From: Candidatus Magasanikiibacteriota bacterium
GTDB taxonomy: Bacteria > Patescibacteriota > Patescibacteriia > Magasanikbacterales > GWA2-37-8
Direction of reading: 5' to 3'
Assembly (NCBI GenBank): GCA_036744835.1
Contig: DAIOHD010000001.1
Coordinates: 208,967 to 272,966, forward strand
Length of the DNA stretch: 64,000 bases
Shown: piece after piece, positions 1 to 64,000 of the stretch
How positions within the stretch are numbered: the first letter of the stretch is position 1
Layout of the letters: each line of letters starts with the position of its first letter
Notes under the pieces: model-generated
Told to the model about the DNA's origin: nothing
The model's input: the letters and a program-made list of their open reading frames with translations, nothing else
Databases searched by the model: none
Made by a program: the position numbers and the translations under genes

Positions 1-503
1 GTTTGAGCGAGGGTATGAAAGTTGCGGAATTTGGCTGTGGACGAACCGGTCATTTTTTGTTTACAGCGTCTAAAGTAGTGGGAGATACGGGGATTGTTTA
101 TGCTATGGATATTTTGAAAGATGTTTTAGAAAGTGTTAAAAATCGTTGTCGTTTTGAAGGTTACCATAATATTTTAACTATTTGGACAGATATAGAAAAA
201 GTTGGCGCTGCCAGTGTTCCAGAAAGAAGTATTGACAAAGGCTTCTTTGTTAATGTATTCTTTCAATTGAAAAATAAAGGAGGCGCTTTTGAGGAAGCTA
301 CACGGTTGATAAAAGAAAATGGCGATTTAGTAATAGTAGATTGGTCATCCAAAGTTGGAGAAACTTTGGGACCGGATCGGGATAAAATGGTTGACCCAAA
401 AGAACTGATTCAATTGGCCAAAGAGCATAATTTTGTTTTACAGGAAAATTTTCCAGCCGGAGATTATCATTTTTGTTTAATTTTTAAAAAAGAAGGAGTG
501 TAA
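1..503 (+). CDS. Class I SAM-dependent methyltransferase, 5'-partial (runs off window start)
   Basis: Gly-rich motif I (EFGCGRTG) sits only about 10 aa into the ORF, so the N-terminus probably lies upstream of the window. Confidence 0.5.
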   Translation, partial: LSEGMKVAEFGCGRTGHFLFTASKVVGDTGIVYAMDILKDVLESVKNRCRFEGYHNILTIWTDIEKVGAASVPERSIDKGFFVNVFFQLKNKGGAFEEATRLIKENGDLVIVDWSSKVGETLGPDRDKMVDPKELIQLAKEHNFVLQENFPAGDYHFCLIFKKEGV

Positions 504-513
504 TTAATAAGTT

Positions 514-915
514 ATGAGTATCTTAAATTTGTTGAAAATAGAGTATTGGTTTTCTCAGCCTTATATTTTGTACGGCAATACAAAATGGTTTTGGATGTTT
601 TTTATTTTTATTTTGATTATAGTTGGTTTTGTTTTTAAATTTTTACAAAAAAATAGTTTAGATAAGATAAAGGCTGAAATTTTTCGTCGTTTTGGTAATG
701 TTTTCTTAGGTATTTCTATTTTTTTATTGTTTTGGTTCTTCTTTCGTCAACAACACATTCCTTTTTTTGCTTGGCGTTTTTGGTGGTTGCTAGCTTTGTT
801 TTTTGCCGCTTCTTCTGCACTGAGCACTTTGCGTTATATGTTAAAGAGAATCCCGGAAATTCGTAAATTTGAAGAAGAAAAGCAAATGCGAGAAAAATAT
901 TTGAAAAATAAATAG
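514..915 (+). CDS. Small hypothetical membrane protein
   Basis: 133-aa ORF with 3 hydrophobic segments; no recognizable family. Confidence 0.3.
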   Translation: MSILNLLKIEYWFSQPYILYGNTKWFWMFFIFILIIVGFVFKFLQKNSLDKIKAEIFRRFGNVFLGISIFLLFWFFFRQQHIPFFAWRFWWLLALFFAASSALSTLRYMLKRIPEIRKFEEEKQMREKYLKNK

Positions 916-920
916 TTTTT

Positions 921-1280
921 ATGCCGGGGAGGTACAAAAAAGACGTTGGTGATTGGGGGGAAGAGAAAGCGGTGGAATTTTTACGAAGACAGGGGTTTGA
1001 AATAGTTGATCGAAAATTTAGCACTACTTTTGGTGAAATTGATATCGTCGCTAAAAAAAGCGACGATTATTATTTTGTAGAGGTTAAAACCAGATTTGAT
1101 ATAGAATTGGCCAATAATTCGGCTGTTACTTATGACAAATTACAAAAACTCTTGAAAAGCATGCGTATTTATGCCTATAAAAAGAAATTAGAGGACGTGT
1201 CACTTATTCCGGCAGCTTTGGTGGTGTATATAAATAAAAATACAAAAATAGTTAAGTTTTTATTTAATGTGATATATTGA
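921..1280 (+). CDS. UPF0102/YraN-family predicted endonuclease
   Basis: N-terminal region (GEEKAVEFLRRQGFEIVDRKF...GEIDIVAK...YFVEVKTR) matches the YraN fold pattern. Confidence 0.55.
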   Translation: MPGRYKKDVGDWGEEKAVEFLRRQGFEIVDRKFSTTFGEIDIVAKKSDDYYFVEVKTRFDIELANNSAVTYDKLQKLLKSMRIYAYKKKLEDVSLIPAALVVYINKNTKIVKFLFNVIY

Positions 1281-1305
1281 CAGGTATTAATTTAATAAGT
1301 AATAT
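1277..1305 (+). promoter_or_regulatory. Putative sigma-70 promoter for ndk (TTGACA-N17-TAATAT)
   Basis: Perfect -35 hexamer at 1277-1282, 17-nt spacer, 4/6 -10 at 1300-1305, about 50 nt upstream of ndk. Confidence 0.3.
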
Positions 1306-1355
1306 ATAGTCATTAAAAAAACAATAGTTTTGAGTTTATTTTAAAATATTTTATT

Positions 1356-1949
1356 ATGAAAAAAGAACGTACATTCGTTATCGTCAAACCAGATGGTGTT
1401 CAAAGATCTTTAATCGGAGATATTATCAAAAGAATTGAGCGTACCGGTTTAAAATTGGTAGCTTTGAAAATGGCCGTGCCAACAGAAGATCAATGTTGGA
1501 CTCATTATAATAAAGACGATGTTTGGTTTGAAAGTAAGGGAACAAAAATATTGGAAAATCGTAAAAATTCCGGTATGTCGATAGAAAAATCAGCTATTGA
1601 ATATGGCAAAGATATTATCAAAGCTTTAGTGAAATTTATGACTTGTGGTCCGGTGGTAATGATGATATGGGAAGGTAATGAAGCTGTTGGTGTAGTTAAA
1701 AAATTGGTTGGTTCTACGGAACCGGCAACGTCTGATGTTGGAACTATTCGCGGAGATTTAACATTGGATTCTTATAATTTAGCCGGTGCAGATGATCGTG
1801 CTGTACGTAATTTAGTACATTGCACCGATAATCCAGCCGAATCTCAAAGAGAAATAGATATTTGGTTTAAACCAGAAGAAATTATTAATTATAGACTATT
1901 GGCTGAAGAGATACTATACGATGTGAATTTGGATGGAATTTTGGAATAA
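1356..1949 (+). CDS. ndk: Nucleoside diphosphate kinase (long form with internal insertion)
   Basis: ERTFVIVKPDGVQR N-terminus and catalytic NLVHCTDNPAESQREI segment; 197 aa versus about 140 aa typical. Confidence 0.8.
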   Translation: MKKERTFVIVKPDGVQRSLIGDIIKRIERTGLKLVALKMAVPTEDQCWTHYNKDDVWFESKGTKILENRKNSGMSIEKSAIEYGKDIIKALVKFMTCGPVVMMIWEGNEAVGVVKKLVGSTEPATSDVGTIRGDLTLDSYNLAGADDRAVRNLVHCTDNPAESQREIDIWFKPEEIINYRLLAEEILYDVNLDGILE

Positions 1950-1954
1950 AAAAA

Positions 1955-1978
1955 GCACTCCTTCGGGAGTGCTTTTTT
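1955..1978 (+). terminator. Intrinsic terminator of ndk
   Basis: GCACTCC-TTCG-GGAGTGC hairpin followed by TTTTTT. Confidence 0.65.
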
Positions 1979-2112
1979 AAAAACTCAAATGTCAAATCTC
2001 AATATTTAAAAGATTTAAGAAATTAAAAAAATTTAAGAGATTATGGTTTGTGTTAAAAAATCTTTTAAATCTTTTCAATCTTTAAATTATTTGGTTTTGA
2101 CTTTTGACATTG
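1979..2112. repeat. MITE-like intergenic element, copy A (CTCAAA-heptamer arms)
   Basis: 5' arm AAAACTCAAATGTCAAATCTC and 3' arm GGTTTTGACTTTTGACATTG are mutually reverse-complementary; same arms recur at 4 other loci. Confidence 0.4.
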
Positions 2113-2274
2113 TTATTTTTATGGTACAATACCTATGTTCCACCAACGGGGTAAAACTGTTCTACAAAAAAACATGTGAAGGTTTGTCGATATTTGCTTG
2201 ACCTGCGGGTTAAGCGTGAGACTTACCACCTATACATTTAGGGGCATGTTTTAACCCCTTGGTTGAACGCAAAA

Positions 2275-2306
2275 AAATCCCTACCAATGGTAGAGATTTT
2301 TTTATT
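2275..2306 (-). terminator. Intrinsic terminator downstream of rpmB (minus strand)
   Basis: CTACCA-A-TGGTAG hairpin flanked by an A-run (plus side) and T-run (minus side). Confidence 0.4.
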
Positions 2307-2307
2307 T

Positions 2308-2478
2308 TTAACCTTTTTTGATAGTGCGGCGACAAGTTGTACAAGCTTTTACAGTCATACCCATCATTTTTACATTTTGTAAATTTGGCTTTTGTTGACG
2401 GGGAACTTTGTTTTTAGCGTGACTAACATGATTGGCACGTGCGGAGGTTTTTCCACATATAGTGCAAGTTCGGCTCAT
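2308..2478 (-). CDS. rpmB: Ribosomal protein L28 (56 aa; below ORF-track size cut-off)
   Basis: Manual minus-strand translation MSRTCTICGKTSARANHVSHAKNKVPRQQKPNLQNVKMMGMTVKACTTCRRTIKKG matches the L28 consensus (MSRVC.V.GK....GN.VSHA.N.TKRRF.PNLQ). Confidence 0.75.
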   Translation of the reverse strand: MSRTCTICGKTSARANHVSHAKNKVPRQQKPNLQNVKMMGMTVKACTTCRRTIKKG

Positions 2479-2525
2479 ATTTTTGTTGCTAATTTAAGTT
2501 AAATGCTTTATAATTAAGTAAAAAT

Positions 2526-2554
2526 ATTATAACTAAATTATTAAATTTTGTCAA
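2526..2554 (-). promoter_or_regulatory. Consensus sigma-70 promoter for rpmB (minus strand TTGACA-N17-TATAAT)
   Basis: Reverse complement of 2526-2554 reads TTGACA aaatttaataatttagt TATAAT, about 45 nt upstream of the rpmB ATG. Confidence 0.5.
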
Positions 2555-2559
2555 TATTT

Positions 2560-3165
2560 ATGCAGTGGATGTCAATTCTGTTTTATTTCTTAATTATCGT
2601 TCCTTCGGCCATAATTCATGAATATGCTCATGGTTTTATGGCGGATAAACTCGGGGATCCGACCGCTCGTTATGCCGGACGTTTGACATTGAATCCCAAG
2701 GCCCATATTGATCCTTGGGGTACAGTTTTAATGCCGATCATTCTATCTGTTTTGAGTGCCGGTAAATTTTTGTTTGCTTATGCTAAACCGGTACCATATA
2801 ACCCATATAATCTCAAAAATCAAAAATGGGGAGGGGCTTTGGTGGCAATAGCCGGTCCGATGTCCAATTTTTTATTGGCTTTCTCATTCGCTCTGCTAAT
2901 CAGATTTTTGCCCTATAGTGATTTAACCCAGTTTTTGTATATTATCGTTTACGCAAATGTTTTACTTTTAGTCTTTAATTTGATACCCATTCCTCCTCTG
3001 GATGGTTCTAAAATACTTTATGCATTGTTACCGGCGGGAAGTGAAAAAATAATTTATTTTTTGGAAAAAAATAGTTTTATAATTTTGTTAGTTTTTGTTT
3101 TTTTCTTGTTTAATTTGATTTTCCCGATTATTCAGTTTTTGGTTAGATTTTTAGTTGGATTCTAA
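2560..3165 (+). CDS. M50 (site-2 protease) family zinc metalloprotease, membrane
   Basis: HEYAHGFMADKLGD (HExxH within a TM helix), LNPKAHIDPWGT and a multi-TM profile; start may be the TTG at 2548. Confidence 0.6.
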   Translation: MQWMSILFYFLIIVPSAIIHEYAHGFMADKLGDPTARYAGRLTLNPKAHIDPWGTVLMPIILSVLSAGKFLFAYAKPVPYNPYNLKNQKWGGALVAIAGPMSNFLLAFSFALLIRFLPYSDLTQFLYIIVYANVLLLVFNLIPIPPLDGSKILYALLPAGSEKIIYFLEKNSFIILLVFVFFLFNLIFPIIQFLVRFLVGF

Positions 3166-3168
3166 TAG

Positions 3169-3278
3169 GTTGTAAATGTTGTAATTGTCATAGATGTTGT
3201 AGGTGTTGTAATAAAACAATTAGAACAAGCATATTAGCGCGATAAATCATTTTAAACAAGCGCATTAGCGCGATAAAA
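3169..3278 (+). promoter_or_regulatory. Two sets of direct repeats upstream of the DUF360 gene
   Basis: GTTGTA(A/G) at 3169, 3178, 3196 and 3205 (9-bp spacing within pairs); a 23-bp direct repeat AACAAGCrcATTAGCGCGATAAA at 3224-3246 and 3255-3278. Confidence 0.3.
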
Positions 3279-3289
3279 CAATTAATTAT

Positions 3290-3628
3290 ATGAAAACTCT
3301 TCTCAGTTGGCTCTTAAACTCCGCCGCTTTAATAGCTCTAACTTATTATCTGCCTGGCATTAGCGTTTCTGGTTTTGCACGAGCGCTATTAGTAGTTTTG
3401 GTTTTGGGTTTGGTTAATACCCTTATTCGTCCAGTTGTTTTGTTTTTTACACTACCGATTAATATTTTGACTTTAGGATTATTCACATTTATTATCAACG
3501 CTTTGATGTTTTGGTTGGTTGGCTGGTTAGTAGAGGGTTTTTATGTAGCTGGTTTTGTACCGGCATTTTGGGGTGCGCTGTGTATGATGATTATAGGGTG
3601 GATAATAAATGCCATATTAAATAAATAG
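3290..3628 (+). CDS. DUF360/holin-superfamily-IV-like small membrane protein
   Basis: 112-aa ORF with 4 TM helices and a YLPGISVSGF...LVNTLIRP pattern. Confidence 0.4.
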   Translation: MKTLLSWLLNSAALIALTYYLPGISVSGFARALLVVLVLGLVNTLIRPVVLFFTLPINILTLGLFTFIINALMFWLVGWLVEGFYVAGFVPAFWGALCMMIIGWIINAILNK

Positions 3629-3799
3629 TCCAGTAATACAACTTTTAGTTGTTTATGAAAAATTATGCTAGCAATCGAGCACAAAAAGGCAAAACTGCCT
3701 ATCGTACTCCAAGTTTATTTAAAGCCAATAAGGCTATAGTTTACGCAGATTTAAAATCAAGAGTAAATTCTAAAAAAACTAACACCTTTCTTAATTATT

Positions 3800-4735
3800 A
3801 TGAAAAAAAATAAAGGAAAAGTTAGCTTATATTATAGTCATGATATTGACGAATATACCAAAGCTTTAAAAGAAAAAACTAAAAAATTAAAAAAAGTTAA
3901 ATTTTCTTCCTTTAAATTGAAATATAAAAACGGACAATTTTCTTTTTTACGCTTGGCTTCTTCCGATATAAAAACCAAAGATAAGGTTTTATTTATTGCT
4001 GCCGGTATCCACGGTGAGGAAACCGCCGGTCCGTTGACGATTTTAAACAATCTTAAAGAAATTTTTTCTTATGCGCGAAAAAATAAAGTTAAATTGATTA
4101 TTTACCCTCTTTGCAACCCTAGCGGTTTTTCACAGATGACCAGATATAATATTGACGGTGATGAGGGAGGGGAAACCGGTAATAATGATTTTTTACGCTA
4201 CGAAATGGCTGATGGAACTTTTAAAGATGATATTAAAAAAAGCAATAATTATAAGGCCTGGTATTGGTCATCAGAGATTACCAAAAAATTACCATTGGAA
4301 ACAAAAATAATGCATAAGCTTCTCAAAAAAGAACCACTTACTCAGGTTAGGGCTTTGCTTGATTTACATCAAGATTATATCAGTAACGTTTCTTTACCTT
4401 TTTCCTATCACTATTCTTTCGGAAAACTTGGGGTTTATAAAGATATTATAAAAAATATCAAAAAAATAGTACCGCTTTATAAAAATAGGATGATAGATGC
4501 GGGTTTTTGTGAAGTAGATAAAGAAGGAGATCGTAGTCATTGTTTGGAAGAGGCAATGTTGTCAGATAAAAACGGTTTTGTTGTGCGTCACGATGGAACT
4601 TTGCCGGATCTTTTTTATCGTCTAGGAACACCATATTGTATCACTGTGGAAACTACCGGCGCTACACCGTTGCAAGAAGCGATGGCGGTAAATATGGCCT
4701 GGATAAAAGGATTGATAGATTTAATTAAAAAATAA
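3800..4735 (+). CDS. M14 / succinylglutamate desuccinylase-aspartoacylase-like zinc hydrolase (putative)
   Basis: IAAGIHGEETAGP (HxxE zinc motif), DLHQD and PLCNPSGF. Confidence 0.35.
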   Translation: MKKNKGKVSLYYSHDIDEYTKALKEKTKKLKKVKFSSFKLKYKNGQFSFLRLASSDIKTKDKVLFIAAGIHGEETAGPLTILNNLKEIFSYARKNKVKLIIYPLCNPSGFSQMTRYNIDGDEGGETGNNDFLRYEMADGTFKDDIKKSNNYKAWYWSSEITKKLPLETKIMHKLLKKEPLTQVRALLDLHQDYISNVSLPFSYHYSFGKLGVYKDIIKNIKKIVPLYKNRMIDAGFCEVDKEGDRSHCLEEAMLSDKNGFVVRHDGTLPDLFYRLGTPYCITVETTGATPLQEAMAVNMAWIKGLIDLIKK

Positions 4736-4745
4736 TTTATATATT

Positions 4746-5426
4746 ATGAAAAAAACAATTGTAATTTCTTTGGGCGGTTCTATTATTATTCCCAAAGAAG
4801 GTTTTGACACAATGTTTTTAAAAGGGTTTAAAAAACTTATTTTGAGTTTGATAAAAAAATATAGATTTATCATAGTTTGTGGCGGGGGACAGACGGCCCG
4901 TAGTTATCAACAAGCCGCCCGCACGCTTGGAGATTTGAGTTCTGAGGATTTGGATTGGATAGGTATTCATTCTACCAGATTAAACGGACATTTAATGAGA
5001 ACTATTTTTCGTCGACATGCCCATAAAGCGGTAGTAAAATATCCGCTTAAAAAACAGGATTGGAAAACCCCGATAATGTTAGCTGCTGGTTGGAAGCCCG
5101 GTTTTTCCACAGATTATGATGCAGTGTTGTTAGCGAAAAAATACGGCGCAAATACAGTAATAAATTTATCCAACATTGACTATGTTTACGACAAAGACCC
5201 TCGTGTTAATAAGGATGCTAAAAAACTGGAAAATATAGATTGGGAACAATTTCAAAAAATTGTTGGCACTAAATGGATTCCCGGAGCAAATTTACCTTTT
5301 GATCCGGTAGCTAGTGTTTTGGCAAGAAAAAACAAAATGAAAGTACTATTTGTCAAAGGAACGCAGCTAATAGAAGTCAAAAAGGCGATAGAAGGTAAAA
5401 AAATCAAAGGTACGGTAATCTCATAA
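4746..5426 (+). CDS. pyrH: Amino-acid-kinase family protein, archaeal-type UMP kinase-like
   Basis: 226 aa; IVISLGGSII...FIIVCGGGQTARSY resembles archaeal PyrH more than the bacterial form. Isopentenyl-phosphate kinase is not excluded. Confidence 0.45.
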   Translation: MKKTIVISLGGSIIIPKEGFDTMFLKGFKKLILSLIKKYRFIIVCGGGQTARSYQQAARTLGDLSSEDLDWIGIHSTRLNGHLMRTIFRRHAHKAVVKYPLKKQDWKTPIMLAAGWKPGFSTDYDAVLLAKKYGANTVINLSNIDYVYDKDPRVNKDAKKLENIDWEQFQKIVGTKWIPGANLPFDPVASVLARKNKMKVLFVKGTQLIEVKKAIEGKKIKGTVIS

Positions 5427-5433
5427 ACACAAA

Positions 5434-5463
5434 ATCCCTCGCTTTAAAGCGGGGGATTTTTTT
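5434..5463 (+). terminator. Intrinsic terminator
   Basis: ATCCCTCGC-TTTAAA-GCGGGGGAT hairpin followed by a T-run. Confidence 0.45.
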
Positions 5464-5524
5464 AATGTTAAGTATTTAATATAAGATATAAAATTCTTTA
5501 TTTTAAATTAGTTAAAAAACAGGA

Positions 5525-5635
5525 AGCCTCGTCACGCTTAGCGTGACTACAACCCCAGACTTTTCTTCGCGGGCCACGCTTAGTGTGGCTTTACCGGCGC
5601 TTAGCTAAAACGGGGCCACGCTAAGCGTCGGGTTG
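5525..5635. repeat. Cluster of TNA-loop hairpins (CGC-TNA-GCG cores), REP-like
   Basis: GTCACGC-TTA-GCGTGAC, GCCACGC-TTA-GTGTGGC, GCGC-TTA-GC and CCACGC-TAA-GCGT units; related clusters at 33534-33550 and 63186-63270. Confidence 0.45.
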
Positions 5636-5698
5636 ACAAAATCTTTAAAATATGCTAATTTAAGCTATTAAGTTCTTTTACAAGCGAGGTAAAAAACC

Positions 5699-6574
5699 AT
5701 GGACAGGTGTAGACAAGATCTCCACCTGCATATTGGTGGAGATAATTTAGAAAACATTGTAAAAAATGCAAAAAAGTCCGGGATCAGAACACTTTCATTA
5801 CTTGACAAGGAGAGTGTGGAAAGGACTTTGGAGATTGAAGCGGTTTGTAAAAAGTACAGTTTGAATTGTTTGCGTGGCGTGGAGGTTAATGCTAAATATG
5901 CAAACAAGGTCTATCATTTTCTGATATATAAGTTTAGAAATATTCAGAAAGTGCGGGGATTCTTTAAGAGAGAAGCCAAAGCCAAGTATAAACGAGTAAT
6001 TAAGGTGATTGCTCTTTTACAAAAACTAGGCTGGCAAATTGATCTGGAAAAATTGGGCAATATACCCAAGACTAATCTCGGGCGGCGTTTGGTGGTGGAA
6101 AATATTCGAAATCACGCAGACAATCAGGAAAGGCTATTAAAAGAAGGGATTTTTAGTAATGATGATTTTTATCGCCGTTATTTGGAACTTGGTAAACCGG
6201 CTTACTATGATCGTAAGGTTAGTAGTGTTTATCAGTTGATCAAAACTATGCGTGCGGCTGGAGCCTTGATAGTCTGGGCTCATCCATGGCGAACCATCAG
6301 AGAAAATTTTGGAGAAGAAAATTTCCGAGATAATTTTTCGGGAGTTTTCAATTATTTTAGGAAGATAGGGATTGATGGAGTTGAGGTTTACTATCCTGAA
6401 GTTCCTAAAGAGACGGTAATTTTTATGTATTGTCTTTGCCGGAAAAATCAACTGTTGGTTACCATAGGTTCTGATAGTGTGGGGTCTGAATTGATTCCAC
6501 TCCCTATAATAATCAAAGGGAAGGAACCTAATGATATTTCTAATGCCAACTCGCTTTACAGAGGGGTGCTCTGA
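5699..6574 (+). CDS. PHP-domain metal-dependent phosphoesterase
   Basis: DLHLHIGGDN, GVEVN, WAHPWR and GSDS motifs in PHP order; locally higher GC than neighbours. Confidence 0.5.
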   Translation: MDRCRQDLHLHIGGDNLENIVKNAKKSGIRTLSLLDKESVERTLEIEAVCKKYSLNCLRGVEVNAKYANKVYHFLIYKFRNIQKVRGFFKREAKAKYKRVIKVIALLQKLGWQIDLEKLGNIPKTNLGRRLVVENIRNHADNQERLLKEGIFSNDDFYRRYLELGKPAYYDRKVSSVYQLIKTMRAAGALIVWAHPWRTIRENFGEENFRDNFSGVFNYFRKIGIDGVEVYYPEVPKETVIFMYCLCRKNQLLVTIGSDSVGSELIPLPIIIKGKEPNDISNANSLYRGVL

Positions 6575-6612
6575 CAACAGACCCCCTCTTTTTTTGTGTC
6601 AAGCTCTTACCC

Positions 6613-6640
6613 TTGACAAATAATTTAATCTTGATATAAT
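6613..6640 (+). promoter_or_regulatory. Consensus sigma-70 promoter (TTGACA-N16-TGaTATAAT, extended -10) of the rplJL operon
   Basis: -35 at 6613-6618, -10 at 6635-6640 with an upstream TG, about 165 nt upstream of rplJ. Confidence 0.6.
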
Positions 6641-6641
6641 G

Positions 6642-6765
6642 GTTTCACCATAGACAGTAGCTCCCCTTTGGGGTTAAATAAGCTACCGAGGTAATCTCAC
6701 CCAAATTTTTGGGGTCAGGTCGAAGATGACCGTTTTGTCTGTGGTATAACCATAGATTTTTTTTG
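6642..6765 (+). promoter_or_regulatory. Structured 5' leader of rplJ, candidate L10(L12) autoregulatory leader
   Basis: 10-bp closing helix (CCATAGACAG/CTGTCTGTGG, one G-U) enclosing hairpins TAGCT-CCCCTTTGGGG-AGCTA, CCCAAA/TTTGGG and GGTCA/TGACC. Sits between promoter and start codon. Confidence 0.4.
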
Positions 6766-6806
6766 TTAACGCTTAATTTCTAAGCGTTAGCGAGATCTAA
6801 AAAATT

Positions 6807-7331
6807 ATGCCAAAAACAAAACAACAAAAAAAGGTAATCGTGGAAAGTTTAGGTGATGACGTTAAGAAAGCAAAAGCTGTAGTTTTTGCCAATTTCCAAG
6901 GTTTAACTGTCAAAGATTCCGAAGATTTACGTAAAAAATGTCGTAATGTCGGAGTAAATGTGATGGTGGCCAAAAAAACCTTATTACGTAAAGTTTGCGA
7001 AGAGCTTGGTTTAAGTGATATTAATCCAAAAACTTTTGAAGGTGGTGTTGCCACTTTTACAAGTCAAAACGATGAAATTGCCCCGGCCAAAGTAGTCGCA
7101 GATTTTGCCAAACAAAATGATAAAGTTCTTATTTACGGTGGAATTTTAGAAAATAAATTTATTGCCGGTGATTATGTAAAAAACTTGGCCTCATTACCAA
7201 GCAAACAAGAACTTTTAGGCAAATTGGTTGGTACTATCAACGCTCCGGTTTCTGGATTTGTAAATGTTTTAGCCGGAAATTTACGTGCTTTAGTTTCAAT
7301 TTTGAATAATATCAAAGAATCAAAAGCTTAA
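6807..7331 (+). CDS. rplJ: Ribosomal protein L10
   Basis: Typical L10 N-terminus and length, immediately upstream of rplL. Confidence 0.9.
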
Positions 7332-7378
7332 TTAATTTAAAATTTTCAGTTTATAGACTGAAGTCTAATAATAAAATT

Positions 7379-7777
7379 ATGTCAGAAGAAAAAAATGTAG
7401 TTGTTCCTGAAAAGTTTCAATCTTTGGTGGAACAAATTGAAAAATTGTCTGTCTTGGATTTAGCCGAATTGGTTAAAGTCTTAGAAGAAAAATTTGGTGT
7501 TTCTGCTGCTGCTCCAGCTATGATGATGGCCGCTGCCCCAGTTGCCGCTGCTGCTGCTGAAGAAAAAAGCGAATTTAATGTTGAATTAACTAGCTGCGGT
7601 GATAACAAAATCAATGTTATCAAAGCTGTAAAAGAAATTACTGGTTTAGGTCTTGCTGAAGCCAAAGCTTTGGTTGACGCTGCTCCCAAAGTAATTAAAG
7701 AAGGTGTTAAAACTGCCGAAGCTGAAGAAATGAAAAAGAAAATTGAAGAAGCTGGTGGTAAAGTAGAATTGAAATAA
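7379..7777 (+). CDS. rplL: Ribosomal protein L7/L12
   Basis: Ala/Pro hinge plus conserved C-terminal domain ([24 protein letters not shown]...[21 protein letters not shown]). Confidence 0.9.
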
Positions 7778-7793
7778 ATAATTTCGATTAAAT

Positions 7794-7861
7794 AAAAAAA
7801 TCGCCCGTAAGGGCGATTTTTTTATTTAAAAAATACGCCACTTTTTAGGTGGCGTTTTTTT
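7794..7861. terminator. Tandem bidirectional intrinsic terminators between rplL and the convergent purC-E
   Basis: TCGCCC-GTAA-GGGCGA plus T-run, and ACGCCAC-loop-GTGGCGT plus T-run; A-runs on the other side serve the minus strand. Confidence 0.65.
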
Positions 7862-7881
7862 AAGGGTTAAATAACACTTTT

Positions 7882-16953: not shown

Positions 16954-18329
16954 TGTCGATTCGTAATTTCGTATTATTTCGTAAGTTCGTACGTAATTTA
17001 TTTATGTCTCGTGATTTAATCTCACAACTCAAAAATCTCAAACATAAAGATATCACTCCCAGTGATGCGTGGTTGAAGCAAAACCGCGGTATTTTGTTAT
17101 CTCAAATCAAAAACAATGCCGTGTCCAATGCTCATACTTCTTATGAAAATTTTTGGATTGCAATGTCCGTGTTTTTTGGTGAAAAAATGATTTTAAATGT
17201 AGTAAAACCCCTATCTATTCTTTTGATAGTCACTATGGTCGGAACTTCTGGTTGGATAGCTACTGTGGATGCTGCTTACGAAAGTTTACCCGGAGACATA
17301 TTATATGGAGCCAAAAGAGTGGTAGAAAAAACCCAGATTACTACCGCTTCGGTTTTGGGTAATAAAGATACTGAAACTAAACTTCATTCTGAATTTGCCA
17401 AACGTCGCGCCAATGAAATAAAAAAAGTTTCTGTTAGTGATGATCCGAAAAAAACCGAAAGAGTTGTAGAAACAGTAAAAGATTTAAAAAATGAGATGAA
17501 TAATTTGAGTGATAAATTGGAAGGAAGCAAACAAGTTAGTTTAGCGGCCAACACTCTCAAAGAAGTAAAGAAAAATACGGATCAGATTAAAAGCGTTTTG
17601 ACCGAAGTAAAAGATGACCTATCTCTTGTAGCGACTTCAACAGTAGATAAAAATACAGTAGAAGTTATTTCGCAAGCCAAAGACATGGTAAAAGATGTAG
17701 CGGTTAAAACCGTTGAAGCGGTGGTAAGTAAACATCTAGAAGGTGACGTTAGTGTTAGTACGGATGAAATCAAAAAAATGTTAAACGAAACTGTTACTGA
17801 AACTATCAATGAAACCTTGGTTAAAACCGGTAATTTGGTGGGGGTAAATAATATTGTTGAAGCGGTTAAAACAGAAATTAAAGTTCTTGATAGTGCCAGT
17901 TCTACTGCTTTTTCTACAACCAGCTCAGCTGATTTGGCGCAACAAATAGAAAATATAGCCAGCACTACCAAGCAAGCTGCGTTACAAACTCAGGAAATTA
18001 TCAAAGATTCCGATAAAAAGACCGATGAATTACAATCAATGTTAAATAGCGGAGATTTGGCCGGAGTTTTAAATATGGTAAAGGAAGTAAACGAAGTAAA
18101 TAAAACCGTGGAGAAAATTATTGATACGGCGGTTGGCAGTGTTCAATTGGCTTTGCCTCCGGTAGTCAGTGTGGTAAAAGAAAAAACCGAAGCCGGAATC
18201 AGTGTTACTTCAACAGCGGATGTAAAAGTGATAGTGACGAGCACTCCGACGGCTTCAACGACTATCATAGTAACAACTACCCCGGTTAATACGTCTACTA
18301 CGGTAGAGACAAGCACACTTAAAAAATAA
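16953..18329 (+). CDS. Putative anti-sigma factor: short cytoplasmic N-terminus, one TM, long extracytoplasmic coiled-coil / S-T-rich domain
   Basis: Start overlaps the sigma-gene stop (translational coupling); topology typical of ECF anti-sigma partners. Confidence 0.45.
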   Translation: MSIRNFVLFRKFVRNLFMSRDLISQLKNLKHKDITPSDAWLKQNRGILLSQIKNNAVSNAHTSYENFWIAMSVFFGEKMILNVVKPLSILLIVTMVGTSGWIATVDAAYESLPGDILYGAKRVVEKTQITTASVLGNKDTETKLHSEFAKRRANEIKKVSVSDDPKKTERVVETVKDLKNEMNNLSDKLEGSKQVSLAANTLKEVKKNTDQIKSVLTEVKDDLSLVATSTVDKNTVEVISQAKDMVKDVAVKTVEAVVSKHLEGDVSVSTDEIKKMLNETVTETINETLVKTGNLVGVNNIVEAVKTEIKVLDSASSTAFSTTSSADLAQQIENIASTTKQAALQTQEIIKDSDKKTDELQSMLNSGDLAGVLNMVKEVNEVNKTVEKIIDTAVGSVQLALPPVVSVVKEKTEAGISVTSTADVKVIVTSTPTASTTIIVTTTPVNTSTTVETSTLKK

Positions 18330-18703
18330 TTTTCAATTTTTAATTTTACAATTTTTAATGAATTTTTAAGATTTAATGCTTAAATTATTTTTGAAAATTT
18401 ATTCATTGTAAATTAATTAAAAATTTTAAATTTTAAATTAAAAATTTCATTTAAATCTTAATTCACCCGACTTACTCCTTCCAGTTTGTAGAAAAGATAA
18501 ATCTTATCTCCAAGCTGGAGGGGGCTACTAAGTCAATCCACTGTTGCTTACAAGGTCGAGAGTCCATATGGACTCGCACAGTATTGTGCGTTTGGCGGGC
18601 TAAGGGCATATGTCTTAGGTCATCAAACAAAAAGTTCCGAATTTTTCTGACCCTGCTTGTCGGGCGCGCAGAAAACCGGAAACTATAAATTATTAATTAA
18701 ATT

Positions 18704-21700
18704 ATGAACTTGAAGAAAATTTTTACCATGGGCGTAGTAATGACAACCATCGTGTGGTCATTAGGCGTTGCCACTTTGGTTCCTTCTGTAGCTAATGCTA
18801 TGGATTCTACCTGTCCAACTTTAGTTGCAGGTGACATGATCAAAGTTACTGGCAAACCAGCTATCTATGCTCTTGATAACAACTTGAATTATCGCTATTT
18901 TCCAGATGGTGATGTGTTCAAATCCTGGAACGCTGATGAAGCTTATGGTGCATACTATAAGTCCATCACCCAAGCTTGTTTTGACAGCTTGGCTCAACCT
19001 GCCGCAGCTCCATACCATGTTTTCTATCGCTCCGGTTCTTACCTCGTTAAGTACCTAAGCTCTGATACATTGTATGTTGTTTCTTTAAACAACAAATTGA
19101 TTCCTATCACTGATGCTGCAGCAAAAGCTATTTTTGGCACCAATTATACTTTCAAAACAATTGGTTTGTCTGAATGGCCTCTATATACCAAAGATACCAC
19201 CACTATCACTGAAGCTACCGTTTATCCTGGTATGCTCGTGAAATCTGGCAGTATCAATTATTTTGTTGATGAAGGTAAAGTGTTACGCGAAGTTACTGCC
19301 GAAGGCATGACCGCTAACCGTTTCAAAGCTGCTTTTGTTCGCACCGTTTCTGTTTCTGGTTTGACAACTGGTGCTACTATCAGCTCTGAAGTTACTTCTT
19401 TGACAAAAAGAGTTGGTGATTCCGGTACTCCTGGAACCACCCCAGCTCCAACAACTAACGTAACTGTTAGCTTGGCTGCTGATACCCCAGCTTCTATGAC
19501 TGTTCCTGGTGGCTCTACCAATGTTACAATGTTGAAATTCAACGTTAATGGCAGTGGTATTGTTAATCAGATCATTTTGAAAAGAAATGGCATTGGTTCA
19601 AATTCTGATTTGACCAATGTTTATCTTTACAGCGGTACCACTCGTTTAACCAGTGGTCGTACTATCGCTTCCGATACCAACACTGTTACTTTTGGTAGTT
19701 TGAACATCAGCTTACCAGCTACTTTGACTGCTGTAGGTGATTTCACAATTGCTGGTGGTAATAATGGTAACCAAAGCGGATTGTCTGTTGTAAAAGTAAA
19801 TACTGTTGACATTAATAATGTAAATGGTAATTATTTCTCTCTTAACACCAATGCTACCGCTTCCGCTGTTACTATTGATGATATCTCTGGTAATTGGGAA
19901 GTAACATTGGGTTCAACTGGAGCTGATCTTGCTAAATTTAAAGTTGTTGCTGGCGTTAATGATATTAACGTAAGCAGAATCGTATTACGTCAAGGCGGCG
20001 CTTTGGCTAATACAAATTTAGCTAATCTCAAATTGTATGTTGGTTCCACTTTATTGGCAACTGCCAGCAATTTGGTTGGTGAAAAATTGATTTTCAATTT
20101 GATTACTCCTTATACTATCGCCAAAAGTCAAACCAAGAACTTCACTGTTACTGGTGACTTGACTGGTGGTCGTACAACCGACAATGTTAAATTCTATGTT
20201 GACGAAGTTACCGATTTATATGTAGTTGATTCTATGTATAATGTTGGTGCTCGTGTCACAAACAGCTGGGCTCTTGGCGATCAAATCGTCAATATGGCCG
20301 GTGGTCAAATCACCTTGGCTGATAACGGTCCTGCTGCTTCCACTATTGCAGTTAATACTACCAATAACAACTTGCTTAAAGTTAATGTTTCTTCTGAAAG
20401 AAACGTAACTGTTAAAAAAGTTAAATTGACTATTAATGTAGGTGGAGCTTTTGCTTATCCTGGTGATGTTACTGACATCAAGAATGTTAAATTAGTTGAT
20501 ACCGATACAGGTTATACCTTGGTTGGTCCAGCTGATCTAAGTTCTTTTACTGATGCTAATCCAGTATTTACAAAAGAATTTACTGATTCTTTTGATTTAA
20601 CAGCTGGCACTGTCAGACACTTGGCTATCCAAGCTGATTTTGATACAGCTCTTACTGATCTTGCTACTATTAAAGCTACTTTGGACTTAAGCGGTGCTAA
20701 TTATCTTTATGATAATGATGCTTCCGAATACATGGCTAGCAGTAAAATCGTTCCGTCCACTTTGGTCGGTAAAGATATGACTGCTTCCACTGCTTCGGTT
20801 ACTATTACAAAAACTGCTACTCCAAACAACTCTACTCAAGTAAAAGGCAACAAAGATGTTAGTGCTCTTGGTATTAGTTTCTCTGCCGGTACAGCTCAAG
20901 ATCTCAAACTTAACAAAGTTGTTTTAGCCGTTTATGGCAACTCAGCTACAAATAATTGGGGTACTGTTTCTGGTGATACTGATGCTAATACTTTGGTTGA
21001 ATCCATTTCTTTATGGGATGGTTCCACTCAAGTTGGTGTAACTAGATCTCTTACTTTGGTAGATAACGATGCTAGTGGTGCTTTTACCGCTGGTGATTGG
21101 TACAAAGCAGAATTCAACAATCTCAGCCTCGTACTTAATAAAGGTGCTAATAAACAGTTGATTGCTAAAATAAATTTACGCAATACTTTTACTGGTACTA
21201 AGTACATTGCTGTTGATGCTGACAAAGCTTTGTTGGAAATTGAAAATGCAGAAGGCAACATTTTGACTGGTTTAACCGGTAAATTAAATGGAACTACAAC
21301 AAAACTTCCTTTAATTACTGCTGTTCAAACTGGTACATTAACTGCTGCTGTAGATGGAAATACTCCAACTACTGGAATGATTTTGACTGGTGCTAGCAAT
21401 ATTGTTTACACCACATATCGTTTCAATGCATCTGATGAAGCCTTCACTATCGTTGGTGCAAAGATCGTTAATAGCGATCCTACCAAAGATGCTACCTTCA
21501 ATAAAATTACTTTGGAATACAAGAATGAAGCTGGTTCTACTGTCACTAAAGAAGGATATCTTTCTGCCGGTGCTTTGACCTTCTCTGATGGTCAAATGGA
21601 TCTCTTTGTTCCTGCTAACACCAACGCTATATTGACAATTAAAGCTGACCTCAACAAAGCTGATGATGCTGGTACTTGGGGCAATGCTTTGAAAATTGGT

Positions 21701-22339
21701 TTGGAGAAATCTGCTAACCAATTCGGTGCTTCCGCTAACTTGACAGATGCCTTTATCGCTATTGGTAAAGCTTCTGGTGCAAAAGTTTACGGCAACACCA
21801 ACAATATTACTTTGGTAGATTCCACAGTAAACGCTAAAACAGCTCGTAAAACTAATATTATCGTAGCTAACGCTAAAACCGATGGCGCTTCTTCTCAGAA
21901 GATTAACGATAATGTTGGTACTTATACCTTCACTTCCGAAGCAGAAGTTGGCAGCAACCAGAATTCTACTGTAACTGCCGTTACTGTTGCTTTGAGTGGT
22001 AGTATGATTACTGCTGGAGGAGATAATTTAGTAACTGTAAACGTATACGACAGCCCAAGCTTTGGTGCTGAATCCTTAATGGGTCAAGCCGCTTTGCCTG
22101 TAGCTGGAGGTGCTATTACTGGTGCTATTACTTTAACAACTCGCAATGAATTTAACGGTGTAAAAACCCTTTACTTCGTTGTAGATTCTACTGATGTCAA
22201 CTTAACTCCTGGTACAACTGGTACCAAGACTTTGGGTTCTCAAATTACTACATTCACTTGGAATGACGGTAAGGCTACTGGTATCACTCCAGTTTCCGGA
22301 GTACCTGTTGTTGGCGCTACAATGTCTTACAGCCTATAA
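18704..22339 (+). CDS. Giant secreted/surface protein (1211 aa), T/S/N/V/G-rich beta-repeat protein, S-layer or adhesin-like
   Basis: Signal peptide MNLKKIFTMGVVMTTIVWSLGVATLVPSVANA; repetitive beta-rich composition; no cytoplasmic-enzyme motifs. Confidence 0.5.
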   Translation: MNLKKIFTMGVVMTTIVWSLGVATLVPSVANAMDSTCPTLVAGDMIKVTGKPAIYALDNNLNYRYFPDGDVFKSWNADEAYGAYYKSITQACFDSLAQPAAAPYHVFYRSGSYLVKYLSSDTLYVVSLNNKLIPITDAAAKAIFGTNYTFKTIGLSEWPLYTKDTTTITEATVYPGMLVKSGSINYFVDEGKVLREVTAEGMTANRFKAAFVRTVSVSGLTTGATISSEVTSLTKRVGDSGTPGTTPAPTTNVTVSLAADTPASMTVPGGSTNVTMLKFNVNGSGIVNQIILKRNGIGSNSDLTNVYLYSGTTRLTSGRTIASDTNTVTFGSLNISLPATLTAVGDFTIAGGNNGNQSGLSVVKVNTVDINNVNGNYFSLNTNATASAVTIDDISGNWEVTLGSTGADLAKFKVVAGVNDINVSRIVLRQGGALANTNLANLKLYVGSTLLATASNLVGEKLIFNLITPYTIAKSQTKNFTVTGDLTGGRTTDNVKFYVDEVTDLYVVDSMYNVGARVTNSWALGDQIVNMAGGQITLADNGPAASTIAVNTTNNNLLKVNVSSERNVTVKKVKLTINVGGAFAYPGDVTDIKNVKLVDTDTGYTLVGPADLSSFTDANPVFTKEFTDSFDLTAGTVRHLAIQADFDTALTDLATIKATLDLSGANYLYDNDASEYMASSKIVPSTLVGKDMTASTASVTITKTATPNNSTQVKGNKDVSALGISFSAGTAQDLKLNKVVLAVYGNSATNNWGTVSGDTDANTLVESISLWDGSTQVGVTRSLTLVDNDASGAFTAGDWYKAEFNNLSLVLNKGANKQLIAKINLRNTFTGTKYIAVDADKALLEIENAEGNILTGLTGKLNGTTTKLPLITAVQTGTLTAAVDGNTPTTGMILTGASNIVYTTYRFNASDEAFTIVGAKIVNSDPTKDATFNKITLEYKNEAGSTVTKEGYLSAGALTFSDGQMDLFVPANTNAILTIKADLNKADDAGTWGNALKIGLEKSANQFGASANLTDAFIAIGKASGAKVYGNTNNITLVDSTVNAKTARKTNIIVANAKTDGASSQKINDNVGTYTFTSEAEVGSNQNSTVTAVTVALSGSMITAGGDNLVTVNVYDSPSFGAESLMGQAALPVAGGAITGAITLTTRNEFNGVKTLYFVVDSTDVNLTPGTTGTKTLGSQITTFTWNDGKATGITPVSGVPVVGATMSYSL

Positions 22340-22370
22340 TCATTTAGGTTAATAAGATAAAGTAAAACAA

Positions 22371-22450
22371 AACCCCGCCTAAAAGGCGGGGTTTTGTTAT
22401 ATATGCAAGCCCCTCATCTGCGTGCAGGTGAGGGGGCGGGGTTTTGTTTT
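22371..22450 (+). terminator. Two consecutive intrinsic terminators after the giant surface gene
   Basis: AACCCCGCC-TAAAA-GGCGGGGTT plus T-run, then CCCCTCA-(nested hairpin)-TGAGGGG followed by GCGGGGTTTTGTTTTT. Confidence 0.65.
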
Positions 22451-22765
22451 TGATGTTTTTTTACTTTCTCAAAAATCAAAAATAGTGTAGAATATACATA
22501 ATCAATCTTTAAATCTTGCAATCTTGTAATCTTTAAATTTTTTAATATTATGAATTTAAAAGAAAAATTTTACATAACGTTGAGTTTTGTGCTCGTCGTT
22601 TTTTTTATTTTTGCTGACCTTTATCTTTACCGTTATTATTATCAAGTAAAAACATCTCCGGTTTTACAAATGGATATTTCAGCGGTGTATGAGAAGTATG
22701 TGGAGGGGATAAAATAAAATCGTATATCGTATAACGTGTATCGTATTTCACATACTATATACGAT

Positions 22766-23342
22766 ATACTAAATACTATATACTAAATATTATTTAAATA
22801 TGTCTAAAACTACTAAACTCATTTTACTTATCAACAGCGGGATCATCCTAGTTCTTTTGGTCATCGGCGGATATCTTTGGTTCGCTCAATCCCAGCTCTT
22901 TGTCAAAGCAGGTTTAGCGGAAAGCAAATTCCCTTATAAACTTTATACCGCTTTTGAACTCCAAGGTATGTATTCTCAAGAACCTCTAGAGAATGTGAAA
23001 ACAACCCAAACACCGGAGCAAACCCATGCGTTATTTATTTCCGCTTTGCGAAAAGGGGATATAGACGGAGCAGTGGAGTGTTGTGTATTGAAAGTAGATA
23101 AAGAAAAGATGAGAGAAAAATTAAACAGAATTAAAGACGCGGATAATTTTATGTTGATGGTGAAAGATATTTCCACCGCTGATTTTTCTTATAATAAAGA
23201 TTTAGAAAAAGAATCAAGAATAAATATTGAATTTTATGGTATTGAAAAGGATAAAAAAATTGGAGCGCTGATGACTTTCCAAAAAAATCTTGATGGTATT
23301 TGGATGATAGAATCTTTTTGATAAGTATATAGTATTTAGTAT
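22766..23342. repeat. Perfect 19-bp inverted repeats flanking the 22800-23321 ORF
   Basis: ATACTAAATACTATATACT at 22766-22784 and AGTATATAGTATTTAGTAT at 23324-23342 are exact reverse complements. Confidence 0.6.
22800..23321 (+). CDS. Hypothetical membrane-anchored protein (173 aa)
   Basis: N-terminal TM/signal anchor (LILLINSGIILVLLVIGGYLWF); no recognizable family. Confidence 0.35.
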   Translation: MSKTTKLILLINSGIILVLLVIGGYLWFAQSQLFVKAGLAESKFPYKLYTAFELQGMYSQEPLENVKTTQTPEQTHALFISALRKGDIDGAVECCVLKVDKEKMREKLNRIKDADNFMLMVKDISTADFSYNKDLEKESRINIEFYGIEKDKKIGALMTFQKNLDGIWMIESF

Positions 23343-23365
23343 TAAGTATTAAGTATTTTAATATT

Positions 23366-26300
23366 ATGCACAGGAGGGGAAAGTTTTTATTTTTCGCAGG
23401 GCTTATGTTTGCTCTGTTTTTTAATCTACAAAATGTATTTGCTTATGACCACAGTATTGCTCATCCGGGAATAGCTGATTTAGCGGTAAAACTTTATAAC
23501 AGTCAAAATGAAATACAAATTACGGCCCAACAAGTGGAATATATTTTACAAGGATCCAATAATGAAGATTCTCCTGTCCGCTGGTTTAACCATTTTTATG
23601 ATCCGATTTATAATATTGGGTTTAGTGATTTCGTATTTGGAGAAAAACTGGGTATTTTCCCGACCGCACCAGTTTGGCTACAAAGTCCTTATGATCAAAT
23701 ACAGTATTCAGTCGGCGATAGGAGTTGGCAAAGAGCGATAGATGATTACGCTCGTGGAGATGAAGAAAAAGCATTCTTGGGATTAGGACACGCTATCCAT
23801 CTGATATCAGACATGTCCGTACCCGCGCACACTCGCAACAGTGCTCATCCGGGAGATTCATACGAAAGTTTTGTTAAAAGTAATTGGAGTAGTATTGCCC
23901 CAAATCTCAATTATGAATTTAGAGAAATAAATAGCTTACAACAAGCTTTTACAGATTTAGCAAATTATTCCAATAATAATTTTTATTCTGACAGAACTAT
24001 TAAAAACAATAAATATAGCATTGTAAATATAATTGAAAATAATTTAATACAAAATAACAACGGCTTATTTTATAGATATTATTTTTCTAAAATAAACAAT
24101 AAACAATATAAAATTTTTGTAAATAAAAATCCTTTAAAATGGAACGATGAAGAAATTTATGAGCTTGATGATTATTTAGTACTAACCGACTATTCTCAAA
24201 CCCTCATCCCCCAAGCTGTTTCCTACAGCTCTGGTTTGATAAAATTATTTTTACAAGAAGCAGAAGCCAAAAAATCTCAATTACAATATGAAAAAATGTC
24301 TTGGTGGCAAAAAATTAATAATGTATTATTTAACGATGATTTGCCGATAGTTCGTCAAACTGTAGAAGGGTATGTAATGGAAAAAACTCTGGCCCCAGCT
24401 ATTGAATTTGGTGGAGATGTTTTGGATAAAGCCAAAGAAATCAAAGAAACAGTTGAAAAAATTGCGCAAAAAAATCAAGAACCAGAAGTTTATGAAAAAA
24501 TTATACCTGAAGCCAAAGCGGAAGAAGAAAAAACAATAATTATATCATCTACAACATTTACAACACCCACAACACTTATAACAACTACAACATCTTATTA
24601 TTCCAGTGGGGGAGGGTCATCTTATGTTCCACCAACTGTGGAACCTACTACCACACCTGAAATCAACCTTGATTTAGAAACCCCATCCCCGGAACTTTTT
24701 TTGGAATTATTTCAAACCACTACTAGTAATTTTATCACCTTGAATTTTAGCTCCAGCGAAACCTCGTCGCTACCTGTGAGTTTTGAGGGGAAACATAGCA
24801 CTTCTACTTTTTGGAATTCGCTTTTTTCTTGGACTACGTCTACGTTATATATTTTTGAAACAAATAAGAGTGGAGAATATAATTTTCGAGTGCGTGCGAT
24901 TGACGGTGTTTATAATACTTCTACTTGGACAGAAATGTCTGTCACTGTGCCACAAAGAGAGTGCATTTATAGCTATTTAACCGGGGAACAAGAAGATGAT
25001 GAGGTTGTTCTGACTCCGGATAGCAGTCCTTATCTTTTAGATTATTATTATGTATCACCCGGAAAGAAATTGATAATAGAACCTGGGACAGTAATAAAAA
25101 GTTTATCTTATGAGGATGGCGAAAATATTTTTGCTTACGCCAATTTGGATGTAGCCGGAGAATTGGAGATATTGGGCACTTCGGAAAATAAAGTGATTTT
25201 TACTTCTGTTTATGACAATAGTTTTGAAAATGAATGTTTAAATACGTTATCTTTGGCCACTTCAAGCGAACAGGTAATGGGCGGAATTTTGATAGGAGTT
25301 TTTGATACTACTGTTGATTTGAAAAATTTTGAGATGAGACAGTTTGATAGACCGCAACCCCATGTTCAGTTAGCTTCTTTTGGTGGTTTTTATAATGATT
25401 ATATTTATCCTACCAATGAATGTATTATTGTTGAAAATTCGGCTATAAATATTACCGGTGCTGTTTTTAAAGGATGCGGGGGAGAAGGAGCATTACAAAT
25501 AAAAAATTCGCAAGTTACGATAAAAAATAGCCAAATAATATCCGATTTAAACGCTTATGATAATGGTGTGGTAGTAGAAGGGGGCGATTTATTTTTGGAT
25601 ACAGTAAAAATAAGCGGTTATCGTGAATATCCTTTAAAAATTTTAGCGGAAGCAAATTTTCAGTTTATTGATTTATCTTTGGAAAATAATAGAGTTAATG
25701 CTATTTTAAACCCTGAGTTAAAAGGTGATTTAAATTTAAAAAAAGATGAAAATTTTTGGGTTTTAAATAGAGATATTTTGAATAGTTTGTCTTCGTTTAC
25801 AGTTGATCCTGGGGCAAGTTTTTATTATGAAGGAATGGATGGTATATCTTCTAACAAAAATCTATCTCTCATCGGTACGCCAGAAGATAGGATTAAAATA
25901 TATTTACCAAATATTTATGAAAGCGCCATGTCATTTAACGGTACAACAAATATTTTTAAATACGTGGATTTTGTCGGTTTGGAGCCCTATCTAAATACCG
26001 GATTGAAAGATTCATACGGAGTAGAAAATTCTTGGGGCTTAGTTTTGTCGGATTCTTACAGAAGAGAAATTTTAAATTTTAGCAAAAGACGTAGTCAGGG
26101 TTTGATAATCAGAAATGGCAATCTTGTTTTAGAAAATGTCAGATTTTTTAATAGTTTTATTCCGTGGTCTGTCGCTTTGAATTTATATAATTCTACTAGT
26201 TCTTTAAAAGAAGTTTCTTTTATTACGATTAAGCCTTATGGAGAAATTTTTTATTTGGAAGAAGCGGAAAATTTGGGTATTAACGGAGACGGCGGAATTG

Positions 26301-26518
26301 TTGATTTGGATAATGTGAATTTTGCTGATTTGTTTTGTGGTATTCATTCCGATCCGGATTATTATTATGGTTTGATAAAAACCGTAACTACCAACATGTC
26401 GGCAGGTAATTTTGAAAATGTTATTTATAATTTTGTGCCTGAAGATTTGATAATTTTTTCAGTGCCGGAGGAAGAAGTGACCTCAACACCAGAGGGTGAA
26501 GGTGGCTTGGTGGAGTAG
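23366..26518 (+). CDS. Giant secreted protein (1050 aa): zinc phospholipase-C/P1-nuclease-superfamily N-terminal domain, T/S/P linker, C-terminal beta-helix-like region
   Basis: Signal peptide; NHFYDP and HAIHLISDMSVPAH match the Zn-PLC/P1 blocks (HFWDPD and HxxxDMTxPLH); linker TTFTTPTTLITTTTSYYSSGGG. Confidence 0.55.
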   Translation: MHRRGKFLFFAGLMFALFFNLQNVFAYDHSIAHPGIADLAVKLYNSQNEIQITAQQVEYILQGSNNEDSPVRWFNHFYDPIYNIGFSDFVFGEKLGIFPTAPVWLQSPYDQIQYSVGDRSWQRAIDDYARGDEEKAFLGLGHAIHLISDMSVPAHTRNSAHPGDSYESFVKSNWSSIAPNLNYEFREINSLQQAFTDLANYSNNNFYSDRTIKNNKYSIVNIIENNLIQNNNGLFYRYYFSKINNKQYKIFVNKNPLKWNDEEIYELDDYLVLTDYSQTLIPQAVSYSSGLIKLFLQEAEAKKSQLQYEKMSWWQKINNVLFNDDLPIVRQTVEGYVMEKTLAPAIEFGGDVLDKAKEIKETVEKIAQKNQEPEVYEKIIPEAKAEEEKTIIISSTTFTTPTTLITTTTSYYSSGGGSSYVPPTVEPTTTPEINLDLETPSPELFLELFQTTTSNFITLNFSSSETSSLPVSFEGKHSTSTFWNSLFSWTTSTLYIFETNKSGEYNFRVRAIDGVYNTSTWTEMSVTVPQRECIYSYLTGEQEDDEVVLTPDSSPYLLDYYYVSPGKKLIIEPGTVIKSLSYEDGENIFAYANLDVAGELEILGTSENKVIFTSVYDNSFENECLNTLSLATSSEQVMGGILIGVFDTTVDLKNFEMRQFDRPQPHVQLASFGGFYNDYIYPTNECIIVENSAINITGAVFKGCGGEGALQIKNSQVTIKNSQIISDLNAYDNGVVVEGGDLFLDTVKISGYREYPLKILAEANFQFIDLSLENNRVNAILNPELKGDLNLKKDENFWVLNRDILNSLSSFTVDPGASFYYEGMDGISSNKNLSLIGTPEDRIKIYLPNIYESAMSFNGTTNIFKYVDFVGLEPYLNTGLKDSYGVENSWGLVLSDSYRREILNFSKRRSQGLIIRNGNLVLENVRFFNSFIPWSVALNLYNSTSSLKEVSFITIKPYGEIFYLEEAENLGINGDGGIVDLDNVNFADLFCGIHSDPDYYYGLIKTVTTNMSAGNFENVIYNFVPEDLIIFSVPEEEVTSTPEGEGGLVE

Positions 26519-26526
26519 TTTTTATC

Positions 26527-26690
26527 CCCCTCTCTTATTCAAGAGAGGGGCGAGGGGAGAGTCTAAATCCCTCCCTCTGCCCGAGAGGGAGGTTAGGAGG
26601 GAGCGGGAGAGACTCCACCCTAACCCTCCTCTTAAACAAGAGGAGGGAACTTCCCCTCTCTTATTTAAGAGAGGGGTGAGGGGAGAGTCT
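26527..26690. repeat. Array of five GC-rich polypyrimidine/polypurine hairpins (two identical 38-bp units)
   Basis: CCCCTCTCTT-ATTC-AAGAGAGGGG at 26527-26550 and CCCCTCTCTT-ATTT-AAGAGAGGGG at 26653-26676, plus CCTCCCTC/GAGGGAGG, GGAG-AGA-CTCC and CCCTCCTCTT-AAAC-AAGAGGAGGG between them. ORF 26496-26699 is an artefact of this repeat. Confidence 0.55.
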
Positions 26691-26699
26691 TTAACGTAA

Positions 26700-26733
26700 C
26701 AAAAAACTTTCGCTTACCGGCGAAAGTTTTTTG
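26700..26733. terminator. Bidirectional intrinsic terminator between the convergent 1050-aa gene and glyA
   Basis: A-run, ACTTTCGC-TTACCG-GCGAAAGT, T-run. Confidence 0.65.
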
Positions 26734-26770
26734 ATGCTCCATAGCTTTACTGCTTACAAGCTTACTTACT

Positions 26771-28018
26771 TTACTGTAGTTTCGGATAAAGTGGAAATAT
26801 TTTACTCATTTCTAAAACCTTCTTTTTAATTTCCGCCAGTTTTTCCTCATCATCTTTATTTTGTATCACTTCATCAATCCAAGAGGCTATAATTTCCATT
26901 TCTTTTTCTTTCATCCCGCGCGTAGTGAGTGCTGGAGTGCCCAAGCGAATACCGGAAGGATCCATAGCAGTTCTAGTTTCACCAGGAACCATATTTTTAT
27001 TTACTGTAATGCCGGCTTTATCCAGTGCTTTCTGCGCCTCACGCCCTGAAATATTTTTATTACTCAAATCAATCAATAATAAATGGTTATCAGTTTGACC
27101 AAAACAAATAGTATATCCCATTTTTTTAAATTCTATTTCCAACACTTTGGCGTTTTTGACAATTTGTGTTGCGTATTCTTTGAATTCCGGTTCCAGCGCT
27201 TCTTTGAACGCCACAGCTTTGGCTGCAATATTATTTTCATGAGGCCCACCTTGAAATCCCGGGAAAACGGATTTATCAATATCTTTGGCGAATTTTTCTT
27301 TACACATTATCATACCACCGCGAGGTCCGCGAAGAGTTTTGTGAGTGGTTGTGGTAACGATATCAAAATAGGGGACCGGATTTTCCATCACACCTCCGGC
27401 GATAAGTCCGGCGATATGAGCGATATCAGCCATAGTGATAGCTCCAACTTCATCAGCTATTTCTTTGATTTTTTTCCAATCAATATGACGAGAATAAGCC
27501 GAGTAGCCGGCTAAAATAATTTTGGGTTTATTTTCAATCGCCACTTTTTTTAATTCATCATAATCTATCAAACCCTCGCTGTTGGTTTTGTAACGAATGA
27601 AATTAAAAATTTTGGCCATATACGTGACCGGATGGCCATGGGTCAAATGACCCCCATGTTCCAAATCCATGCCAAGCACCGTGTCTCCTGGCTTCAATAA
27701 CGCGAAATAAACGGCTATATTAGCCGGAGCACCCGATAATGGTTGGACATTGACGTGCTCTGCCCCAAAAAGCTCCTTGGCACGGTCTATGGCGGTTTTT
27801 TCCACCTCATCCACGTGTTCACACCCGCCGTAATAACGCTTGCCAACGTAGCCCTCGCTGTACTTGTTAGTCAAAACAGAACCTAGTGCTTGTAGTACGG
27901 CCAAAGATACGAAGTTTTCCGACGGAATCATTTCCAAGCTTTCTTCTTGGCGAGCTTGTTCGTGTTTGATAGATTGGTATATTTCAGGATCAAATTGTAA
28001 TAAGTTTTGGTTATGCAT
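26771..28018 (-). CDS. glyA: Serine hydroxymethyltransferase
   Basis: Full-length SHMT pattern (PSENFVS...; HGGHLTHG; [14 protein letters not shown]). Confidence 0.9.
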
Positions 28019-28035
28019 AAAATAAATTTTATTTC

Positions 28036-28115
28036 AAAACTCAAATGTCAAAACTGTTAGAAGTTTTTAGGTTTTGAGATGTGGATTTGAGATTTGCGTT
28101 TTGACTTTTGAGTTT
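28036..28115. repeat. MITE-like element, copy C (arms only, compact)
   Basis: CAAAACTCAAATGTCAAAACTG ... GGTTTTGAGATGTGGATTTGAGATTTGCGTTTTGACTTTTGAGTTTT between the nudix stop and the glyA start. Confidence 0.4.
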
Positions 28116-28507
28116 TATTGTTTTATATCATTAATTATTTGATATACATTATCTGCGCAATCTTCTGGCAAGTTGTTAATGTCGTGCCAATCCCACTCTG
28201 CAATTTCTATGCCTGGTTTTATTTCTCCAATTCTTTTTGCCAAATAATGGATTAAGATAAAAACCTCATTTTCTTTTTTAACCAAAATTGGTCGCAAAGG
28301 TTTTATTATTTCTACTTCAATACCCATTTCTTCTTTTACTTCTCGTTTGCAGGCATCTTCCAAAGTTTTTTCATAATCTTCAACTTTACCGCCTGGAAAC
28401 ATCCACGGTGAAATACCGTTTTCTTTTTGTTCCCGGTTTAGTAAAACTTTATTGTTTTCAATAATTACCGGACCGGAAGCGATAAAAGAAATGTTGTAAG
28501 AATCCAT
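28115..28507 (-). CDS. NUDIX hydrolase
   Basis: Nudix box GGKVEDYEKTLEDACKREVKEEMGIEV. Confidence 0.7.
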   Translation of the reverse strand: MDSYNISFIASGPVIIENNKVLLNREQKENGISPWMFPGGKVEDYEKTLEDACKREVKEEMGIEVEIIKPLRPILVKKENEVFILIHYLAKRIGEIKPGIEIAEWDWHDINNLPEDCADNVYQIINDIKQ

Positions 28508-28555
28508 ATGTTTAATTTTTTTTAATAATATCCAATATCCAATATTTTAAATTGT

Positions 28556-30148
28556 TTAGAGCTTTTTAACCAAGTATGTTTCTTTTTCCTTAAACCCTAA
28601 TTTTTTGTAGTAGCCTTTTACACCTACTCCCGAAATTACCGCCAGAGTATTTATATCATTATCTTGACATATTTTTTCTGCCATCGCAACCATTTGTTTC
28701 CCAAAACCTTTGTGTTGACTATCTTTTTTGTTTTTAGTTTTTAGTTCCAATGACTGTCCATAAGTATGAAGTTCGCGAATAAAAGCAGGGAATAGACCAT
28801 TTTTATCTAAGCGCAATCGACAAAAAGCAAACACAACGTTTCTGTTTTTGTCTTCGAAACTTAGAAAGTATTCTTTTCCACCACTAGCTTCATATTTATC
28901 AATAAACAATTTAGGCTTTAAACTTTCAACTTTCAACTTTCTACTATCAACGTGTCCTATTTCCCGACAGCGTAAACAATTACATTTTAAACCGCGTTTT
29001 TTCATCTCCATCTGGATAACTTGTCTTAGATTGGTCATTTTGTTGCCAGCTTCAATATGATGAGAAGGAATATCGCGAATAAGTCGGGAGATGCGGACAT
29101 AGCGCGGGATTTTTGTTTTGACAGCAATCAGAGTTTCCAAAAGTTTTTTATCTGAATAAGGTTTATATTTTCCTTTTTTTAGCCAAGTATAAAGTTCGGA
29201 ATTTTTTACCACTGTGCAAGGATAAATTTTTATCATATCCGGACGATAATCGGGGTCGTCAAAAATTTCTAGCATCATTTTCAAATCTTTTCCCGGAGTT
29301 GATCCGGGTAGTTGTGGCATCAAATGTAAGTCAACTTTAAATCCATAAAGCTTTAATAAACGCATGGCATTTTTAATCTCCAAGGATCCATGTCCGCGTT
29401 GGATAGTTTTCAAAATTTTATCATCAATTGTTTGCGCGCCAAGTTCCACGCGGGTGCAGCCCTGTTCGCGCATTTGCCAAACAGTTTTTTCATTGATAAA
29501 ATCCGGTCTAGTTTCAAGCGTTATACCAATAATTCTATGCTTAGCTTTTTCATTCTTCTTTTGTTCAATAATCAATTGTTTTTTTAAAATATCTAACTTT
29601 TTACTTTCAGTTTTCAACTTTCTACTCGCGTTTGCTGCTTGAAAACAGCGAACGATAAACCAGTACTGGTATTGGAGGGGATAGGCATTCCAAGTTCCGC
29701 CTTTGACAATCAATTCTATTTTATCGGTCGGATGACCGTTTTTTTGCAAAGCATCGATACGGCGGACTACTTGTTCAAAAGGATCAAAATGTAATTGAAA
29801 TGCCCGCGCGGCTGCTGGCTCGTCGGAAATATAACTTTTAGGCATGTTTTTTTCATCCGGACAATAAACGCATTTTCCCGGGCAGGGGTATGATTTTGTT
29901 AAAACTGTAATTATGGAAACTCCGGATAAAGTTCGTATTGCTCGTTTGGTTAGCAGTTTTTCTAATGTCGGATTTTGCTTAATCTTGCCGTTTTTGAGTA
30001 ATTTATGATATACTGCCAGCAGGTCTGATTTTTTGGGAATGTCTTTTATGACTTTATTTACACGCAAAAAATCGCGACGAATCTGATCAAATTTGTCGTT
30101 AGTAATATTCTTTAATTTAGCTAATTTTAGAACAATCTGCTCGTTCAT
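28556..30148 (-). CDS. elp3: Elp3 homologue: radical-SAM plus C-terminal GNAT acetyltransferase (tRNA U34 carboxymethylation enzyme family)
   Basis: SYPCPGKCVYCPDE (CxxxCxxC with the Elp3-characteristic CVYCP), DPFEQVVRRIDALQKNGHPTDKIELIVKGGTW and HLMPQLPG...IKIYP...RISRLIRDIP are collinear with yeast and archaeal Elp3; GNAT block HKGFGKQ. Confidence 0.8.
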   Translation of the reverse strand: MNEQIVLKLAKLKNITNDKFDQIRRDFLRVNKVIKDIPKKSDLLAVYHKLLKNGKIKQNPTLEKLLTKRAIRTLSGVSIITVLTKSYPCPGKCVYCPDEKNMPKSYISDEPAAARAFQLHFDPFEQVVRRIDALQKNGHPTDKIELIVKGGTWNAYPLQYQYWFIVRCFQAANASRKLKTESKKLDILKKQLIIEQKKNEKAKHRIIGITLETRPDFINEKTVWQMREQGCTRVELGAQTIDDKILKTIQRGHGSLEIKNAMRLLKLYGFKVDLHLMPQLPGSTPGKDLKMMLEIFDDPDYRPDMIKIYPCTVVKNSELYTWLKKGKYKPYSDKKLLETLIAVKTKIPRYVRISRLIRDIPSHHIEAGNKMTNLRQVIQMEMKKRGLKCNCLRCREIGHVDSRKLKVESLKPKLFIDKYEASGGKEYFLSFEDKNRNVVFAFCRLRLDKNGLFPAFIRELHTYGQSLELKTKNKKDSQHKGFGKQMVAMAEKICQDNDINTLAVISGVGVKGYYKKLGFKEKETYLVKKL

Positions 30149-30215
30149 TTCTGAAAATTTAAAATTGGAAATTAATTAAAAATTGTAAAATTAAAAATTG
30201 AAAATTATTAAGATT

Positions 30216-30944
30216 ATGGTTTATAATCCCGCTCAAATTATACGCACTATTACAGCAAATTACAATACCATCGCCAAAGATTGGGATGTTTCGCGCTTTC
30301 GCCCGAGTGAAGTCAAAGTGTTGCTTTTAAAAAATACTAAACCCGGTATGGTAGTGGGGGACATTGGCTGTGGTAACGGAATAATCATTCCGGAATTGAT
30401 GAAACGAAAAATAAAAAAATACTATGGTTTGGATATTTCCTCCCAATTGATAAAAATTGCCAAAAAAAGATATGCGGAAGAAATCAAAAAAGGCCAGGTA
30501 GAATTGAAAGCTGGCAATGCTCTGAAGTTGCCGTATCAGAAAAATAAATTCGATTTGATTTTTAGTTTCGCGACTATGCATCACATACCGGGCGGTAAAA
30601 ATCATTTGAAGTTTTTACAAGAGATAAAAAGGATTCTCAAACCCGGTGGTAAGGCTATAATTGTCAATTGGAATTTACTAAGTGATGCCACTTATGATCG
30701 CTTTGATATCAAAAATGCTTTGATAAAATCGGCACAAAACGGAAACGGAGAAAGAGATGTTTATGTCGGTTGGAAAGGTACTCCGGGAGCAAATATTAGA
30801 CGTTTTATTCATATTTTTTTACCGGAAGAAATGGCCGTCTTGGCCGCAGAAGCTGGTTTTACCAAAATTAAAATTGATTATTATACTCAACTTGGAACCA
30901 AAGAGCAAAACGGCGAAGAGTTGGTGACGATTTTACAAAAGTAA
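30216..30944 (+). CDS. Trm9/ALKBH8-MTase-like class I SAM-dependent methyltransferase
   Basis: Motif I VVGDIGCGNG; LKLPYQKNKFDLIFSFATMHHIP...LQEIKRILKPGGKAIIVNWNL parallels Trm9 (LNLPHKNETFDFAISIAVVHH...LSKLRQGGQALIYCWAL). The upstream TTG at 30198 is possible. Confidence 0.55.
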   Translation: MVYNPAQIIRTITANYNTIAKDWDVSRFRPSEVKVLLLKNTKPGMVVGDIGCGNGIIIPELMKRKIKKYYGLDISSQLIKIAKKRYAEEIKKGQVELKAGNALKLPYQKNKFDLIFSFATMHHIPGGKNHLKFLQEIKRILKPGGKAIIVNWNLLSDATYDRFDIKNALIKSAQNGNGERDVYVGWKGTPGANIRRFIHIFLPEEMAVLAAEAGFTKIKIDYYTQLGTKEQNGEELVTILQK

Positions 30945-30945
30945 T

Positions 30946-32151
30946 ATGAAAATACTACAAGCCAATAAATTTTATTATCATCGCGGTGGTGCGGAAAAAG
31001 TTTTTTTTGACACTATTTCTTTGTTACGCGAAAAAGGGGATGAGGTGCAAGAATTTTCCATGAATCATTTGCAAAATTTACCCTCTGAATATGCAAAATA
31101 TTTTATTTCTGAAGTTGATCTGAAGGACAATAAAAATAAATGGCAAAAATTTTGGCATTTATTTAATTCCGGCGAAGTAGAAAAAAAATTAAATTCATTG
31201 TTTAAAGAAAAAGGCAAACCAGACATCGCTCATTTGCATAATGTTTATCACCAGCTTTCTGCCACGATTTTTAAAAAACTTAAACGTGCCAAAATTCCTA
31301 CCGTTCTGACAGTGCATGATGTGCAGCCGATGTGCCCCAACCATCGTATGATCAGAAACAACAGCTTGTGCGAACGTTGTCATAAGCATAAGTATTATCA
31401 ATGTGTTTTTGGCCGGTGTGTGGAAGATTCTTTTATCAAAAGCAAGGTGGCGGCTTTTGAAGCCTATTATTATTGGTGGAAAGGAATTTATGATGGAATA
31501 GATATTTTTATTACACCAAGTCAATTTTTCAAAAATAAAATGATAGAATGGGGTTTCCCTGAATATAAAATGAGAGTTGTCCGCAATCCTTACTTGTCAC
31601 CTGTGCAAGTTCCGCCACTTGGCGACAAGGTTTTATATTTAGGTCGGTTACATCAGGAAAAAGGCATCGAGATTTTTATGAAAAGTTTACTACAATTACG
31701 AGATGTTCCGGTGATTATTGCCGGGAACGGACCGGAAGAAAAATATGTGGAAGAATTTGTAAAAAAACATGAATTAAAAAATGTGGAATTGGTTGGTTGG
31801 GTGGCGGATAATAAGTGGCAAGAAATGATAAAACAAGCCAAAGTGGTAGTGGTACCGTCGTTATTTTATGAGAATTGTTCCATTTCTATTTTGGAAGCGC
31901 TTGGTTACGGTAGATTGGTTGTGGCTAGTGATAGAGGAGGAAACAGAGAATTGGTTATTGATGGTCAAACCGGATTTTTAGTTTCTCCAGAGGATTCTGT
32001 TGCACTGACCGAAGGGATTAAAAAAGCTTTTAAATTATCTGAGGTGGAAAGTTGTAAAATTATTGATAATGCTAGAGAGTTGATCGCAAAAAATCATTCC
32101 CCGCAAAAGTATATTGAAGAGCTACAAAAAATTTATCAAGAATTAGTTTAA
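30946..32151 (+). CDS. Glycosyltransferase family 4 (GT-B)
   Basis: C-terminal EALGYGRLVVASDRGGNRELV (EX7E-type) motif. Confidence 0.65.
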   Translation: MKILQANKFYYHRGGAEKVFFDTISLLREKGDEVQEFSMNHLQNLPSEYAKYFISEVDLKDNKNKWQKFWHLFNSGEVEKKLNSLFKEKGKPDIAHLHNVYHQLSATIFKKLKRAKIPTVLTVHDVQPMCPNHRMIRNNSLCERCHKHKYYQCVFGRCVEDSFIKSKVAAFEAYYYWWKGIYDGIDIFITPSQFFKNKMIEWGFPEYKMRVVRNPYLSPVQVPPLGDKVLYLGRLHQEKGIEIFMKSLLQLRDVPVIIAGNGPEEKYVEEFVKKHELKNVELVGWVADNKWQEMIKQAKVVVVPSLFYENCSISILEALGYGRLVVASDRGGNRELVIDGQTGFLVSPEDSVALTEGIKKAFKLSEVESCKIIDNARELIAKNHSPQKYIEELQKIYQELV

Positions 32152-32157
32152 AAAAAA

Positions 32158-32186
32158 TCGTCTCGCTTAGCGAGACGATTTTTTTA
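32158..32186. terminator. Bidirectional intrinsic terminator between convergent GT4 genes
   Basis: A-run, TCGTCTCGC-TTA-GCGAGACGA, T-run; same CGC-TTA-GCG core as the REP-like hairpins. Confidence 0.65.
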
Positions 32187-33341
32187 AACTGTTTTAAGTT
32201 GAAGTTCGTGAATTTTTTCCTCAGTTTGATAGATACTTTCGGTTTTCTTAGCAATATCTTCCCAAGCATAATTTTTTTCTACCGTTTGCTTATTCTTTTC
32301 CCCGGCGCTTTCAAGCAACTCGGGTTTTTCCAAAAGATTTATAATCTTATTGGTCAAAGAAAGAATGGATGCATTGGTAAACCAGAAATGACTATCGTTG
32401 ATAACTTCTTGGTGTTCGGGAATATCGGAAACAAGAGTTGGTAAGCCGTGAGACATCGCTTGTAAAACGGTAATTGGCAAACCTTCGTTTTCGGAAGGAT
32501 GAACGAGCATTTTTGCATTGGCATAAAGCTCTTCAAGTTTGTTACCGCTTTGATTTCCGGTAAAAACAATATCTTTATCATTTTCGGCCAAACGATGTAA
32601 ATATTCTACATATTTATCAGTGAAAGCCCCATCGCCGACAATTGCTAATTTATAATTTTTTAACAGTTGCGGATTTTTGGCTTTGGCGTTTTTATAAGCT
32701 TTTATCAAGTAGTGGGCTCCTTTGTGAGCTACCAAACGAGAAATCATTGCCAAATATTTTCCTTTTTCCAGTCCAAATTCTTTCAAATATTCGTCACCGA
32801 TAATTGTTTGAACCGGTGTTACTCCATTTGGATTATATGCGGTATAACATTTATATTCGTTAAGTGCATAGTTTTGGATGGTTTTACTCACAGCAATAGT
32901 TTGATGAGCAAATTTGCAAGAAGCTTTTTCACCCATTGCAAGCATGAGACGAGCAAACCAATTCCATTTTTGGTGGTATCTGTCAATACAATGAAAAGTG
33001 GAAATAACTTTAGTTTTTGGAGATAAAATTCTCGGAATAAAAGATAAAAGAGAAGGGCCAACACCGTGATAGTGGATAACATCGGCCTTTTGCATAAAGA
33101 TAGCATCTAAGGTGGAAATGAAAGTATGTACAATCGCATCTAAATGTTTAGTGTGTAAAGTGGTACGATGAACGATTTTCATACCTTTAAATTCCGTCAC
33201 GTTTTTTGGAGTATACCAATTTCTGGCATAAACCAAAACTTCATGTTTTTTGGCCAATTGTGCGCCAAGCTCTTCAACGTGTTTTTCAATACCGCCAAAG
33301 ATTGCCGGGACGCCTTTTTGACCGATCATAGCTATTTTCAT
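32184..33341 (-). CDS. Glycosyltransferase family 4 (GT-B)
   Basis: N-terminal MKIAMIGQKGVPAIFGGIEKHVEEL and C-terminal ENEGLPITVLQAMSHGLP motif. Confidence 0.65.
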   Translation of the reverse strand: MKIAMIGQKGVPAIFGGIEKHVEELGAQLAKKHEVLVYARNWYTPKNVTEFKGMKIVHRTTLHTKHLDAIVHTFISTLDAIFMQKADVIHYHGVGPSLLSFIPRILSPKTKVISTFHCIDRYHQKWNWFARLMLAMGEKASCKFAHQTIAVSKTIQNYALNEYKCYTAYNPNGVTPVQTIIGDEYLKEFGLEKGKYLAMISRLVAHKGAHYLIKAYKNAKAKNPQLLKNYKLAIVGDGAFTDKYVEYLHRLAENDKDIVFTGNQSGNKLEELYANAKMLVHPSENEGLPITVLQAMSHGLPTLVSDIPEHQEVINDSHFWFTNASILSLTNKIINLLEKPELLESAGEKNKQTVEKNYAWEDIAKKTESIYQTEEKIHELQLKTV

Positions 33342-33533
33342 ATTTTATAAAGTTTTAGGTCTCAAGCTTTAAATTAGCTTGAAAACCAGAAATTAACATT
33401 ACTCCGACCTGTTTTTTGAGTAACGAAGTATTATAGCATATTTTGACGCTTTTGTCAACCCCGCTGAGCTGGGTAAAAAGTATCTATTTTAAAGGGGTTT
33501 TTTTATTTTTTAAATTAATTTTTGCTAGCATTA

Positions 33534-33550
33534 GCCACGCTAAGCGTGGC
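33534..33550. repeat. TNA-loop hairpin (GCCACGC-TAA-GCGTGGC), member of the REP-like family
   Basis: Perfect 7-bp stem and 3-nt loop; same unit as at 5572-5631 and 63230-63247. Confidence 0.45.
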
Positions 33551-33657
33551 AAGCCCCCAAAGTGGCTAAGATTGGCCAAAAAATAATTTTAAAATTCTCA
33601 TTTTTACCTTTGCTTTAAATCAAACTATGTAGTATAATGGTCATATAATCAAAATTT

Positions 33658-34536
33658 ATGATCATAGATGGTAAAAAAATAGCTGACAAATTAAACCAAA
33701 AAACGGTTGACTTGGTTAAGAAATTGAAAAAGCGAGGAATATCTCCCAAAATCGCCGTGGTTTTAGTGGGAGATTCAAAACCTTCGCAAGTTTATGTTAC
33801 GCAAAAAGAAAAACTGGCTAAAAAGCTTGGTTTTGATTTTGAATTGATAAAATTGAAAAATAAAATTACCACAATGGAATTAAAAGATAAAATCATTTCT
33901 TTGCAAAAACAAAAAAATCTTTGCGGTTTGATAGTTCAACTACCGCTCCCAAAAAAAATAAATACTTTTGAAATTTTGAATTGTTTAGATTATGAGATTG
34001 ATATTGATTGTTTGAGTGCGCATGGTTTGGGTAGGTTATATCAAGATAAAAGAGAGTTGGAACCGCCAACTGCTGGTGCAGTCATGGAAATTTTGAAAAA
34101 CCTTAAAGTAAAATTTGTTGGCAAAGACGTAGTGATTATCGGGGCGGGGATACTGGTTGGAAAACCATTGGCAACTATTTTGATGCAAGAAAGAGCAACT
34201 GTAACTGTGTGTAATAGCGCAACCAAAGATTTGAAAAAGAAATGTTTGGGAGCGGACATTATTGTGGCTGGTACTGGAGTGAGAAATTTGGTAAAAGCTA
34301 GTATGGTCAAAAAGGGCGCGATAGTGATTGATGCGGGTTTTTCTTTTGTAAATGGTAAATCCTACGGCGATGCCGATGTTACGGCTCTGGATAAAAAAGG
34401 TGTTTGGGTTACTCCAACTCCGGGAGGAGTAGGGCCGGTGACGGTGGGTAAATTGATGTTCAATGCTGCAAAGTGTGGGGAGATAAAAATAAAAAATTAC
34501 AAAAATTACAAAGATTGCAGAAATTGCAAAGGTTGA
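33658..34536 (+). CDS. folD: Methylenetetrahydrofolate dehydrogenase/cyclohydrolase
   Basis: Typical FolD N-terminus (IIDGKKIA...PKIAVVLVGDSKPSQVYV) and NAD-binding GAGILVGKP; short K/N/Y/C-rich C-terminal tail. Confidence 0.85.
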   Translation: MIIDGKKIADKLNQKTVDLVKKLKKRGISPKIAVVLVGDSKPSQVYVTQKEKLAKKLGFDFELIKLKNKITTMELKDKIISLQKQKNLCGLIVQLPLPKKINTFEILNCLDYEIDIDCLSAHGLGRLYQDKRELEPPTAGAVMEILKNLKVKFVGKDVVIIGAGILVGKPLATILMQERATVTVCNSATKDLKKKCLGADIIVAGTGVRNLVKASMVKKGAIVIDAGFSFVNGKSYGDADVTALDKKGVWVTPTPGGVGPVTVGKLMFNAAKCGEIKIKNYKNYKDCRNCKG

Positions 34537-34595
34537 AAATTGTGAATTGATAATTCATTAAAAATTGAAAATTAAAAATTAAAAATTTTCAAATT

Positions 34596-35507
34596 ATGTC
34601 TTGGTTTCTCATCGCATTAATTGGTTATTTTGTTTTGGCGGGAGTTTCGGTCTCTGATAAATTCATTTTATCCAAAAAACTGGCGACACCGGCGGTTTTT
34701 GTTTTTTATTCCACTGTTCCTCTTTTGGTTTTATTTTTATCTTTATTTTTTGGAGTGGAGATTTTTTTGGGCTTGGGTTTATTTTGGGCGGCGATTTCTG
34801 GACTGGCTTTACTTTTTGGCTTTTGGACAATGTATAAAGGTTTTTTCAAAAGTGAAGTTTCTCATGCTGGACCACTTTTGGGAGCTGTAATGCCAATTTT
34901 TGTTTTGGTTATTAGTTACTTTTTTTTGGGAGAAGTGTTAAGCGACAAACAACTGGCAGCCTGTTTTTTGTTGATTTGTGGATCGTTTTTGATTTCTTTT
35001 GAAAAAAGTGTTCAATATAATGGTTGGCACCAGGGTTTTGCTTGGATAATTTTGGCTGGATTTTCTTTTTCTGTTTCTCATGTAGCAGCTAAATATTTAT
35101 ACGATATTTATGGTTTTACCGCCGGACTGGTATGGAGCAGAGGAATGTCTGGAATATTTGGTTTAGCTTTGATTTTTATACCGTCGGTTCGCACGGAAAT
35201 AAAATCTTGGTTTAAAAATAAAGAAAAAGATTTATTACTGCAAAATACAAATAAACTGCCTTTAATAATTTTTAACAAAACTTTTGGTTTAGTTGGTGTA
35301 TTTTTGGTGCAATTGGCTGTGGCGCTCGGTAGTGTAACTTTAGTCAATGCTATGGCTGGTGCGCAATTTGGATTATTGATAATTTTAGTAGCTCTATTGA
35401 GTCGGTTTTATCCGAAAATTTTTAAAGAAGAATATAGTAAACTTGAAGTATTGCAGGAAATAATCGCAGTGGTTGTGATTGGAGTAGGGTTGGGGATGCT
35501 AATTTAA
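34596..35507 (+). CDS. DMT/EamA-like permease (10 TM)
   Basis: Two-fold repeated 5-TM hydrophobic pattern. Confidence 0.4.
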   Translation: MSWFLIALIGYFVLAGVSVSDKFILSKKLATPAVFVFYSTVPLLVLFLSLFFGVEIFLGLGLFWAAISGLALLFGFWTMYKGFFKSEVSHAGPLLGAVMPIFVLVISYFFLGEVLSDKQLAACFLLICGSFLISFEKSVQYNGWHQGFAWIILAGFSFSVSHVAAKYLYDIYGFTAGLVWSRGMSGIFGLALIFIPSVRTEIKSWFKNKEKDLLLQNTNKLPLIIFNKTFGLVGVFLVQLAVALGSVTLVNAMAGAQFGLLIILVALLSRFYPKIFKEEYSKLEVLQEIIAVVVIGVGLGMLI

Positions 35508-35630
35508 AAAACTCAAAACTCAAATCTCAAAACTCAAAACTATTGTATCGCTTCGCGATGCTTATAATAAAATCGTCCCGACTTGTCGGGACACCAAAGT
35601 TTTGACTTTTGACCTTTGACTTTTGAATTT
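35507..35630. repeat. MITE-like element, copy D (CTCAAA arms plus a conserved two-hairpin core)
   Basis: AAAACTCAAAACTCAAATCTCAAAACTCAAAAC ... core TATCGCTTCGCGAT and GTCCCGA-CTTG-TCGGGAC ... AAAGTTTTGACTTTTGACCTTTGACTTTTGAA. Confidence 0.45.
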
Positions 35631-35638
35631 AAATAACT

Positions 35639-36640
35639 ATGTTTTACAAAAAACTTTTAAAATATTCTTTAATCATTATTGCTGTACTTGGTTTTCTTTA
35701 CGTCCAAGCTTGGCTTCTAAGCCTAAAGAAAAATGAAGGTGTAATTTTTGGTGTTAGTTTCAATCCGGACCACGCTCGTTATTTACAAATAGATCAGGGT
35801 AGGGTTTTTTCTGCAATAATCAAAGATTGGGGATTTAAGTATGTGCGTATTCCTGTGCAGTGGAATATTGTAGAAAAAGAGCAAGGTAAGTTTGATTTTA
35901 GTGAAACGGATTATTTTTTGAACGAAGCGGAAAAAATGGGAGTTAGAGTTATCTTGGCGATTGGTCAAAAAACTCCGCGTTGGCCGGAATGTCATACTCC
36001 TGATTGGACCGAGGAATTAAGCGATGAAGAGTATATTGAAAATTTAAATAATTATATTTTACAAACCGTAAATAGATACAAAGATCATTTGGCTTTGGAA
36101 ATGTGGCAAGTGGAAAATGAGCCATTTTTACCGTTTGGAATTTGCCGTAAAAGTTTCAAATATAAAGATTTAAAAGCTGTAGTGGAATTAGTCAGGAGTT
36201 TAGACAACAAGCATCCGCTTATCACTACCGACAGCGGGGAGATTAGTACTTGGCAAAGAAGTGCGCGAGCAACTGATTATTTTGGCACTACTATGTATCG
36301 TGTTATCTGGAATAAGCATTTAGGTTATTTTGACTATGATTGGTTGCCACCATTTTTTTATGTGAGTAAATTGTGGTTAGCTGGCAAAAGTGTTTCACAC
36401 GCTTTTGTAATGGAGCTTCAAGCTGAACCATGGGTTGATAGCCATCATCTTATTTTGACTCCTTTGGAAGAGCAATATAAATCAATGGATTTAAATAGGT
36501 TGCAAAAAAATATTATTTACGCGCAAAAAGTTGGTTTTCCACGAGTCTATCTTTGGGGCGCGGAATGGTGGTATTGGTTAAATGAAAAAAAAGATGCGGA
36601 TGATTTTGTAGAAGAAATAAAAAATTTGAAAAAAGAATAA
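35639..36640 (+). CDS. Glycoside hydrolase, GH5/GH113-like (TIM barrel), membrane-anchored
   Basis: N-terminal TM; WQVENEP (NEP catalytic acid/base motif) and VRIPVQWNIVE. Confidence 0.45.
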   Translation: MFYKKLLKYSLIIIAVLGFLYVQAWLLSLKKNEGVIFGVSFNPDHARYLQIDQGRVFSAIIKDWGFKYVRIPVQWNIVEKEQGKFDFSETDYFLNEAEKMGVRVILAIGQKTPRWPECHTPDWTEELSDEEYIENLNNYILQTVNRYKDHLALEMWQVENEPFLPFGICRKSFKYKDLKAVVELVRSLDNKHPLITTDSGEISTWQRSARATDYFGTTMYRVIWNKHLGYFDYDWLPPFFYVSKLWLAGKSVSHAFVMELQAEPWVDSHHLILTPLEEQYKSMDLNRLQKNIIYAQKVGFPRVYLWGAEWWYWLNEKKDADDFVEEIKNLKKE

Positions 36641-36684
36641 AAAAAGGCGATTTTTAAAAATCGCCTCGGGAAGATCTATCTTTT

Positions 36685-37050
36685 CTAAAGTTCTAATAAA
36701 TTGATGAATCCTTTGCGGAGGTAGCCGATACAGTAGGCCCCCTCCTTTTTTTTGAAGATGTTTCTTGAAATAGGAGTGAGACTTTTTGATTTGATGTACA
36801 ACTTGGAGATTTCGGTTAAGACATAAAAAGAATTTTCTGGCAGAATGATGTCTTTGACAGAAATTCTCCTTTTTTTGTTCGCGTACAGCTTGGAGACAAC
36901 CACGCTATCTTCAAGAACGTGGATGACCAATACCAACAAAGCGACACCGTTTTTTCTTTCCTGATTGTCAAACACGGTCCAGATTTGTCCCATTTTGAGT
37001 TTGGGGCATCTGGGCTGAACCCGAAGTTTCAGGGGAAGATTGTTTTTCAT
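36685..37050 (-). CDS. Hypothetical basic protein (121 aa); weak PemK/MazF-like N-terminus
   Basis: GQIWTVFDNQERKNGVALLVLV faintly resembles MazF; no partner antitoxin ORF; locally GC-rich. May be spurious. Confidence 0.2.
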   Translation of the reverse strand: MKNNLPLKLRVQPRCPKLKMGQIWTVFDNQERKNGVALLVLVIHVLEDSVVVSKLYANKKRRISVKDIILPENSFYVLTEISKLYIKSKSLTPISRNIFKKKEGAYCIGYLRKGFINLLEL

Positions 37051-37169
37051 TACTACACCTCTTTGTAGTTGTTAAGGGGAAAAGAACGAATAAATTAATA
37101 TAATACAATTTTATCATTTTGTCAATATTAAAAACCGCCTTTTAGGGCGGTCTTTTTGCATTTTATATC

Positions 37170-39455
37170 CTACTTTAATTCGATCTGAAACACTCTTCCT
37201 TTATCTAAAATATAAGCTGTTTTATTTTTTTCTTCTATTATCATGTCAGTTGGTTCTTCAAATTGATCAGAAGTGTATTGCTCTTTTAATGTGCCGTCTT
37301 TATTTAATAGAATTAGCCTCTTTTCTTTATTATCTAAGATATAAATATATTTGTCTTCGGAATAAGTCCAAATTTTAATTCCAGAAGTCAAGGCAGGTTC
37401 CAAGCTCGAAATGACAAAAGGTTGTATTTCTCCTGCTGTAAATTTTAAAATATTTCCGTCATCTTTCAAAAGATATAAATCACCGTCAACTGCAAAAGAA
37501 ACTGCATTACGAATATCTATGTTTGTTGATTTTATCCAATCTTTACCCAAGCCGTAACCTGAAGAAATTGCATCATGGCGATAAATTTGATTGTTAAATT
37601 TATCCAATGTATAAAGGCGGCTGCTATAAGGTAGTATTTCTTTTATTTGCGCTTCGTTATTTTGAAATGTTAGGGATATTTTGGAAAAATTATTTTCTTC
37701 GGAATTATATTTGTAAAGTTCTTTATTTTCATTTAGAAAAAGTGAATTCTTTCCATCTTTAAGAGAAGCAACTAAATATGGATTTTTATTTCCCGGAATT
37801 TTTAAAGTAACTGTGCCGTCTTTGGTCAATAAATTATAAGTATAAATAGTATCGTTGTCATAGCTAAAACTCAAAATTTTTCCTTCGATTTTGGTAAATT
37901 TTATTACATTGTTAAAGCCCAAAACACTCCAATTTGTAAGCAAGGTTATTTTAGGTTCTTTTACAAATTTTTGAATTTCTTTTTCTATTTCTTTGAAACG
38001 ATCTGTTAAATCTCGACAAATAGCTTTGTCGTTTTCGCGACAAATCAAATTGTTTAATATTTCTTTAATTTCATTTTTAGAAGAATTGATGGAAATTTGA
38101 TCGCCATAAATCATAGTGATTTTTATTTCTTCCATTTTTTCTTCAAGTAAAGAGAAAGTTTCTTGATAATAAAGGTTTTCTTTTTGAATTTGCTTAGCAT
38201 TGTGCAAGTAAAAAAGACTTACAACAAAAATTGTCAAAACAATCAAAGAAGAAACAAATAAAAATTTAGTTAATAACGGTAAATGTTTAAAATTTTGTTT
38301 ATAACTGTAAAAAGCTTGTGACCATCTTTCTTTGATTTGTCGACGTTGATTTTTAAAATTAAAAACAAAAATAAATAAATCTTTCAAAGCTTTTCCTAAA
38401 ATTGTAAATAAAGCCGCAACCATTAAAAATATCCACCACAATAACTGCCCGATTCCTTTTAGAGTTATTAATAAATATTTGCCGATAATTTTGGCGATAT
38501 TTATAAAATTATCTTTGTTCAATTTTTCTGTAAAACGTTGTTTCAGGTGTATTGACTCGGCAGCGGTGATATTTATGGTATCGGATTCTTTTTCCGGAAA
38601 ATTATTTTTCAATTTTTCTTCTCTTGTTTTATTTATTTTATTTTTTATCGGAGTAATCAAATTTTCCCATAGAGAAGGGGATAATGTGTTGGCCGTATTT
38701 TGTTCGGTCAAAAAAAGCGAATTTATTTTTTCTCCGCCACTTGTTTGAGGGCGAGATTTTTTTTCAGTAATTATCTCTGGGCTCAATTTTTCTTTGAGGT
38801 GTATGATTAAACCGCCAAAAGAAAGGCCGTTTTTGAGTTCCGATAATACCCTGTGAATGTGCTCGGTACTTTGTTCGGGGGTGCGAACAGTAATGATTTT
38901 TTGTAAACGATCGTGATTAAAATAATTTGTGATTTTTTGAGTTCCCAAGAAGAAATAGTCTCCAAAATTAATTTTACCTTGAACAATTTGAGAAAAAAGA
39001 ATTTTTTCTTTTTCTTCTTCATCTTGTTTTTCTACCAAATCCATTTTTTTATAAACACCTTCTTTACTTTTATAAAAAAGTAAAATATTCGGTTCTCCAC
39101 AATAAGAAAAAACAACCGAATTGCTTTTGACGGCTCCGACTATACAACTAAGAGATAAATTTAAACTAAATAAAGAGAGATTTTGTTGGTTGATTTTCTC
39201 TAAAACAATTTCTAAAGAATTTCTTTCTGAAGTGTCGGCGGTTTCATAATAACCATTTTCTATTTCTTCCATTATTCTCTGTAGTTCGGTCAGTTGTTCG
39301 CTAGTACTGTGGTTGATTTCACAGATGGCAAAAAAATACCCTTTTTCTTTTTCTTCTGTTTCCGAAGTTGGTTGAATGAGGGTTAATAAAACGTGAGACA
39401 TTTCCGGGCGTCCGCCTTCGACAAAAAATTCGTTTAATTGGAGAAGTTTTTCCAT
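37170..39455 (-). CDS. Large membrane protein (761 aa): cytoplasmic N-domain (possibly degenerate PP2C-like), 2 TM, extracellular beta-propeller-like repeats
   Basis: TM helices at about residues 330-350 and 385-410; C-terminal repeats (YIYILD...LLNKDGTL). Confidence 0.4.
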   Translation of the reverse strand: MEKLLQLNEFFVEGGRPEMSHVLLTLIQPTSETEEKEKGYFFAICEINHSTSEQLTELQRIMEEIENGYYETADTSERNSLEIVLEKINQQNLSLFSLNLSLSCIVGAVKSNSVVFSYCGEPNILLFYKSKEGVYKKMDLVEKQDEEEKEKILFSQIVQGKINFGDYFFLGTQKITNYFNHDRLQKIITVRTPEQSTEHIHRVLSELKNGLSFGGLIIHLKEKLSPEIITEKKSRPQTSGGEKINSLFLTEQNTANTLSPSLWENLITPIKNKINKTREEKLKNNFPEKESDTINITAAESIHLKQRFTEKLNKDNFINIAKIIGKYLLITLKGIGQLLWWIFLMVAALFTILGKALKDLFIFVFNFKNQRRQIKERWSQAFYSYKQNFKHLPLLTKFLFVSSLIVLTIFVVSLFYLHNAKQIQKENLYYQETFSLLEEKMEEIKITMIYGDQISINSSKNEIKEILNNLICRENDKAICRDLTDRFKEIEKEIQKFVKEPKITLLTNWSVLGFNNVIKFTKIEGKILSFSYDNDTIYTYNLLTKDGTVTLKIPGNKNPYLVASLKDGKNSLFLNENKELYKYNSEENNFSKISLTFQNNEAQIKEILPYSSRLYTLDKFNNQIYRHDAISSGYGLGKDWIKSTNIDIRNAVSFAVDGDLYLLKDDGNILKFTAGEIQPFVISSLEPALTSGIKIWTYSEDKYIYILDNKEKRLILLNKDGTLKEQYTSDQFEEPTDMIIEEKNKTAYILDKGRVFQIELK

Positions 39456-39519
39456 AAACTTTGACTTTTTAGGTTATTCTTATTATACTAATAATAAGAA
39501 AAAATTACAATAGATATTT

Positions 39520-40113
39520 ATGCTTGAACACCTTTTTGGTTCAAAAACCAGACTTAAGCTTCTGAAGGTATTTTTTGCCTATCCGGAGCGATCTTTTTAT
39601 GTCCGTGAGTTGACTCGTCTTTGTGATAGTCAGATTAACGGCGTTCGTCGTGAATTGGCTAATTTGGAGGCTTTGGGCCTTATAGCTCGTTTTAATAATG
39701 CTTTAAATCAAGAAAAAACCAGAGAAAATATTAAAAGCTATCGTTTACAAACCGGGTTTTTACTCCATGATGAACTTCGAAATTTATTGGATAAAGTTTC
39801 CATGTTGGAAGAAAAAGAATTTGTAGAGGATTTACAAAAAAAGGCTGGTAAAATAAAATTTTTGATTTTATCCGGATATTTTACTCAAGATAAAGACGCA
39901 GCCACTGATCTATTATTGGTTGGGAATATCAAGGAATCAACTCTGGCAAAAATTATCCATGCTTTTGAAAAAAATATTGGCAAGGATTTGCGCTACACTG
40001 TTTTTAGTGAAGAAGAGTTCAAAGATCGTCGGGAAATGGGTGATAAATTTCTCTATAATTTATTGGAAAAACGTTATATCAAAGCGGTGGATGATTACAA
40101 TGTTTTAAGCTAG
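39520..40113 (+). CDS. Putative winged-helix transcriptional regulator
   Basis: N-terminal wHTH-like FYVRELTRLCDSQINGVRRELANLEALGLI. Confidence 0.35.
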   Translation: MLEHLFGSKTRLKLLKVFFAYPERSFYVRELTRLCDSQINGVRRELANLEALGLIARFNNALNQEKTRENIKSYRLQTGFLLHDELRNLLDKVSMLEEKEFVEDLQKKAGKIKFLILSGYFTQDKDAATDLLLVGNIKESTLAKIIHAFEKNIGKDLRYTVFSEEEFKDRREMGDKFLYNLLEKRYIKAVDDYNVLS

Positions 40114-40119
40114 TTTTTT

Positions 40120-40512
40120 ATGTATCTTTTTTTGGACAATAGTGCTGAAGATAATCTGTTTTTTATTGTTGTAAATCGTGATAAAAAAAACAAAAAATTT
40201 CTCTTTAAAAAAAAGAAAGCTCGCCAAGGTCCACTTTTTTGTTTTGACGAAATGATTAAAACAAAAAAAATTAATTTAAAAGACATACAAGGTGTCGGAG
40301 TTTTGATCGGTAGTGGTCGTTTTACGGCCACCAGAATCGGTGTAACTTTTGGCAATACATTGAGTTATTTTTTACATTGTCCGATTGTCGGTTTAGAAAT
40401 TTTTGATATTGATGAATTTTTGTCTAAAATTAAAAAAAATAAAACAGGAATTTATTTGAGCGCCAAGTATAGCGCCGATGCCAATATCGGTCAAAGTAAA
40501 AAATGTTTATGA
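40120..40512 (+). CDS. TsaB (YeaZ)-like N-terminal domain protein, truncated (130 aa)
   Basis: GVGVLIGSGRFTATRIGVTFGNTLSYFLHCPIVGLEIFD matches the TsaB GPGSFTGxRIGxxxAxGLAxxxxxPxxGVSxL block; C-terminal half absent. Confidence 0.4.
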   Translation: MYLFLDNSAEDNLFFIVVNRDKKNKKFLFKKKKARQGPLFCFDEMIKTKKINLKDIQGVGVLIGSGRFTATRIGVTFGNTLSYFLHCPIVGLEIFDIDEFLSKIKKNKTGIYLSAKYSADANIGQSKKCL

Positions 40513-41993
40513 TCTCAGATTATGCCAAATATCGTTTTTATGAATTTTTACCCGGTTTGAGTATTTGGTTTACTTTGATTTTAACTGTTATCCTGTCTTT
40601 TGTTAAACCCCTTTGGATGATATATTTTATTTTAGTTTTTTCTGTTTACTGGGTTTTACGAGTGATGTACTTCTCTATTTATTTGATTTTATCATGGTTT
40701 CGTTTTCGTAAAGCCGTAAAATTGAATTGGTATGATTTACTGATGAAAAAATTTCCCGACTGTCAACAAAAAAGAAAAAATGTGATTTTTTTACCGGTTT
40801 ATAATGAAGAATACGAAGTTTTGCGAACTACTTTGAACAGTTTTTTAGAGTCTTCTTACCCGGCGCAAAAACTTTTTGTGGTTATTTCAGGCGAAGAAAG
40901 AAAAATGGAACATTGGAAAAATTTACAGGAAAAAATTAAAAAAGATTTTTCTGGAAAGTTTGCTGATTTAATTTTTAATACTCACCCAAAAAATTTATTA
41001 GATGAAATACCGGGGAAAGGTAGTAATATTCATCATGCTGAAATTGAATTTAAAAAATATATAGATAATTTTGGTTGGAATTATAAAGATGTTATAACCT
41101 CGGTTTTTGACGTTGATACTGTGGTACATCCTCAATATTTTGCTCATTTGACTTATTTATATTGTTTACACCCCAATCCGGAGCGCAGTTCTTTTCAACC
41201 TATAACTTTGTATAATAATAATTTGTGGGAATCCCCGTCTATTTTACGCATTATGTCTTTCGGTACGACTTTTTGGATGCTTTTTTCACTTGCCAGATTG
41301 GATAATTTGGTAACTTTTTCTTCTCATAGTATGAGTTTCCAAGCAATTGTAGATGTTGGTGGGCATTCCAAGAATATTGTTTCTGAAGATTCGCGTATTT
41401 TTTATCAGTGTTGGCTTTATTACAAAGGGGAATATGAAGTTACCCCTCTTTATATTCCGGTATCAATGGACACTGTAAGAGATGATAGTATTTGGAAAAG
41501 TTTAAAAAACCTTTATTTTCAACAAAGACGTTGGGCTTGGGGTGCTGAAAATATCCCTTATTTATTATGGAAAGCACCCAAGGTAAAAGAAATATCTTGG
41601 TGGAAAAAAATAGGGATTATTTTTAGAGAGTGGGAAGGTAAATGGAGTTGGGCGGTTGTGGCCATTTTGATTACAGTGGTTGGTCGTCTACCTTTGTATG
41701 TGGCTGGAGATCAAGTTCGTCAAAGTGCTTTGTTTTTTAACACTCCGCACATGTTGGAGGTTATGATGACATTGGCGATGGGCGGTTTGTTTATCTCTGC
41801 TATCATGAGTATGTTGATTTTACCTCGTAAACCAGTTCATGAGCCGCATTTTAAATACTTAACCATGATTGGGCAATGGGTACTTCTACCAGTTTCTTTA
41901 TTGTTTTTTTCGGCTTTACCGTGTTTAGATTCCGTGACCCACTTGATGTTTGGAAAATATTTGGGTTTTAATGTTTCACAAAAAAAGAGATAA
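40503..41993 (+). CDS. Processive family-2 glycosyltransferase (membrane; D,D,D,QxxRW)
   Basis: LPVYNEE, FDVDT and QQRRWAWG motifs plus N- and C-terminal TM helices. Confidence 0.65.
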   Translation: MFMISDYAKYRFYEFLPGLSIWFTLILTVILSFVKPLWMIYFILVFSVYWVLRVMYFSIYLILSWFRFRKAVKLNWYDLLMKKFPDCQQKRKNVIFLPVYNEEYEVLRTTLNSFLESSYPAQKLFVVISGEERKMEHWKNLQEKIKKDFSGKFADLIFNTHPKNLLDEIPGKGSNIHHAEIEFKKYIDNFGWNYKDVITSVFDVDTVVHPQYFAHLTYLYCLHPNPERSSFQPITLYNNNLWESPSILRIMSFGTTFWMLFSLARLDNLVTFSSHSMSFQAIVDVGGHSKNIVSEDSRIFYQCWLYYKGEYEVTPLYIPVSMDTVRDDSIWKSLKNLYFQQRRWAWGAENIPYLLWKAPKVKEISWWKKIGIIFREWEGKWSWAVVAILITVVGRLPLYVAGDQVRQSALFFNTPHMLEVMMTLAMGGLFISAIMSMLILPRKPVHEPHFKYLTMIGQWVLLPVSLLFFSALPCLDSVTHLMFGKYLGFNVSQKKR

Positions 41994-42002
41994 TTAAAAA
42001 AT

Positions 42003-43436
42003 ATGTTGAAAAAAATTTTTTATATTTTATTGGTAGTTGCTATTTTGATGTTTATGTTTGGAGCGAGCATGTATTTTTGGTTTCAAAGTGGTGGTATGCA
42101 AGAATATGTTTTAGAAAATTATGGTAAACAAACTATTCAAAACGACTATCTTTACGAGATAATTCGTGATAGTTTAGGTTTCCAAGAAGAAAAGCATATT
42201 TTACTTTTATTTTTAAACAATACAGAGCTACGTCCGGGAGGTGGTTTTATAGGTTCTTATGCCGTTATTAGTACTCAAAATGGGACACCTCACTTGTTAA
42301 AAGTGGAAGGCACAGAGATTATAGATAATTATGCCGCTTCTTATTTGGAGTCTGTTCCTCCTCGACCTCTAAAAGATTATTTGGGAGTGGAAAAATGGTT
42401 TTTCCGTGATAGTAATTGGTCGCCTGATTTTGAAGAATCGGCTAAAAAAAGTTTAGAACTATATATAAAAGAAAAAGGTGTAGCTGCTGATAAAATAGAT
42501 TATGTATTAGGACTTACTCCTACGGTTATTAGAGAAATCTTGAAAATTACAGGTCCGATTAAAGTTGGAGAAATGGAATTTAATGCTGAAAATTTTATTG
42601 AAAAATTACAATGGGAAGTAGAATACGGTTATGCTAAAAAAGGAGTTTCTTTTGATGAAAGAAAAAAAACTTTGCAAGATCTAACCAAAGCTGTATTATT
42701 TAATTTTGGTCGCGATTTTTTGAAATACAATGAAGAGTTTATGAATTTGGCTAAAAGAATGTTAAGTGAGAAACAAATCATTGTCTATGCTATCGATGAG
42801 AAAATTCAAGATTTAATTAAAAATGGAGATTGGAGTGGTCGAATGTATCAAACCAACGGCGATTTTTTATTGTGGGCGGATGCAAATCTAGGCGCTTTAA
42901 AAACAGATTTAGTTATGGAAAGAAATCTTTCCTATACCATTATTCCAACTAGCAGTAATCAATATTTTGTCAGAGCGACTATGAAATATGTTCATAAGGG
43001 TGAATTTGATTGGCGCACTACCAGATATAGAACCTATACTCGTATTTTTGTTCCTCAAGGAAGTAAATTGATAGGAGTAAAAGGGGCGATGTTTAAAGAA
43101 AAAAGTTTAGAACCGGCAATTATTGAAGAAGGTTTAGAAAAAGATAAACAATGGTTTGGTACTTTTATAGCAATCGAACCGGGAAAAACCGGAGAATTGA
43201 CTTTTGAATTTTATTTGTCACCAAAGATAAATTCCTTGATAAAAGAAGGTAAATACGAATTATTGGTACAAAAACAATTGGGTACCGAGAGTCATGGATT
43301 GACACTAAATCTTGATTTTGGTAAAAAAGTAAGTAATGCTTCGCCTTCGGAAGATACTAAAGAGTTTGGTGATAATATATATAAAATAAATACAGATCTT
43401 CGCTTGGATAAAAGTTTTAATATAGTTTTAGAATAA
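42003..43436 (+). CDS. Membrane-anchored extracytoplasmic protein, DUF4012-like
   Basis: N-terminal TM; RPGGGFIGSYAVI motif. Assignment is from memory. Confidence 0.35.
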   Translation: MLKKIFYILLVVAILMFMFGASMYFWFQSGGMQEYVLENYGKQTIQNDYLYEIIRDSLGFQEEKHILLLFLNNTELRPGGGFIGSYAVISTQNGTPHLLKVEGTEIIDNYAASYLESVPPRPLKDYLGVEKWFFRDSNWSPDFEESAKKSLELYIKEKGVAADKIDYVLGLTPTVIREILKITGPIKVGEMEFNAENFIEKLQWEVEYGYAKKGVSFDERKKTLQDLTKAVLFNFGRDFLKYNEEFMNLAKRMLSEKQIIVYAIDEKIQDLIKNGDWSGRMYQTNGDFLLWADANLGALKTDLVMERNLSYTIIPTSSNQYFVRATMKYVHKGEFDWRTTRYRTYTRIFVPQGSKLIGVKGAMFKEKSLEPAIIEEGLEKDKQWFGTFIAIEPGKTGELTFEFYLSPKINSLIKEGKYELLVQKQLGTESHGLTLNLDFGKKVSNASPSEDTKEFGDNIYKINTDLRLDKSFNIVLE

Positions 43437-43453
43437 TTTTTTAAATTGATTTT

Positions 43454-44461
43454 ATGTTTATTAAGAAAGTAGGAATTGATTTAGGGACAAATAATGTTAT
43501 GGTTTATGTACCTAAAAAGGGGATTGTGGTAAACGAACCTGGTGTGGTGGCTATTTCTAAAAACGATGGTAAAATTTTAGCTGTTGGTTTGGAAGCCAAA
43601 GATATGACAGGAAGAACTCCCGATAGTATAATTGCCGATCACCCTCTCAAGGAAGGGGTTATCGCAAACTATCACACAACCGAAGCGATGTTGCGTTATT
43701 TTATCAATAAAGCTTTGGGGGGGATTCATTTATTTCGTCCAGAAGTAATGGTGGCAGTACCAGCAGGAATTAATTCCACGGAGCGTCGAGCGGTTATCGA
43801 TGCTACTATTGCCGCTGGAGCTCGAGCCGCTTATCTTATCAAAGCTCCTTTGGTAGCTGCAATTGGGGCAGATATTCCGATAGGTGCGGCTTCAGGACAC
43901 ATGGTAATAGATGTTGGCGCTGGCACTTCGGATATTGCTGTGATTTCTTTGGGAGGTATAGTTTCATGGGGTTCGGTTAGAATCGGAGGTAATAAATTCG
44001 ATCAATCTATTAGTGATTTTATACGTCGTAAATATAACCTGGAAATTGGAGTGCACACGGCCGAAGAAATTAAAATTGTTGTTGGTTCGGCTATGTATAT
44101 TGCCAAACCCTTAACTGCCGATATAAAAGGACGTGATTTGATAACCGGCTTGCCAAGAATTGTTGCGGTTAGTTCAGATGATGTGACCGAAGCTTTACAG
44201 CATGATTTAAATTTATTAATGAATGCCATAAAAGAAGTGTTACACAAAACTCCGCCGGAATTATCTGCGGATGTAATGGATAAAGGCATTATCTTGACCG
44301 GAGGTTCGGCATTGTTGCGAAACTTGGATGAATTAATTACTCAAGCCACCGGCGTGCCAACTTATGTAGCTGATGAACCAATGTTTTGTGCGGCCAAAGG
44401 AACGGGGATTGCGCTGGAAAATATTGAGAGTTATAAGAGAAGCATATTAGCGACTAAATAA
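43454..44461 (+). CDS. mreB: Rod-shape-determining protein MreB
   Basis: Actin-fold motifs (IGIDLGT; VIDVGAGTSD; TGGSALLRNLD). Confidence 0.85.
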   Translation: MFIKKVGIDLGTNNVMVYVPKKGIVVNEPGVVAISKNDGKILAVGLEAKDMTGRTPDSIIADHPLKEGVIANYHTTEAMLRYFINKALGGIHLFRPEVMVAVPAGINSTERRAVIDATIAAGARAAYLIKAPLVAAIGADIPIGAASGHMVIDVGAGTSDIAVISLGGIVSWGSVRIGGNKFDQSISDFIRRKYNLEIGVHTAEEIKIVVGSAMYIAKPLTADIKGRDLITGLPRIVAVSSDDVTEALQHDLNLLMNAIKEVLHKTPPELSADVMDKGIILTGGSALLRNLDELITQATGVPTYVADEPMFCAAKGTGIALENIESYKRSILATK

Positions 44462-44471
44462 TTATTTAAGT

Positions 44472-44588
44472 TAAAAGTCAAATGTCAAAAGTCAAAACCA
44501 TAGTATCGCTTCGCGATATCTAATAAATTGTCCCGATACAAAATTGGGACACAAAAGTTTTGAGATTTGCGTTTTGAGTTTTGAAATT
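44472..44588. repeat. MITE-like element, copy E (same conserved core as copy D)
   Basis: TAAAAGTCAAATGTCAAAAGTCAAAACC ... core TATCGCTTCGCGATA and GTCCCGATACAAAATTGGGAC ... AAAGTTTTGAGATTTGCGTTTTGAGTTTTGAAATT. Confidence 0.45.
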
Positions 44589-44592
44589 CGCT

Positions 44593-45717
44593 ATGATTAT
44601 AGGGATTGAAGCTAATCATGCCAATAAAGAGCAGAGGACAGGGGTAGAAAACTATTGTTGGCATATTATAAATAATCTTAAAAAACAAATCCCCTCGGAC
44701 GTGAGGGTGATTTTATATACACAAAAACCTCTTTTGCCTGAATTGGCACAAGGGTTACCTTTGAATTGGGAAATTAAAATTTTAACTTGGCCTTTGGGTA
44801 AGTTATGGAGTCAAATCAGATTATCTTTTGAATTGTTTAAAAATAAACCAGATATTTTTTTTGCGCCTGGTCAACTAATACCGTTTTTTTGTCCTCAAAA
44901 AACCGTAGTAACGGTGCATGACAGCGCTTTTATGATTTTTCCAACCAGTTATCGTTTTTGGGGTAGGCAATATCTAAAATGGATGAATAAAAGAATAGTT
45001 AAAAAAGCTATGTTTATTTTAACTCCTTCGGAGTTTAGTAAAAAAGAGTTTAAAAAATTATATAATTTTGCCGAAGATAAAATCATAGTAACTCCACTTG
45101 GTTATGAAAAAGAAGTTTATAACACAACAAACCAAGAAATTTCAGAGAGAATCTTAGAAAATTTAAATATTAGAAAGCCATTTATTTTTTATGTCGGTCG
45201 TTTGGAATATAAAAAAAATATAGTTTCAATTTTGGAATCTTTTGAACAAATTAAAAAAGAAAATAAGTTTTTTGGTCAGTTGGTTTTAGGTGGTAAGCCG
45301 GGTTATGGTTATGAAAAAATAAAAAAAATAATCGAACAAAGTAATTTTAAAGAGGATATAGTTTTGCCTGGATGGTTAAGCAACAAGCAGATTGTCGTTT
45401 GTTTTCAGAAAGCTGAATTTTTTGTGTTTCCTTCTTTATATGAAGGGTTCGGCTTGCCGCTTCTTGAAGCAATGGCCTGTGGTTGTCCGATTGTGGCTGC
45501 CAAAGGCCATAGTTTAGAGGAAGTTGGAGGTGATGCAGTTGAATATTTTGATTTTAAAAATAAATCGGAATTAACTGAAAAACTAAACTTTTTACTTAGT
45601 GACAAAAATAGAATAATTTGGCTTAAACAAAGAGGTTTACAAAGAGTGCAACAATATTCTTGGGAAAAAACAGCTATTTATACAAAAGATTTGTTTTTAA
45701 GGTTGCAAAATAGTTAA
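44593..45717 (+). CDS. Glycosyltransferase family 4 (GT-B)
   Basis: EGFGLPLLEAMACGCPIVA motif; the upstream TTG at 44581 lies inside the repeat arm, so ATG 44593 is preferred. Confidence 0.65.
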   Translation: MIIGIEANHANKEQRTGVENYCWHIINNLKKQIPSDVRVILYTQKPLLPELAQGLPLNWEIKILTWPLGKLWSQIRLSFELFKNKPDIFFAPGQLIPFFCPQKTVVTVHDSAFMIFPTSYRFWGRQYLKWMNKRIVKKAMFILTPSEFSKKEFKKLYNFAEDKIIVTPLGYEKEVYNTTNQEISERILENLNIRKPFIFYVGRLEYKKNIVSILESFEQIKKENKFFGQLVLGGKPGYGYEKIKKIIEQSNFKEDIVLPGWLSNKQIVVCFQKAEFFVFPSLYEGFGLPLLEAMACGCPIVAAKGHSLEEVGGDAVEYFDFKNKSELTEKLNFLLSDKNRIIWLKQRGLQRVQQYSWEKTAIYTKDLFLRLQNS

Positions 45718-45748
45718 TTTTTTGGTATATTAATAATCTAAAAACGAT

Positions 45749-46696
45749 GTGTTTATTGGAAATAAAAAAAATGAAATTTTTTTTGAAAAAGCCGTAATTA
45801 ACGGCTGTCTTTCTCATGCTCATTGTTTTTGCGGTCCGGAAAATATCGGTAAAATGACCTTGGTCAAAAAAATTGCATCTCGAATTTTATCTGTGCCAGA
45901 AAATGAAGTTTATCAAAATCCCAATTTTTATTATTTTGAAAAATCAGTCGATGAAAAAACAGGTAAGGTAAAAAAAGAGATTACCATCGCGCAAGCTCGA
46001 GAAATAAGAGATAAAATGACCAAAAAATCTTGGAACAAAAACGGACAAGTTTTGGTTCTCAATGGTGCGCAATATTTAAATGCCGAGTCTGGTAACGCTT
46101 TGTTGAAAGCTTTAGAAGAACCGGCAGAAAAAAGTTTTTTGTTTTTATTAGGAGACCATGAGAAAAATATTTTACCGACTGTACTTTCTCGTTGCCAAAA
46201 GACTTTTTTTCTACCAGTTAATAAAAAAGATATTTTTCTAGGTTTAAAAGAAAAAGGATACGATAAAGAAAGTGCGGAAATTGCCGCTACTTTTGCAGGG
46301 GGTTTGCCGGGAAGAGCTATAGCGATAATAGAAAATAAAGAAATTATTGAAGAATTAAAAACAGAAGCGCGAAAATGGCTCTCGTTGTTAAAAATGAATT
46401 TTACCCAAAGATTGGAAGAATTAGAAAATATTTTATCGGAAAAAGACGGTAATAAAGTTAGGGAGAATTTAATAAATAAATTTAATTTTTGGCTGGAACT
46501 TTGGCGTGAGTTATTAATTTTTAAAATTAATAATAAAAACGATAATCCAATTTTGAAAGAAGGAGAGTTGACATCTTTGAATTATAATCCGGTCCAGATA
46601 CAAACTATTATTGAAGAAATTATCAATAGTCAAAATTATTTAAAAAACAATGTTCAAACGCGTTTAGTCGTTGAACGATTATTATTAAAATTTTAA
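45749..46696 (+). CDS. holB: DNA polymerase III delta' subunit-like AAA+ protein
   Basis: Degenerate Walker A (FCGPENIGKMT), clamp-loader-like order; GTG start uncertain. Confidence 0.55.
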   Translation: MFIGNKKNEIFFEKAVINGCLSHAHCFCGPENIGKMTLVKKIASRILSVPENEVYQNPNFYYFEKSVDEKTGKVKKEITIAQAREIRDKMTKKSWNKNGQVLVLNGAQYLNAESGNALLKALEEPAEKSFLFLLGDHEKNILPTVLSRCQKTFFLPVNKKDIFLGLKEKGYDKESAEIAATFAGGLPGRAIAIIENKEIIEELKTEARKWLSLLKMNFTQRLEELENILSEKDGNKVRENLINKFNFWLELWRELLIFKINNKNDNPILKEGELTSLNYNPVQIQTIIEEIINSQNYLKNNVQTRLVVERLLLKF

Positions 46697-46699
46697 TTT

Positions 46700-47785
46700 A
46701 TGCGCTTTAAAATATTTTTTCTTAACCTGCTTTTGGCCAGTATTGTTTTAACCGGAGCCAGCTGTATTAGTGTGGGACAAAAAGAAACCGGCCCAATGGG
46801 TGTTTTTCGTTCGCCGGACAAAGGTGAAAAATGGGAACCGGTTACAGCTTTTCCTACTCCGCAAGGTGTAAAAAGTATTGCTGGTATAAAGGTTTATAGA
46901 ATTTTCGAAGATCCTAGTGATTCGAATGCTTTTTATTTAGGGACTCGTGGGCAAGGTTTATTTTATACTTATGATAATGGTGACAGTTGGCAAACAGTGT
47001 CTTTTTTTGCTGATAAATTTATTTATGCTTTGGCTGTAGATCCTAAAGATAAATGTAATATTTATGTTAGTGATGGAGCCAATATTTATAAAACTGTCGA
47101 CTGTAGTCGAACTTGGAATTTGGTTTTTACCGAAAACAGAACAGGAGAAAGATTTGTTTCAATAGCCATTGAAAATATCAATACACGAGCTATTTATGGT
47201 GCACAGCTAAACGGAGATATTTTAGTTTCTCGTGATGAAGGAAAAACTTGGCAAACCATAAAACGTTTTGGTTTTCAATTGCAACAAATGGAAATAGATC
47301 ATAAAGTTGCCGGTAGAATCTATATTGCTTCTTATCGCCAGGGATTGTATCGCAGTGATGATGGGGGTAAAAATTGGGTAACCTTGAATGACGAATTGAG
47401 AAAAATTGGCGGTGAAACCTTTAATTTTTATCGTTTAGTTTTAAATAGTGCGCAAAAGGATTCTCTTTTTTGGATTAGTAAATATGGGATTCTGCGTTCA
47501 GACAATGCCGGAGTAAATTGGAATGAATTAAAATTATTAACTCCACCGGGTTCAGCTTCTATTTTAGCTTTTGATGTTAATGAAAAAAATCCAAAAGAAT
47601 TATATTATACAGCTTCGCAAATAGGAGAAAAAAATGTGCATATTAAATCAACATTTTATAAATCTTCAGATGGTGGTATTACTTGGGAAACAAAGAAACT
47701 GCCTACTAATACTTTGCCAGTGATGATAAAAATTAATGCAAAAAATGACAATACTTTGTTAATGGGTTTTACAATTTTAAATTAA
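46700..47785 (+). CDS. Secreted BNR/Asp-box repeat beta-propeller protein
   Basis: Signal peptide; six S-x-D-x-G-x-T-W-like repeats (YDNGDSWQT, SRDEGKTWQT, SDDGGKNWVT, SDNAGVNWNE, SDGGITWET). Confidence 0.5.
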   Translation: MRFKIFFLNLLLASIVLTGASCISVGQKETGPMGVFRSPDKGEKWEPVTAFPTPQGVKSIAGIKVYRIFEDPSDSNAFYLGTRGQGLFYTYDNGDSWQTVSFFADKFIYALAVDPKDKCNIYVSDGANIYKTVDCSRTWNLVFTENRTGERFVSIAIENINTRAIYGAQLNGDILVSRDEGKTWQTIKRFGFQLQQMEIDHKVAGRIYIASYRQGLYRSDDGGKNWVTLNDELRKIGGETFNFYRLVLNSAQKDSLFWISKYGILRSDNAGVNWNELKLLTPPGSASILAFDVNEKNPKELYYTASQIGEKNVHIKSTFYKSSDGGITWETKKLPTNTLPVMIKINAKNDNTLLMGFTILN

Positions 47786-47802
47786 GTTTAATAAATTTAT
47801 TT

Positions 47803-48351
47803 ATGAATTTAAATACGTTTAAGTCGGATTTTGATAAGGTGGTGGAATTTTTAAAAACAGATATTTCCGGTTTGCGTACCGGTCGAGCTAATACCGCTTT
47901 GGTTGAAAATGTAATGGTTGAAGCTTATGGCGCCAAACAACAGCTTAAAGCTGTAGCCGCTGTATCTATTGCTGATTCAAAAACTATCAACATTGAACCT
48001 TGGGACAAAAGTTTATTAGCGGCAGTAGAAAAGGGTATTAGAGATTCCGGAATAGGTATTAATCCGGTTAATGATGGACGTCTTATACGTGTGTGTCTAC
48101 CGGAATTAACCGTTGAACGTCGGGCTGAATTGGTTAAAGTTTTACACCAAAAACTTGAGAATGCTCGTATTTCTGTTCGAAAAGTTAGAGAAGAAATTAA
48201 GGATAGTATTTTGGCTGAAGAAAAAAATAAAACAATTTCTGAAGATGAAAGATATCATCTACAAGAACAACTCGAAGAAATGGTAAAGAAATACAATGAA
48301 GAAATAAAGGCAGTTGGAGAAAATAAAGAGAAAGAAATAACTAATGTTTAA
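47803..48351 (+). CDS. frr: Ribosome recycling factor
   Basis: Full-length RRF pattern (RTGRANTALVENVMVEAYG...). Confidence 0.85.
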   Translation: MNLNTFKSDFDKVVEFLKTDISGLRTGRANTALVENVMVEAYGAKQQLKAVAAVSIADSKTINIEPWDKSLLAAVEKGIRDSGIGINPVNDGRLIRVCLPELTVERRAELVKVLHQKLENARISVRKVREEIKDSILAEEKNKTISEDERYHLQEQLEEMVKKYNEEIKAVGENKEKEITNV

Positions 48352-49732
48352 TTATATGGTGGATAAATTCGCAAATATTATTGCTTTGGCAAAAAGAAGA
48401 GGTTTTATTTTTCCTTCGGCTGAAATTTATGGCGGATTATCGGCTTCTTATGATTACGGACCTCTTGGAGTGGAATTAAAAAATAATTTGAAAAAAGCTT
48501 GGTGGAAAAAAATGGTACAAGAGAGAAATGATATAGTTGGATTGGATTCTTCTATTTTGACTCCTAAAATAGTTTGGGAAGCTTCTGGCCATATGCAAAG
48601 TTTTCACGATCCATTGGTAGAATGTAAAAATTGTCATCATCGTTTTCGTGCCGACCATCTTTTGGAAGCTAAACAAGCTCAACCTGGATATGCCAAAGAA
48701 AAGCCAATTGATATCAAAGATATTAACTGTCCGGATTGTGGTGGAGAACTGACAGAGCCAAAAAGTTTTAATCTTTTGGTTAAAACAGAGCTTGGAGCGG
48801 TTGAAGGTCAAAAAGAAGAAGTTTATTTACGCGGTGAAACATGTCAAGGTATTTATTTGGATTATCTGGCGGTTAAAGAAACGATGCGAAAAAAAATACC
48901 TTTTGGTGTTGCTCAGATAGGCAAGGCTTTTCGTAATGAAATTACTACTAAGAACTTTATTTTTCGTATGCGTGAATTTGAACAAATGGAAATGCAATAT
49001 TTTGTTAATCCCAAAGAGGCGGGAAAAATTTACGAATATTGGAAGGATCAAAGATTTGCTTGGTATAAATCTTTGGGAATACGGGAAGAAAATATTCGTT
49101 TACGTCAACATGAGCAGGATGAACGAGCTCATTATGCCAAAGATGCTTGGGATATAGAATACAACACTCCTTTTGGTGGTTGGAAAGAAATGGCCGGTAT
49201 TCACAATCGCGGAGATTGGGATTTAAGTCGTCATGGGGCTTTTTCTAAGACTAACATGATTTATAAAGACGCGGAAACAGGAGAAGAATATATTCCTTGG
49301 ATTATAGAGACTTCTGATGGTGCTGATAGGGCAACGTTGATGTTTTTGATTGATGCCTATGAAGAGATGGAAGCGAGGAGCGGGGATGAAGATTCTAAAC
49401 ATGAAAAAGAATTAGTTCTTAGATTACATAAAGATTTGGCACCGATAAAAATAGCTTTTTTGCCATTATCTAAAAAAGAACCTTTGGTTAATTTGGTCAA
49501 AGAAATCCAAGCATCTCTTTGGGGAAATTATATGACCCAATATGATGAAACAGGTTCTATTGGCAAACGTTATCGTCGTCAAGATGAAATCGGCACGCCA
49601 TATTGTGTGACCGTTGATTTTGAAAGTTTGGAAGATAAAAAAGTCACGGTTCGTGACAGAGACACAATGGAACAAGAAAGAATAGAGATTGATAAATTAG
49701 AAAGTTATTTCAGAAATAAGTTTGGTTATTAA
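48344..49732 (+). CDS. glyS: Glycyl-tRNA synthetase, alpha2 (class II dimeric) type
   Basis: FPSAEIYGGLSASYDYGPLGVELKNN motif 1 region, class II motifs 2 and 3; overlaps the frr stop. Confidence 0.85.
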   Translation: MFNYMVDKFANIIALAKRRGFIFPSAEIYGGLSASYDYGPLGVELKNNLKKAWWKKMVQERNDIVGLDSSILTPKIVWEASGHMQSFHDPLVECKNCHHRFRADHLLEAKQAQPGYAKEKPIDIKDINCPDCGGELTEPKSFNLLVKTELGAVEGQKEEVYLRGETCQGIYLDYLAVKETMRKKIPFGVAQIGKAFRNEITTKNFIFRMREFEQMEMQYFVNPKEAGKIYEYWKDQRFAWYKSLGIREENIRLRQHEQDERAHYAKDAWDIEYNTPFGGWKEMAGIHNRGDWDLSRHGAFSKTNMIYKDAETGEEYIPWIIETSDGADRATLMFLIDAYEEMEARSGDEDSKHEKELVLRLHKDLAPIKIAFLPLSKKEPLVNLVKEIQASLWGNYMTQYDETGSIGKRYRRQDEIGTPYCVTVDFESLEDKKVTVRDRDTMEQERIEIDKLESYFRNKFGY

Positions 49733-49735
49733 ATT

Positions 49736-51022
49736 ATGTCCAAGATTTTTACGTTAAAAAACGGTTTGAAAGTTGTAAAAACATTTGTTCCCGGTACAAA
49801 GGCGATAACAGTCATGTTGATGTTGCCAGTTGGTTCGCGCTACGAGCAAAAAGATATCTCTGGTGCTTCTCATTTTGTCGAACATCTGATGTTTAAAGGA
49901 ACAAAAAAACGTCCGACAGCTTTAGAGTTATCTCGAGAATTGGATGCTTACGGCGCTCAGTACAATGCTTTTACTTCGCAAGAATATACGGCTTATTACG
50001 TTAAAATAGACGGTTCAAAAGCGGCTTTGGCTTTTGATTTGATTTCGGATATGGTTTTTAATTCTAAATTGGATGAAAAAGAGATAGAAAAAGAAAAAGG
50101 AGTTATTGTAGAAGAACTTCGCATGTACGAAGATAATCCTACTATGGACATTGATTCTCTTTTTTCTAAAGCAATTTTTGGCGATATGCCACTGGGTCGT
50201 GATGTGGGTGGAGTGGAAAAAACCGTTAGAAATATTAGTAGAGAACAATTATGGCAATATTATAAAGGAAGTTATGTCCCGCAAAATGCAATATTATCAG
50301 TAGCCGGAAAATTAGATAAAAAAACGGATACTTTGGTTTTAAAATATTTTGGTAATTTAGAAAATAATTTAGCAGAGAAATGGTTTAAAGTTGAAAATTA
50401 TCAAAAAAATGTTTGGTCGAAAAAAACGCTTTCACTTGAAAAAAGAGTTTTAGTAAAACAAAAAAATATAGATCAAGCTCATGTTATTTTGGGTTTTCCA
50501 GGTTTTAGTCAGAAAGACAAAGATCGTTTTACTGGTGCGGTTTTATTTAATATTTTGGGCGGGAGTATGAGTTCACGTCTTTTTTCGGAAGTCAGAGAAA
50601 AAAGAGGCTTGGCTTATATGGTTCGTGCCGGGAGTGATTCTTTTCGCGATACCGGAACGGTGCAAATTCAAAGCGGTTTGGATCCGGCGCGTTTGAGCGA
50701 AGCTTTTAGAGTGATTAAAAATGAATTAAAAAAAATTAAAAAAGAAAAAGTTAGTAAAAAAGAATTATTGAATGCAAAAAATAATTTAATTGGTCACTTG
50801 ACTCTGGTGCTGGAGGATAGTAGCGCTCAAGCGCAGATGGCGGCCAAGGACTTGGTTTTTTTGGGAAAAGTCGAAAACTATCAAGAAATTTGTAAAAAAA
50901 TTAAAGCGGTTACTGAAAATAAAATTATCAAATTAGCACAAAGATTATTTGATGAAAGAAAAATGTATTTAGCGGTTATTGGGCCTTATGGTAAAAAAGA
51001 AGTTTTAAAATGTTTAAAATAA
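49736..51022 (+). CDS. M16-family (pitrilysin/insulinase-like) zinc peptidase
   Basis: HFVEHLMFKGT (inverted HxxEH zinc motif). Confidence 0.7.
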   Translation: MSKIFTLKNGLKVVKTFVPGTKAITVMLMLPVGSRYEQKDISGASHFVEHLMFKGTKKRPTALELSRELDAYGAQYNAFTSQEYTAYYVKIDGSKAALAFDLISDMVFNSKLDEKEIEKEKGVIVEELRMYEDNPTMDIDSLFSKAIFGDMPLGRDVGGVEKTVRNISREQLWQYYKGSYVPQNAILSVAGKLDKKTDTLVLKYFGNLENNLAEKWFKVENYQKNVWSKKTLSLEKRVLVKQKNIDQAHVILGFPGFSQKDKDRFTGAVLFNILGGSMSSRLFSEVREKRGLAYMVRAGSDSFRDTGTVQIQSGLDPARLSEAFRVIKNELKKIKKEKVSKKELLNAKNNLIGHLTLVLEDSSAQAQMAAKDLVFLGKVENYQEICKKIKAVTENKIIKLAQRLFDERKMYLAVIGPYGKKEVLKCLK

Positions 51023-51027
51023 AAAAT

Positions 51028-51795
51028 ATGTCTCAGAAGAAATTATATTTTTTTGCCAACTGGAAAATGTATTTAGATTATGACGAAAGTAATATTTTAG
51101 CCAATGGTTTAGTGGAAGTTTTGAAAAACAAAAAACGTGATTATGAAATGACTATTTTCCCCAATGCTTTGTCTTTGCAATCAACAAGTCAAACATTTAA
51201 TGATATTGGCATAAATACCGGTATTCAAAATGGTTATTGGATAGATAAGGGTGGATATACAGGAGAGACTTCTTTTATGATGGCTGAAAATATTGGCTGT
51301 AAATATGCTCTTTTGGGGCACAGTGAACGCCGACATCAATTTAAAGAAACTAATCATGAAATTAGAATGAAATTGGAAAATATTTTGAATAATACGAAAT
51401 TAATTCCTGTTTTATGTGTTGGTGAAACACAACAAGAAAGAAATGAAGATAAAACACTTGAGATTTTGGAAGCTCAACTTAGAGCGGCTTATGATAGTTT
51501 GGCTTGGGACAAGGATAGATCTTTGATTATTGCCTATGAGCCGGTTTGGGCGATAGGTACGGGCAATGCCTGCGAACCCTTAGACGCGCAAATTCAACAC
51601 GAAAGAATTAAAAAAATAACAAATCAACTTATTCCAGAGGTGAAACCGATCATTTTATATGGTGGTAGTGTAAATGCGGAAAATTGTTTTGATTATATCA
51701 AGCAAGAAGACATTAGCGGTGTTTTGGTTGGTGGATCTTCTACAAAATTTGAAAGCTGGCTTGAAATTATAAAAGCCGGAGAAAAAGATGTATAA
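51028..51795 (+). CDS. tpiA: Triosephosphate isomerase
   Basis: FFANWKMY, ALLGHSERR and ILYGGSV motifs; start moved to ATG 51028 to fit the TIM N-terminus. Confidence 0.8.
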   Translation: MSQKKLYFFANWKMYLDYDESNILANGLVEVLKNKKRDYEMTIFPNALSLQSTSQTFNDIGINTGIQNGYWIDKGGYTGETSFMMAENIGCKYALLGHSERRHQFKETNHEIRMKLENILNNTKLIPVLCVGETQQERNEDKTLEILEAQLRAAYDSLAWDKDRSLIIAYEPVWAIGTGNACEPLDAQIQHERIKKITNQLIPEVKPIILYGGSVNAENCFDYIKQEDISGVLVGGSSTKFESWLEIIKAGEKDV

Positions 51796-51797
51796 AT

Positions 51798-52697
51798 ATG
51801 TATAACTTTATTTTTTTAGGAATAATTGTTCTGTGTTTTGGTATAATGGCTTATTTATTTTTTAATAAGTTGGCTAGTTTGTCTAACCTGGATACAGAAA
51901 ATCTTCCAGAAGAAATAGAACAAAAAAAGAAAAAAGAGATTGTTATAAAGAGATTGGAAATTCAGGGAATAGAATTGGGTAAAAAAATTATTAAATCACT
52001 AGCACCTTTTAAAGGTATTTGGTTTTTTTTGCAAAGAAAGTTTCGTATTTTAGTTATTCAAATTGAAAAATTATGGCATCATGAAGAAGCAATACATAAA
52101 AAAACGACAGAAAAAGAATTAACCCCGATAGAAAAAGAAGAAAAAATAAAAGAAATTATTAAAGAAGCGGAAAATTTTTTTACAGTTAAAAATTATGATA
52201 AAGCCGAAGAGTTCTTTATTGCCGCTTTACGCTTAGATCCAAAATCAGCTTTGGTTTACCGAGGGTTAGCTGATACTTATTTTGTAAAAAAAGCTTTTAA
52301 TGAGGCGGCGGAGACATATGAATTTTTACTTGGTTTAAACAAAGAAGATGACGGCGTATTAATGAAACTAGGAGAGATAAAAGAATTACAGAATAAATTA
52401 GACGAAGCAATAAATTATTATCAACAGGCTGCAACAATAGGTGATAATGTGTCATCAAGATTTTTTCATTTGGCTGAATTACTGCTTAGAGTTAATCAAC
52501 CAGAAGTTGCCAGGGAAGCCATAAAAGAAGCTTGTACTTTGGAACCGAAGAATCCCAAGTATCTTGACTTATTGATAGAAACTGCTATAATATGTGGCGA
52601 CAAGACTTTTGCGGAAAATTCTTTGCAAGAATTAAGGTTAGTTAATCCGGAAAATAATAAATTGGCAGATTTTAAAGAAAGAATAGATAAACTTTAA
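51798..52697 (+). CDS. TPR-repeat protein with N-terminal TM anchor
   Basis: TM helix followed by several 34-aa TPR-like repeats (AEEFFIAALRLDPKSALVYRGLADTY...). Confidence 0.45.
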   Translation: MYNFIFLGIIVLCFGIMAYLFFNKLASLSNLDTENLPEEIEQKKKKEIVIKRLEIQGIELGKKIIKSLAPFKGIWFFLQRKFRILVIQIEKLWHHEEAIHKKTTEKELTPIEKEEKIKEIIKEAENFFTVKNYDKAEEFFIAALRLDPKSALVYRGLADTYFVKKAFNEAAETYEFLLGLNKEDDGVLMKLGEIKELQNKLDEAINYYQQAATIGDNVSSRFFHLAELLLRVNQPEVAREAIKEACTLEPKNPKYLDLLIETAIICGDKTFAENSLQELRLVNPENNKLADFKERIDKL

Positions 52698-52711
52698 AAT
52701 CGCAATTAAAT

Positions 52712-52793
52712 GGGTGGGTACCAAAGTGGTCAAATGGGGCAGACTGTAAATCTGCTGGCTCCGCCTTCGAAGGTTCGAAACCTTCCCCACCCA
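52712..52793 (+). tRNA. tRNA-Tyr (anticodon GTA), long variable arm
   Basis: Acceptor GGGTGGG/CCCACCC, anticodon stem GCAGA/TCTGC, loop CTGTAAA, 13-nt variable arm, T arm GAAGG-TTCGAAA-CCTTC. Confidence 0.8.
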
Positions 52794-52803
52794 CAAGTAA
52801 GAA

Positions 52804-52876
52804 GCCGTCTTAGCTCAGTTGGTAGAGCAGCTGTTTTGTAAACAGCATGTCATGGGTTCGAGTCCCTTAGACGGCT
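52804..52876 (+). tRNA. tRNA-Thr (anticodon TGT)
   Basis: Acceptor GCCGTCT/AGACGGC, D arm GCTCAGTTGGTAGAGC, anticodon stem GCTGT/ACAGC, loop TTTGTAA; U50-U64 mismatch in T stem. Confidence 0.75.
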
Positions 52877-52882
52877 CACTGT

Positions 52883-52955
52883 GCCGTTGTAGCTCAGTTG
52901 GTAGAGCAACTCCATGGTAAGGAGTAGGTCCGCGGTTCAAATCCGCGCAACGGCT
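52883..52955 (+). tRNA. tRNA-Thr (anticodon GGT)
   Basis: Acceptor GCCGTTG/CAACGGC, anticodon stem ACTCC/GGAGT, loop ATGGTAA, perfect T arm CGCGG-TTCAAAT-CCGCG. Confidence 0.75.
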
Positions 52956-52990
52956 CGGAAGTTAATTTAAAATTTAAAATTTATATTTTT

Positions 52991-53155
52991 ATGCCGTCGA
53001 CAAATGCAGATAATATGATTAAATTGGAGTGCACGGAATGTAAGCGTGTAAATTATTTTTCCAATAAAAACAAGAAAATCTTGAAAAATAGATTGGAAAT
53101 GAAAAAACACTGCTTGCACTGTAAGAAACATACTGTACATAAAGAAACAAAGTAA
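52991..53155 (+). CDS. rpmG: Ribosomal protein L33 (54 aa; below ORF-track cut-off)
   Basis: Manual translation [54 protein letters not shown] matches L33 ([11 protein letters not shown]...[20 protein letters not shown]) with its zinc-ribbon Cys pairs. Confidence 0.75.
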
Positions 53156-53189
53156 TGATTAAGGCAGATTTTTTCTGCCTTAATTTATT

Positions 53190-53260
53190 AGGGAGTTCGT
53201 ATAGTGGTAGTACAAGGGTCTCCAAAACCTTTAGCGCGGGTTCGATTCCTGCACTCCCTG
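53190..53260 (+). tRNA. tRNA-Trp (anticodon CCA)
   Basis: Acceptor AGGGAGT/ACTCCCT, D stem GTA/TAC, anticodon stem AGGGT/ACCTT (one G-U), loop CTCCAAA, T arm GCGGG-TTCGATT-CCTGC. Confidence 0.8.
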
Positions 53261-53263
53261 CTA

Positions 53264-53303
53264 ATAAAAATATCACCAATTTAAATTGGTGATATTTTTA
53301 TTA
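53264..53303. repeat. Perfect 40-bp palindrome immediately 3' of tRNA-Trp
   Basis: AATAAAAATATCACCAATTT|AAATTGGTGATATTTTTATT (20-bp arms, no mismatch). Confidence 0.6.
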
Positions 53304-53305
53304 TT

Positions 53306-53440
53306 AGCAAGAAGCAGGAATCGAACAGGGAAAGGGTGAAAACGGCAGTTTTCACTTTAGGAGGAAAGGTATTGGAAAACCTGAAGGTTTTCCAAGGAGG
53401 AACGAAGTGACGACGTGAGCATTCCTGCACTCCCTGCACA
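53306..53440 (+). other. Structured element closed by a duplicated 17-nt tRNA-Trp 3' segment; candidate small RNA or integration scar
   Basis: GCAGGAAT at 53314-53321 pairs with ATTCCTGC at 53421-53428; internal hairpins GTGAAAAC-GGCA-GTTTTCAC (53336-53355) and GGAAAACC-TGAA-GGTTTTCC (53374-53393); 53421-53437 is identical to tRNA-Trp positions 53245-53261. Confidence 0.35.
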
Positions 53441-53469
53441 AAAAAAATACCCATCCGGGTATTTTTTTG
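53441..53469. terminator. Bidirectional intrinsic terminator
   Basis: A-run, TACCC-ATCC-GGGTA, T-run. Confidence 0.5.
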
Positions 53470-53476
53470 TGCAGGA

Positions 53477-53505
53477 TTGACAAAACCCCTCATCTATGTT
53501 ATACT
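53477..53505 (+). promoter_or_regulatory. Sigma-70 promoter (TTGACA-N17-TATACT) of the DEAD-box helicase gene, with a ~110-nt 5' UTR
   Basis: -35 at 53477-53482, -10 at 53500-53505. Confidence 0.5.
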
Positions 53506-53620
53506 TGCCTTTCTTTAATCTCAAGTCGTCAAAATTGACAGACTTGCGACTCGAACCTCTCTTACTGTGTCATACTGGTAGTGACTCACTTCAAAGGATA
53601 TCGGGTCATTAAATAAATAT

Positions 53621-54892
53621 ATGATACAGAAAAACAATTCGGCTATCCGATTTGACAATCTTGGTATAGCCCCAAAACTGTTGGATATTCTCCGACAAAA
53701 CAATTTTACCGTGCCAACACCTATCCAGCATCAATGCATTCCCCAAGCTTTGGAAGGTAAAGATATTGTGGGTGTGGCGCAAACCGGCACCGGAAAAACT
53801 TTAGCTTTCGGTTTGCCGATGATTCAGCGCTTGTCCGCTCTCAAAGGACAAGGTCTCATTTTATTACCGACTCGTGAACTTGCTTTGCAGGTTGATGAAG
53901 TTTTAAACCAAGTCGGTAGGTCTTTTGGCTTGAAAACCGCTATACTTATTGGCGGAGCTTCCATGGGTCAACAGATCCAGGCTTTGCGTCGCAATCCACA
54001 CATTATCGTCGCGACTCCTGGACGAATGAACGATCATCTTCAACAAAAAACCGTTTCTTTACAAAATACAAAAATTATAGTGCTTGATGAAGCCGACCGT
54101 ATGCTTGATATCGGTTTTATGCCACAAATTGTGGAGATTTTAAAAAATGCCCCCAAAGAAAGACAGACCTTGATGTTTTCCGCGACTATGCCACAATCTA
54201 TTGCTACTCTTGCCGCGCGTTATATGAAAATGCCACTTCGTATAGAAGTTGCTCCGTCGGGTACTCCGGCTGCGAATGTGGAACAAGAAATTTTTATAAC
54301 ATCCAAAGAATTAAAATTGGCTTTACTGGAAAAAATATTATCAGATAATCCAGGTCAAGTTTTGGTTTTTTCACGTACTAAACATGGAGCAAAAAAAATT
54401 TCCAATAATCTTCGCGATATCGGTTTCAAGGCAGTGGAGATACATTCCGATCGCACCTTGGCTCAACGTCGAAATGCGATGGATGGATTTAAATCCGGAC
54501 AATATCGCATTTTGGTAGCTACAGATATTGCCGCTCGTGGAATTGACGTTACCGGAATTTCTTTGGTTATAAACTATGATTTACCCGGAAACTCTGAAGA
54601 TTATGTGCATCGTATCGGTCGGACTGGTCGTGCTGGAAAATTTGGCAAAGCCATTTCTTTCGCTACTCCAGATCAACGCAGTGATATTAGACAAATTGAA
54701 AGATTGATTAAAAAGACCATTCCTATTTTGGCCTTACCACCATTACAACCTCGTCATAATATAGCTAGAATCAATATTTATCAAAATGAACGTTCAGAGG
54801 TGCGTCGTAAACCTTTCAAAAAAAATGATTTTTTCTCTTCTCGCCGTAAAAAACAAAATCCGAAAAGAAAGCGTTACGGTATAATAAATTAA
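53621..54892 (+). CDS. DEAD-box ATP-dependent RNA helicase
   Basis: Q motif, AQTGTGKT, PTRELA, DEAD, SAT and HRIGRTGR; basic C-terminal tail. Confidence 0.85.
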   Translation: MIQKNNSAIRFDNLGIAPKLLDILRQNNFTVPTPIQHQCIPQALEGKDIVGVAQTGTGKTLAFGLPMIQRLSALKGQGLILLPTRELALQVDEVLNQVGRSFGLKTAILIGGASMGQQIQALRRNPHIIVATPGRMNDHLQQKTVSLQNTKIIVLDEADRMLDIGFMPQIVEILKNAPKERQTLMFSATMPQSIATLAARYMKMPLRIEVAPSGTPAANVEQEIFITSKELKLALLEKILSDNPGQVLVFSRTKHGAKKISNNLRDIGFKAVEIHSDRTLAQRRNAMDGFKSGQYRILVATDIAARGIDVTGISLVINYDLPGNSEDYVHRIGRTGRAGKFGKAISFATPDQRSDIRQIERLIKKTIPILALPPLQPRHNIARINIYQNERSEVRRKPFKKNDFFSSRRKKQNPKRKRYGIIN

Positions 54893-54942
54893 AACAAGAA
54901 TTAGTTTAATACAAGCAGATTGGTTTTTATATTTAAAAAAAT

Positions 54943-54970
54943 AACCCTGATATTAATCAGGGTTATTTTT
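54943..54970 (+). terminator. Intrinsic terminator of the helicase gene
   Basis: AACCCTGA-TATTA-ATCAGGGTT followed by a T-run. Confidence 0.6.
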
Positions 54971-54979
54971 AAAAGGTAA

Positions 54980-55114
54980 TTAAGCTTGAGGAGCTTCTTC
55001 TTCAGTAGCTGGGGTTTCTTCAGCTGGAGCTTCTTCGGTTGTAGGAGCTTCTACTTCTGTATTAGTTTCTTCAGAAACAACAGTGTTGTTTTCTTCGTCA
55101 AAATTTACGAACAT
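54980..55114 (-). CDS. Possible small acidic protein (44 aa, E/A/P/T-rich)
   Basis: Minus-strand ATG...TAA ORF MFVNFDEENNTVVSEETNTEVEAPTTEEAPAEETPATEEEAPQA; low complexity, could be non-coding. Confidence 0.2.
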   Translation of the reverse strand: MFVNFDEENNTVVSEETNTEVEAPTTEEAPAEETPATEEEAPQA

Positions 55115-55198
55115 AGTCGTGTAAATTTAAGAATAACTGACGACTAGTGGTAGCCGACCAAAAAATTATACCATAAAATCTATTTTGTGTCAACCCTT

Positions 55199-55609
55199 TT
55201 ATCTTAAAATTGCTTGATTGTCCAATGTATCATTAACTAACTTGTCAGCCTCTTTATTATTTTCGCGTAAAGTGTGGCGATAAGAAACTTTCTTAAATTG
55301 TGTCGCGGCGTTATAAGCTTGAATAAAAAGTTTTTGCAAAGTCGGTTCTTTAACTTTGTAAAGTCCTTTCATTTGATTGACTATCAGTTCGCTATCTAAA
55401 ATACAATCTATTTCCGTCCCGCCAAGTTCATAAGCTCTTTTGAGTCCGGCAATGAGAGCACTATATTCGGCAAAATTGTTAGTTTGTTCTCCTAAATATT
55501 TTCCAAAAGCATCTATATTTTTTCCGGTTTCGTCTTTGATTACTATGCCTGCGGCAGCCGGGCCAGGATTTCCTCTCGCACCGCCGTCTGTAAATATAGT
55601 TAATTTCAT
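55199..55609 (-). CDS. rnhA: Ribonuclease HI
   Basis: IFTDGGARGNPGPAAAGIVI N-terminus and RNase H fold length. Confidence 0.8.
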   Translation of the reverse strand: MKLTIFTDGGARGNPGPAAAGIVIKDETGKNIDAFGKYLGEQTNNFAEYSALIAGLKRAYELGGTEIDCILDSELIVNQMKGLYKVKEPTLQKLFIQAYNAATQFKKVSYRHTLRENNKEADKLVNDTLDNQAILR

Positions 55610-55698
55610 AGTTTATAAAGTTTATTTTAGTAGGATAAGAAATACAAAATTATAAGTAATTACGAATCGAGATTGAAAATTTATAATTTAAAATTAGC

Positions 55699-57042
55699 TT
55701 AATATTCAAGTTTCCATAATCCGTTTTTATCATTATATTTTCCGCCAAAAAATAAGGTCCGGTTATCACTATCACTAATAGCGGTAGTAATTTGTTGCGC
55801 AAGTAATTCATGGCTTACTAAATAGTAGGGGAAAAGAACCGTGGTATTATCGGCCCAAACCAGACCCAAAGTATTGTGTTTATCAAGGGGTATTATTTGT
55901 TTTAGCTGCATTCCTGATCTGTTTAATAAAACCGGTTCTTCATTTTGGGCGCGTGTCCAAATTTCCCAAGTAGACCAAGCAATAAGCCAATTGTTATACT
56001 TTGAAATAATGTAGTTTTCTCCCGCTAATGTATATTTTTTATTTTGGGTAAAAAGTAACATTTCCGCTTGGTTTTTCTTTTTTAATAAGATAAAATCGTT
56101 TTTAGCTGTAAGAATTTCCCAGTTTTCTGTTTCAGTTCCAAAGTCATTATTAAAAATTTGATGGAAACCTAAATAATCCTTGATTAATTCCGGGTTATTG
56201 GTCGAAGAATTTATTTGGATAACCCAAAGTTGATTATTTTCAAAAAACCAATCAATAAAATTATTTTTATTAACAAAAGTTTGGTTCATGTTTTCTGGAT
56301 TGAAAATCATGATTTGTTCTTTTGTCGAATAGTAGATTTCTGGCAAAGAGCCGTTTCGCCAATTATATTTTGTAATAGGCATCTTGGTATATGCGGTTAG
56401 ATCTATATTCTTTTCCGGTTTTTGAGTGTTAAAAATAAAAATTTTTGAATAAGGTTTTTGTTTTGTACTGATAATATAATAAGAATTATCAGGAGAGAAT
56501 ATTATATCCAAAGGTTCCAAATCGGACAATTTGGTTACTAATAAATTTTCGCCTGTTTTTATATTTTTTTGCCAAAGTTCTTTTTCTTTTTCTTTTATTA
56601 AAGAATAAATCAAAAATTTTCCATCATTGGAGATAACCAATTCGATTACTTTTCCTTCATGTAAAAAAACTGGTTCAGTTTTTTTTAGGAGAATAATATC
56701 TTTGATGTAAATAGTTTCTTTATTTTTTACTTCAATATTTTTGTGCCAATCAAAATAGCCTGGACTTGTGATGTTGAGAGAAAATTTTCCAGGCACTAAA
56801 TTGTTAAGTCTTATCGGAAAACGAGATTTTAATTTAGTGTTATTTAGATAAACCTCTGCCCAGTTTGGAGTTATATCGATATTTATGGAGCCGGTTTCGC
56901 GTAAAAATCCGTTTTTAAAATCATAACGATAACCACTGGTATAAAGAATGATTGCCGGAGAAATTAATAAAAAAAGCCCTATAAAAAATAAAAATATAAA
57001 GCGTCTCAAGGGCTTGGTAAGTTTAGTTTCCGGGTATTCCAT
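55699..57042 (-). CDS. Membrane-anchored PEGA-domain / beta-propeller-like protein
   Basis: N-terminal TM, then a PEGA-like segment (ITPNWAEVYLNNTKLKSRFPIRLNNLVPGKFSLNITSPGY), then repeats. Confidence 0.4.
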   Translation of the reverse strand: MEYPETKLTKPLRRFIFLFFIGLFLLISPAIILYTSGYRYDFKNGFLRETGSINIDITPNWAEVYLNNTKLKSRFPIRLNNLVPGKFSLNITSPGYFDWHKNIEVKNKETIYIKDIILLKKTEPVFLHEGKVIELVISNDGKFLIYSLIKEKEKELWQKNIKTGENLLVTKLSDLEPLDIIFSPDNSYYIISTKQKPYSKIFIFNTQKPEKNIDLTAYTKMPITKYNWRNGSLPEIYYSTKEQIMIFNPENMNQTFVNKNNFIDWFFENNQLWVIQINSSTNNPELIKDYLGFHQIFNNDFGTETENWEILTAKNDFILLKKKNQAEMLLFTQNKKYTLAGENYIISKYNNWLIAWSTWEIWTRAQNEEPVLLNRSGMQLKQIIPLDKHNTLGLVWADNTTVLFPYYLVSHELLAQQITTAISDSDNRTLFFGGKYNDKNGLWKLEY

Positions 57043-57123
57043 AGTTAGGTTGCCAAAAATGTTTTTTTATAATATACTTTAAATTATACAATATCCTAAA
57101 AATGGTCTTTAGTCAATTAAAAT

Positions 57124-58428
57124 ATGTCTTATTTACTTATTAATGGTGGTAAAAAACTTCGTGGGGAAATCAAAAATCAGACGGCCAAAAATTCGGCCGT
57201 GGCTATTTTGTGTGCCACTGCAATGGTAAAAGGAAAAACCGCATTGTCGGATGTACCGGAAATAGAAGAAGTTTATAGAATTATAGAATTATTAAAAAGC
57301 ATCGGTATAAAAGTTAGAAAAATTTCTGCCGGGAAATACGAAATTGATTCCAGGGCTAATTTGAATTTAAATAATATTGATAAAAATGCCTCTGAAAAAA
57401 CTAGATCATCACTGTTGCTTTTAGGTGCTTTAGCTAATCGAGTTAAAAAATATAAACTTTATAAATCAGGAGGGTGTAAGCTTGGCGAAAGAACCATTCG
57501 TCCCCATCTGTATGCATTGGAAAAAATTGGAGTATTTGCCAAATCTAAAGAATATTTTTATGAAGTGGAAAATAAAAATTTATGCGGTGCTGAAATTGTG
57601 ATGTATGAATCCGGAGATACGGCTACGGAAAACGCCGTGATGGCCGCGGTATTGGCCAAAGGCAAAACTGTCATCAAAATGGCCTCAGCCAATTATATGG
57701 TTCAGGATCTATGCTATTTTTTGGCCAAAGCCGGTGCAAAAATCAAAGGAATAGGTACAACCACTTTGGAAATTCAAGGTGTGAAAAAATTAAAAGAAGT
57801 AAAAGATTATTCCATTATGCCAGATCCAATAGTCGCGATGACTTATTTGGCTGCGGCCATAATTACAGATTCGAAACTGATCATCAAAAATTGCCCGTTG
57901 GATTTTTTGGAATTGGAACTTTGTAAATTGGAGCGTGCTGGACAAAAATATTCTTTTAAGAAAAAATATTTATCTAAAAATGGTAAGTTTCATATTGTAG
58001 ATATAGAAATCACACCTTCTAAACTCGTGGCGTTGCCGGATAAAGTGGAATGTCGTCCTTTTCCGGGTTTAAATATTGACAACCTTCCTTTGTTTGTTGC
58101 AATTTTAGCTAAAGCTCAAGGACGTACTTTGATTCATGATTGGCCTTATGAAAATAGAGCTGTAAGTTATTTGGAATTACAAAAAATCGGTGCCAATTTA
58201 ACTTTACTTGATCCGCATCGCGTATGGGTGGAGGGTCCGACTAAATTTACTGCCAATGAAGCGGTTTGCCCGTCCATTTTACGAGTAGCGGTTATTTTAT
58301 TGCTTGGCATGATGGCCGCTCCTGGAAAATCAATTTTGCGCAATACTTATATGATTGAACGCGGATATGAAAATTTATATGAATCTTTAAATAAGATAGG
58401 AGCAGATATAAGGGTTATCAAAGATTAG
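57124..58428 (+). CDS. murA: UDP-N-acetylglucosamine 1-carboxyvinyltransferase
   Basis: N-terminus collinear with MurA (INGGKKLRGEIKNQTAKNSAVAILCA...) and EPT-fold length. Confidence 0.85.
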   Translation: MSYLLINGGKKLRGEIKNQTAKNSAVAILCATAMVKGKTALSDVPEIEEVYRIIELLKSIGIKVRKISAGKYEIDSRANLNLNNIDKNASEKTRSSLLLLGALANRVKKYKLYKSGGCKLGERTIRPHLYALEKIGVFAKSKEYFYEVENKNLCGAEIVMYESGDTATENAVMAAVLAKGKTVIKMASANYMVQDLCYFLAKAGAKIKGIGTTTLEIQGVKKLKEVKDYSIMPDPIVAMTYLAAAIITDSKLIIKNCPLDFLELELCKLERAGQKYSFKKKYLSKNGKFHIVDIEITPSKLVALPDKVECRPFPGLNIDNLPLFVAILAKAQGRTLIHDWPYENRAVSYLELQKIGANLTLLDPHRVWVEGPTKFTANEAVCPSILRVAVILLLGMMAAPGKSILRNTYMIERGYENLYESLNKIGADIRVIKD

Positions 58429-58533
58429 ACTGTCCGTGCCAAGGATGACCCGCTGATTCCGACAGGTAGGATGTCAAGGATCTTCGGGTTTTGTAATAAT
58501 AAATAAAACTATAAATTAAAAATTTGAAAAAGT

Positions 58534-59808
58534 ATGGATTTTAATACAAGCAATATAAATATTTCCGGACCGACACCGACCAAAAAAAGAGCGGGAAAAT
58601 ATTTTGGTTTATATCTATCTTTAATTTTATTTATTGTTTCTTTTGGCTTAGGGTTTTTTTCCGGACAATATTATTTTATCCATAAAAATATTATTGATGA
58701 AAACGGAGAAGTGGAACAAACAAAAGTTTTAAAATTAAATAGAATGTTAAATCATTCCGATGAGATTGAATTTGAACAATTTTGGGAAGTTTGGGATAAA
58801 ATAAAAGAAAAATATGTTAAAAAAGATGTTAAAGATGAAGATCTTTTTTATGGTGCGGTACAGGGGTTGGTTTATGCATTAGGAGACCCCTATTCTTTAT
58901 ATTTTCCACCAAAAGCTGCAGACGAATTTTCTAAAGATTTATCAGGAGAACTTGAAGGTATCGGTGCTGAAATAGGTATCAAAAATCAATTATTAACAGT
59001 AATCGCTCCGTTGGCAAACACGCCGGCAGAAAGAGCGGGATTAAGGCCTGGAGATGTTATTTTGCAAATCGGCGAAGAAATTACTTTGGGTATGGATGTT
59101 AATACTGCTGTATCAAAAATTAGAGGTAAGGCTGGTACAGAAGTTATTTTATCAGTTAATAGAAATGAATGGCTTGAACCTAAAGAAATAAAAATTGTTC
59201 GTGCTAAAATAAGTGTTCCGTCAGTTACTTTCAAGATGCAGAATAATGAAGTAGGCTATTTTAGGGTTATGCAGTTTAACGAAGATACGCAAAAACAATT
59301 TGATAAAGGAATCAAAGAACTTCAAAATCGCAGTGGTAAAAAAATAATTTTGGATTTACGAAATAATCCGGGTGGTTATTTGGACCAGGCTATTCGTATG
59401 GCTAGCGAATGGATAGAAAAAGGAGTAGTTGTCAGTGAAAAAGGAAATGATGGCAATAACAAAGAACATGAGACTACCGGTAGTGCGCGTTTACAAAATA
59501 TACAAACAGTAGTTTTGATCAACGGTGGTTCAGCCTCTGCGTCAGAGATCGTTGCCGGGGCTTTGCAAGACAATAAAAAAGCTACCATTATTGGAACAAA
59601 AACTTTTGGTAAGGGTTCAGTACAAGATTTTGAAATGTTTCCTGATGGTTCAGCACTTAAGTTGACAGTTGCTGAATGGTTTACGCCAAACGGAAGAAAT
59701 ATCAATAAAGAAGGGATAGTTCCTGATATTGAAGTGATAGAGGAATGGGATAAAGAGAAAATCGGCGAGGATGTGATGATTGATAAAGCACTCGAGTTGT
59801 TAAAATAG
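58534..59808 (+). CDS. ctpA: S41 carboxyl-terminal processing protease (PDZ plus peptidase), membrane-anchored
   Basis: PDZ (GLRPGDVILQIGEE), S41 blocks (LDLRNNPGGYL; NGGSASASEIVAGALQDN; TFGKGSVQ). Confidence 0.75.
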   Translation: MDFNTSNINISGPTPTKKRAGKYFGLYLSLILFIVSFGLGFFSGQYYFIHKNIIDENGEVEQTKVLKLNRMLNHSDEIEFEQFWEVWDKIKEKYVKKDVKDEDLFYGAVQGLVYALGDPYSLYFPPKAADEFSKDLSGELEGIGAEIGIKNQLLTVIAPLANTPAERAGLRPGDVILQIGEEITLGMDVNTAVSKIRGKAGTEVILSVNRNEWLEPKEIKIVRAKISVPSVTFKMQNNEVGYFRVMQFNEDTQKQFDKGIKELQNRSGKKIILDLRNNPGGYLDQAIRMASEWIEKGVVVSEKGNDGNNKEHETTGSARLQNIQTVVLINGGSASASEIVAGALQDNKKATIIGTKTFGKGSVQDFEMFPDGSALKLTVAEWFTPNGRNINKEGIVPDIEVIEEWDKEKIGEDVMIDKALELLK

Positions 59809-59862
59809 TAGATAAGCTTGTAAGCAGGTAAGGTGATAAACAACAAAAAAACAAATTAAAAA

Positions 59863-59890
59863 ACTTCCCTAATAGTAGGGGAAGTTTTTT
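59863..59890. terminator. Bidirectional intrinsic terminator (ctpA / era)
   Basis: A-run, ACTTCCC-TAATAGTAG-GGGAAGT, T-run. Confidence 0.6.
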
Positions 59891-59911
59891 AATTTACTAA
59901 CTTACCAGTTT

Positions 59912-60811
59912 TTACACTCGTTCCGTCCAGCGTTTGTCTGCATCCACATTTATTTCTAGAAAAACTTTTTTATTTAAAGCTGTCTCCAACTCTTTTCTAG
60001 CAGCAATACCTATTTCTTTTATAGCACGTCCGCCTTTGCCAATAATCATTTTTTTATATTCTTTGGAATTAGTTAAAACATTTGCGTGGATAACCATAAT
60101 ATTTTCTTTATCTTCAATACTTTCTATTTCTACGTGTGTAGTGTAAGGAACTTCTTGACGTAAAGCTAAAAAAATTTTTTCTCTAATGACTTCAGATATC
60201 CAAAATTCTTCACCAGCATCACTAAATTGTCCTGGTGGATAGTAAGGCTCACCTTCCGGTAAATATTCAAAAACTTTTTGACGTAAAGGTTCTACATGGC
60301 GGTTTTTGAGAGCTGATAGCTCAAAAACAGCATCAAATTGATCGCTTATAAGTTTGTAATCATCAATAAATTCTTTTTCTTTTTCTGGTAGATCGCATTT
60401 GTTAATAACCAAAATTTTTGGTGAAGTTGTTTTGCGTAAAAGTGACATATTGAACCTTTCTTCTGCACCAATAGCTTTGGTGGGGTCTACAACATAAATA
60501 ACCAAATTTATATCATGAAGCGATTCTTCTACCCGTTCAATCATTTTTCCGGCAAGAGGATTTTTCTTTTCTTTAAATATACCGGGAGTGTCTATAAACA
60601 CCGCCTGGCCCTGTGAAGTGTTTAAAACACCATGAATGATATTCCTGGTGGTTTGCGGTTTATGAGTAACAATAGCCACTTTTTGTCCGATAAGAGTATT
60701 TAAAAGTGTAGATTTACCGACATTGGAACGGCCGATTAATGTAATCATGCCGGACTTAAAAATAGGTTTAGTTTCTGTTGTTTGTTCGGTTTGTTTTTTG
60801 GTAGGGGACAT
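59912..60811 (-). CDS. era: GTPase Era
   Basis: G1 GRSNVGKST, DTPG, NKCD and C-terminal KH domain; about 20-aa N-terminal extension if ATG 60811 is used. Confidence 0.85.
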   Translation of the reverse strand: MSPTKKQTEQTTETKPIFKSGMITLIGRSNVGKSTLLNTLIGQKVAIVTHKPQTTRNIIHGVLNTSQGQAVFIDTPGIFKEKKNPLAGKMIERVEESLHDINLVIYVVDPTKAIGAEERFNMSLLRKTTSPKILVINKCDLPEKEKEFIDDYKLISDQFDAVFELSALKNRHVEPLRQKVFEYLPEGEPYYPPGQFSDAGEEFWISEVIREKIFLALRQEVPYTTHVEIESIEDKENIMVIHANVLTNSKEYKKMIIGKGGRAIKEIGIAARKELETALNKKVFLEINVDADKRWTERV

Positions 60812-61077
60812 AAAATTGGAAAAAAGTTATAATAATTTTTAATTTAAGATTTTCAATTTTTAATAAATTTTTAATGATTAAATTTTCAAATTATCTTATT
60901 ATTGTCTTATATTATTGAAAATTTTAAATTCAATAAAAATTAATAATTAAAAATTAGGTAAGTTTGATTGAAAATACGCTTTTTAGTTAAAAACCCTTTA
61001 TTTTGTAAGATACTTTTCAATAACTTTCTTTTGTAGTACTATATTATAGGAAATTAATAAAATAAGCAAGAAATAAT

Positions 61078-61536
61078 ATGAAAGTTATTTTACTTGAAAA
61101 AGTATCTGGGTTAGGCGATATTGATGATATAAAAGAGGTTTCCGATGGTTATGCTCTCAATCATCTTTTTCCTCGTCATTTAGCGGTACAAGCTTCAGCT
61201 CAAAAAGTAGCCCAACTTAAAGCCAAGGAAAAGAAAATGATAAAAGACGAAGAAAAAGAATTGCGCGAGGCTCAATCTTTGGCCGATCGTTTAGAGGGTT
61301 ATAATTTGGTTATTGAAGATAAGGTAAATGAAGAAAATTTTCTTTATGCCGCAGTAACACCACAACGCATAGCTCAAGCACTTAAAACCTATGGTTTCCC
61401 TCTCAATAAAAATATGGTGACGAGCGAGCCAATTAAAGAAATAGGGGATTATAAAATAAAAATTAAAATGCGACACGGACTGGAAGCCACAATCAATCTG
61501 TTGATTAATGCCAAAGAAGAAGCTCCAAAAAAATAA
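61078..61536 (+). CDS. rplI: Ribosomal protein L9
   Basis: MKVILLEKVSGLGDIDDIKEVSDGYALNHLFPRHLA N-domain. Confidence 0.85.
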   Translation: MKVILLEKVSGLGDIDDIKEVSDGYALNHLFPRHLAVQASAQKVAQLKAKEKKMIKDEEKELREAQSLADRLEGYNLVIEDKVNEENFLYAAVTPQRIAQALKTYGFPLNKNMVTSEPIKEIGDYKIKIKMRHGLEATINLLINAKEEAPKK

Positions 61537-61562
61537 TAAATAAAAATAATTTTAAATAGTAT

Positions 61563-63197
61563 ATGGGAAAAACCAAATATATTTTTGTGGTAGGCGGAGT
61601 CATGAGCGGAGTGGGTAAAGGTATCACCGTGGCTTCAATAGGTAGAATTTTAAGTAATTATGGGTTACGTGTTTCAGCAATTAAAATTGACCCTTATATC
61701 AATGTTGATGCCGGTACTATGAATCCTATAGAACATGGCGAGGTCTTTGTTACTGACGACGGAGATGAAACAGACCAAGATATTGGGAATTATGAAAGAT
61801 TTTTGGATACAAATATTTTGTCTACTAATTATATGACTACCGGTCGTGTTTATCAGAGTGTTATTGAAAAAGAGAGAACTATGCAATTTAAAGGAAAGTG
61901 TGTACAAGTTGTACCACATATCCCTTTGGAAGTTTTGGGGAGAATTGAAAAAGCAGTTAAACAAACCAAAGCTGATATAATGATTATTGAGATAGGAGGA
62001 ACAGTTGGAGAATATGAAAATATTTTATTTTTAGAAGCTGCTCGTAGTTTGAAATTAAGTCATCCAGAGGATGTACTTTTTGTTTTAGTTAGTTATTTAC
62101 CGGTTCCCGGTCATCTGGGAGAAATGAAAACCAAACCAACTCAACATGCAGCTAGAATGCTTAATAATAGCGGATTGCAAGCGGATATCATTATTGCTCG
62201 TGGTAGAGAATTACTTGATGATGTTCGTCGCGAAAAGTTGGCTTTTTTCTGTTCGGTTCGCAGTAAAGAAGATATTATTCCCGCTCCAGATGTTACTAAT
62301 ATTTACGAAATACCGGATAATTTTGAAAATTATAATTTAGGAAAAATAGTTGCCAAAAAGTTAAAATTACGATTGAAGCGTAAAAGCGATTTAAAATGGA
62401 AAAAATTTATTAGCCAAATGAAGAATGTTAAAAAAACAGTAAATATTGCCGTGGTGGGAAAGTATTTTACTACCGGAAATTTTACACTTTCTGATTCTTA
62501 TATTTCGGTAATTGAAGCGGTTAAACACGCGTCTTGGAATTGCGGAGCAAAAGCAAAAATGACTTGGTTGGATTCGGAAATTTATGAGAAAGACCCAAAA
62601 AAATTGATTGATTTAAAAAAGTTTGACGCTGTTATTGTACCTGGGGGTTTTGGTACACGTGGGGTGGAAGGAATAATAAAAGTTATTCAGCATGCTCGTG
62701 AAAAAAATATTCCATATTTAGGTCTTTGCTATGGAATGCAGTTGATGTCAATTGAATTTGCGCGTCATGTTTTAAAATTGAAAGATGCCAATACCGTGGA
62801 GTGCAATCCACAGTCTGCCAATTTGATTATAGGTATTAATCCAAATCAGAAGATGAATGTGAAAAATAATCGCTACGGCGGAACTATGCGTTTAGGGGCC
62901 TATGATTGTGAATTGAAAGATGGAAGTAGGGTTTTGAAATTATATGGATTTAAAAACATCTCTGAACGACATCGCCATCGTTATGAATTTAATAACGACT
63001 ATCGTAAAAAAATAGATGAGGCCGGTTTAAAAGTTGTTGGTATAAACAAAGAAAGTGATTTGGTAGAAATATTGGAGCTTAAAAATCACCCTTTCTTTAT
63101 CGGAACTCAATTTCATCCGGAATTTAAGAGTCGTCCACTTCATCCGCATCCTTTGTTTGTTGGTTTGATAAAAGCAGCTTTAAAAAGGTTACGCTGA
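61563..63197 (+). CDS. pyrG: CTP synthase
   Basis: YIFVVGGVMSGVGKG N-terminus and glutamine amidotransferase C-domain (GLCYGMQ). Confidence 0.9.
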   Translation: MGKTKYIFVVGGVMSGVGKGITVASIGRILSNYGLRVSAIKIDPYINVDAGTMNPIEHGEVFVTDDGDETDQDIGNYERFLDTNILSTNYMTTGRVYQSVIEKERTMQFKGKCVQVVPHIPLEVLGRIEKAVKQTKADIMIIEIGGTVGEYENILFLEAARSLKLSHPEDVLFVLVSYLPVPGHLGEMKTKPTQHAARMLNNSGLQADIIIARGRELLDDVRREKLAFFCSVRSKEDIIPAPDVTNIYEIPDNFENYNLGKIVAKKLKLRLKRKSDLKWKKFISQMKNVKKTVNIAVVGKYFTTGNFTLSDSYISVIEAVKHASWNCGAKAKMTWLDSEIYEKDPKKLIDLKKFDAVIVPGGFGTRGVEGIIKVIQHAREKNIPYLGLCYGMQLMSIEFARHVLKLKDANTVECNPQSANLIIGINPNQKMNVKNNRYGGTMRLGAYDCELKDGSRVLKLYGFKNISERHRHRYEFNNDYRKKIDEAGLKVVGINKESDLVEILELKNHPFFIGTQFHPEFKSRPLHPHPLFVGLIKAALKRLR

Positions 63198-63270
63198 GCG
63201 TAACTTTACCGACGCTTAGCTAAAAACGGGGCCACACTAAGTGTGGCAATTACCGCGCTCAGCGCGGGGT
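63186..63270. repeat. Cluster of TNA-loop hairpins (REP-like family), overlapping the pyrG stop
   Basis: GTTACGC-TGA-GCGTAAC, GCGC-TTA-GC, GCCACAC-TAA-GTGTGGC, CCGCGC-TCA-GCGCGG; block TTTACCGaCGCTTAGCTAAAAACGGGGCCAC is shared with 5589-5625. Confidence 0.5.
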
Positions 63271-63295
63271 TGATTTTTAGTTTAAATACTGATAA

Positions 63296-63331
63296 AATAA
63301 TCAGGCCTTTTAAAGGGCCTGATTATTGTTT
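63296..63331 (+). terminator. Probable terminator of pyrG
   Basis: AATAATCAGGCC-TTTTAAAG-GGCCTGATTATT hairpin; weak T-tract. Confidence 0.4.
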
Positions 63332-63346
63332 AAAAATAATTAAAAT

Positions 63347-64000
63347 ATGTCTTTTTTGTCAAAAATATTCGGTGATCCAAATGCTAAAGTTGTTAAAGAA
63401 ATAATGCCGATAATTGAAAAAATAAATTCCCTGGAAAACGATATGCAAAACCTAACATTGGAAGGTTTGCGTGCTAAAACCCAAGAATTTAAGAGTCGTC
63501 TTAAATCCGGAGAAATATTAGAAGATATTTTGCCGGAAGCTTTTGCTGTGGTAAGAGAAACGTCAAAGCGCATTACAGGTATGCGTCATTATGACGTTCA
63601 ACTTATTGGCGGTGTTGTACTTCATCGTGGTCAAATAGCGGAAATGCACACCGGGGAAGGTAAAACCTTGGTAGCAACTTTGGCGGTTTATTTAAATGCT
63701 TTAACCGGAAAAGGTGTTCATGTGGTTACTGTTAATGATTACTTGGCTAAACGTGATGCTGTTTGGATGGGGCAAATTTATGATGCACTTGGACTTAGTG
63801 TTGGTGTGATTCAAAATATGTTAGTTTCTTTTAAATTTTATAAACATGAAATTGAGGTTAAAGAAGAAAATGAAATTTTGGATGATAATATAAACAAAGA
63901 AGATACCGCTGTTTATAAGGTGAAAACAGAATATTTGGTTTCTTGTAAGAGAAAAGAAGTTTATGATTGTGATATAGTTTATGGAACTAACAATGAATTT
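63347..64000 (+). CDS. secA: Preprotein translocase SecA, 3'-partial (runs off window end)
   Basis: [12 protein letters not shown]...[15 protein letters not shown]...[20 protein letters not shown]...[14 protein letters not shown]; open to the window edge in frame. Confidence 0.85.

Follow-up and report, generated by a model that had tools for sequence, protein, structure and literature searches.

Five gene-less palindromic repeats lie in intergenic spacers of a Magasanikbacteria-like genome of the Patescibacteria (34.6% GC), within a stretch of 64,000 nucleotides that was analysed as a whole and is referred to here as the window. At all five loci, the left arm is built from [C/G]TCAAA[A/T] heptamers and the right arm from their reverse complement. 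The copies are 88–190 bp in size (n = 5 in 64 kb), contain no ORF, and each occupies nearly the complete spacer in which it is found. They are situated between protein-coding or small-RNA genes, and none resides in an rRNA helix. The arms have a GC content of 18–31% and comprise between two and seven units with periodic mismatches. A full arm of ∼55 nt is composed of four heptamers, one irregular unit and two further heptamers, and conservation of each heptamer unit is confined to a core of 5–6 nt.

Two independent descriptions of the arms delimit the same set of loci. A degenerate two-unit pattern (AASTCAAATSTCAAA, with up to two mismatches) has 24 matches in the window, compared with 1.68 ± 1.29 in shuffled sequences, and none of 100 shuffles reaches 24. 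Twenty-two of these matches fall inside the five loci, with plus-strand matches marking the left arm and minus-strand matches the right arm; the remaining two (at 4927 and 16433), both within genes, are no more than chance would give. A sequence-only arm model (R1), whose alignment includes two of the ten window arms, recovered nine of the ten (E = 1e-15 to 6e-4), and a search of the whole 64-kb window with this model found no copy beyond the five.

Copy 1 (1979–2112) directly follows the NDK terminator hairpin (1950–1978). Its left arm (1980–2003; AAACTCAAATGTCAAATCTCAA) and right arm (2093–2109; GGTTTTGACTTTTGACA) enclose inner arms of nested 9-mers at 2004–2043 and 2058–2090, and its fold has a minimum free energy (MFE) of −26.3 kcal/mol with a z-score of −2.9. 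R1 found the left arm (E = 5.6e-4) and missed the right arm. The latter carries TTGAC −35-like hexamers and precedes a promoter-like site of a small RNA that is not annotated. Copy 2 (14127–14316) is flanked by convergent genes, with a bidirectional terminator hairpin (14098–14126) upstream. A full-length left arm of 54 nt (14127–14180) and a short right arm (14277–14316; R1 arm E = 1.4e-15 and 7e-5) surround a structured payload of ∼95 nt (14181–14276), the folding z-score is −3.3, and the right arm runs up to the minus-strand gene, whose stop codon (14315) it touches. Copy 3 (28031–28118) is the simplest, with a short left arm (28031–28055), a 5-nt loop and a full-length right arm of 54 nt (28061–28114; R1 arm E = 6.6e-13 and 2e-5). 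It fills the spacer between the NUDIX and SHMT genes on the minus strand, reaches the NUDIX stop codon (28115), leaves 17 nt to the SHMT start, and folds with z-scores of −3.5 on the plus strand and −6.5 on the minus strand.

Copies 4 and 5 have a more elaborate core. Copy 4 (35507–35634) fills the spacer between the co-directional EamA and GH5 genes and consists of a four-unit left arm of the CTCAAA type (35507–35543), two payload hairpins at 35545–35559 (GTATCGCTTCGCGAT) and 35575–35592 (GTCCCGACTTGTCGGGAC), and a four-unit right arm of the TTTTGAC type (35597–35634), with an MFE of −41 kcal/mol, a z-score of −9.8 and R1 arm E-values of 6e-10 and 9e-9. Copy 5 (44462–44589) fills the MreB–glycosyltransferase spacer and stops a few bases short of the glycosyltransferase start, placed at 44593 by the public gene call. 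It has a four-unit left arm of the GTCAAA type (44462–44502), payload hairpins at 44503–44517 and 44529–44551 that are homologous to those of copy 4, and a four-unit right arm of the TTTTGAG type (44554–44589), with an MFE of −37 kcal/mol, a z-score of −6.3 and R1 arm E-values of 1.4e-8 and 1e-6. Copies 3, 4 and 5 are all placed between co-directional genes, and the genes flanking the five loci have no common functional theme. The break of a public short-read contig falls inside copy 4; more generally, elements of this kind break short-read assemblies and give gene calls spurious N-terminal extensions.

The original prediction, which was made from the sequence of the window alone, had placed repeats at these five loci, and their positions were confirmed on reading the sequence. 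Its description of a discrete, dispersed family of small, non-coding elements with inverted terminal arms is supported, and three copies do abut gene ends as it had proposed (copy 2 at 14315, copy 3 at 28115 and copy 5 near 44593). It had also described the right arm as the reverse complement of the left; the arms are indeed inverted heptamer arrays, but not exact reverse complements, as pairing is imperfect, with a C·C mismatch in each unit of copy 4 and a G·G mismatch in each unit of copy 5.

As judged by alignment, the five copies are clearly related by descent, beyond motif likeness alone. Copies 4 and 5 are colinear, with 82% identity over ∼140 nt that include the non-repetitive two-hairpin core. 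The 54-nt left arm of copy 2 strings its variant units together in a distinctive order, and the right arm of copy 3 complements it at 83% of positions; copy 2 accordingly resembles a copy-3-type hairpin with an insert of ∼95 nt at its tip. All ten arms can be aligned in register. These relationships show dispersal of the copies within the genome by copying.

Either strand of each element is predicted to fold back on itself, with paired arms and a looped-out core. The arms are paired in the MFE structure of all five copies (z-scores from −2.9 to −9.8), and small palindromes are nested at the centres of the elements. Across 67 arm pairs, covariation between left and right arms at variable positions did not go beyond the level predicted from unit composition (0.607 observed, 0.598 in the permuted null), which gives no sign that exact complementarity is kept, and no folding advantage of the sense strand was consistent between copies; these two results thus lend no support to selection on an RNA stem. 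Rfam searches of the five loci and of the small RNA near copy 1, at the gathering threshold and at E ≤ 1, gave no match. A terminator consensus scan found copies 4 and 5 to be terminator-like on the antisense strand only. The elements were rejected as intrinsic terminators, given these antisense-only sites and the position of copies 1 and 2 downstream of separate canonical terminators.

The [C/G]TCAAA[A/T] arms are one flavour of a genome-wide period-7 habit of spacers, which is seen in many phyla too. Tandem Repeats Finder assigned period 7 to 33 of the 91 arrays in the window, and 24 of these 33 are intergenic, in comparison with a spacer share of 10.4% of the window. Autocorrelation of the spacers peaks at lags 7 and 14, and both peaks persist when the five loci are left out. 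The other arrays, often inverted pairs, have units such as AAAATTN, AGTATNN, GTAAGCN and AATATCC, among others. Unrelated arrays from many phyla likewise have 7 as their most frequent period, and an excess of heptamer repeats between bacterial genes, including occasional convergent pairs, has been reported before (PMC4692102; PMC4679880).

Seven syntenic relatives, found via their MreB homologues, have 72–78% DNA identity to the window. Their orthologous spacers carry analogous elements with other heptamers. The spacer between MreB and the GT4 glycosyltransferase holds a GGACTTC/AGTCTAC heptamer hairpin in four relatives (L129, L132, L133 and L134) and AGTAAGN arrays in L126, and is reduced to a single base in L123 (TAA-t-ATG). 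The EamA–GH5 spacer measures 30 nt in L123, and contains a TCCTAAA/TTTAGAN palindrome in L126 and an AATGACC/GGTCATT palindrome with nested cores in L134. R1 found no match over ∼105 kb of five of these relatives, nor over a further 18 kb of the source genome. The heptamer-arm family is a lineage-specific expansion, and the syntenic relatives are without it. A comparison of empty and filled sites had been proposed at the outset. An empty MreB–GT4 site does exist in L123, but at 72–78% identity insertion cannot be told from deletion, and the relatives are too distant for this site to be polarised as the pre-insertion state; the assemblies that are closer than these relatives are identical to the window. 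At a finer scale, L126 and L127 are 98.9% identical over 18.2 kb with a single indel, a 20-nt perfect palindrome within a heptamer array of the MreB–GT4 spacer.

The same arms are found far beyond this genome. A scan for the arm pattern, with one genome per species, returned at least 120 loci, and the matches listed come from very different phyla, including some genomes of 61–71% GC. Same-unit pairs among the matches listed are arranged convergently in 21 cases, divergently in 5 and directly in 11. R1 made 113 matches in 703 kb of such pattern-selected loci and two weak matches in 569 kb of unrelated contigs, both beside a hairpin of the copy 4/5 type (GTATCGCTTCGCGAT). Occurrences of this hairpin 15-mer in metagenome contigs are mostly due to chance among the matches listed, where L150 and L153 alone adjoin a heptamer arm (2/120).

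Several of the arm pairs enclose a small ORF that scores above the Pfam threshold for PF05635, the 23S-rRNA-intervening-sequence or Avd-like family of four-helix-bundle proteins, which came to light through insertions in some 23S rRNA genes. PF05635 genes between such arms are present at L071, L074, L085, L081 and L019. Loci that were picked by protein similarity alone (L259, L260 and L262–271) all have a 5′ NTCAAAN arm and a 3′ NTTTGAN arm. L260 has two such PF05635 genes within a fatty-acid-synthesis gene cluster, and there gene-less and gene-bearing forms of one heptamer are adjacent. L262–271 represent ten strain-level copies of one Roizmanbacteria locus, among which the number of units does not vary and a single SNP is the only difference; slippage is accordingly not fast. 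In an alignment, the two long arms of the window and both arms of five cassettes share one design of ∼55 nt, and by this measure the window arms are homologous with the arms of the PF05635 cassettes. Cassettes with arms of ∼55 nt are labelled as other Patescibacteria and as metagenome-assembled genomes (MAGs) of Gammaproteobacteria, Prevotellaceae and Thermodesulfovibrionales, labels that may be wrong for low-GC contigs.

The association can also be read from the proteins. Many called N-termini in the subfamily, for example TQNSKLKTQN, are translated arrays, and the exact 7-residue translation of three NTCAAAN units is N-terminal in 36 of the 120 best homologues of the L074 protein; such a translation occurs elsewhere in the protein in none of the 120 homologues, and in none of 120 control proteins. 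Ten of the 12 PF05635 genes in all the DNA that was fetched lie between inverted heptamer arrays, with both arm complementarity and period-7 signal in the two flanks above the 95th percentile of 600 control ORFs; half of the examples are a biased sample from loci selected by heptamer pattern. Several PF05635 genes have quite different flanking heptamers. The source genome itself has one, 5.2 kb upstream of the window, with inverted AGTATAT/TATACGA arrays; in a second case the arms are CAGACAT/GTCTGAT and a gene-less pair built on that unit lies alongside, and in a third, taken from the control set of unrelated DNA, they are TTTTAGA/AATCCAA. In 82 kb of the source genome, CTCAAA arms were never seen to enclose a gene. 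A 173-aa ORF of the window (22800–23321) with inverted heptamer arrays on either side was considered and rejected, as it does not encode a PF05635 protein. A literature search of incomplete coverage found no paper that links PF05635 genes with heptamer repeats.

The term "MITE-like", used for these repeats in the original prediction, holds for size, inverted ends, dispersal and lack of coding capacity. The marks of transposition were not seen: no target-site duplication of consistent length or sequence was found, and the window encodes no transposase. The best flanking direct repeats are 6, 4, 7, 8 and 5 bp long and differ in sequence; against a null with a median of 4 bp, in which 7 bp or more occurs in 5% of trials, only those of copy 3 (TTTTATT, 7 bp) and copy 4 (AATTTAAA, 8 bp) exceed 95% of the null. 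A Pfam search of the window ORFs gave no transposase domain, and no transposase was detected in 82 kb of the source genome or beside arm pairs in ∼700 kb of other loci. The full-length, transposase-encoding relative that had been envisaged was not found either; the gene-bearing relatives that were found encode a PF05635 protein instead. REP or REPIN elements were also dismissed, as the arms are AT-rich and lack a GTAG or CGTC tag, and the window has no Y1-transposase domain.

Several known systems resemble the elements in part. The intervening sequences (IVS) of rRNA are selfish elements whose inverted repeats pair into a stem, whose loop may or may not hold an S23p/PF05635 ORF, and which RNase III excises (PMC4990558). 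Their mobility has long been suspected, with a sporadic distribution that suggests horizontal transfer, and no mobility enzyme is known (PMC4990558). Like the IVS in the 23S or 16S rRNA of Coxiella, Leptospira and Salmonella, the window elements have terminal inverted repeats and a long stem; the Coxiella IVS has a stem of 28 bp and a four-heptamer arm of the window likewise measures 28 nt. In both groups the distribution is sporadic in a way that suggests horizontal transfer, and the loop is either short or holds a PF05635 gene, which among heptamer-arm elements is the case in relatives only. Unlike IVS, the window elements reside in spacers of protein genes rather than in rRNA helices, their arms are tandem heptamers with periodic mismatches in place of a near-perfect stem, and all five copies are without the ORF of ORF-bearing IVS.

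Heptameric simple sequence repeats (SSRs) on record include the cyanobacterial STRR, TAACTGA of Beggiatoaceae, Cyanobacteria and Bacteroidetes, and GGGAATC of Xanthomonas (PMC4679880; PMC4692102). They share with the window arms the tandem 7-nt units, the almost exclusively intergenic location and the several unit families per genome, as well as some convergent inverted pairs and a phylogenetic spread that suggests horizontal transfer, whereas they were reported as direct repeats without defined ends, and none from Patescibacteria (PMC4679880; PMC4692102). In contrast to SSRs, the window arms have a conserved 55-nt design, are paired, enclose a payload and are linked to a gene family. STRR arrays reportedly lengthen helix P12 of the cyanobacterial RNase P RNA (Vioque 1997). 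MITEs and REP or REPIN elements are likewise short, non-coding, palindromic, dispersed in spacers and able to form stable RNA stem-loops (PMC10969869; PMC3116915). In contrast to these, the window elements showed neither a consistent target-site duplication nor a transposase or RAYT partner, and they are AT-rich with internally repetitive arms, whereas REP are GC-rich. The small dispersed repeats (SDR) of cyanobacteria, reportedly described by Elhai and colleagues in 2008 (cited in PMC3116915), are said to be tiny palindromes of 21–27 nt that are inserted into each other and into heptamer arrays. The 20-nt palindrome by which L126 and L127 differ and the nested cores of copies 1, 2, 4 and 5 are SDR-like in appearance; the window elements differ in being 80–190 nt in size and in having arms.

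The heptamer arms might be plain SSRs of the STRR kind, expanded in place by polymerase slippage in AT-rich spacers, with no mobility and no link to a gene, their inversion being a by-product of A- and T-rich tracts around terminator hairpins. We consider this unlikely. It is in keeping with the dominance of period 7 in spacer arrays, where the lag-7 peak survives without the five loci, with the many other heptamer units both here and at the same spacers in relatives, with the prevalence of period 7 in unrelated arrays of many phyla, and with the documented over-representation of heptamers in prokaryotes (PMC4692102; PMC4679880). Independent slippage would also fit the concerted C-versus-G arms of copies 4 and 5 and the lack of arm covariation, and the preponderance of convergent over divergent pairs among the matches listed (21 versus 5) is as bidirectional terminators predict. 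However, slippage can neither create the non-repetitive payload common to copies 4 and 5 nor keep the order of variant units over 54–57 nt in copies 2 and 3 and in cassettes of other phyla. It leaves unexplained the PF05635 genes between such arrays and the occurrence of AT-rich arrays of the [C/G]TCAAA[A/T] unit in genomes of 61–71% GC, and copy number is unchanged in the 10 strain-level cassette copies. An origin as host cis-regulatory structures, selected for tuning the flanking genes as extended terminators, insulators, mRNA 3′ stabilisers or intercistronic processing sites, strikes us as improbable. A one-base spacer occupies the same place in L123, so the element is dispensable there; the elements of relatives at one spacer are unrelated in sequence; covariation and a sense-strand advantage are both lacking; and there is neither an Rfam family nor a functional theme among the flanking genes. 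These observations are set against strong predicted stems, placement right after stop codons and before start codons, arms that are invariant in 10 strains, a different heptamer hairpin that is kept after mreB in four diverged relatives, and antisense-only terminator hairpins in copies 4 and 5, which would block antisense transcription and leave the operon intact.

Classical MITEs, derived from an insertion sequence by internal deletion and moved in trans by an arm-binding transposase that is encoded elsewhere, are by definition small, AT-rich and dispersed, with terminal inverted repeats and stable stem-loops (PMC10969869), a description that the five loci fit, and the flanking repeats of copy 3 (7 bp) and copy 4 (8 bp) surpass 95% of the null. 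Nonetheless, flanking repeats are unequal in length and absent at the other three copies, the arm ends vary in unit number, and in 82 kb of the genome and ∼700 kb around arm pairs there is no transposase, PF05635 being the only recurrent cargo, all of which makes this origin very unlikely. We give least credence to arrays of binding sites for a 7-nt reader of single-stranded nucleic acid, such as a cold-shock protein, an S1-type OB-fold or the PF05635 protein itself, with a role in translation or RNA chaperoning. Each cold-shock protein molecule binds a single heptamer, and this has been proposed for the TAACTGA repeats (PMC4679880); CTCAAA arrays in direct orientation stand immediately upstream of start codons in a Prevotella MAG (L078), and conservation is limited to the 5–6-nt core of the unit. 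The many heptamer units per genome nevertheless argue against a single sequence-specific reader, and the inverted architecture goes unexplained.

On balance, we lean towards reading the five loci as ORF-less, IVS-like palindromic selfish elements that reside in spacers and have heptamer arrays as their terminal inverted repeats. On the strength of the shared arms, the window copies would stand to the PF05635 cassettes as ORF-less to ORF-bearing IVS, or as a MITE to its insertion sequence. Such elements may have multiplied by copy-and-paste, entering the few spacers of a compact genome that would permit an insertion, with preferred landing sites next to stop codons or in existing hairpins. Their arms would then have drifted by replication slippage within each array, which could account for the contrast between all-C and all-G arms in copies 4 and 5. 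Within a polycistronic transcript, the stem would bring the upstream stop codon to the downstream start codon, and RNase III probably cuts it, by analogy with the IVS of 23S rRNA. An insertion of this kind would be tolerated, and might even make the upstream message more stable. The periodic C·C or G·G mismatches, on the other hand, might prevent such cleavage. Occasional co-option is conceivable at copy 1, where the TTGAC-rich arm may have supplied −35-like boxes to the promoter of the neighbouring small RNA. Against this reading, no mobility enzyme came to light in the DNA examined, and no transposition activity is known for PF05635 proteins.

A broader and more tentative proposal, about which we are doubtful, is that inverted heptamer arrays are the termini of pan-bacterial selfish cassettes whose sole gene is the Avd-like PF05635, that rRNA IVS are members of this group which landed in rRNA, that gene-less derivatives, the five copies among them, make up much of the long-noted intergenic heptamer excess in prokaryotes, and that the PF05635 protein recognises or propagates the arms. 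If all of these were one system, the excess of heptamer repeats between genes might share an answer with the rRNA IVS and the purpose of their ORF. The function of the very common, uncharacterised PF05635 family, including the Avd accessory protein of diversity-generating retroelements, would become testable, as would the origin of STRR-type repeats and the tolerance of minimal genomes, such as those of the Patescibacteria, towards insertions within their operons.

Two strains among the syntenic relatives (L126 and L127) are 98.9% identical across 18.2 kb and differ by a single indel, which is the 20-nt perfect palindrome GCCTGCCTGCCGGCAGGCAG (position 11025 in L126 versus 9470-9491 in L127). 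Its arms are built of tandem tetramers, and its insertion point, AAGC^TT, lies within a heptamer array.

A 124-aa gene of the PF05635 (23S_rRNA_IVP/bAvd) family lies on the source contig (positions 3055-3501 of locus L258), 5.2 kb upstream of where the window starts. It has a heptamer array on each side, the two in inverted orientation (AGTATAT/CGTATAT and TATACGG/TATACGA), and its neighbours are the ValRS and TyrRS genes. Within the window, positions 22719-23366 look like a heptamer-armed gene cassette: a 173-aa membrane-anchored ORF (22800-23321), situated between two giant ORFs, has an inverted pair of heptamer arrays around it, ATCGTAT/ATACTAT to its left and AGTATTT to its right. This ORF has no match in Pfam and does not belong to PF05635.

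A second heptamer family, AAAATTN/NAATTTT, is present at window positions 18323-18452, 30152-30210, 34537-34588, 55672-55695 and 60830-60960; long arms are common to different loci (57 nt at 88% and 53 nt at 89%), two of the loci are themselves internal palindromes, and two lie in divergent promoter regions. In another relative (L134, 1019-1279), the spacer between the EamA and GH5 genes carries arms with the unit AATGACC/GGTCATT, which is also the unit of the cyanobacterial STRR2 repeat TTGGTCA; these arms enclose a nested GC hairpin together with a long inverted repeat (GTCATTCTGAGTGAAACGAAGAATCCC...).

Several further features of the window were recorded. The 3′ end of the minus-strand tRNA-Val (12688-12762) falls within a perfect direct repeat of 40 + 53 nt (12431-12517 and 12621-12706, spacing 189-190), which resembles a scar left by integration of an element at this tRNA. 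A 121-aa ORF on the minus strand (36685-37050) has a promoter-like region and a terminator to itself; it has no Pfam match and is missing from the corresponding spacer between GH5 and a 761-aa gene in the relatives L123, L126 and L129. Four small GC-rich hairpins (CCCCTCTCTTATTCAAGAGAGGGG and variants; 26519-26700) form a cluster in an otherwise AT-rich spacer, with a match to Rfam Scr5676 below threshold (43 bits against a gathering score of 56), and other GC-rich hairpins make up a REP-like family (GCCACGCTTAGCGTGGC and variants) in three spacers (5527-5640, 33530-33560 and 63198-63270), of which one hairpin locus is also kept in L126. An unrelated motif, GTATCGCTTCGCGATGATTGATATTGGGCTC...CCAAAGGGACATTGTCCCTTTGG, opens with the same 15-mer as the hairpin of copies 4 and 5; it recurs in metagenome contigs L143, L208, L224 and L255, and in several contigs it is located 3′ of terminator-like hairpins.

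Between copy 1 and rpmB (minus strand) lies a candidate small RNA of ~170 nt on the plus strand (2126-2305), with a promoter-like site (TTGACT-17-TATGGT, or TGgTACAAT if an extended -10 is assumed) and, at 2281-2293, an intrinsic terminator followed by a T run; an Rfam search down to E ≤ 1 gave no match. Rickettsia sRNA47 was matched on the minus strand at 59356-59659, just over its gathering score (68.3 versus 60). Since this match falls inside the coding region of the S41 peptidase, in antisense orientation, it more likely reflects conserved peptidase coding sequence than a genuine sRNA.

In a Thermodesulfovibrionales MAG (L260, a locus selected by protein similarity), two PF05635 genes and one gene-less heptamer palindrome (2167-3925) are interspersed among genes for an acyl carrier protein, a FabA-like protein and a ketosynthase. 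Toxin-antitoxin-type genes (nucleotidyltransferase/HepT-like and HicA) follow in this cluster at 5168-6173.

What the first reader, a model, noticed from the sequence alone, without database searches (positions are those of the whole stretch)
23366..26518. Giant secreted protein with a zinc phospholipase-C / P1-nuclease-type domain: candidate host-scavenging factor
After a signal peptide, the first ~300 aa contain the N-terminal zinc site of the PLC/P1 fold. This site is shared by zinc phospholipases C and S1/P1 nucleases:
- NHFYDP (compare HFWDPD of PLC)
- HAIHLISDMSVPAH (compare HFIGDMTQPLH of P1 nuclease and HYFGDIDTPYH of PLC)

A T/S/P linker follows, then about 600 aa of beta-helix-like sequence.

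A secreted lipid- or nucleic-acid-degrading enzyme of this size fits an episymbiont that scavenges host membrane or nucleotides.
Basis: partly seen in the sequence, partly recalled or inferred. Interest (0 to 1): 0.55.

Follow-up and report, generated by a model that had tools for sequence, protein, structure and literature searches.

The report
Secreted zinc phospholipase-C-fold enzyme with partner
This gene from a tiny, host-dependent (Patescibacteria) bacterium encodes a secreted enzyme whose first domain is a complete three-zinc phospholipase-C-type phosphodiesterase, and it belongs to a large unannotated family that almost always sits next to a small membrane-anchored partner gene, making the pair a testable candidate for how these bacteria attack or harvest material from other cells.

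Summary

- **Zinc ligands:** seven of nine PLC ligands align and are conserved in 119-120 of 120 homologues. The other two are covered by near-invariant residues. Tyr27 follows a signal-peptidase site in 193/193 relatives. His161 is a positional inference.
- **C-terminal half:** an Ig-like domain followed by a right-handed beta-helix.

- The N-domain defines a large unannotated family (>5000 clusters at 50% identity). Every credibly named source is Patescibacteria. Most members carry a lamin-tail domain.
- In 79 of 82 loci a homologous ~170-aa membrane-anchored protein (window 22800..23321) lies directly upstream.

The domain is a competent phosphodiesterase of the PLC branch. The substrate is unresolved. 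Phospholipid is my best guess. Nucleic acid or an envelope phospho-glycopolymer remain live. The host-scavenging role is inference. Verdict: a new variant of a known enzyme kind, of moderate-to-high interest.

The parts
22800..23321 (+). Partner gene: a 173-aa protein with a short basic N-terminus, one TM helix and a ~130-aa extracytoplasmic domain (weakly NTF2-like/DUF4878). It ends 44 bp upstream of the enzyme gene.
   Evidence: A homologue lies directly upstream on the same strand in 79 of 82 family loci, with gaps mostly -22 to +60 bp. A TM helix is present in 82/87 and the topology fits N-in/C-out. DUF4878 is hit weakly in 14/44 members. All database relatives are unnamed 'hypothetical' proteins of 130-210 aa.
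23366..23443 (+). Sec signal peptide (residues 1-26, MHRRGKFLFFAGLMFALFFNLQNVFA), with cleavage predicted before Tyr27.
   Evidence: Read directly from the sequence. In 193 relatives, position -1 is A/C/S/G in 185, position -3 is V/A/S/I/T/G/L in 192, all have a hydrophobic h-region, and +1 is Y187/W5/F1.
23444..24301 (+). Zinc phospholipase-C-fold catalytic domain (residues 27-312). Proposed ligands are Tyr27 (23444-23446), His33 (23462-23464), Asp68 (23567-23569), His76 (23591-23593), His145 (23798-23800), Asp149 (23810-23812), His155 (23828-23830), His161 (23846-23848) and Glu167 (23864-23866).
23588..23605 (+). NHFYDP motif (residues 75-80), containing His76, which aligns with PLC His69.
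23789..23848 (+). HAIHLISDMSVPAHTRNSAH (residues 142-161). It contains His145/Asp149/His155 (aligned with PLC H118/D122/H128), plus the family-specific His142, Arg157 and His161.
23966..23998 (+). YSNNNFYSDRT (residues 201-211), a strongly conserved family-specific motif. A role in lining the active-site cleft is inferred, not shown.
   Evidence: Conservation is 80-100% across 120 homologues. hhalign aligned no part of B. cereus PLC to this region.
24302..24535 (+). Charged helical linker (residues 313-390).
   Evidence: Composition is 22% D+E and 14% K+R. It is conserved among the 11 orthologues. The long C-terminal helix of the N-domain model runs into it.
24536..24685 (+). Thr/Ser/Pro-rich low-complexity linker (residues ~391-440).
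   Evidence: 56% S+T+P. Length and sequence vary among orthologues.
24686..24955 (+). Ig-like beta-sandwich domain (residues ~441-530).
   Evidence: The AF2 model shows strands throughout this region, at modest confidence (pLDDT 55-76). There are weak Y_Y_Y and OmpL47-type barrel hits.
24956..26455 (+). Right-handed parallel beta-helix (residues ~531-1030).
26456..26518 (+). Acidic C-terminal tail (…EEEVTSTPEGEGGLVE) and stop codon. No TM segment and no LPXTG motif.

Best explanation
The gene encodes a Sec-secreted modular enzyme. After signal-peptide cleavage, Tyr27 becomes the N-terminal residue of a ~285-aa all-alpha domain with the fold of bacterial zinc phospholipases C. As inferred from PLC, its free amino group and carbonyl, together with His33, Asp68, His76, His145, Asp149, His155, His161 and Glu167, would bind three zinc ions that activate water to cut a phosphodiester bond. 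A flexible helical and Thr/Ser-rich linker joins this catalytic head to an Ig-like domain and a ~500-aa beta-helix. The beta-helix most likely binds a surface polymer of the target cell. The enzyme is made together with a small protein encoded just upstream. That partner is anchored in the producer's membrane with its domain facing outward. Only the catalytic domain and this partner are co-conserved across thousands of relatives, so the partner most likely acts on the catalytic domain, as a self-protecting inhibitor, a tether or a product acceptor. My best guess for the substrate is the head-group phosphodiester of membrane phospholipids of a neighbouring (host) cell. That reaction would release diacylglycerol for a bacterium that probably cannot make its own lipids. 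Shown here: the fold, the ligand conservation, the secretion signal, the domain map and the gene pairing. Inferred: metal binding, catalysis, the substrate, the partner's role and the link to a host.
Against: No activity data exist for any member. The query alone is below Pfam's PF00882 cut-off (14.5 vs 26.8 bits). The counterpart of PLC His142 does not align. His161 is proposed only because it is conserved in 119/120 and sits at a fixed distance from His155. I could not inspect model coordinates to check metal-site geometry. The choline-binding residues of B. cereus PLC (Glu4, Tyr56, Phe66; from my own knowledge) are not clearly conserved. Several family-specific polar residues that are conserved in 80-100% of homologues (E67, R72, H142, R157, the YSNNNF motif) suggest a more polar or anionic substrate. 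Some family members fuse the domain to staphylococcal nuclease (3/55) or ComEA-like HhH DNA-binding modules (1/55), and 45/55 carry a lamin-tail domain that is also found in extracellular nucleases (PMC6085458). Neighbouring genes in a quarter to a third of loci are envelope-glycan genes. No host is known for this organism.
Confidence: 0.45

Rival explanations
1. It is an extracellular nuclease or nucleotide-scavenging phosphodiesterase. In this reading the three-zinc site cuts single-stranded DNA/RNA or 3'-phosphomonoesters, as S1/P1 nucleases do, and so supplies nucleotides to an organism that cannot make them. The partner simply tethers the enzyme to the cell surface.
Confidence: 0.25
2. 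It is a cell-envelope phosphodiesterase acting on a phosphodiester-linked glycopolymer or a lipid-linked glycan (teichoic-acid-like polymers or polyprenyl-phosphate-linked sugars). The target could be on the producer's own surface or on the host's. The beta-helix would bind the glycan chain.
For: Co-directional neighbours recur: Wzy_C/O-antigen-ligase-like plus TPR in 19 loci (about 10 immediately downstream), NAD-epimerase in 18 loci (about 8 immediately upstream of the partner), and UDP-glucose dehydrogenase, GT2 and GT4. The window itself has two GT4 genes about 4.4-6.8 kb downstream. Beta-helix domains are typical glycan-binding or glycan-cleaving modules. Many conserved Asn/Ser/Thr/Arg residues are family-specific.
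Against: Glycan genes are neighbours in only about a quarter to a third of loci, and they are not immediately adjacent in the window. No member of the PLC/P1 superfamily is known to me to act on such substrates. The beta-helix is absent from many family members (detected by Pfam in 12/55).
Confidence: 0.2
3. It is a non-catalytic surface adhesin in which the PLC-like domain is a degenerate relic used only for binding.
For: The query alone scores below the Pfam threshold. The rest of the protein (Ig-like domain plus beta-helix) looks like an adhesin or passenger domain.
Against: All candidate metal ligands and the general-base Asp are conserved in 119-120 of 120 homologues that share only 30-60% identity. 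The mature N-terminal aromatic residue is kept in 193/193. That pattern indicates purifying selection on an active site.
Confidence: 0.03

Closest known systems
Bacterial zinc phospholipases C (Pfam PF00882): Bacillus cereus PC-PLC (1AH7), Clostridium alpha-toxin N-domain (1CA1/1OLP), Listeria PlcB (8CQM)
   Different: Identity is only 14-22%, and the query is below the Pfam cut-off. Tyr replaces Trp at position 1, and the spacing to the first His is 6 rather than 13. The His142 counterpart is displaced (His161, fixed six residues after His155). There is an inserted three-stranded sheet (mature residues ~198-227) and a long C-terminal helix. Further strongly conserved residues are E67, R72, H142, R157 and YSNNNF. 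The domain is fused to lamin-tail, Ig-like or beta-helix modules instead of standing alone or with a PLAT domain. It has an obligate small membrane partner gene. Wherever sources are credibly named, it is found in Patescibacteria.
S1/P1 nucleases (Pfam PF02265): P1 nuclease, S1 nuclease 5FB9, SmNuc1 8QJL, plant ENDO2 3W52
   Same: Same superfamily and three-zinc chemistry, with an N-terminal aromatic residue as a ligand. The short spacing from residue 1 to the first His, and an Arg after the Asp ligand, resemble P1 (from my own knowledge).
Lamin-tail-domain extracellular phosphoesterases such as ExeM/NucH of Shewanella
   Same: Most family relatives (45/55) combine a secreted phosphoesterase with a lamin-tail domain, the architecture Mans et al. 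noted for bacterial LTDs (as cited in PMC6085458).
   Different: ExeM's catalytic domain is of the EEP type, not the PLC fold. The window protein itself lacks an LTD. The role of the LTD is unknown.
Secreted lipase/phospholipase effector plus adjacent extracytoplasmic immunity protein (e.g. T6SS Tle-Tli pairs)
   Same: It may work like these: a membrane-damaging enzyme encoded next to a small protein exposed on the producer's outer membrane face, with tight gene adjacency.
   Different: The enzyme folds are different, export is by Sec rather than T6SS, and neither binding nor inhibition has been shown. This is an analogy of logic, not of descent.
Right-handed beta-helix passenger, tailspike and pectate-lyase domains
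   Different: No catalytic signature of any lyase or hydrolase family was detected. Sequence similarity is negligible (7-16% identity), and the C-terminal region is confined to about a dozen orthologues.

Membership tests
Zinc-dependent phospholipase C (PF00882; PLC/P1-nuclease superfamily) | All-alpha fold superimposable on PC-PLC or the alpha-toxin N-domain | tested here: met
Zinc-dependent phospholipase C (PF00882; PLC/P1-nuclease superfamily) | Zinc ligands His14, Asp55, His69, His118, Asp122, His128 and Glu146 (B. cereus numbering) | tested here: met
   hhalign maps H33, D68, H76, H145, D149, H155 and E167 onto them. Each is conserved in 119-120 of 120 homologues.
Zinc-dependent phospholipase C (PF00882; PLC/P1-nuclease superfamily) | Mature N-terminal aromatic residue (Trp1) whose amino and carbonyl groups bind zinc | tested here: met
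   Tyr27 follows a canonical signal-peptidase I site. +1 is Y187/W5/F1 in 193/193 relatives, each with the -3/-1 rule satisfied and an h-region present. Actual cleavage and metal binding were not tested.
Zinc-dependent phospholipase C (PF00882; PLC/P1-nuclease superfamily) | Ninth ligand, His142, four residues before the Glu ligand | tested here: inconclusive
   No His aligns at that position. His161, conserved in 119/120, lies six residues before Glu167 at a fixed distance from His155.
Zinc-dependent phospholipase C (PF00882; PLC/P1-nuclease superfamily) | Score above Pfam's curated gathering threshold | tested here: not met
   The query scores 14.5 bits against a cut-off of 26.8. 28/34 relatives match at E<1, best 2.8e-9. 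Four listed relatives (P0029, P0051, P0053, P0063) have PF00882 precomputed.
Zinc-dependent phospholipase C (PF00882; PLC/P1-nuclease superfamily) | Hydrolysis of phospholipid head groups | not testable with these tools
   Needs enzyme assays.
S1/P1 nuclease (PF02265) | Profile or sequence match to the family, and closest structural neighbours being nucleases | tested here: not met
Right-handed parallel beta-helix (pectate-lyase-like) superfamily (C-terminal part) | Beta-helix fold | tested here: met
NTF2-like / DUF4878 (partner protein) | Profile match to an NTF2-like family | tested here: inconclusive
   DUF4878 is hit in 14/44 members, best 8.6e-5, but not in the window copy. Only E>0.1 hits, including SnoaL-like, appear in the PDB search.
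Enzyme-immunity (effector-inhibitor) gene pair | Conserved adjacency of the enzyme gene and a small gene | tested here: met
   79/82 loci, same strand, gaps mostly -22 to +60 bp.
Enzyme-immunity (effector-inhibitor) gene pair | Physical binding and inhibition of the enzyme by the small protein | not testable with these tools

The most novel reading that the evidence does not exclude
The pair is a two-component lipid-harvesting device widespread in Patescibacteria. The secreted PLC-fold head, positioned on a target cell by its beta-helix or lamin-tail modules, cuts host phospholipids to diacylglycerol. The membrane-anchored NTF2-like partner then either captures this lipid product and feeds it into the symbiont's own membrane, or shields that membrane from the enzyme. 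This would explain how bacteria without lipid synthesis build membranes.
Probability: 0.15. Interest if true: 0.85.

Novelty: new variant of a known kind. Interest (0 to 1): 0.62.

Why it matters
Patescibacteria (CPR) make up a large share of bacterial diversity. They generally lack lipid and nucleotide synthesis, and how they obtain these from other cells is largely unknown. Here a fully equipped three-zinc phosphodiesterase head, distantly related to bacterial membrane-attacking toxins, defines a family of more than 5000 sequence clusters. Public records label its members only 'hypothetical' or 'lamin tail domain-containing', and the family is locked to a small membrane partner gene. That gives a concrete, widespread and easily expressed pair of proteins on which the lipid-versus-nucleic-acid scavenging question can be tested directly. 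It also adds a distinct branch, with Tyr1 and a shifted ninth ligand, to a classic metalloenzyme superfamily.

Tried and rejected
1. Pfam and NCBIfam on the query alone gave only sub-threshold hits, and NCBIfam on 34 family members gave nothing meaningful. A family profile was needed.
2. The homologue search with the C-terminal 610 aa returned only 5 proteins. The beta-helix part is confined to about a dozen orthologues, so its alignment for structure prediction was shallow (9 sequences) and its model only moderately confident.
3. The afdb50 fold library was not available, so I could not look for annotated non-CPR structural relatives.
4. Model coordinates are not exposed, so the metal-site geometry, and His161 in particular, could not be checked.
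5. The profile of the partner against the PDB gave no significant hit.
6. Four literature searches, and look-ups in the four papers read, found no description of this family.
7. The degenerate-relic reading was considered and rejected because the ligands are conserved in 119-120 of 120 homologues.
8. S1/P1 nuclease family membership was rejected on fold and profile grounds, although a nuclease-like function is not excluded.
9. I asked whether the (ATACTNN)n inverted repeat bracketing the partner gene is a conserved regulatory feature. It occurs only in this genome among the 84 loci, so it is a species-specific side observation.
10. Rfam hits in the region are all below gathering scores and sit on hairpins.
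11. A third conserved gene was sought. Neighbours recur in at most ~25% of loci, so the conserved unit is two genes.
Full report
**1. The observation**

The ORF at 23366..26518 (+) is real and encodes 1050 aa. Its start is supported by eleven full-length orthologues (45-62% identity) that begin with the same MxRRG…hydrophobic segment. On its own the protein gives only a sub-threshold Pfam hit to Zn_dep_PLPC (14.5 bits against a cut-off of 26.8, residues 123-170) and one weak PDB hit to Listeria PLC.

**2. The N-terminal domain is a complete zinc phospholipase-C-fold domain**

A database search found 166 relatives, and all 120 listed share residues ~1-310 at their own N-termini.

- A profile of 34 diverse mature domains (A1) hits B. 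cereus PLC at E=1e-5 and Clostridium alpha-toxin at 3e-3 in the PDB. No nuclease appears.
- 28 of the 34 members hit PF00882 (best 2.8e-9), against one weak S1/P1 hit.
- The AlphaFold model of residues 27-312 is confident (pLDDT 94.4, pTM 0.92).
- Foldseek agrees: all 17 hits with E<=0.011 are zinc PLCs, and the best nuclease scores E=4.7.

hhalign (95.7% probability) aligns His33, Asp68, His76, His145, Asp149, His155 and Glu167 with PLC ligands His14, Asp55, His69, His118, Asp122, His128 and Glu146. Residues 87-155 agree with the chain printed, and the ligand numbering checks out. Each of these seven residues is conserved in 119-120 of 120 homologues.

The eighth ligand of PLC is the mature N-terminal Trp1. 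Here Tyr27 follows a canonical signal-peptidase site. Across 193 relatives with complete N-termini, position +1 is Tyr in 187, Trp in 5 and Phe in 1. Position -1 is A/C/S/G in 185, position -3 obeys the rule, and all have a hydrophobic core. In a scan of 1.84 billion representatives, the domain begins at residue ~25-35 in nearly all of the 150 best hits.

The ninth ligand (PLC His142) has no aligned His. His161 is conserved in 119/120 and sits a fixed six residues after His155, while the loop between it and Glu167 varies in length. It is my candidate, by inference only.

**3. The rest of the protein**

- Residues 313-390 form a charged helical segment, and ~391-440 are 56% Ser/Thr/Pro.
- The model of residues 436-1036 (pLDDT 79) shows an Ig-like sandwich at modest confidence, followed by a right-handed beta-helix.
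- There is no transmembrane segment after the signal peptide and no LPXTG motif.

**4.

The A1 profile finds 7566 cluster representatives at E<=1e-3 and 5192 at E<=1e-10. It also finds at least 549 loci among species-representative genomes. Every record with a credible taxon name is Patescibacteria (Magasanik-, Falkow-, Azam-, Terry-, Vogel-, Lloyd- and Taylor-bacteria, Paceibacterota, Minisyncoccia). Public names are only 'hypothetical protein' or 'lamin tail domain-containing protein'.

Downstream of the catalytic head, 45 of 55 relatives carry a lamin-tail domain. Twelve have a Pfam-detectable beta-helix, 7 an fn3 domain, 3 a staphylococcal nuclease domain, 1 a ComEA-like HhH module, and others lectin or propeller domains.

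In every locus I first inspected, a small ORF lay directly upstream, and these ORFs proved homologous. A systematic test on 84 loci found a homologue immediately upstream on the same strand for 79 of the 82 enzyme genes that have enough upstream sequence. Gaps are mostly -22 to +60 bp, with a recurrent 22-nt overlap. One of the three exceptions (L076) does have the partner, but with a larger apparent overlap.

The window copy is 22800..23321. It encodes 173 aa with a short basic N-terminus, one TM helix (present in 82 of 87 family members) and a ~130-aa domain that should face outward. Weak DUF4878 hits in 14 of 44 members point to an NTF2-like fold. All database relatives are unnamed stand-alone proteins.

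Only the catalytic head and this partner are shared by all architectures, so the partner's function must concern the head.

**5. Surroundings**

- A strong terminator hairpin (22363-22401) follows the upstream 1211-aa secreted protein. Hairpin repeats follow the enzyme gene's stop codon. The transcription unit is therefore probably ~22.5-26.55 kb.
- Gene order (ECF sigma, DUF5667 protein, large secreted protein, partner, enzyme, SHMT) is kept in a relative with 62% identity.
- Across the family no third gene is universal. Co-directional envelope-glycan genes recur in about a quarter to a third of loci: Wzy_C+TPR in 19, NAD-epimerase in 18, and UDP-glucose dehydrogenase, GT2 and GT4. A ~1130-aa secreted protein related to the window's 1211-aa protein recurs upstream in 12 loci.

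**6. Mechanism**

What is shown:
- a secreted protein
- a PLC-type fold
- a conserved full set of candidate ligands, including the general-base Asp
- a mature aromatic N-terminus
- a flexible linker to a beta-helix
- an obligate membrane-anchored partner gene

What follows from established knowledge of PLC and P1 enzymes is a trinuclear zinc site that hydrolyses a phosphodiester.

The substrate is inferred. I favour phospholipid head groups (confidence about 0.45 for the whole picture) for these reasons:
- The domain sits in the PLC branch by every measure.
- The last ligand is Glu, as in PLC.
- An outward-facing membrane partner fits self-protection against, or product hand-over from, a membrane-directed enzyme.
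- CPR bacteria are reported to recycle lipids from other bacteria (PMC8080830).

A nuclease role (0.25) is kept alive by the SNase, HhH and lamin-tail fusions, and by P1-like details near the N-terminus. A role on phospho-glycopolymers or lipid-linked glycans (0.2) is kept alive by the glycan-gene neighbourhoods, the beta-helix and the many conserved polar residues (E67, R72, H142, R157, YSNNNF). A degenerate non-catalytic domain is very unlikely (0.03).

**7. Comparison and novelty**

The domain works like, and is a distant member of, the zinc PLC/P1 superfamily, nearest to PF00882. It fails Pfam's own threshold, and it differs from PF00882 members in these respects:
- Tyr instead of Trp at position 1
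- the spacing from residue 1 to the first His
- the position of the ninth ligand
- an inserted sheet and a long terminal helix
- additional strongly conserved family-specific residues
- its domain partners
- its dedicated partner gene

It is not a member of the S1/P1 nuclease family. I found no publication describing it. I therefore rate it a new variant of a known kind: a large branch, known so far only from Patescibacteria, that forms a conserved two-gene module.

**8. Limits**

There are no activity data. No coordinates were available to verify metal geometry. No complex prediction was possible for the partner. The C-terminal model rests on nine sequences. About 30 TPA assemblies among the loci are titled 'uncultured Gammaproteobacteria' or 'Saccharibacteria'; I treat these as unreliable labels and did not test them. 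The host association of this organism is assumed from what is known of the phylum.

Noticed in passing
window 22800..23321 (+): A small membrane-anchored protein gene lies directly upstream of the enzyme gene. Homologues occupy the same position in 79 of 82 family loci, so this is a conserved two-gene module. The protein family is unannotated everywhere and only weakly NTF2-like (DUF4878).
   Followed up: yes
window 16061-16143, 22752-22797 (+) and 23325-23356 (-): Tandem heptamer motif (ATACTNN)n: 11 matches against 0.11 expected by chance, at three intergenic sites only. An exact 18-mer (ATACTAAATACTATATAC) occurs in inverted orientation on either side of the partner ORF (a 38-nt inverted repeat, 82% complementary). 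The third site is in the divergent promoter region of the ECF sigma gene. It may be an operator shared with the sigma/anti-sigma operon, or the ends of an invertible segment. It is not found in the other 83 loci apart from the identical L002.
   Followed up: partly
window 22550..22717 (+): A 55-aa mini-ORF with one hydrophobic helix lies upstream of the partner gene. It shares the sequence TTTTAATATTATG around its start codon with the enzyme gene (repeat D2). Homologues were detected only in L006 (the identical L002 aside); a 55-aa ORF in the same position in L001 looks similar by eye but was not picked up by the search.
   Followed up: partly
window 18704..22339 (+): A 1211-aa signal-peptide protein with no Pfam hit lies just upstream. 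Relatives of it recur upstream of the two-gene module in 12 loci, so it may be a surface protein functionally linked to the module.
   Followed up: partly
window 16327..18329 (+): An ECF-type sigma factor gene is followed by a DUF5667 protein (a likely anti-sigma factor). The same order precedes the module in the relative L001. This may be the regulator of the surface-protein cluster.
   Followed up: no
L003, L049, L052, L054, L058, L060, L063, L065, L070, L074, L078, L082 (partner/enzyme junction): In 12 of the loci listed, the partner ORF and the enzyme ORF overlap by the same 22 nt, which suggests translational coupling.
   Followed up: partly
L001 7595-7891 (and L007, same 485-bp gap): A 98-aa GIY-YIG domain ORF is inserted between the partner and enzyme genes in the 62%-identical relative. 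It looks like a small mobile endonuclease insertion.
   Followed up: no
window 26527-26564 and 26653-26690: Two 95%-identical copies of a 38-nt G+C-rich palindromic element (CCCCTCTCTTATTYAAGAGAGGGG…) lie in the 250-bp spacer between the enzyme gene and the convergent SHMT gene. They may be terminator hairpins or a REP-like repeat. The Rfam hits there are all below threshold.
   Followed up: partly
window 26456..26515 (+) and the orthologues: The extreme C-terminus ends in a conserved acidic tail (…TSTxxxE[DG]xLVE) in most orthologues, with no hydrophobic anchor. It might be a sorting or interaction tag.
   Followed up: no
L008, L010, L014, L015, L018, L020 and about 25 further loci: The record titles of many TPA metagenome assemblies that carry the module read 'uncultured Gammaproteobacteria' or 'uncultured Candidatus Saccharibacteria'. 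Gene content and similarity look like Patescibacteria, so these labels are probably unreliable.
   Followed up: no

What the first reader, a model, noticed from the sequence alone, without database searches (positions are those of the whole stretch)
26527..26690. GC-rich array of five polypyrimidine/polypurine hairpins between convergent genes
The genome is AT-rich, yet this 165-bp block is very GC-rich. It is a run of perfect hairpins whose stems are homopyrimidine on one arm and homopurine on the other:
- CCCCTCTCTT/AAGAGAGGGG, present twice within two near-identical 38-bp units
- CCTCCCTC/GAGGGAGG
- GGAG/CTCC
- CCCTCCTCTT/AAGAGGAGGG

A classical bidirectional terminator follows immediately.

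Such Pu/Py mirror hairpins can form triplex or H-DNA. Candidate roles are a stable small RNA, an mRNA 3'-end stabiliser for both convergent transcripts, or a REP-like protein-binding array. The apparent 67-aa ORF here (repeated PLLFKRG.RGES) is a translation artefact of the repeat.
Basis: seen in the sequence. Interest (0 to 1): 0.55.

Follow-up and report, generated by a model that had tools for sequence, protein, structure and literature searches.

The report
Triplex-motif DNA repeat array (BoxC-like)
The GC-rich block is a cluster of four copies of a known bacterial DNA repeat that can fold into a hairpin plus a third strand, and following it up showed that these repeats sit next to genes for one small nuclease family (DUF559) in several bacterial phyla, a possible clue to how they spread.

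Summary
Window 26527-26690 carries four perfect homopyrimidine/homopurine hairpins, the only ones in 64 kb. The fifth, GGAG/CTCC, is trivial.

Each hairpin is followed by a 3-nt linker and a purine tract that mirrors the purine arm with 8-9 perfect G*G-C, A*A-T or T*A-T triads. These are G/C-rich class II intrastrand triplex motifs (TMs), the known BoxC / PIT / TMECO kind (Holder 2015), here in a Magasanikbacteria-like CPR genome. They do not match the E. coli consensus. Function is unknown in the literature.

New here:
- Close relatives carry a DUF559 (Vsr-like, EDxHD) endonuclease gene inside the same array. The indel is bounded by 38-nt direct TM repeats.
- 6 of 120 TM loci from several phyla have a DUF559 gene abutting the TM.
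- Of 97 metagenomic DUF559 genes chosen by a coding motif alone, 44 have a TM within 200 nt, against 6 of 255 control ORFs. TM density is about 110-fold higher near the gene. The usual layout is sense TM, gene, antisense TM.
- E. coli ycjD has a TMECO 167 nt downstream.

Best reading: a non-autonomous TM array, REP/RAYT-like, with DUF559 as the partner nuclease. That link is inferred, not shown.

The parts
26527..26562 (+). TM unit u1 (class II intrastrand triplex motif). Y arm 26527-36 CCCCTCTCTT; loop1 ATTC; R arm 26541-50 AAGAGAGGGG; loop2 CGA; reverse-Hoogsteen (RH) tract 26554-62 GGGGAGAGT. The conserved unit runs on to 26564 (..TCT).
   Evidence: 10-bp perfect stem, 9 perfect triads, no mismatch.
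26570..26603 (+). TM unit u2. Y arm 26570-78 CCTCCCTCT; loop1 GCCCG; R arm 26584-92 AGAGGGAGG; loop2 TTA; RH 26596-603 GGAGGGAG.
   Evidence: 9-bp stem, 8 perfect triads. The same unit type recurs at this and other sites in relatives.
26612..26647 (-). TM unit u3, on the minus strand. Read 5'-3' on that strand: Y CCCTCCTCTT (26647-38), loop1 GTTT, R AAGAGGAGGG (26633-24), loop2 TTA, RH GGGTGGAGT (26620-12).
   Evidence: (I2), 21: 9 perfect triads, including T*A-T. It forms an inverted pair with u4, and the two tails are 9/11 complementary.
26653..26690 (+). TM unit u4. Y 26653-62; loop1 ATTT; R 26667-76; loop2 TGA; RH 26680-88; then ..CT. This 38-nt unit is the direct repeat that bounds the DUF559 cassette in relatives. 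The junction is placed at 26690/26691 but is ambiguous across the repeat.
26606..26616 (.). It is not a unit.
   Evidence: no TM is called here, and it overlaps the RH tract of u3.
26700..26733 (.). Bidirectional intrinsic-terminator-like hairpin, CAAAAAACTTTCGC-TTACCG-GCGAAAGTTTTTTG, shared by the convergent genes.
   Evidence: I4, 14-nt perfect arms. Conserved in relatives. Not listed by the consensus scan.
26496..26699 (+). 67-aa ORF. It is a translation artefact of the repeat array.
   Evidence: Its only hit is the repeat-encoded C-terminal tail of relatives' DUF559 proteins (E = 8e-4).
23366..26518 (+). Upstream flanking gene: 1050-aa ORF with no Pfam hit on record. Its stop codon ends 8 nt before u1.
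26771..28018 (-). Convergent flanking gene glyA (serine hydroxymethyltransferase).
   Evidence: The nearest named homologues are Candidatus Magasanikbacteria / Patescibacteria.

Best explanation
**What it is.** The block is an array of four copies (three on the + strand, one on the - strand) of a G/C-rich class II intrastrand triplex motif (TM). This is the repeat kind described as BoxC, PIT elements or TMECO.

**How a unit folds.** Each roughly 36-nt unit reads pyrimidine arm, loop, purine arm, 3-nt linker, purine-rich tail. When that strand is single-stranded, the two arms form a hairpin. The tail can then lie back in the major groove, antiparallel to the purine arm, forming G*G-C, A*A-T and T*A-T triads.

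**What it is not.** It is non-coding DNA-level repeat material. It is not a gene and not a dedicated RNA.

**Partner nuclease.** These repeats are the cis partners of small DUF559 (Vsr-like PD-(D/E)xK, 'EDxHD') endonuclease genes. The full module is sense TM, DUF559 gene, antisense TM. Solo TMs and TM arrays are its non-autonomous relatives, as REP/BIME elements are to RAYT genes. The window shows the DUF559-less allele of such a site. Close relatives have the nuclease gene inside the same array, and the difference is an indel bounded by two direct 38-nt TM copies.

**Shown:**
- the motif anatomy;
- the triad covariation;
- the cross-phylum TM-DUF559 association and its geometry;
- the indel.

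**Inferred:**
- that the triplex forms in vivo;
- that the DUF559 protein binds or cuts TMs;
- that this drives spread or rearrangement;
- the direction of the indel (loss or gain).
For: **Motif**
- All four units pass an ITxF-like scan with 8-9 perfect triads. Nothing else in the 64 kb does.
- Shuffles of the local block never gave more than one motif: 1992 of 2000 gave none.
- With each tail's composition held fixed, the chance of 8 or more triads is 0.004-0.02 per unit.

**Covariation across phyla**
- Among 114 distinct pattern matches in GTDB genomes, 64 have 8 or more consecutive triads. Permuting tails between loci gave a mean of 21.7 and a maximum of 35.
- A in the purine arm pairs with A or T in the tail, and G with G.

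**Literature**
- The same architecture, with a 3-nt loop 2 that is often TTA, intergenic position, both orientations and inverted pairs, is described for BoxC/PIT/TMECO. CD and NMR show the triplex in vitro (PMC4666352).

**DUF559 link**
1. Relatives with 89-90% identical SHMT have a 138-140 aa DUF559/MTES_1575 gene inside the array (Pfam E = 1.6e-28). The alignment shows a roughly 640-nt indel bounded by direct TM copies.
2. Six of 120 TM-selected loci carry a DUF559 gene: three Patescibacteria (CPR) lineages (Peribacteria, Saccharibacteria and one unclassified MAG), two Bacteroidota and one Geobacteraceae. In every case it directly abuts TMs, and there is none elsewhere in about 900 kb.
3. 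In the reverse test, 123 DUF559 genes were fetched from metagenomes by a coding motif only.
   - 44 of 97 have a TM within 200 nt, and 17 have one on both sides.
   - Control ORFs: 6 of 255.
   - TM density is 2.15/kb near the gene and 0.019/kb further than 500 nt away.
   - There were 0 false positives in 610 kb of shuffles.
   - A relaxed scan gives 54 of 97.
4. In 14 of 18 two-sided cases the layout is sense upstream and antisense downstream, abutting the start and stop codons. The two flanking TMs resemble each other more than permuted pairs do: 0.86 against 0.65.
5. E. coli K-12 ycjD (DUF559) has TMECO no. 9 lying 167 nt downstream.
6. Two homologues picked by protein similarity alone are also TM-flanked.
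7. Independent hint: DUF559 genes are 14-fold enriched among predicted programmed-inversion targets (PMC9881135).
Against: - There is no DUF559 gene in this 64-kb window, and only one TM cluster in it.
- Only 5% of TM-selected loci have a DUF559 gene. About half of DUF559 genes show no TM.
- There is no direct evidence of transposition.
  - Identical DUF559 proteins were always found in the same neighbourhood across samples.
  - No near-identical modules turned up in different contexts.
- The metagenome sample covers only the DFYC..IE[IV]DG subfamily.
- The association would also arise if DUF559 genes home into pre-existing TM arrays, or if TMs regulate DUF559 expression.
- In E. coli the triplex was not detected in vivo by DMS footprinting. 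The authors found no mobility genes near TMECOs.
- The purine-motif triplex is reported not to form in RNA, so any RNA-level role would rest on the hairpins alone.
Confidence: 0.72

Rival explanations
1. RNA-level 3'-UTR element. The array is transcribed as the tail of the 1050-aa gene's mRNA. Its very stable hairpins protect the 3' end from exonucleases or help termination, as REP elements can. The third tract and the DUF559 link would then be incidental.
For: - The array starts 8 nt after the stop codon and lies upstream of the shared terminator.
- Predicted RNA folding is -118 kcal/mol, with z = -8.2.
- Three of the four units are sense to that gene.
Against: - The model does not explain the mirror covariation of the tail.
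- It does not explain the unit in reverse orientation.
- It does not explain the differences in copy number and order between close relatives.
- PIT elements showed no terminator or promoter activity in E. coli, according to Holder et al..
- TMs occur upstream as well as downstream of genes.
Confidence: 0.12
2. DUF559 genes are homing-type nucleases that insert into pre-existing TM arrays. TMs are their targets, not their own termini or progeny. TMs arise and spread by a separate mechanism, such as replication slippage, recombination, or selection for a structural role.
For: - The DUF559/Vsr clade includes a bona fide homing endonuclease family, EDxHD.
- The window and its relatives look like an empty site and a filled site within an array.
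- TMs greatly outnumber DUF559 genes.
Against: - The flanking TMs are complete units abutting the start and stop codons in a consistent inverted layout. They are not split half-sites.
- Three loci (L175, L194, L241) share the same pairing of distinct left and right TM types. This looks like element ends.
- The present data cannot exclude this rival.
Confidence: 0.12
3. A structured small RNA gene or a protein-coding mini-gene (the 67-aa ORF).
For: - An ORF of 67 aa exists.
- Folding is strong.
Against: - No Rfam family reaches its gathering score. The sub-threshold hits are miRNA or sRNA models hitting any long hairpin.
- No promoter-like site lies upstream of the array on either strand within the scanned 26000-27200 region.
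- The ORF's sequence is repeat-encoded, and the array is rearranged between relatives.
Confidence: 0.03

Closest known systems
BoxC / PIT (potential intrastrand triplex) elements / TMECO of E. coli and G/C-rich TMs of cyanobacteria (Bachellier et al. 1990s; Hoyne et al. 2000; Holder et al. 2015, PMC4666352)
   Same: - The architecture is the same class II: Y arm of 9-10 nt, loop of 3-6, R arm, loop of 3 (TTA in two of four units, as in TMECO type A), then a reverse-Hoogsteen tract.
- It is G/C-rich and intergenic.
- Units occur in both orientations and as inverted pairs.
- Copy number varies between close relatives.
   Different: - The sequence differs: CCCCTCTCTT / CCCTCCTCTT / CCTCCCTCT stems rather than CCCTCNCCC. 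The strict TMECO pattern gives 0 matches.
- The host is an AT-rich CPR bacterium, whereas TMECO was reported from Proteobacteria.
- Four units are packed into 164 bp.
- The link to DUF559 genes found here is not in that literature, which states that no mobility functions were found nearby.
REP/BIME elements and their RAYT transposases (REPtrons/REPINs)
   Same: - Both are short, structured intergenic repeats.
- Both occur singly or in mosaics of alternating orientation.
- Both greatly outnumber a small nuclease-type gene that is itself bracketed by inverted copies of the repeat.
   Different: - The bracketed gene is a PD-(D/E)xK (DUF559) nuclease, not a Y1 HUH transposase.
- The repeat is a homopurine/homopyrimidine hairpin with a triplex-forming tail, not a GTAG-headed imperfect palindrome.
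- Mobilisation has not been shown.
Vsr and EDxHD homing endonucleases (I-Bth0305I family) / DUF559 proteins such as E. coli YcjD and PDB 3HRL
   Same: - The relatives' gene is a DUF559 family member (Pfam E = 1.6e-28; 3HRL E = 2.6e-14).
- It has the invariant D..E.DG..H..D core.
- The clade contains site-specific nicking and homing enzymes.
   Different: - It is free-standing, about 120-140 aa, and not inside an intron or intein.
- No partner methyltransferase is encoded beside it in the loci read.
- It is bracketed by triplex motifs.
H-DNA (intramolecular triplex of duplex mirror repeats)
   Same: It shows the same homopurine/homopyrimidine mirror symmetry and the same purine-motif triads.
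   Different: All three strands here come from one DNA strand (hairpin plus fold-back). Formation therefore needs single-stranded DNA rather than supercoil-driven unpairing of a long duplex tract.

Membership tests
Class II (purine-motif) intrastrand triplex motif / PIT element (ITxF definition, Holder 2015) | One strand reads 5'-pyrimidine stem, loop (1-6), purine stem, loop (1-6), third stem. Stems are 6-15 nt with at most one mismatch. | tested here: met
   four units, stems of 9-10, loop 1 of 4-5, loop 2 of 3, no mismatch.
Class II (purine-motif) intrastrand triplex motif / PIT element (ITxF definition, Holder 2015) | The third tract, read antiparallel to the purine arm, gives only G*G-C, A*A-T or T*A-T triads, beyond what composition alone would give. 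| tested here: met
   - 8-9 perfect triads per unit.
- P = 0.004-0.02 per unit with tail composition fixed.
- Cross-phylum covariation: 64 of 114 against a permuted maximum of 35.
Class II (purine-motif) intrastrand triplex motif / PIT element (ITxF definition, Holder 2015) | G/C content of the stems above 50% (the G/C-rich subclass that is over-represented relative to scrambled genomes). | tested here: met
   0.60-0.67, in a window with 34.6% GC.
Class II (purine-motif) intrastrand triplex motif / PIT element (ITxF definition, Holder 2015) | A multi-copy repeat dispersed over intergenic sites of the genome. | tested here: inconclusive
   - There is only one cluster in the 64-kb window.
- The close relative L123 has the same unit types at two further intergenic sites.
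- The rest of this genome was not available.
Class II (purine-motif) intrastrand triplex motif / PIT element (ITxF definition, Holder 2015) | The isolated strand folds into a triplex (CD, NMR, melting). | not testable with these tools
   This has been shown only for E. coli TMECO oligonucleotides in the literature.
TMECO / BoxC in the strict sense | Matches the consensus CCCTCNCCC N3-6 GGGNGAGGG N3 GGGNGAGGG. | tested here: not met
   0 matches in the window. The same pattern finds TMECO no. 9 in the E. coli control locus.
REP/BIME-RAYT system | The associated gene bracketed by the repeats is a RAYT (IS200/IS605-like Y1 HUH transposase). | tested here: not met
   The bracketed gene in relatives and in other phyla is DUF559 / MTES_1575, a PD-(D/E)xK fold.
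REP/BIME-RAYT system | Short intergenic palindromic units clustered in alternating orientation. | tested here: met
   units in + + - + order within 164 bp, between convergent genes.
Intrinsic (Rho-independent) terminator | A G/C-rich hairpin followed directly by a T/U run. | tested here: not met
   - No T run follows any TM hairpin.
- The scan's four hits are cross-unit pseudo-hairpins.
- The separate hairpin at 26700-26733 does have the A6/T6 layout.
Any curated RNA family (Rfam 15) | A covariance-model score at or above the family's gathering threshold. | tested here: not met
   the best sub-threshold hit is Scr5676, at 43 bits against a gathering score of 56.

The most novel reading that the evidence does not exclude
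Intrastrand-triplex repeats (BoxC/PIT/TM), which have had no assigned function since the 1990s, may be the cis elements of an unrecognised selfish module found in at least three phyla plus E. coli. The module would be a DUF559/EDxHD PD-(D/E)xK nuclease gene bracketed by inverted triplex motifs. Solo TMs and arrays such as this one would be its non-autonomous progeny. That would be a REP-RAYT-like partnership built on a different nuclease fold and on triplex-structured single-stranded DNA ends.
Probability: 0.4. Interest if true: 0.85.

Novelty: new member of a known kind. Interest (0 to 1): 0.6.

Why it matters
The array itself is one more instance, in a candidate-phyla-radiation genome, of a repeat class that is known but not understood.

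The value lies in what the locus led to.
- There is a strong, reproducible association across several phyla between these triplex motifs and DUF559 endonuclease genes.
- The layout is consistent: sense TM, gene, antisense TM.
- A pair of alleles with and without the gene exists in close relatives.
- Both partners are orphans. BoxC/PIT elements have no known origin or function, and DUF559 is a very common 'domain of unknown function'.
- The link yields direct experiments in E. coli, using YcjD and its 23 TMECOs.
- It also bears on why TM loci are rearrangement hot spots, and why DUF559 genes show up as inversion targets.

Tried and rejected
- **Rfam.** The gathering-threshold search of the whole window and the E-value search of 26400-26800 returned only sub-threshold hairpin-type hits such as miRNA models and Scr5676. 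An RNA-family reading was rejected.
- **Consensus promoter/terminator scan.** It found only cross-unit pseudo-hairpins and missed the real A6/T6 hairpin.
- **The search for related loci with a six-protein DUF559 alignment.** It failed because no stretch was conserved enough. I replaced it with a hand-made degenerate coding pattern.
- **Search for direct proof of mobility.**
  - Look-ups of identical DUF559 proteins (P0139, P0187) returned the same neighbourhood in many samples.
  - All-against-all blastn of DUF559 loci found no near-identical modules in different contexts.
  - The element boundaries could therefore not be mapped.
- **Strict TMECO consensus.** It gave no match in the window.
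- **The 38-nt hairpin insert seen inside TMs of relatives.** It is absent from the window.
- **G-quadruplex reading.** I did not pursue it. Each unit has only two G-runs, and NMR excluded a quadruplex for TMECO.
- **Chimeric assembly junction.** Rejected on the basis of independent assemblies.

Full report
**1. The observation**

- Four perfect hairpins with a homopyrimidine 5' arm and a homopurine 3' arm lie at 26527-50, 26570-92, 26624-47 and 26653-76.
- They are the only G/C-rich hairpins of this kind with a stem of 8 or more in the 64-kb window.
- The two 38-nt units differ at two positions, and no shuffle of the window reproduces them.
- GC reaches 0.55, against a window mean of 0.346.
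- The block sits between the stop of a 1050-aa ORF (26518, +) and glyA (26771-28018, -). A hairpin flanked by A6 and T6 follows at 26700-26733.
- The same array is present in two independent assemblies, so it is not a chimeric junction.

**2. Anatomy: a third domain**

Each hairpin is followed by a 3-nt linker (CGA, TTA, TTA, TGA) and then a purine-rich tract. That tract is the mirror image, not the complement, of the purine arm.
- Read antiparallel to the purine arm, it gives 9, 8, 9 and 9 consecutive G*G-C, A*A-T or T*A-T triads with no mismatch.
- The unit at 26612-26647 is the same design on the minus strand. The array therefore runs + + - +.
- No other such motif occurs on either strand of the window.
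- Dinucleotide shuffles of the local block gave none in 1992 of 2000 trials and never more than one.
- With each tail's own composition held fixed, 8 or more triads arise with P = 0.004-0.02 per unit.
- As single-stranded DNA or RNA the block folds far better than shuffles, with z = -9.0 and -8.2.
- In those folds the tails of the inverted pair u3/u4 also pair with each other.

**3. It is a widespread, known kind of repeat**

The hosts include:
- CPR lineages;
- Cyanobacteria;
- Bacteroidota;
- Alpha-, Gamma- and Deltaproteobacteria;
- Acinetobacter and Geomonas;
- Nitrospirota, Planctomycetota, Dehalococcoidia and Bacillota.

In those hits the part of the tail that the pattern did not fix covaries with the stem in the mirror sense.
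- 64 of 114 distinct sequences have 8 or more consecutive triads. With tails permuted among loci the mean is 21.7 and the maximum 35.
- A in the arm goes with A or T in the tail, and G with G.

A literature search found the description. Holder et al. 2015 (PMC4666352) treat 'intrastrand triplex motifs'. The G/C-rich class II form was first noted as BoxC in E. coli and later as PIT elements. The following points come:
- The TMECO consensus is CCCTCNCCC N3-6 GGGNGAGGG N3 GGGNGAGGG, and loop 2 is TTA or CCG.
- There are 23 copies in MG1655. All are intergenic, on both strands, and five sites hold inverted pairs.
- The triplex was shown by CD and NMR in vitro but was not seen by DMS footprinting in vivo.
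- Earlier work found no promoter or terminator activity.
- The loci are unusually variable between strains.
- The authors found no mobility genes nearby.

The window's units meet every sequence-level criterion of the class, but not the E. coli consensus. No Rfam family matches.

**4. The organism and the locus in relatives**

SHMT homologues place the window in a Magasanikbacteria-like Patescibacteria lineage. Relatives with 89-90% identical SHMT keep the same gene order and the same three TM unit types downstream of glyA. However, they carry a 138-140-aa gene inside the array. It is a DUF559 / MTES_1575 family member (Pfam E = 1.6e-28; nearest solved structure 3HRL).

The alignment gives these layouts:
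- **Relatives:** u1+ u2+ u3- u4'+ | DUF559 | u3- u3- u4+.
- **Window:** u1+ u2+ u3- u4+.

The difference is a roughly 640-nt indel bounded by two direct 38-nt TM copies.
- This could be recombination between the copies, removing the gene.
- It could equally be insertion next to a TM. The direction cannot be told.

The DUF559 reading frame runs into the downstream TM. This is why the window's spurious 67-aa ORF weakly 'matches' that protein.

Relatives also differ from each other.
- The number of u3 copies varies.
- A 37-38-nt hairpin insert sits at the same position within the pyrimidine arm of the u3-type unit, but in different u3 copies in different relatives.
- Extra TMs occur at neighbouring intergenic sites that are TM-free in the window.

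A more distant relative (84% SHMT identity) has no TM at this site.

**5. Is the DUF559 neighbour a coincidence?**

Forward test. A local profile search of all ORFs in the 120 TM-selected loci found DUF559 genes in six: three Patescibacteria (CPR) lineages (Peribacteria, Saccharibacteria and one unclassified MAG), two Bacteroidota, and Citrifermentans.
- In all six the gene is directly flanked by lineage-specific TMs.
- There is no DUF559 gene anywhere else in those roughly 900 kb.

Reverse test. I fetched 120 metagenome loci using only a degenerate coding pattern for the catalytic motif DFYC-x6-IE[IV]DG. This yielded 123 confirmed DUF559 ORFs. I then scanned them with a tolerant TM scanner that gave no hit in 610 kb of shuffles. 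It found 127 TMs.

| Measure | Result |
|---|---|
| TMs within 150 nt of a DUF559 domain | 98 of 127 |
| DUF559 genes (both flanks present) with a TM within 200 nt | 44 of 97 |
| DUF559 genes with a TM on both sides | 17 of 97 |
| Control ORFs on the same contigs with a TM within 200 nt | 6 of 255 |
| TM density near the gene / more than 500 nt away | 2.15 / 0.019 per kb |
| Contigs of 6 kb or more, near / far | 33 in 28.6 kb / 5 in 338.6 kb |
| Relaxed scan: a TM on at least one side / on both sides | 54 / 29 of 97 |

Geometry.
- The proximal upstream TM is mostly sense and lies 0-25 nt before the N-terminus.
- The proximal downstream TM is mostly antisense and overlaps the stop codon or lies within 25 nt of it.
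- 14 of 18 two-sided cases are sense/antisense.
- The two TMs of a gene resemble each other more than permuted pairs do (0.86 against 0.65).
- Three loci (L175, L194, L241) share the same pairing of distinct left and right TM types.

Further cases.
- E. coli K-12's ycjD is annotated as DUF559. TMECO no. 9 lies 167 nt downstream on the same strand. With 18 TMECO sites in 4.6 Mb, that is roughly a 0.2% coincidence for any one gene.
- Two further homologues chosen by protein similarity alone (L252, L260) are also TM-flanked.

Literature.
- Nothing in the searchable library links DUF559 to these repeats.
- DUF559 genes are reported as 14-fold enriched among predicted programmed-inversion targets (PMC9881135). 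That fits genes bracketed by inverted repeats.
- The DUF559/Vsr clade includes the EDxHD homing endonucleases.

**6. Most likely explanation**

The array is a cluster of non-coding DNA repeats of the intrastrand-triplex class.
- The selected feature is the three-domain fold of one DNA strand. Only a Hoogsteen-type rule explains mirror covariation with A/T equivalence.
- Watson-Crick pairing, protein half-sites and translation do not explain it.

I infer that the repeats are the cis partners of DUF559 nucleases.
- The autonomous form is TM, DUF559, inverted TM.
- Solo TMs and arrays are derivatives or landing pads.
- The window shows the gene-less allele.

The individual steps stand as follows:
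- Triplex formation in vivo is inferred.
- Nuclease action on TMs is inferred.
- Mobility is inferred. I found no case of the same module in two contexts.

The main rivals are two. DUF559 genes may home into pre-existing TM arrays. Alternatively, the array's local effect may be only that of stable 3'-UTR hairpins. Neither is excluded.

**7. Verdict**

- The element is a new member, in a CPR genome and with a different stem sequence, of a known repeat kind.
- The DUF559 association appears unreported in the literature I could search. If the mechanistic reading holds, it would give both BoxC/PIT repeats and DUF559 proteins a function that can be tested directly in E. coli.

Noticed in passing
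L125 about 7390-7460, L126, L127 and L128 about 7420-7480, L123 about 7900-7950 (relatives; absent from the window): A 37-38-nt hairpin (CTTCCACACACCAGAGCAAAGCTCGGTGTGGGACTTCG) is inserted at the same position within the pyrimidine arm of the u3-type unit (CCCTCC^TCTT in window orientation). It sits in different u3 copies in different relatives. This suggests a second, nested mini-element, or gene conversion between TM copies.
   Followed up: partly
L011, L029, L031, L044, L047, L053, L073, L083, L095, L121 (gut alphaproteobacterial MAGs): Here the TM is embedded in a conserved, multi-copy non-coding element of about 250-300 nt. The shared flanks include ..GCCCTTTGCGAATAGCTTAGGTTTTGGAGCAAAA.. 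upstream and ..GCCCTTTAACGAGTACTTCTTAGTCTTTGTGAAAAAG.. downstream. It occurs on several contigs of a single MAG, for example four contigs of one bin and five of another. It may be a MITE or a structured RNA that contains a TM.
   Followed up: partly
L021, L060, L074, L113 (Parcubacteria ADurb.Bin192): One TM type (CCCTCTCTTGGGTAAGAGAGGGTTAGGGTGAGTTA) recurs with conserved flanks on both sides at several sites of one genome. This suggests a larger repeat unit.
   Followed up: no
L260-L267, 2285-4873: In a KSB1-like population, a TM-flanked DUF559 gene sits between a histidine-kinase gene and its sigma-54 response-regulator gene. It lies inside what looks like a two-component operon.
   Followed up: no
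Protein table: A large share of DUF559 homologues lie on very short contigs of 0.5-2 kb. This would be expected if assemblies break at flanking repeats or at multi-copy modules.
   Followed up: no
window 59356-59659 (-): There is an Rfam hit to Rickettsia sRNA47 (Rp_sR47): 68 bits against a gathering score of 60. It lies antisense to a 424-aa ORF at 58534-59808. It is probably coding-sequence conservation rather than an sRNA.
   Followed up: partly
window 6630-6772 (+); 52712-53260 (+); 12689-12762 (-): The window also holds a ribosomal protein L10 leader, a cluster of four tRNA genes and a further single tRNA gene. These are ordinary features.
   Followed up: no
window 12430-12453 and 12621-12642: The same 8-bp-stem hairpin (ACGACTCA-AATTAT-TGAGTCGT) occurs twice, 190 nt apart, just upstream of the tRNA at 12689. 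It is a local direct repeat of unknown meaning.
   Followed up: no

Follow-up and report, generated by a model that had tools for sequence, protein, structure and literature searches.

A conserved Elp3 and Trm9-like methyltransferase gene pair in a CPR bacterium, likely a wobble-uridine modification module

The 64-kb window studied here (the whole stretch of DNA that was analyzed) comes from a tiny-genome CPR bacterium and contains a pair of divergently transcribed genes on either side of a short intergenic region (Table 1). Both open reading frames (ORFs) lie where an initial annotation had placed them, and the gap that it gave as ~65 bp measures 67 bp. All the motifs that it quoted are present in the translations: GKCVYCP, HFDPFEQ, KGGTW, HLMPQLPG, MIKIYP, and RISRLIRDIP in the Elp3 protein, and DIGCGNG, LKLPYQKNKFDLIFSFATMHH, and GGKAIIVNWNL in the methyltransferase. 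The methyltransferase ORF begins with ATG at 30216, and while an alternative in-frame TTG is found at 30198, homologues start at the ATG. A consensus promoter scan returned 15 sites, compared to 11.4 ± 3.4 expected from a shuffled background. Because this is no more than background in AT-rich DNA, we claim no specific promoter.

Table 1. Features of the Elp3-methyltransferase locus, in window coordinates.
Feature	Position	Strand	Description
Elp3 (tRNA U34 carboxymethyl synthase, by family)	28556..30148	-	530 aa; basic N-terminal extension (~residues 1-67), radical-SAM domain, C-terminal GNAT/KAT domain
AT-rich divergent intergenic region	30149..30215		67 bp; read from sequence; presumed promoters of both genes
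Trm9-like class I SAM-dependent methyltransferase	30216..30944	+	242 aa; proposed cm5U34 -> mcm5U34 carboxyl methyltransferase

The 530-aa protein matched the Elp3-specific model TIGR01211 at 547 bits against a cutoff of 350 (E 3e-164), with residues 15-530 covering model positions 12-522 of 522. This end-to-end match goes beyond that of a generic radical-SAM protein, as the initial annotation had proposed. Among Pfam models, Radical_SAM and Radical_SAM_C scored above their cutoffs and the GNAT models just below. Matches to solved structures included MinElp3 of M. infernus (6ia8, E 1e-119), aligned from residue 13, and DmcElp3 of Dehalococcoides mccartyi (5l7j, E 4e-109), aligned only from residue 68, as well as the yeast, mouse, and human Elp3 chains (E 1e-81 to 1e-86). 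In CPGKCVYCP, C89, C93, and C96 align with the Fe-S cysteines of both MinElp3 and DmcElp3, and none of the three varies among 16 CPR Elp3 proteins. Four residues named as mattering in the acetyl-CoA pocket of DmcElp3 (K77, K193, E386, and Y441; PMC6367351) correspond to K143, K271, E459, and Y513 in the PDB alignment, and K143, K271, and E459 are invariant across the same number of CPR proteins (n = 16, alignment A2). The N-terminal extension is rich in Lys and Arg and kept in CPR orthologues, with an invariant Y47 (n = 16). Judged from these alignments, the gene is confirmed as a full-length Elp3 with its Fe-S and acetyl-CoA residues intact and an N-terminal extension of the archaeal type, an identity that is far beyond chance.

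Two descriptions of this Elp3 in the initial annotation have to be revised. It was called divergent, and in sequence it is not especially so. It was also presented as rare among bacteria, which stands for cultured bacteria and for the literature, where Elongator reviews confine bacterial Elp3 to Dehalococcoides and state that no bacterium has been shown to contain xcm5U (PMC7663514). The description does not stand for CPR bacteria, as a relative is encoded by 536 of the first 600 matches to a sequence pattern in a metagenome collection, which shows that Elp3 is common there. Databases already name Elp3, and one public record labels a Magasanikbacteria orthologue "Histone acetyltransferase."

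The conserved pairing of the two genes is the strongest evidence for a module. In loci anchored on the methyltransferase, Elp3 was adjacent and divergent in 7/7 contexts, with unrelated flanking genes. In metagenome loci anchored on Elp3, the methyltransferase was present in 58 of 67 evaluable cases (55 divergent and adjacent, 2 convergent downstream), and in a genome scan 9 of 10 evaluable loci had a methyltransferase of the family, or one like it, no more than 2 kb from Elp3; these sampled loci are related CPR sequences and not phylogenetically independent. The head-to-head pair with a gap of <300 bp recurred in 55 related loci, where measured gaps were mostly below ~100 bp. In unbiased ORF clustering, Elp3 was recovered in 96 loci, followed by the methyltransferase (75), SHMT (34), NUDIX (19), and FolD (17), so the next most common neighbors were 2-4 times rarer and the pair is far tighter than background synteny. 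SHMT was likewise found in only 28 of 80 loci. A NUDIX gene downstream of Elp3 was considered as a third component of the module and rejected on its low frequency, 13 of 64 evaluable Elp3 loci. The pair persists through complete turnover of the flanking genes and also as a convergent arrangement, so that the pairing in relatives, on which the initial annotation had made its reading depend, is conserved across divergent relatives with differing surroundings. One Elp3 clade has no adjacent methyltransferase.

The partner of Elp3 carries only a generic database label, "class I SAM-dependent methyltransferase." The 242-aa protein matched Methyltransf_11 in Pfam (E 1.5e-24), and its predicted structure (pLDDT 95) has a Rossmann-like beta-alpha pattern. 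Family profiles were needed because single-sequence searches of PDB, Pfam, and NCBIfam gave only generic or UbiE-like matches, with Trm9 ranking 13th in PDB. A profile search of 1.84 billion representatives put the family at no fewer than 1583 clusters (at least that number at 50% identity, E<=1e-30). Among the 150 matches listed, all were within the CPR family, and the search therefore gave a family size and no outgroup. Longer matches in two stretches had been suspected to be eukaryotic Trm9 and were CPR proteins wherever named.

Searched against 177,635 PDB sequences, a profile centered on the window's own clade (A1) had Trm9 (5cm2_Z) as its top match at 91.3 vs. 89.2 bits for the next. A profile of another subclade (A3), which includes two verified Elp3 neighbors (P0112 and P0114), likewise had 5cm2_Z on top, at 112.4 vs. 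88.5 bits. The margin of Trm9 over the next match was thus 24 bits for A3 and only 2 bits for the window's clade. Compared by hhalign (E 1e-95), the two profiles belong to a single family. In the printed alignments, the runners-up 3sm3 and 1ve3 are without the HH, W, and R residues. By contrast, UbiE/MenG models reached at best 54-57 bits vs. cutoffs of 158-420, with the core domain alone aligned. A grouping with UbiE, which the initial annotation had named as the outcome that would count against it, was therefore not what we found. Two family members in IMG are labeled "TRM9" and many entries "UbiE."

Eight residues of yeast Trm9 are essential by mutagenesis (PMC4678810), and the window protein retains six of them. 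Its R27, D73, H122, H123, W152, W186, and R196 correspond to R29, D72, H115, H116, W145, W168, and R241 of the yeast (Sc) enzyme, and its Y16 to Y18. Y243 is replaced by Ile198 and N271, the proposed uracil-recognition (O2/N3) residue of Trm9, by Glu235. Across 274 family members, DIGCGNG and D73 are invariant, and the columns of R29 (272), D72 (274), H116 (267), W145 (272), W168 (247, plus 20 Phe), and R241 (259) are highly conserved. The equivalents of R29, H115/H116, W145, W168, and R241 are kept in 46-56 of 56 Elp3-linked copies. Of the 274, 78 have Tyr and 22 have Phe in the Y243 column; the N271 column holds Asn in 157 of 274 and an invariant Asn in subclade A3. The Elp3-linked P0114 keeps all eight Trm9 residues, with RYYH and the invariant Asn. 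As aligned here, the Y243/N271 feature is therefore present in other Elp3-linked members and missing from the window's clade.

Trm9 of both eukaryotes and archaea requires Trm112. No Trm112-like zinc-ribbon ORF was found in the 64-kb window, where the only two small ORFs with CxxC pairs resemble ribosomal proteins L28 and L33, and no recurrent family of small ORFs accompanied the pair in 96 loci. The small ORF clusters near the pair are apparently shadow frames inside Elp3 or SHMT. Of the six hydrophobic positions with which YlTrm9 contacts Trm112, three are Lys, Lys, and Gln in our own mapping onto the window protein, which is a weak indication. The methyltransferase probably works without a Trm112 activator, a reading that we offer tentatively. 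The initial annotation also stated that the window contains no mnmE or mnmG. This is true for the ORFs scanned, which left out about ten at the 5' end, and says little, since the contig measures 906 kb and the window covers 64 kb of it.

Taken together, we consider it likely that the pair serves this CPR (Magasanikbacteria-like) bacterium as a module of the eukaryotic/archaeal type that modifies the wobble uridine in two steps, and the reading given in the initial annotation is largely supported. In the step predicted by strong family membership, the radical-SAM domain of a stand-alone Elp3 would cleave SAM, the KAT domain would supply the acetyl group from acetyl-CoA, and a carboxymethyl group would be added to C5 of U34 to give cm5U. 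The basic N-terminal extension may aid tRNA binding, as in archaeal Elp3. From the sequences, we infer that the Trm9-like methyltransferase would then methylate the cm5 carboxylate with SAM as the donor, such that the pair would form mcm5U. Arg27 and His123 could hold the carboxylate, Trp152 could stack on the base, and Trp186 and Arg196 could bind the substrate. Both genes could be co-expressed from the 67-bp control region that they share.

One of the closest known systems is archaeal. Archaeal Trm9 makes mcm5U from Elp3-dependent cm5U, and in Sulfolobus the genes for the two enzymes are clustered (PMC6144793). As in Haloferax volcanii (HVO_1032/Trm112) and the Sulfolobus solfataricus cluster, Elp3 here stands alone without Elp1/2/4/5/6, has an extended basic N-terminus (MinElp3 is its best solved match), and is genetically clustered with a Trm9-type methyltransferase, with mcm5U34 as the expected product. 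However, the host here is a CPR bacterium, two active-site positions are altered in the window's clade, and while HvoTrm9 needs Trm112 for solubility and activity, none was found by the pair or in the window. Eukaryotic Elongator (Elp1-6) with Trm9-Trm112 or ALKBH8 carries out the same two chemistries in the order proposed here, and the core domains of Elp3 are conserved. By contrast, the accessory Elongator subunits are missing here, and the 242-aa methyltransferase is compact, lacks both the long insertion found in yeast Trm9 and the AlkB/RRM domains that ALKBH8 carries, and has Ile for Y243 and Glu for N271. DmcElp3, the reference bacterial Elp3, is also stand-alone, with identical Fe-S spacing (CPGKC.YCP) and the acetyl-CoA pocket kept, yet it has no N-terminal extension (PMC6367351), whereas the CPR protein has one that is conserved among CPR orthologues. 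MnmE/MnmG of bacteria (cmnm5U/nm5U) likewise targets C5 of U34 and tunes wobble decoding, but its enzymes, cofactors (GTP, FAD, methylene-THF, and glycine), and product are unrelated.

The main alternative, which we regard as unlikely, is that the methyltransferase is coupled to Elp3 but catalyzes a reaction other than that of Trm9, so that the end product is not mcm5U. It could methylate xcm5U at a different atom, in the side chain or the base, or act on a neighboring nucleotide of the anticodon loop or on a modified substrate specific to CPR bacteria. The linkage evidence speaks to coupling and not to chemistry, and cm5U metabolism in H. volcanii and yeast has unexplained branches (PMC6144793). 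The Glu and Ile that the window's clade has for N271 and Y243, and the lack of a Trm112 gene near the pair in the window and the 96 loci, also point in this direction. Still, the residues proposed to position the carboxylate and methyl donor (R29, H115/H116, R241, and probably Y18) are near-invariant in the family, and other Elp3-linked members, such as P0114, keep the full set of Trm9 residues. The same chemistry is therefore the simplest reading.

It is considerably less probable that the enzyme is a generic small-molecule or UbiE/MenG-type methyltransferase whose position by Elp3 is inherited gene order without functional meaning. The generic or UbiE-like Pfam and NCBIfam matches and the UbiE labels in IMG are what such an enzyme would produce, and in fold searches many small-molecule methyltransferases score as well as Trm9 or better, a result that does not discriminate. 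However, scores of ~57 bits or less fall far short of the UbiE/MenG cutoffs, residues specific to Trm9 are conserved beyond the SAM site, and inherited gene order does not readily explain a pair that outlasts turnover of its flanking genes and a switch to the convergent layout while its next most common neighbors recur so much less often. Finally, there is a very slim chance that the Elp3 homologue does not act on tRNA at all, having instead protein acetyltransferase or other radical-SAM activity, with the methyltransferase in that pathway. This could explain the histone acetyltransferase label of the Magasanikbacteria orthologue and the GNAT matches under the Pfam gathering score. Against it stand the full-length equivalence to the Elp3 model and solved structures, the Fe-S and acetyl-CoA residues, the tRNA-binding N-terminus, and the finding that Elp3 of bacteria, archaea, and eukaryotes is triggered by tRNA only (PMC6367351).

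In the literature searched, we found no paper describing a bacterial Elp3-methyltransferase pair, and nothing pertinent on CPR Elp3, bacterial Trm9, or CPR MnmE/MnmG. Conservation of the pairing across CPR suggests that many bacteria use a pathway thought to be near-absent in bacteria. More tentatively, and with somewhat less than even confidence, we propose that much of the CPR makes mcm5 wobble uridine by an archaeal/eukaryotic-style Elp3 and a compact, Trm112-independent Trm9, a system that may replace MnmE/MnmG in their reduced genomes and that archaea may have in common with them through an ancient transfer.

CPR Elp3 is almost always accompanied by a Trm9-type methyltransferase, which gives a specific proposed function to a family of >1,500 sequence clusters and predicts that a large radiation of bacteria carries a wobble modification like that of eukaryotes. 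A small and possibly Trm112-independent Trm9 together with a stand-alone Elp3 would be a convenient two-protein system for mcm5U reconstitution, and the question of bacterial xcm5U becomes directly testable. If true, the CPR pathway would be the first for mcm5U in bacteria.

The pairing of Elp3 with a Trm9-like methyltransferase is the strongest evidence for a module in which Elp3 would make cm5U at tRNA U34 and the partner would convert it to mcm5U. Open reading frames lay at the positions that the initial annotation gave for both genes, and all of its quoted motifs occurred in the two translations. The genes stand head to head across an AT-rich spacer of 67 bp, and homologues bearing names came from Candidatus Magasanikbacteria and other Patescibacteria.

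Features of the window, with coordinates
Feature	Coordinates	Strand	Remarks
Elp3	28556-30148	minus	530 aa; ORF translation
Methyltransferase	30216-30944	plus	242 aa, from ATG; ORF translation
NUDIX hydrolase	28115-28507	minus	130 aa; 48 bp downstream of Elp3, same strand
SHMT	26771-28018	minus	folate one-carbon enzyme, one side of module
FolD	33658-34536	plus	folate one-carbon enzyme, other side of module
38-nt direct repeat	26527-26564, 26653-26690		copies 95% identical
Inverted repeat	26700-26733		perfect, 14 bp; A6/T6 flanks
Large ORF	18704-22339		1211 aa; no Pfam match
Large ORF	37170-39455		761 aa; no Pfam match
Large ORF	14315-16045		576 aa; no Pfam match
Large ORF	40503-41993		496 aa; no Pfam match
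Large ORF	55699-57042		447 aa; no Pfam match

The pairing proved to be conserved in relatives. In the surroundings of seven methyltransferase homologues (34-52% identity to the window protein), Elp3 was directly upstream and divergent in 7/7 contexts, with wholly different flanks (MurC/MurB/SecA, UDG/RtcB and PGM/TrpRS/RNase J, one context each). When we anchored on Elp3 in species-representative genomes, 9/10 evaluable loci had, no more than 2 kb away, a methyltransferase that belonged to the family or resembled it; in two of the nine it was convergent and downstream. The same anchor in metagenome contigs gave 600 first pattern matches, of which 536 encoded a relative; the best 80 of these included 58 loci with a methyltransferase scoring at least 100 bits. 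In 55 of the 58 the gene was adjacent and divergent, in 2 it was convergent, and in 1 it lay 1.7 kb away; nine loci had no such gene and 13 offered too little flank. These loci are related Candidate Phyla Radiation (CPR) sequences chosen by similarity to the window Elp3, a few of them near-duplicates, and do not represent independent evolutionary events. Unbiased ORF clustering of 96 loci recovered Elp3 in 96, the methyltransferase in 75, SHMT in 34, NUDIX in 19 and FolD in 17.

Five of the nine methyltransferase-less loci (L049, L058, L064, L076 and L094) belong to one Elp3 clade, in which a phosphoglucomutase-like gene lies divergently upstream, in the methyltransferase's place, and the downstream order Elp3-NUDIX-SHMT(-FolD) is retained. 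Because locus L005 has the order Elp3, methyltransferase, PGM, the methyltransferase gene seems to have been deleted or relocated in this particular lineage. Six MAG records (L013, L014, L015, L017, L021 and L022) titled "uncultured Gammaproteobacteria", "Bdellovibrionales" or "Candidatus Udaeobacter" carry a CPR-type Elp3/methyltransferase/SHMT block, with SHMT identity to the window of up to 94%; these organism labels are probably wrong.

The Elp3-specific model TIGR01211 matched the window protein end to end (547 bits vs. a cutoff of 350), confirming its proposed identity. The closest solved structures were Elp3 of M. infernus (E 1e-119) and D. mccartyi (E 4e-109), followed by eukaryotic Elp3 chains (E about 1e-81 to 1e-86). 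Across 16 CPR orthologues, the Fe-S cysteines C89, C93 and C96 showed no variation, and K143, K271 and E459 were invariant. The latter correspond to K77, K193 and E386 of D. mccartyi Elp3, named with Y441 (aligned with window Y513) as acetyl-CoA pocket residues (PMC6367351). The window protein also has a basic N-terminal extension, of the kind with which archaeal and eukaryotic Elp3 bind tRNA; M. infernus Elp3 shares this region (alignment from window residue 13), whereas D. mccartyi Elp3 lacks it and aligns only from residue 68. The protein is a typical archaeal-type Elp3 and not a divergent one, and homology indicates that it is fully equipped for making cm5U34.

Taken alone, the methyltransferase looks generic: Pfam assigned the single sequence to Methyltransf_11, and Trm9 ranked only 13th in a single-sequence PDB search. 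Its family is large: a word-indexed search gave 570 matches at E<=1e-5, an exhaustive one found at least 1583 representative clusters at E<=1e-30, and all named members are CPR. With a profile of 26 members centred on the window's clade (A1), the top match in the whole PDB was Y. lipolytica Trm9 (5cm2_Z), by a margin of only 2 bits; with a profile of 49 members of a sister subclade (A3), which includes the Elp3-adjoining P0112 and P0114, Trm9 led by 24 bits (112.4 vs. 88.5). The two profiles represent one family (hhalign E 1e-95).

Mutating R29, D72, H116, W145, W168, R241, Y243 or N271 of Trm9 (S. cerevisiae numbering) abolishes or strongly cuts activity, and H115 also contributes (PMC4678810). 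We converted Trm9 chain numbering to Y. lipolytica numbering by an offset of 35, read from the printed alignment. On this numbering, window residues R27, D73, H122/H123, W152, W186 and R196 occupy the positions of R29, D72, H115/H116, W145, W168 and R241. Among 274 family members, conservation was 272 for R29, 274 for D72, 267 for H116, 272 for W145, 247 for W168 (plus 20 Phe) and 259 for R241, and the 56 copies adjoining Elp3 showed the same pattern. The claimed Trm9 likeness held for the family profiles and these six essential residues, but not for Y243 and N271, which differ in the window's clade and are Ile198 and Glu235 in the window protein. Asn occupies the latter position in 157/274 members, and in A3 without exception.

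In eukaryotes and in Haloferax, Trm9 forms mcm5U by methylating the carboxylate of cm5U, and in Sulfolobus its gene reportedly clusters with that of Elp3 (PMC6144793). By analogy, the partner would methylate the carboxylate made by Elp3, yielding mcm5U. However, eukaryotic and archaeal Trm9 require Trm112, and no Trm112 gene was found in the 64-kb window or recurring beside the pair. Three of six hydrophobic Trm112-contact positions of Y. lipolytica Trm9 align with Lys, Lys and Gln in the window protein (our mapping from the A1-search alignment and a list of the contact residues), which hints, only weakly, at a stand-alone enzyme.

A generic UbiE-like enzyme lying beside Elp3 by chance is improbable. 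UbiE-like NCBIfam matches stayed far below threshold (about 57 bits or less vs. cutoffs of 158-420), and Trm9 residues outside the SAM site are conserved, whereas the alignments of A1's runner-up PDB matches lack them. Other neighbours were also far less constant in a synteny control, with SHMT in 28/80 loci and NUDIX in 13/64. Somewhat less remote, though still unlikely, is a methylation coupled to Elp3 but chemically different from that of Trm9; Glu for Asn at the proposed uracil-recognition position speaks for it, and the window's clade may to some extent differ in specificity through this exchange. A role for Elp3 other than on tRNA is the least credible reading of all. Four Elp3-adjoining methyltransferases from genome loci (L017, L018, L021 and L023) retain the N-terminal Y-N-x-I-A...S-x-T-R block, GCGNG and WNL, and their C-terminal substrate block has diverged ("PLYYYAF" or "R.CYWW" for "RY.H.F"), so methyltransferase specificity may differ from one CPR lineage to another.

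The NUDIX gene may be co-transcribed with Elp3 and recurs beside it across several lineages of CPR, among them the clade without an adjacent methyltransferase; its low frequency among the 64 evaluable loci ruled it out as a core part of the module. SHMT and FolD lie near Elp3 in many CPR loci (28/80 and, for the FolD family, 17/96). Because folate plays no part in Elp3 chemistry, this proximity seems to reflect a gene order conserved within CPR and not a functional link.

Elsewhere in this AT-rich genome, the convergent region between ORF 23366-26518(+) and SHMT holds G+C-rich hairpins (26527-26733). Each copy of the 38-nt repeat contains the palindrome CCCCTCTCTTATTYAAGAGAGGGG, which occurs nowhere else in the window, and two further hairpin-like stretches were seen by eye between the copies. 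The inverted repeat looks like a bidirectional terminator, and a 67-aa "ORF" (26496-26699) was rejected as a translation artefact of the G+C-rich repeats. An Rfam match to Rickettsia sRNA47 (59356-59659, minus; 68 bits vs. a gathering score of 60) lies wholly within, and antisense to, an S41 C-terminal processing peptidase gene (58534-59808, plus) and most likely arises from the conservation of that coding sequence, not from an sRNA. Pfam left the five large ORFs unmatched at E<=1e-5 or 1e-6; ORFs of this kind are typical of CPR genomes.

Databases name CPR Elp3 proteins "Elp3" or "tRNA carboxymethyluridine synthase", and public records call the partner only "class I SAM-dependent methyltransferase", with an automatic TRM9 label on a few IMG entries of its family. 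The literature searched confines bacterial Elp3 to Dehalococcoides and gives no evidence that bacteria contain xcm5U (PMC7663514), and no paper in it linked Elp3 to a CPR term. Both the pathway and its components are already known; a tightly linked, CPR-wide bacterial pair, and with it a function for this methyltransferase family, appear so far undescribed.

Follow-up and report, generated by a model that had tools for sequence, protein, structure and literature searches.

Two intergenic stem-loop elements of a Patescibacteria genome as probable copies of a low-copy, modular palindromic repeat

Cyanobacteria reportedly contain intergenic tandem heptamers (STRR) and small dispersed repeats, the nested palindromic modules of which are said to be exchanged between loci. 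Small dispersed repeats (SDRs) are also mentioned in PMC5861425. Heptamers of another kind, the TAACTGA repeats of Beggiatoaceae, Cyanobacteria and Bacteroidetes, occur as 2-6 intergenic tandem copies just upstream of start codons, in genomes that often lack recognisable Shine-Dalgarno sequences, and their distribution across phyla is patchy (MacGregor 2015, PMC4679880). REP/BIME and REPIN sequences are small, G+C-rich extragenic palindromes arranged in mosaic units, which lie in operon spacers or at the 3' ends of genes and for which mRNA stabilisation and termination have been proposed (Di Nocera et al. 2013, PMC3733652; Bertels and Rainey 2011, PMC3116915). Finally, the ERIC and Correia elements are co-transcribed, the effect of ERIC on mRNA being orientation-dependent and that of Correia involving RNase III cleavage (Delihas 2008, PMC2229807). 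A description of elements like those reported here was not found for CPR/Patescibacteria in the literature searched.

In the 64-kb stretch of DNA that was analysed here (the window, G+C ~35%), a heptameric arm motif has 17 matches, against 0.36 expected, and delimits five elements (A-E), two of which (D and E) are the only ones to share the two-hairpin core described here. This core comprises two small G+C-rich hairpins, an A/T spacer and ACMAAAG, placed between inverted heptamer arrays (AAAASTC ... GASTTTT). The order of the parts is the same in D and E, i.e. heptamer array, hairpin 1, A/T spacer, hairpin 2, ACMAAAG and inverted array:

35507..35630, plus strand: copy D, whole element (132.9 bits with model R1, see below), consisting of an A-rich heptamer arm, hairpin 1, A/T spacer, hairpin 2, ACCAAAG junction and T-rich heptamer arm
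35507..35541, plus strand: left arm of copy D, tandem heptamers AAAACTC / AAATCTC
35545..35561, plus strand: hairpin 1 of copy D, GUAUCGC-UUC-GCGAUGC, with 5 Watson-Crick pairs plus outer U-G and G-C pairs
35562..35574, plus strand: A/T-rich spacer of copy D, TTATAATAAAATC, on the minus strand a T-rich tail after hairpin 2
35575..35592, plus strand: hairpin 2 of copy D, GTCCCGA-CTTG-TCGGGAC, with a terminator-like score on the minus strand only
35600..35630, plus strand: right arm of copy D, tandem heptamers TTTTGAC / CTTTGAC
44472..44588, plus strand: copy E, whole element (99.0 bits with model R1), architecture as in D, arms AAAAGTC ... GAGTTTT
44503..44519, plus strand: hairpin 1 of copy E, GUAUCGC-UUC-GCGAUAU
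44529..44551, plus strand: hairpin 2 of copy E, UGUCCCGAU-ACAAA-AUUGGGACA, i.e. (U)GUCCCGAU-ACAAA-AUUGGGAC(A)

The three remaining elements of the window have the same arm type around other cores:

1980..2110, no strand assigned: element A, with a different, A/T-rich core of ~100 nt
14127..14316, no strand assigned: element B, with other G+C-rich hairpins as its core (gtcattccc...ggaatccag; ctggatcccc...cggggat)
28033..28116, no strand assigned: element C, with a minimal core, between two minus-strand genes

The earlier note on this DNA had described D and E as copies that share a conserved two-hairpin core and that both lie between same-strand genes, and this description holds. In a blastn alignment of 119 nt (E = 1e-19) the identity of the two copies is 77%, and they have the exact 15-mer GTATCGCTTCGCGAT in common (35545-35559 in D, 44503-44517 in E). 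Upstream of D is an EamA-family gene, the stop codon of which is at 35505-35507, and downstream a glycoside-hydrolase gene with its ATG at 35639; E follows mreB (stop at 44459-44461) and precedes a gene for a GT4 glycosyltransferase (ATG at 44593). All four genes are on the plus strand. An 18-mer that had been quoted for both copies is correct for E (TAGTATCGCTTCGCGATA), but not for D, which reads TTGTATCGCTTCGCGATG. The differences between D and E do keep the pairing of hairpin 2, as had been claimed, with the GUCCC/GGGAC pairs being retained in E and a G-C pair becoming G-U.

The minimum-free-energy folds of D (-41.0 kcal/mol, z = -10.7) and E (-35.7 kcal/mol, z = -6.7) are such that in either case 0/200 shuffles were as good. 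Both hairpins are present in these predicted folds and are clamped by the arms, in agreement with the single extended stem-loop that had been proposed. The arms of D and E are imperfect complements, forming ~5-bp helices (UCAAA/UUUGA) that are interrupted by mismatches of 1-2 nt every heptamer.

Further copies were sought by pattern scans, which in a genome collection were anchored on hairpin 1 with hairpin 2 left free, and in metagenomes on the arms only with the whole core left free. A loose arm-junction pattern gave 28 matches in viral contigs, all of them chance matches inside coding sequence, and the pattern was therefore tightened for the metagenome scan; 16 of the 22 genome-scan matches were likewise rejected, being chance or lying in unrelated contexts in other phyla. 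The core was found at 15 distinct loci including those of the window (D, E, L011, L017, L025, L054, L055, L059, L060, L061, L068, L076, L079, L005 and L023), in Magasanikbacteria-like relatives and, more distantly, in a Saccharibacteria-labelled MAG (L005) and a Moranbacteria-labelled MAG (L023). The elements are ~105-125 nt long and apparently few per genome, with two core copies in the window, two strict pattern matches in the related MAG CALCZC01 and one in CAYRYH01, the latter counts being lower bounds due to the strictness of the pattern.

With a covariance model built from the 15 core copies (model R1), true copies scored 99 bits or more in the sense direction and 77 or less in the antisense direction, while arms-only elements scored 20-60 bits on both strands. 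In 323 kb of related loci this model detected no further core-bearing copies, the matches there being arm-level only and equal on both strands. Of two additional GTCCC...GGGAC matches, the one at L017:7647 was discarded as a chance match within coding sequence, and the one at L068:4909 as a hairpin-2-like module on a different arm type. Between non-orthologous loci the core identity reaches 89-97% at best (D versus L079 92%; L017 versus L060 97%), compared to only 71% between D and E in the same genome. Cores at non-orthologous loci in different genomes can thus be more alike than those of D and E, which speaks for dispersal or exchange and against a local origin.

The earlier note had looked to additional copies for compensatory changes in the core hairpins, and these are indeed present, in hairpin 1 of L061 and in hairpin 2 of L025. 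The variants are the following:

Hairpin 1, ATCGC/GCGAT changed to ATTGC/GCAAT: L061, compensatory
Hairpin 1, ATTGC/GCGAT: L059, G-U intermediate
Hairpin 1, one mismatch: L054
Hairpin 1 replaced by ATCCCGAT-TAA-ATCGGGAT: L076 and L068
Hairpin 2, GTCCCGA/TCGGGAC changed to GTCCTGA/TCAGGAC: L025
Hairpin 2 shortened to GTCCC-GTA-GGGAC: L017, L059 and L060
Hairpin 2 replaced by UUUCAC-GAA-GUGAAA: L005
Hairpin 2 replaced by other hairpins: L023 and L056

In a 15-sequence alignment of the core copies, 89.9% of cells are paired, and the pairing collapses when the partners are slid. Six pairs have double changes in this alignment, four of which are in hairpins 1 and 2, each in one or two sequences. 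The covariation score over the 15 copies is 0.078 versus 0.058 in shuffles, a value reached by 1/500 shuffles, and across the covariation tests, for which the input sequences are related, shuffle controls matched the observed values in 1-11 of 500 runs. It should be noted that the covariation of the core mostly comes from a single sequence per changed pair and from related sequences, a combination for which the tool warns of false positives. It seems, therefore, that a hairpin is maintained at each of the two core positions, on sequence evidence that is modest.

Such conservation would fit RNA hairpins and DNA hairpins alike and does not distinguish between them, and compensatory changes in a DNA palindrome can arise without RNA function. 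The two are not separable here because the folding energy is without strand preference (the sense strand folds more stably in 7/15 copies, neither strand being consistently favoured) and because only the two outer pairs of hairpin 1 have a G-U versus A-C asymmetry in favour of the sense strand. As indicators of the functional strand, both folding energy and wobble pairs were set aside for want of a clear signal.

Every core copy is intergenic, usually starting less than ~15 nt from the upstream stop codon and ending less than ~30 nt before the downstream start codon. All 11 copies for which both flanks are known sit between co-directional genes, and these genes are unrelated between loci, apart from a few orthologous pairs. 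The repeat has thus come to occupy, by entry or by exchange, very short gaps between genes of the same direction. Its orientation relative to the flanking genes, for which a check had been suggested, is strongly biased: the element follows the direction of its neighbours at 13 of the 14 informative loci (two-sided binomial P ~0.002). The exception, L017, is inverted between two minus-strand genes, the other genes of the locus being on the strand of the element. GC skew is positive on the element strand at 14 of the 15 core loci (all but L068), a measure that is confounded with coding-strand composition, and within the window 39 of the 52 genes (75%) are on the strand with positive GC skew. The orientation may therefore track replication rather than transcription, and the two are inseparable here since 75% of the window genes share one strand.

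Regarding transcription signals, no intrinsic terminator was found on the sense strand at D and E, and terminator-like hairpins were called on the antisense strand only, namely, in D, hairpin 2 with ATTTTATTAT after it and, in E, hairpin 1 with CTATGGTTTT after it. The 10-nt tail after hairpin 2 contains 5-7 T antisense versus 3-5 sense in all 14 copies examined. A promoter placed to transcribe D or E was not found either, the elements abutting the upstream stop and the downstream start. TATAAT is frequent in the spacer, but an internal promoter at that position was rejected, there being no -35 box at a workable distance; as a promoter signal the hexamer is weak, because a -10-like sequence is expected by chance in an A/T spacer. 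Also rejected were the TTGACA repeats of the T-rich arm as a -35 box of the downstream gene, as at both D and E the distance to the ATG is too short for a -10 box followed by a leader. A search against Rfam 15 gave nothing at the gathering threshold, the best scores in E-value mode being 12-20 bits versus thresholds of 36-180.

The window has matches among ENA, Logan and JGI metagenome contigs. To follow the two sites through related genomes, syntenic contigs were recovered via homologues of the GT4 protein of the window, which are labelled Candidatus Magasanikbacteria or Patescibacteria. Their content, with the identity of the glycosyltransferase (GT) in brackets, is as follows:

L084/L085 (59%): D site, a 30-nt spacer without element (L084); E site, a MreB/GT spacer of 1 nt without element
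L081/L082 (69%): D site, ATGACCA/TGGTCAT arms and large G+C-rich hairpins (L081); E site, GTCTACG/GACTGAA-type arms around CTTCGCGAAG
L083 (67%): D site, not syntenic, no EamA gene upstream; E site, GTCTACG/GACTGAA-type arms around CTTCGCGAAG
L086 (66%): D site, CTAAA-type arms; E site, CCTGCCTGCCGGCAGGCAGG hairpin
L087 (65%): D site, CTAAA-type arms; E site, arms of four GACTACA heptamers
L088 (67%): D site, outside the contig; E site, CTAAA-type arms

Both sites are thus empty in the relatives at 59% identity, a divergence at which the insertion boundaries are not alignable, and L084 is without heptamer arrays over 21 kb. The relatives at 65-69% GT identity do keep some palindrome at the D and E sites (where these are syntenic and covered), unrelated in sequence to the elements of the window. 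A simple picture of tolerated insertion does not explain palindromes at both sites, and their persistence suggests either a function for the host or the targeting of existing palindromes. The heptamer used by L081, TTGGTCA, is one that we take to be STRR2.

Comparable replacements are found elsewhere. The site pairs L025/L076 and L017/L079 each hold unrelated elements, and the orthologous loci L055 and L058 have their element in common except that hairpin 1 of L058 is replaced by unrelated sequence, the flanks being ~95% identical. L076 and L068 have a different hairpin 1 and L056 has none, a different hairpin 2 is present in L005, L023 and L056, and the core of element A (~100 nt) is missing from between the same arms at the orthologous site in L011. 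A clean 14-nt indel between L087 and L086 creates a perfect palindrome in the former. Following the occupancy of the sites and the module swaps, the elements are modular, postdate the split from the L084 lineage, and are turning over at fixed sites. Among the copies neither a target-site duplication nor a unique terminal inverted repeat was identified; short direct repeats flank D (ATTTAAA) and L025 (TAAATAAT), which is not consistent among copies, and the flanks are A/T-rich and the arm ends fuzzy.

Compared to the described systems, the family of D and E resembles the bacterial MITEs (ERIC/IRU and Correia/NEMIS, ~100-200 bp) in size, in being non-coding and intergenic, in its intercistronic location, in its dependence on orientation, in its long imperfect predicted stem-loop, and in the existence of filled and empty sites and of variants with or without an internal segment. 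It departs from them in its arms, which are tandem heptamers of variable number and sequence with a mismatch every 7 nt instead of unique terminal inverted repeats, and further in that a TA target duplication is not consistently seen, that the copy number is apparently low and that the hosts are Patescibacteria. We know of no insertion sequence or transposase that is related to it. With REP/BIME it has in common that small G+C-rich palindromes are combined into mosaics in within-operon spacers; however, its hairpins are single and enclosed by heptamer arms, not inverted REP doublets, and there seem to be few copies per genome, not hundreds. REPs of the RAYT-associated kind are palindromes of 20-40 nt with an unpaired, conserved tag (GTAG or CGTC), present in tens to hundreds of copies per genome. 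Membership of the CGTC-tagged REPs was rejected, as the tag is not conserved: the sequence before hairpin 2 is CGTC in D, L061, L079 and L068, and TGTC, AGTC or CTGT elsewhere. The architecture of STRR and SDRs (intergenic tandem heptamers with nested, exchangeable small palindromes) is also that of the D/E family, an analogy of architecture only; the host belongs to a different phylum with tiny genomes and the two-hairpin core is apparently not a described SDR. The TAACTGA repeats likewise form short intergenic tandem heptamer arrays, but these are direct repeats of a different heptamer, without inverted partner or hairpin core.

On balance, it is probable that D and E are copies of a low-copy, modular, MITE/BIME-like palindromic intergenic repeat, which is co-transcribed as an intercistronic stem-loop and the orientation of which is filtered by its antisense terminator-like core. 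The interchangeable modules are an A/C-rich heptamer array, hairpin 1, the A/T spacer, the G+C-rich hairpin 2, ACMAAAG and an inverted G/T-rich array. Because the element fills the whole space between the two cistrons, its co-transcription with the adjacent genes is most likely, and in the mRNA it would fold as one long interrupted stem-loop that bears the two hairpins; by analogy with ERIC, Correia and REP/BIME it may affect the processing or stability of that mRNA. In the observed orientation neither hairpin precedes a U-tract, and transcription would read through; an inverted copy would present hairpin 2 with AUUUUAUUAU behind it, an intrinsic terminator with a polar effect on the next gene. 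This asymmetry of the core (i.e. terminator-like in reverse only) is the best explanation of the strong orientation bias: where neighbouring genes are co-transcribed, an insertion would be tolerated only if transcription could read through it, so that no function need be assumed for the bias to arise. That the hairpins are conserved as structures may be due to recognition of the fold in the course of spread or exchange, or else to a role in the mRNA.

The earlier note had seen in the core a transcribed structural RNA or a protein-recognised element, as opposed to neutral spacer. The maintained hairpins and compensatory changes do point to something non-neutral, but a stand-alone gene for a discrete, stable RNA of ~120 nt with its function in the two hairpins is very improbable. 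The very stable predicted folds of D and E, the compensatory and wobble changes that preserve the hairpins, the orientation bias, and the G-U pairs at the base of hairpin 1, which exist on the sense strand only, would all suit such a gene; yet it would be without its own promoter or sense-strand terminator and without an Rfam family, and would be a dispersed repeat, present in multiple copies beside unrelated genes and not syntenic. Moreover, at orthologous sites the sequences of its hairpins have been replaced freely or have disappeared, such sites can also be empty or hold unrelated palindromes, and the folding energy shows no strand preference.

The compensatory changes and module swaps would be equally expected of a DNA-level palindrome of the REP/REPIN or SDR kind, whose single-stranded-DNA hairpins are recognised by a transposase (Y1-type or other) or a nuclease and whose orientation is set by the replication strand; the folding energy, being without strand preference, also counts in its favour. 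A replication-oriented mechanism of this type is a serious rival, unlikely as we consider it. The sole exception in orientation (L017) points along the majority strand of its locus, presumably the leading one, and the positive GC skew on the element strand at nearly all core loci is in line with this, although coding-strand composition confounds that skew. At a given site one element takes the place of another, as though palindromes already present were the targets, and the 14-nt indel that makes a perfect palindrome in L087 resembles template switching. On the other hand, a consistent GTAG/CGTC tag beside hairpin 2 is missing and the copy number is apparently low, with only two strict matches in MAG CALCZC01. 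The terminator-like hairpins, being confined to the antisense strand, could also have been retained for the benefit of the host, as an insulator in which antisense or convergent transcription is terminated by hairpin 2 and its U-tract while sense transcription passes, or as a site of 3'-end stabilisation or of processing, by which the expression of adjacent cistrons is uncoupled. The heptamer-armed palindromes of unrelated sequence that the relatives at 65-69% GT identity keep at the D and E sites, and likewise L025/L076 and L017/L079, mean that what is conserved is a property and not a sequence, in line with such a role, but the relative at 59% identity lacks an element at either site, and we judge this explanation to be distinctly improbable.

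Beyond D and E, it is conceivable, though rather unlikely, that heptamer-armed modular palindromes form an undescribed, clade-wide class of intergenic elements in Patescibacteria, whose sites, once occupied, remain so while being repeatedly overwritten by new heptamers, hairpin modules and nested palindromic indels. This would imply hairpin-targeted exchange or insertion without a classical transposase, by a mechanism that is perhaps shared with the STRR/SDR repeats of cyanobacteria and the heptamer repeats of Beggiatoaceae and Bacteroidota. In the Patescibacteria (CPR) genomes are small and tightly packed, and the usual view is that they contain little repetitive or mobile DNA. Here, structured modular repeats are found within formerly tightly coupled gene pairs, turning over at fixed sites between species. 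Such a repeat family would bear on operon annotation, small-RNA prediction, assembly and strain typing in Patescibacteria, as well as on views of how very small non-autonomous elements spread, and an action on mRNA, if there is one, would place the elements among the few known regulatory features of these uncultured organisms.

Beyond the AAAASTC arm family, to which the repeat copies D and E and elements A, B and C belong, three further intergenic palindromes in the window are built from other tandem heptamers:

16057-16149, intergenic palindrome with tandem heptamers TGTATTA/AATACTT
18327-18446, intergenic palindrome with tandem heptamers AATTTTT/AAAAATT
22717-22789, intergenic palindrome with tandem heptamers ATCGTAT/ATACGAT

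Having heptamer-armed palindromes is thus a general trait of the spacers in this genome, one that extends past the AAAASTC family. In L081, a syntenic relative, the orthologue of the D-site (1030-1060, 1220-1270) has the arm heptamer TTGGTCA/TGACCAA, identical to the repeat unit of the cyanobacterial STRR2.

The hairpins, too, are found in other settings. A module resembling hairpin 2 (GTCCCGA-GCAAG-TCGGGAC) adjoins a different arm type, made of AAATTTA/AAATTCA heptamers, in L068, a locus from outside the window (4871-4960), which suggests that hairpin modules move between arm families. The core of element B (window 14170-14270) and L081 1040-1240 contain hairpins of the gtcattccc...ggaatccag, ctggatcccc...cggggat and gtcattctgag...ctcaggatgac types, which resemble hairpin repeats of many phyla that yield spurious short ORFs. 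The exact hairpin-1 14-mer TATCGCTTCGCGAT occurs within TTTTGAA/TGTTGAA heptamer arrays in a Prevotellaceae MAG (L020, 3029-3160), and within ggaTATCGCTTCGCGATTCCrGAATGACGG hairpins in two proteobacterial contigs (L014 and L024); its presence in these contigs could be due to chance or could reflect a shared small module.

In two other syntenic relatives (L086 985-990 versus L087 1022-1040), the copies of an orthologous element are ~93% identical apart from a clean 14-nt indel. The indel converts CAATAT to the perfect palindrome ATATTGAATATTCAATAT, and looks like growth of the hairpin by fold-back (i.e. template switching).

Directly downstream of element A (1980-2110) lies a conserved non-coding stretch with a counterpart in L011, a locus from elsewhere:

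window 2110-2300, + strand, conserved non-coding stretch
L011 1400-1680, - strand, its conserved non-coding counterpart

An extended -10 box (TGGTACAAT in the window, TGGTATAAT in L011) sits ~15 nt past the TTGACA of the element A arm, and the 3' end of the stretch (about 2270-2300) forms a stem-loop with a T-run. The stretch has the look of a small RNA gene, unannotated and ~170 nt long, for which an Rfam search (E-value mode included) gave no convincing match. Rfam did match Rickettsia sRNA47 (RF02800) at 59356-59659 on the - strand (68.3 bits versus a gathering score of 60), antisense within a + strand ORF (58534-59808); this is probably conserved protein-coding sequence captured by the Rfam model, and not a small RNA.

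Across the whole window, a Shine-Dalgarno-like motif was found upstream of only 9 of the 52 predicted genes, and A/T-rich sequence precedes most start codons, so that translation initiation here appears to be largely independent of Shine-Dalgarno pairing.
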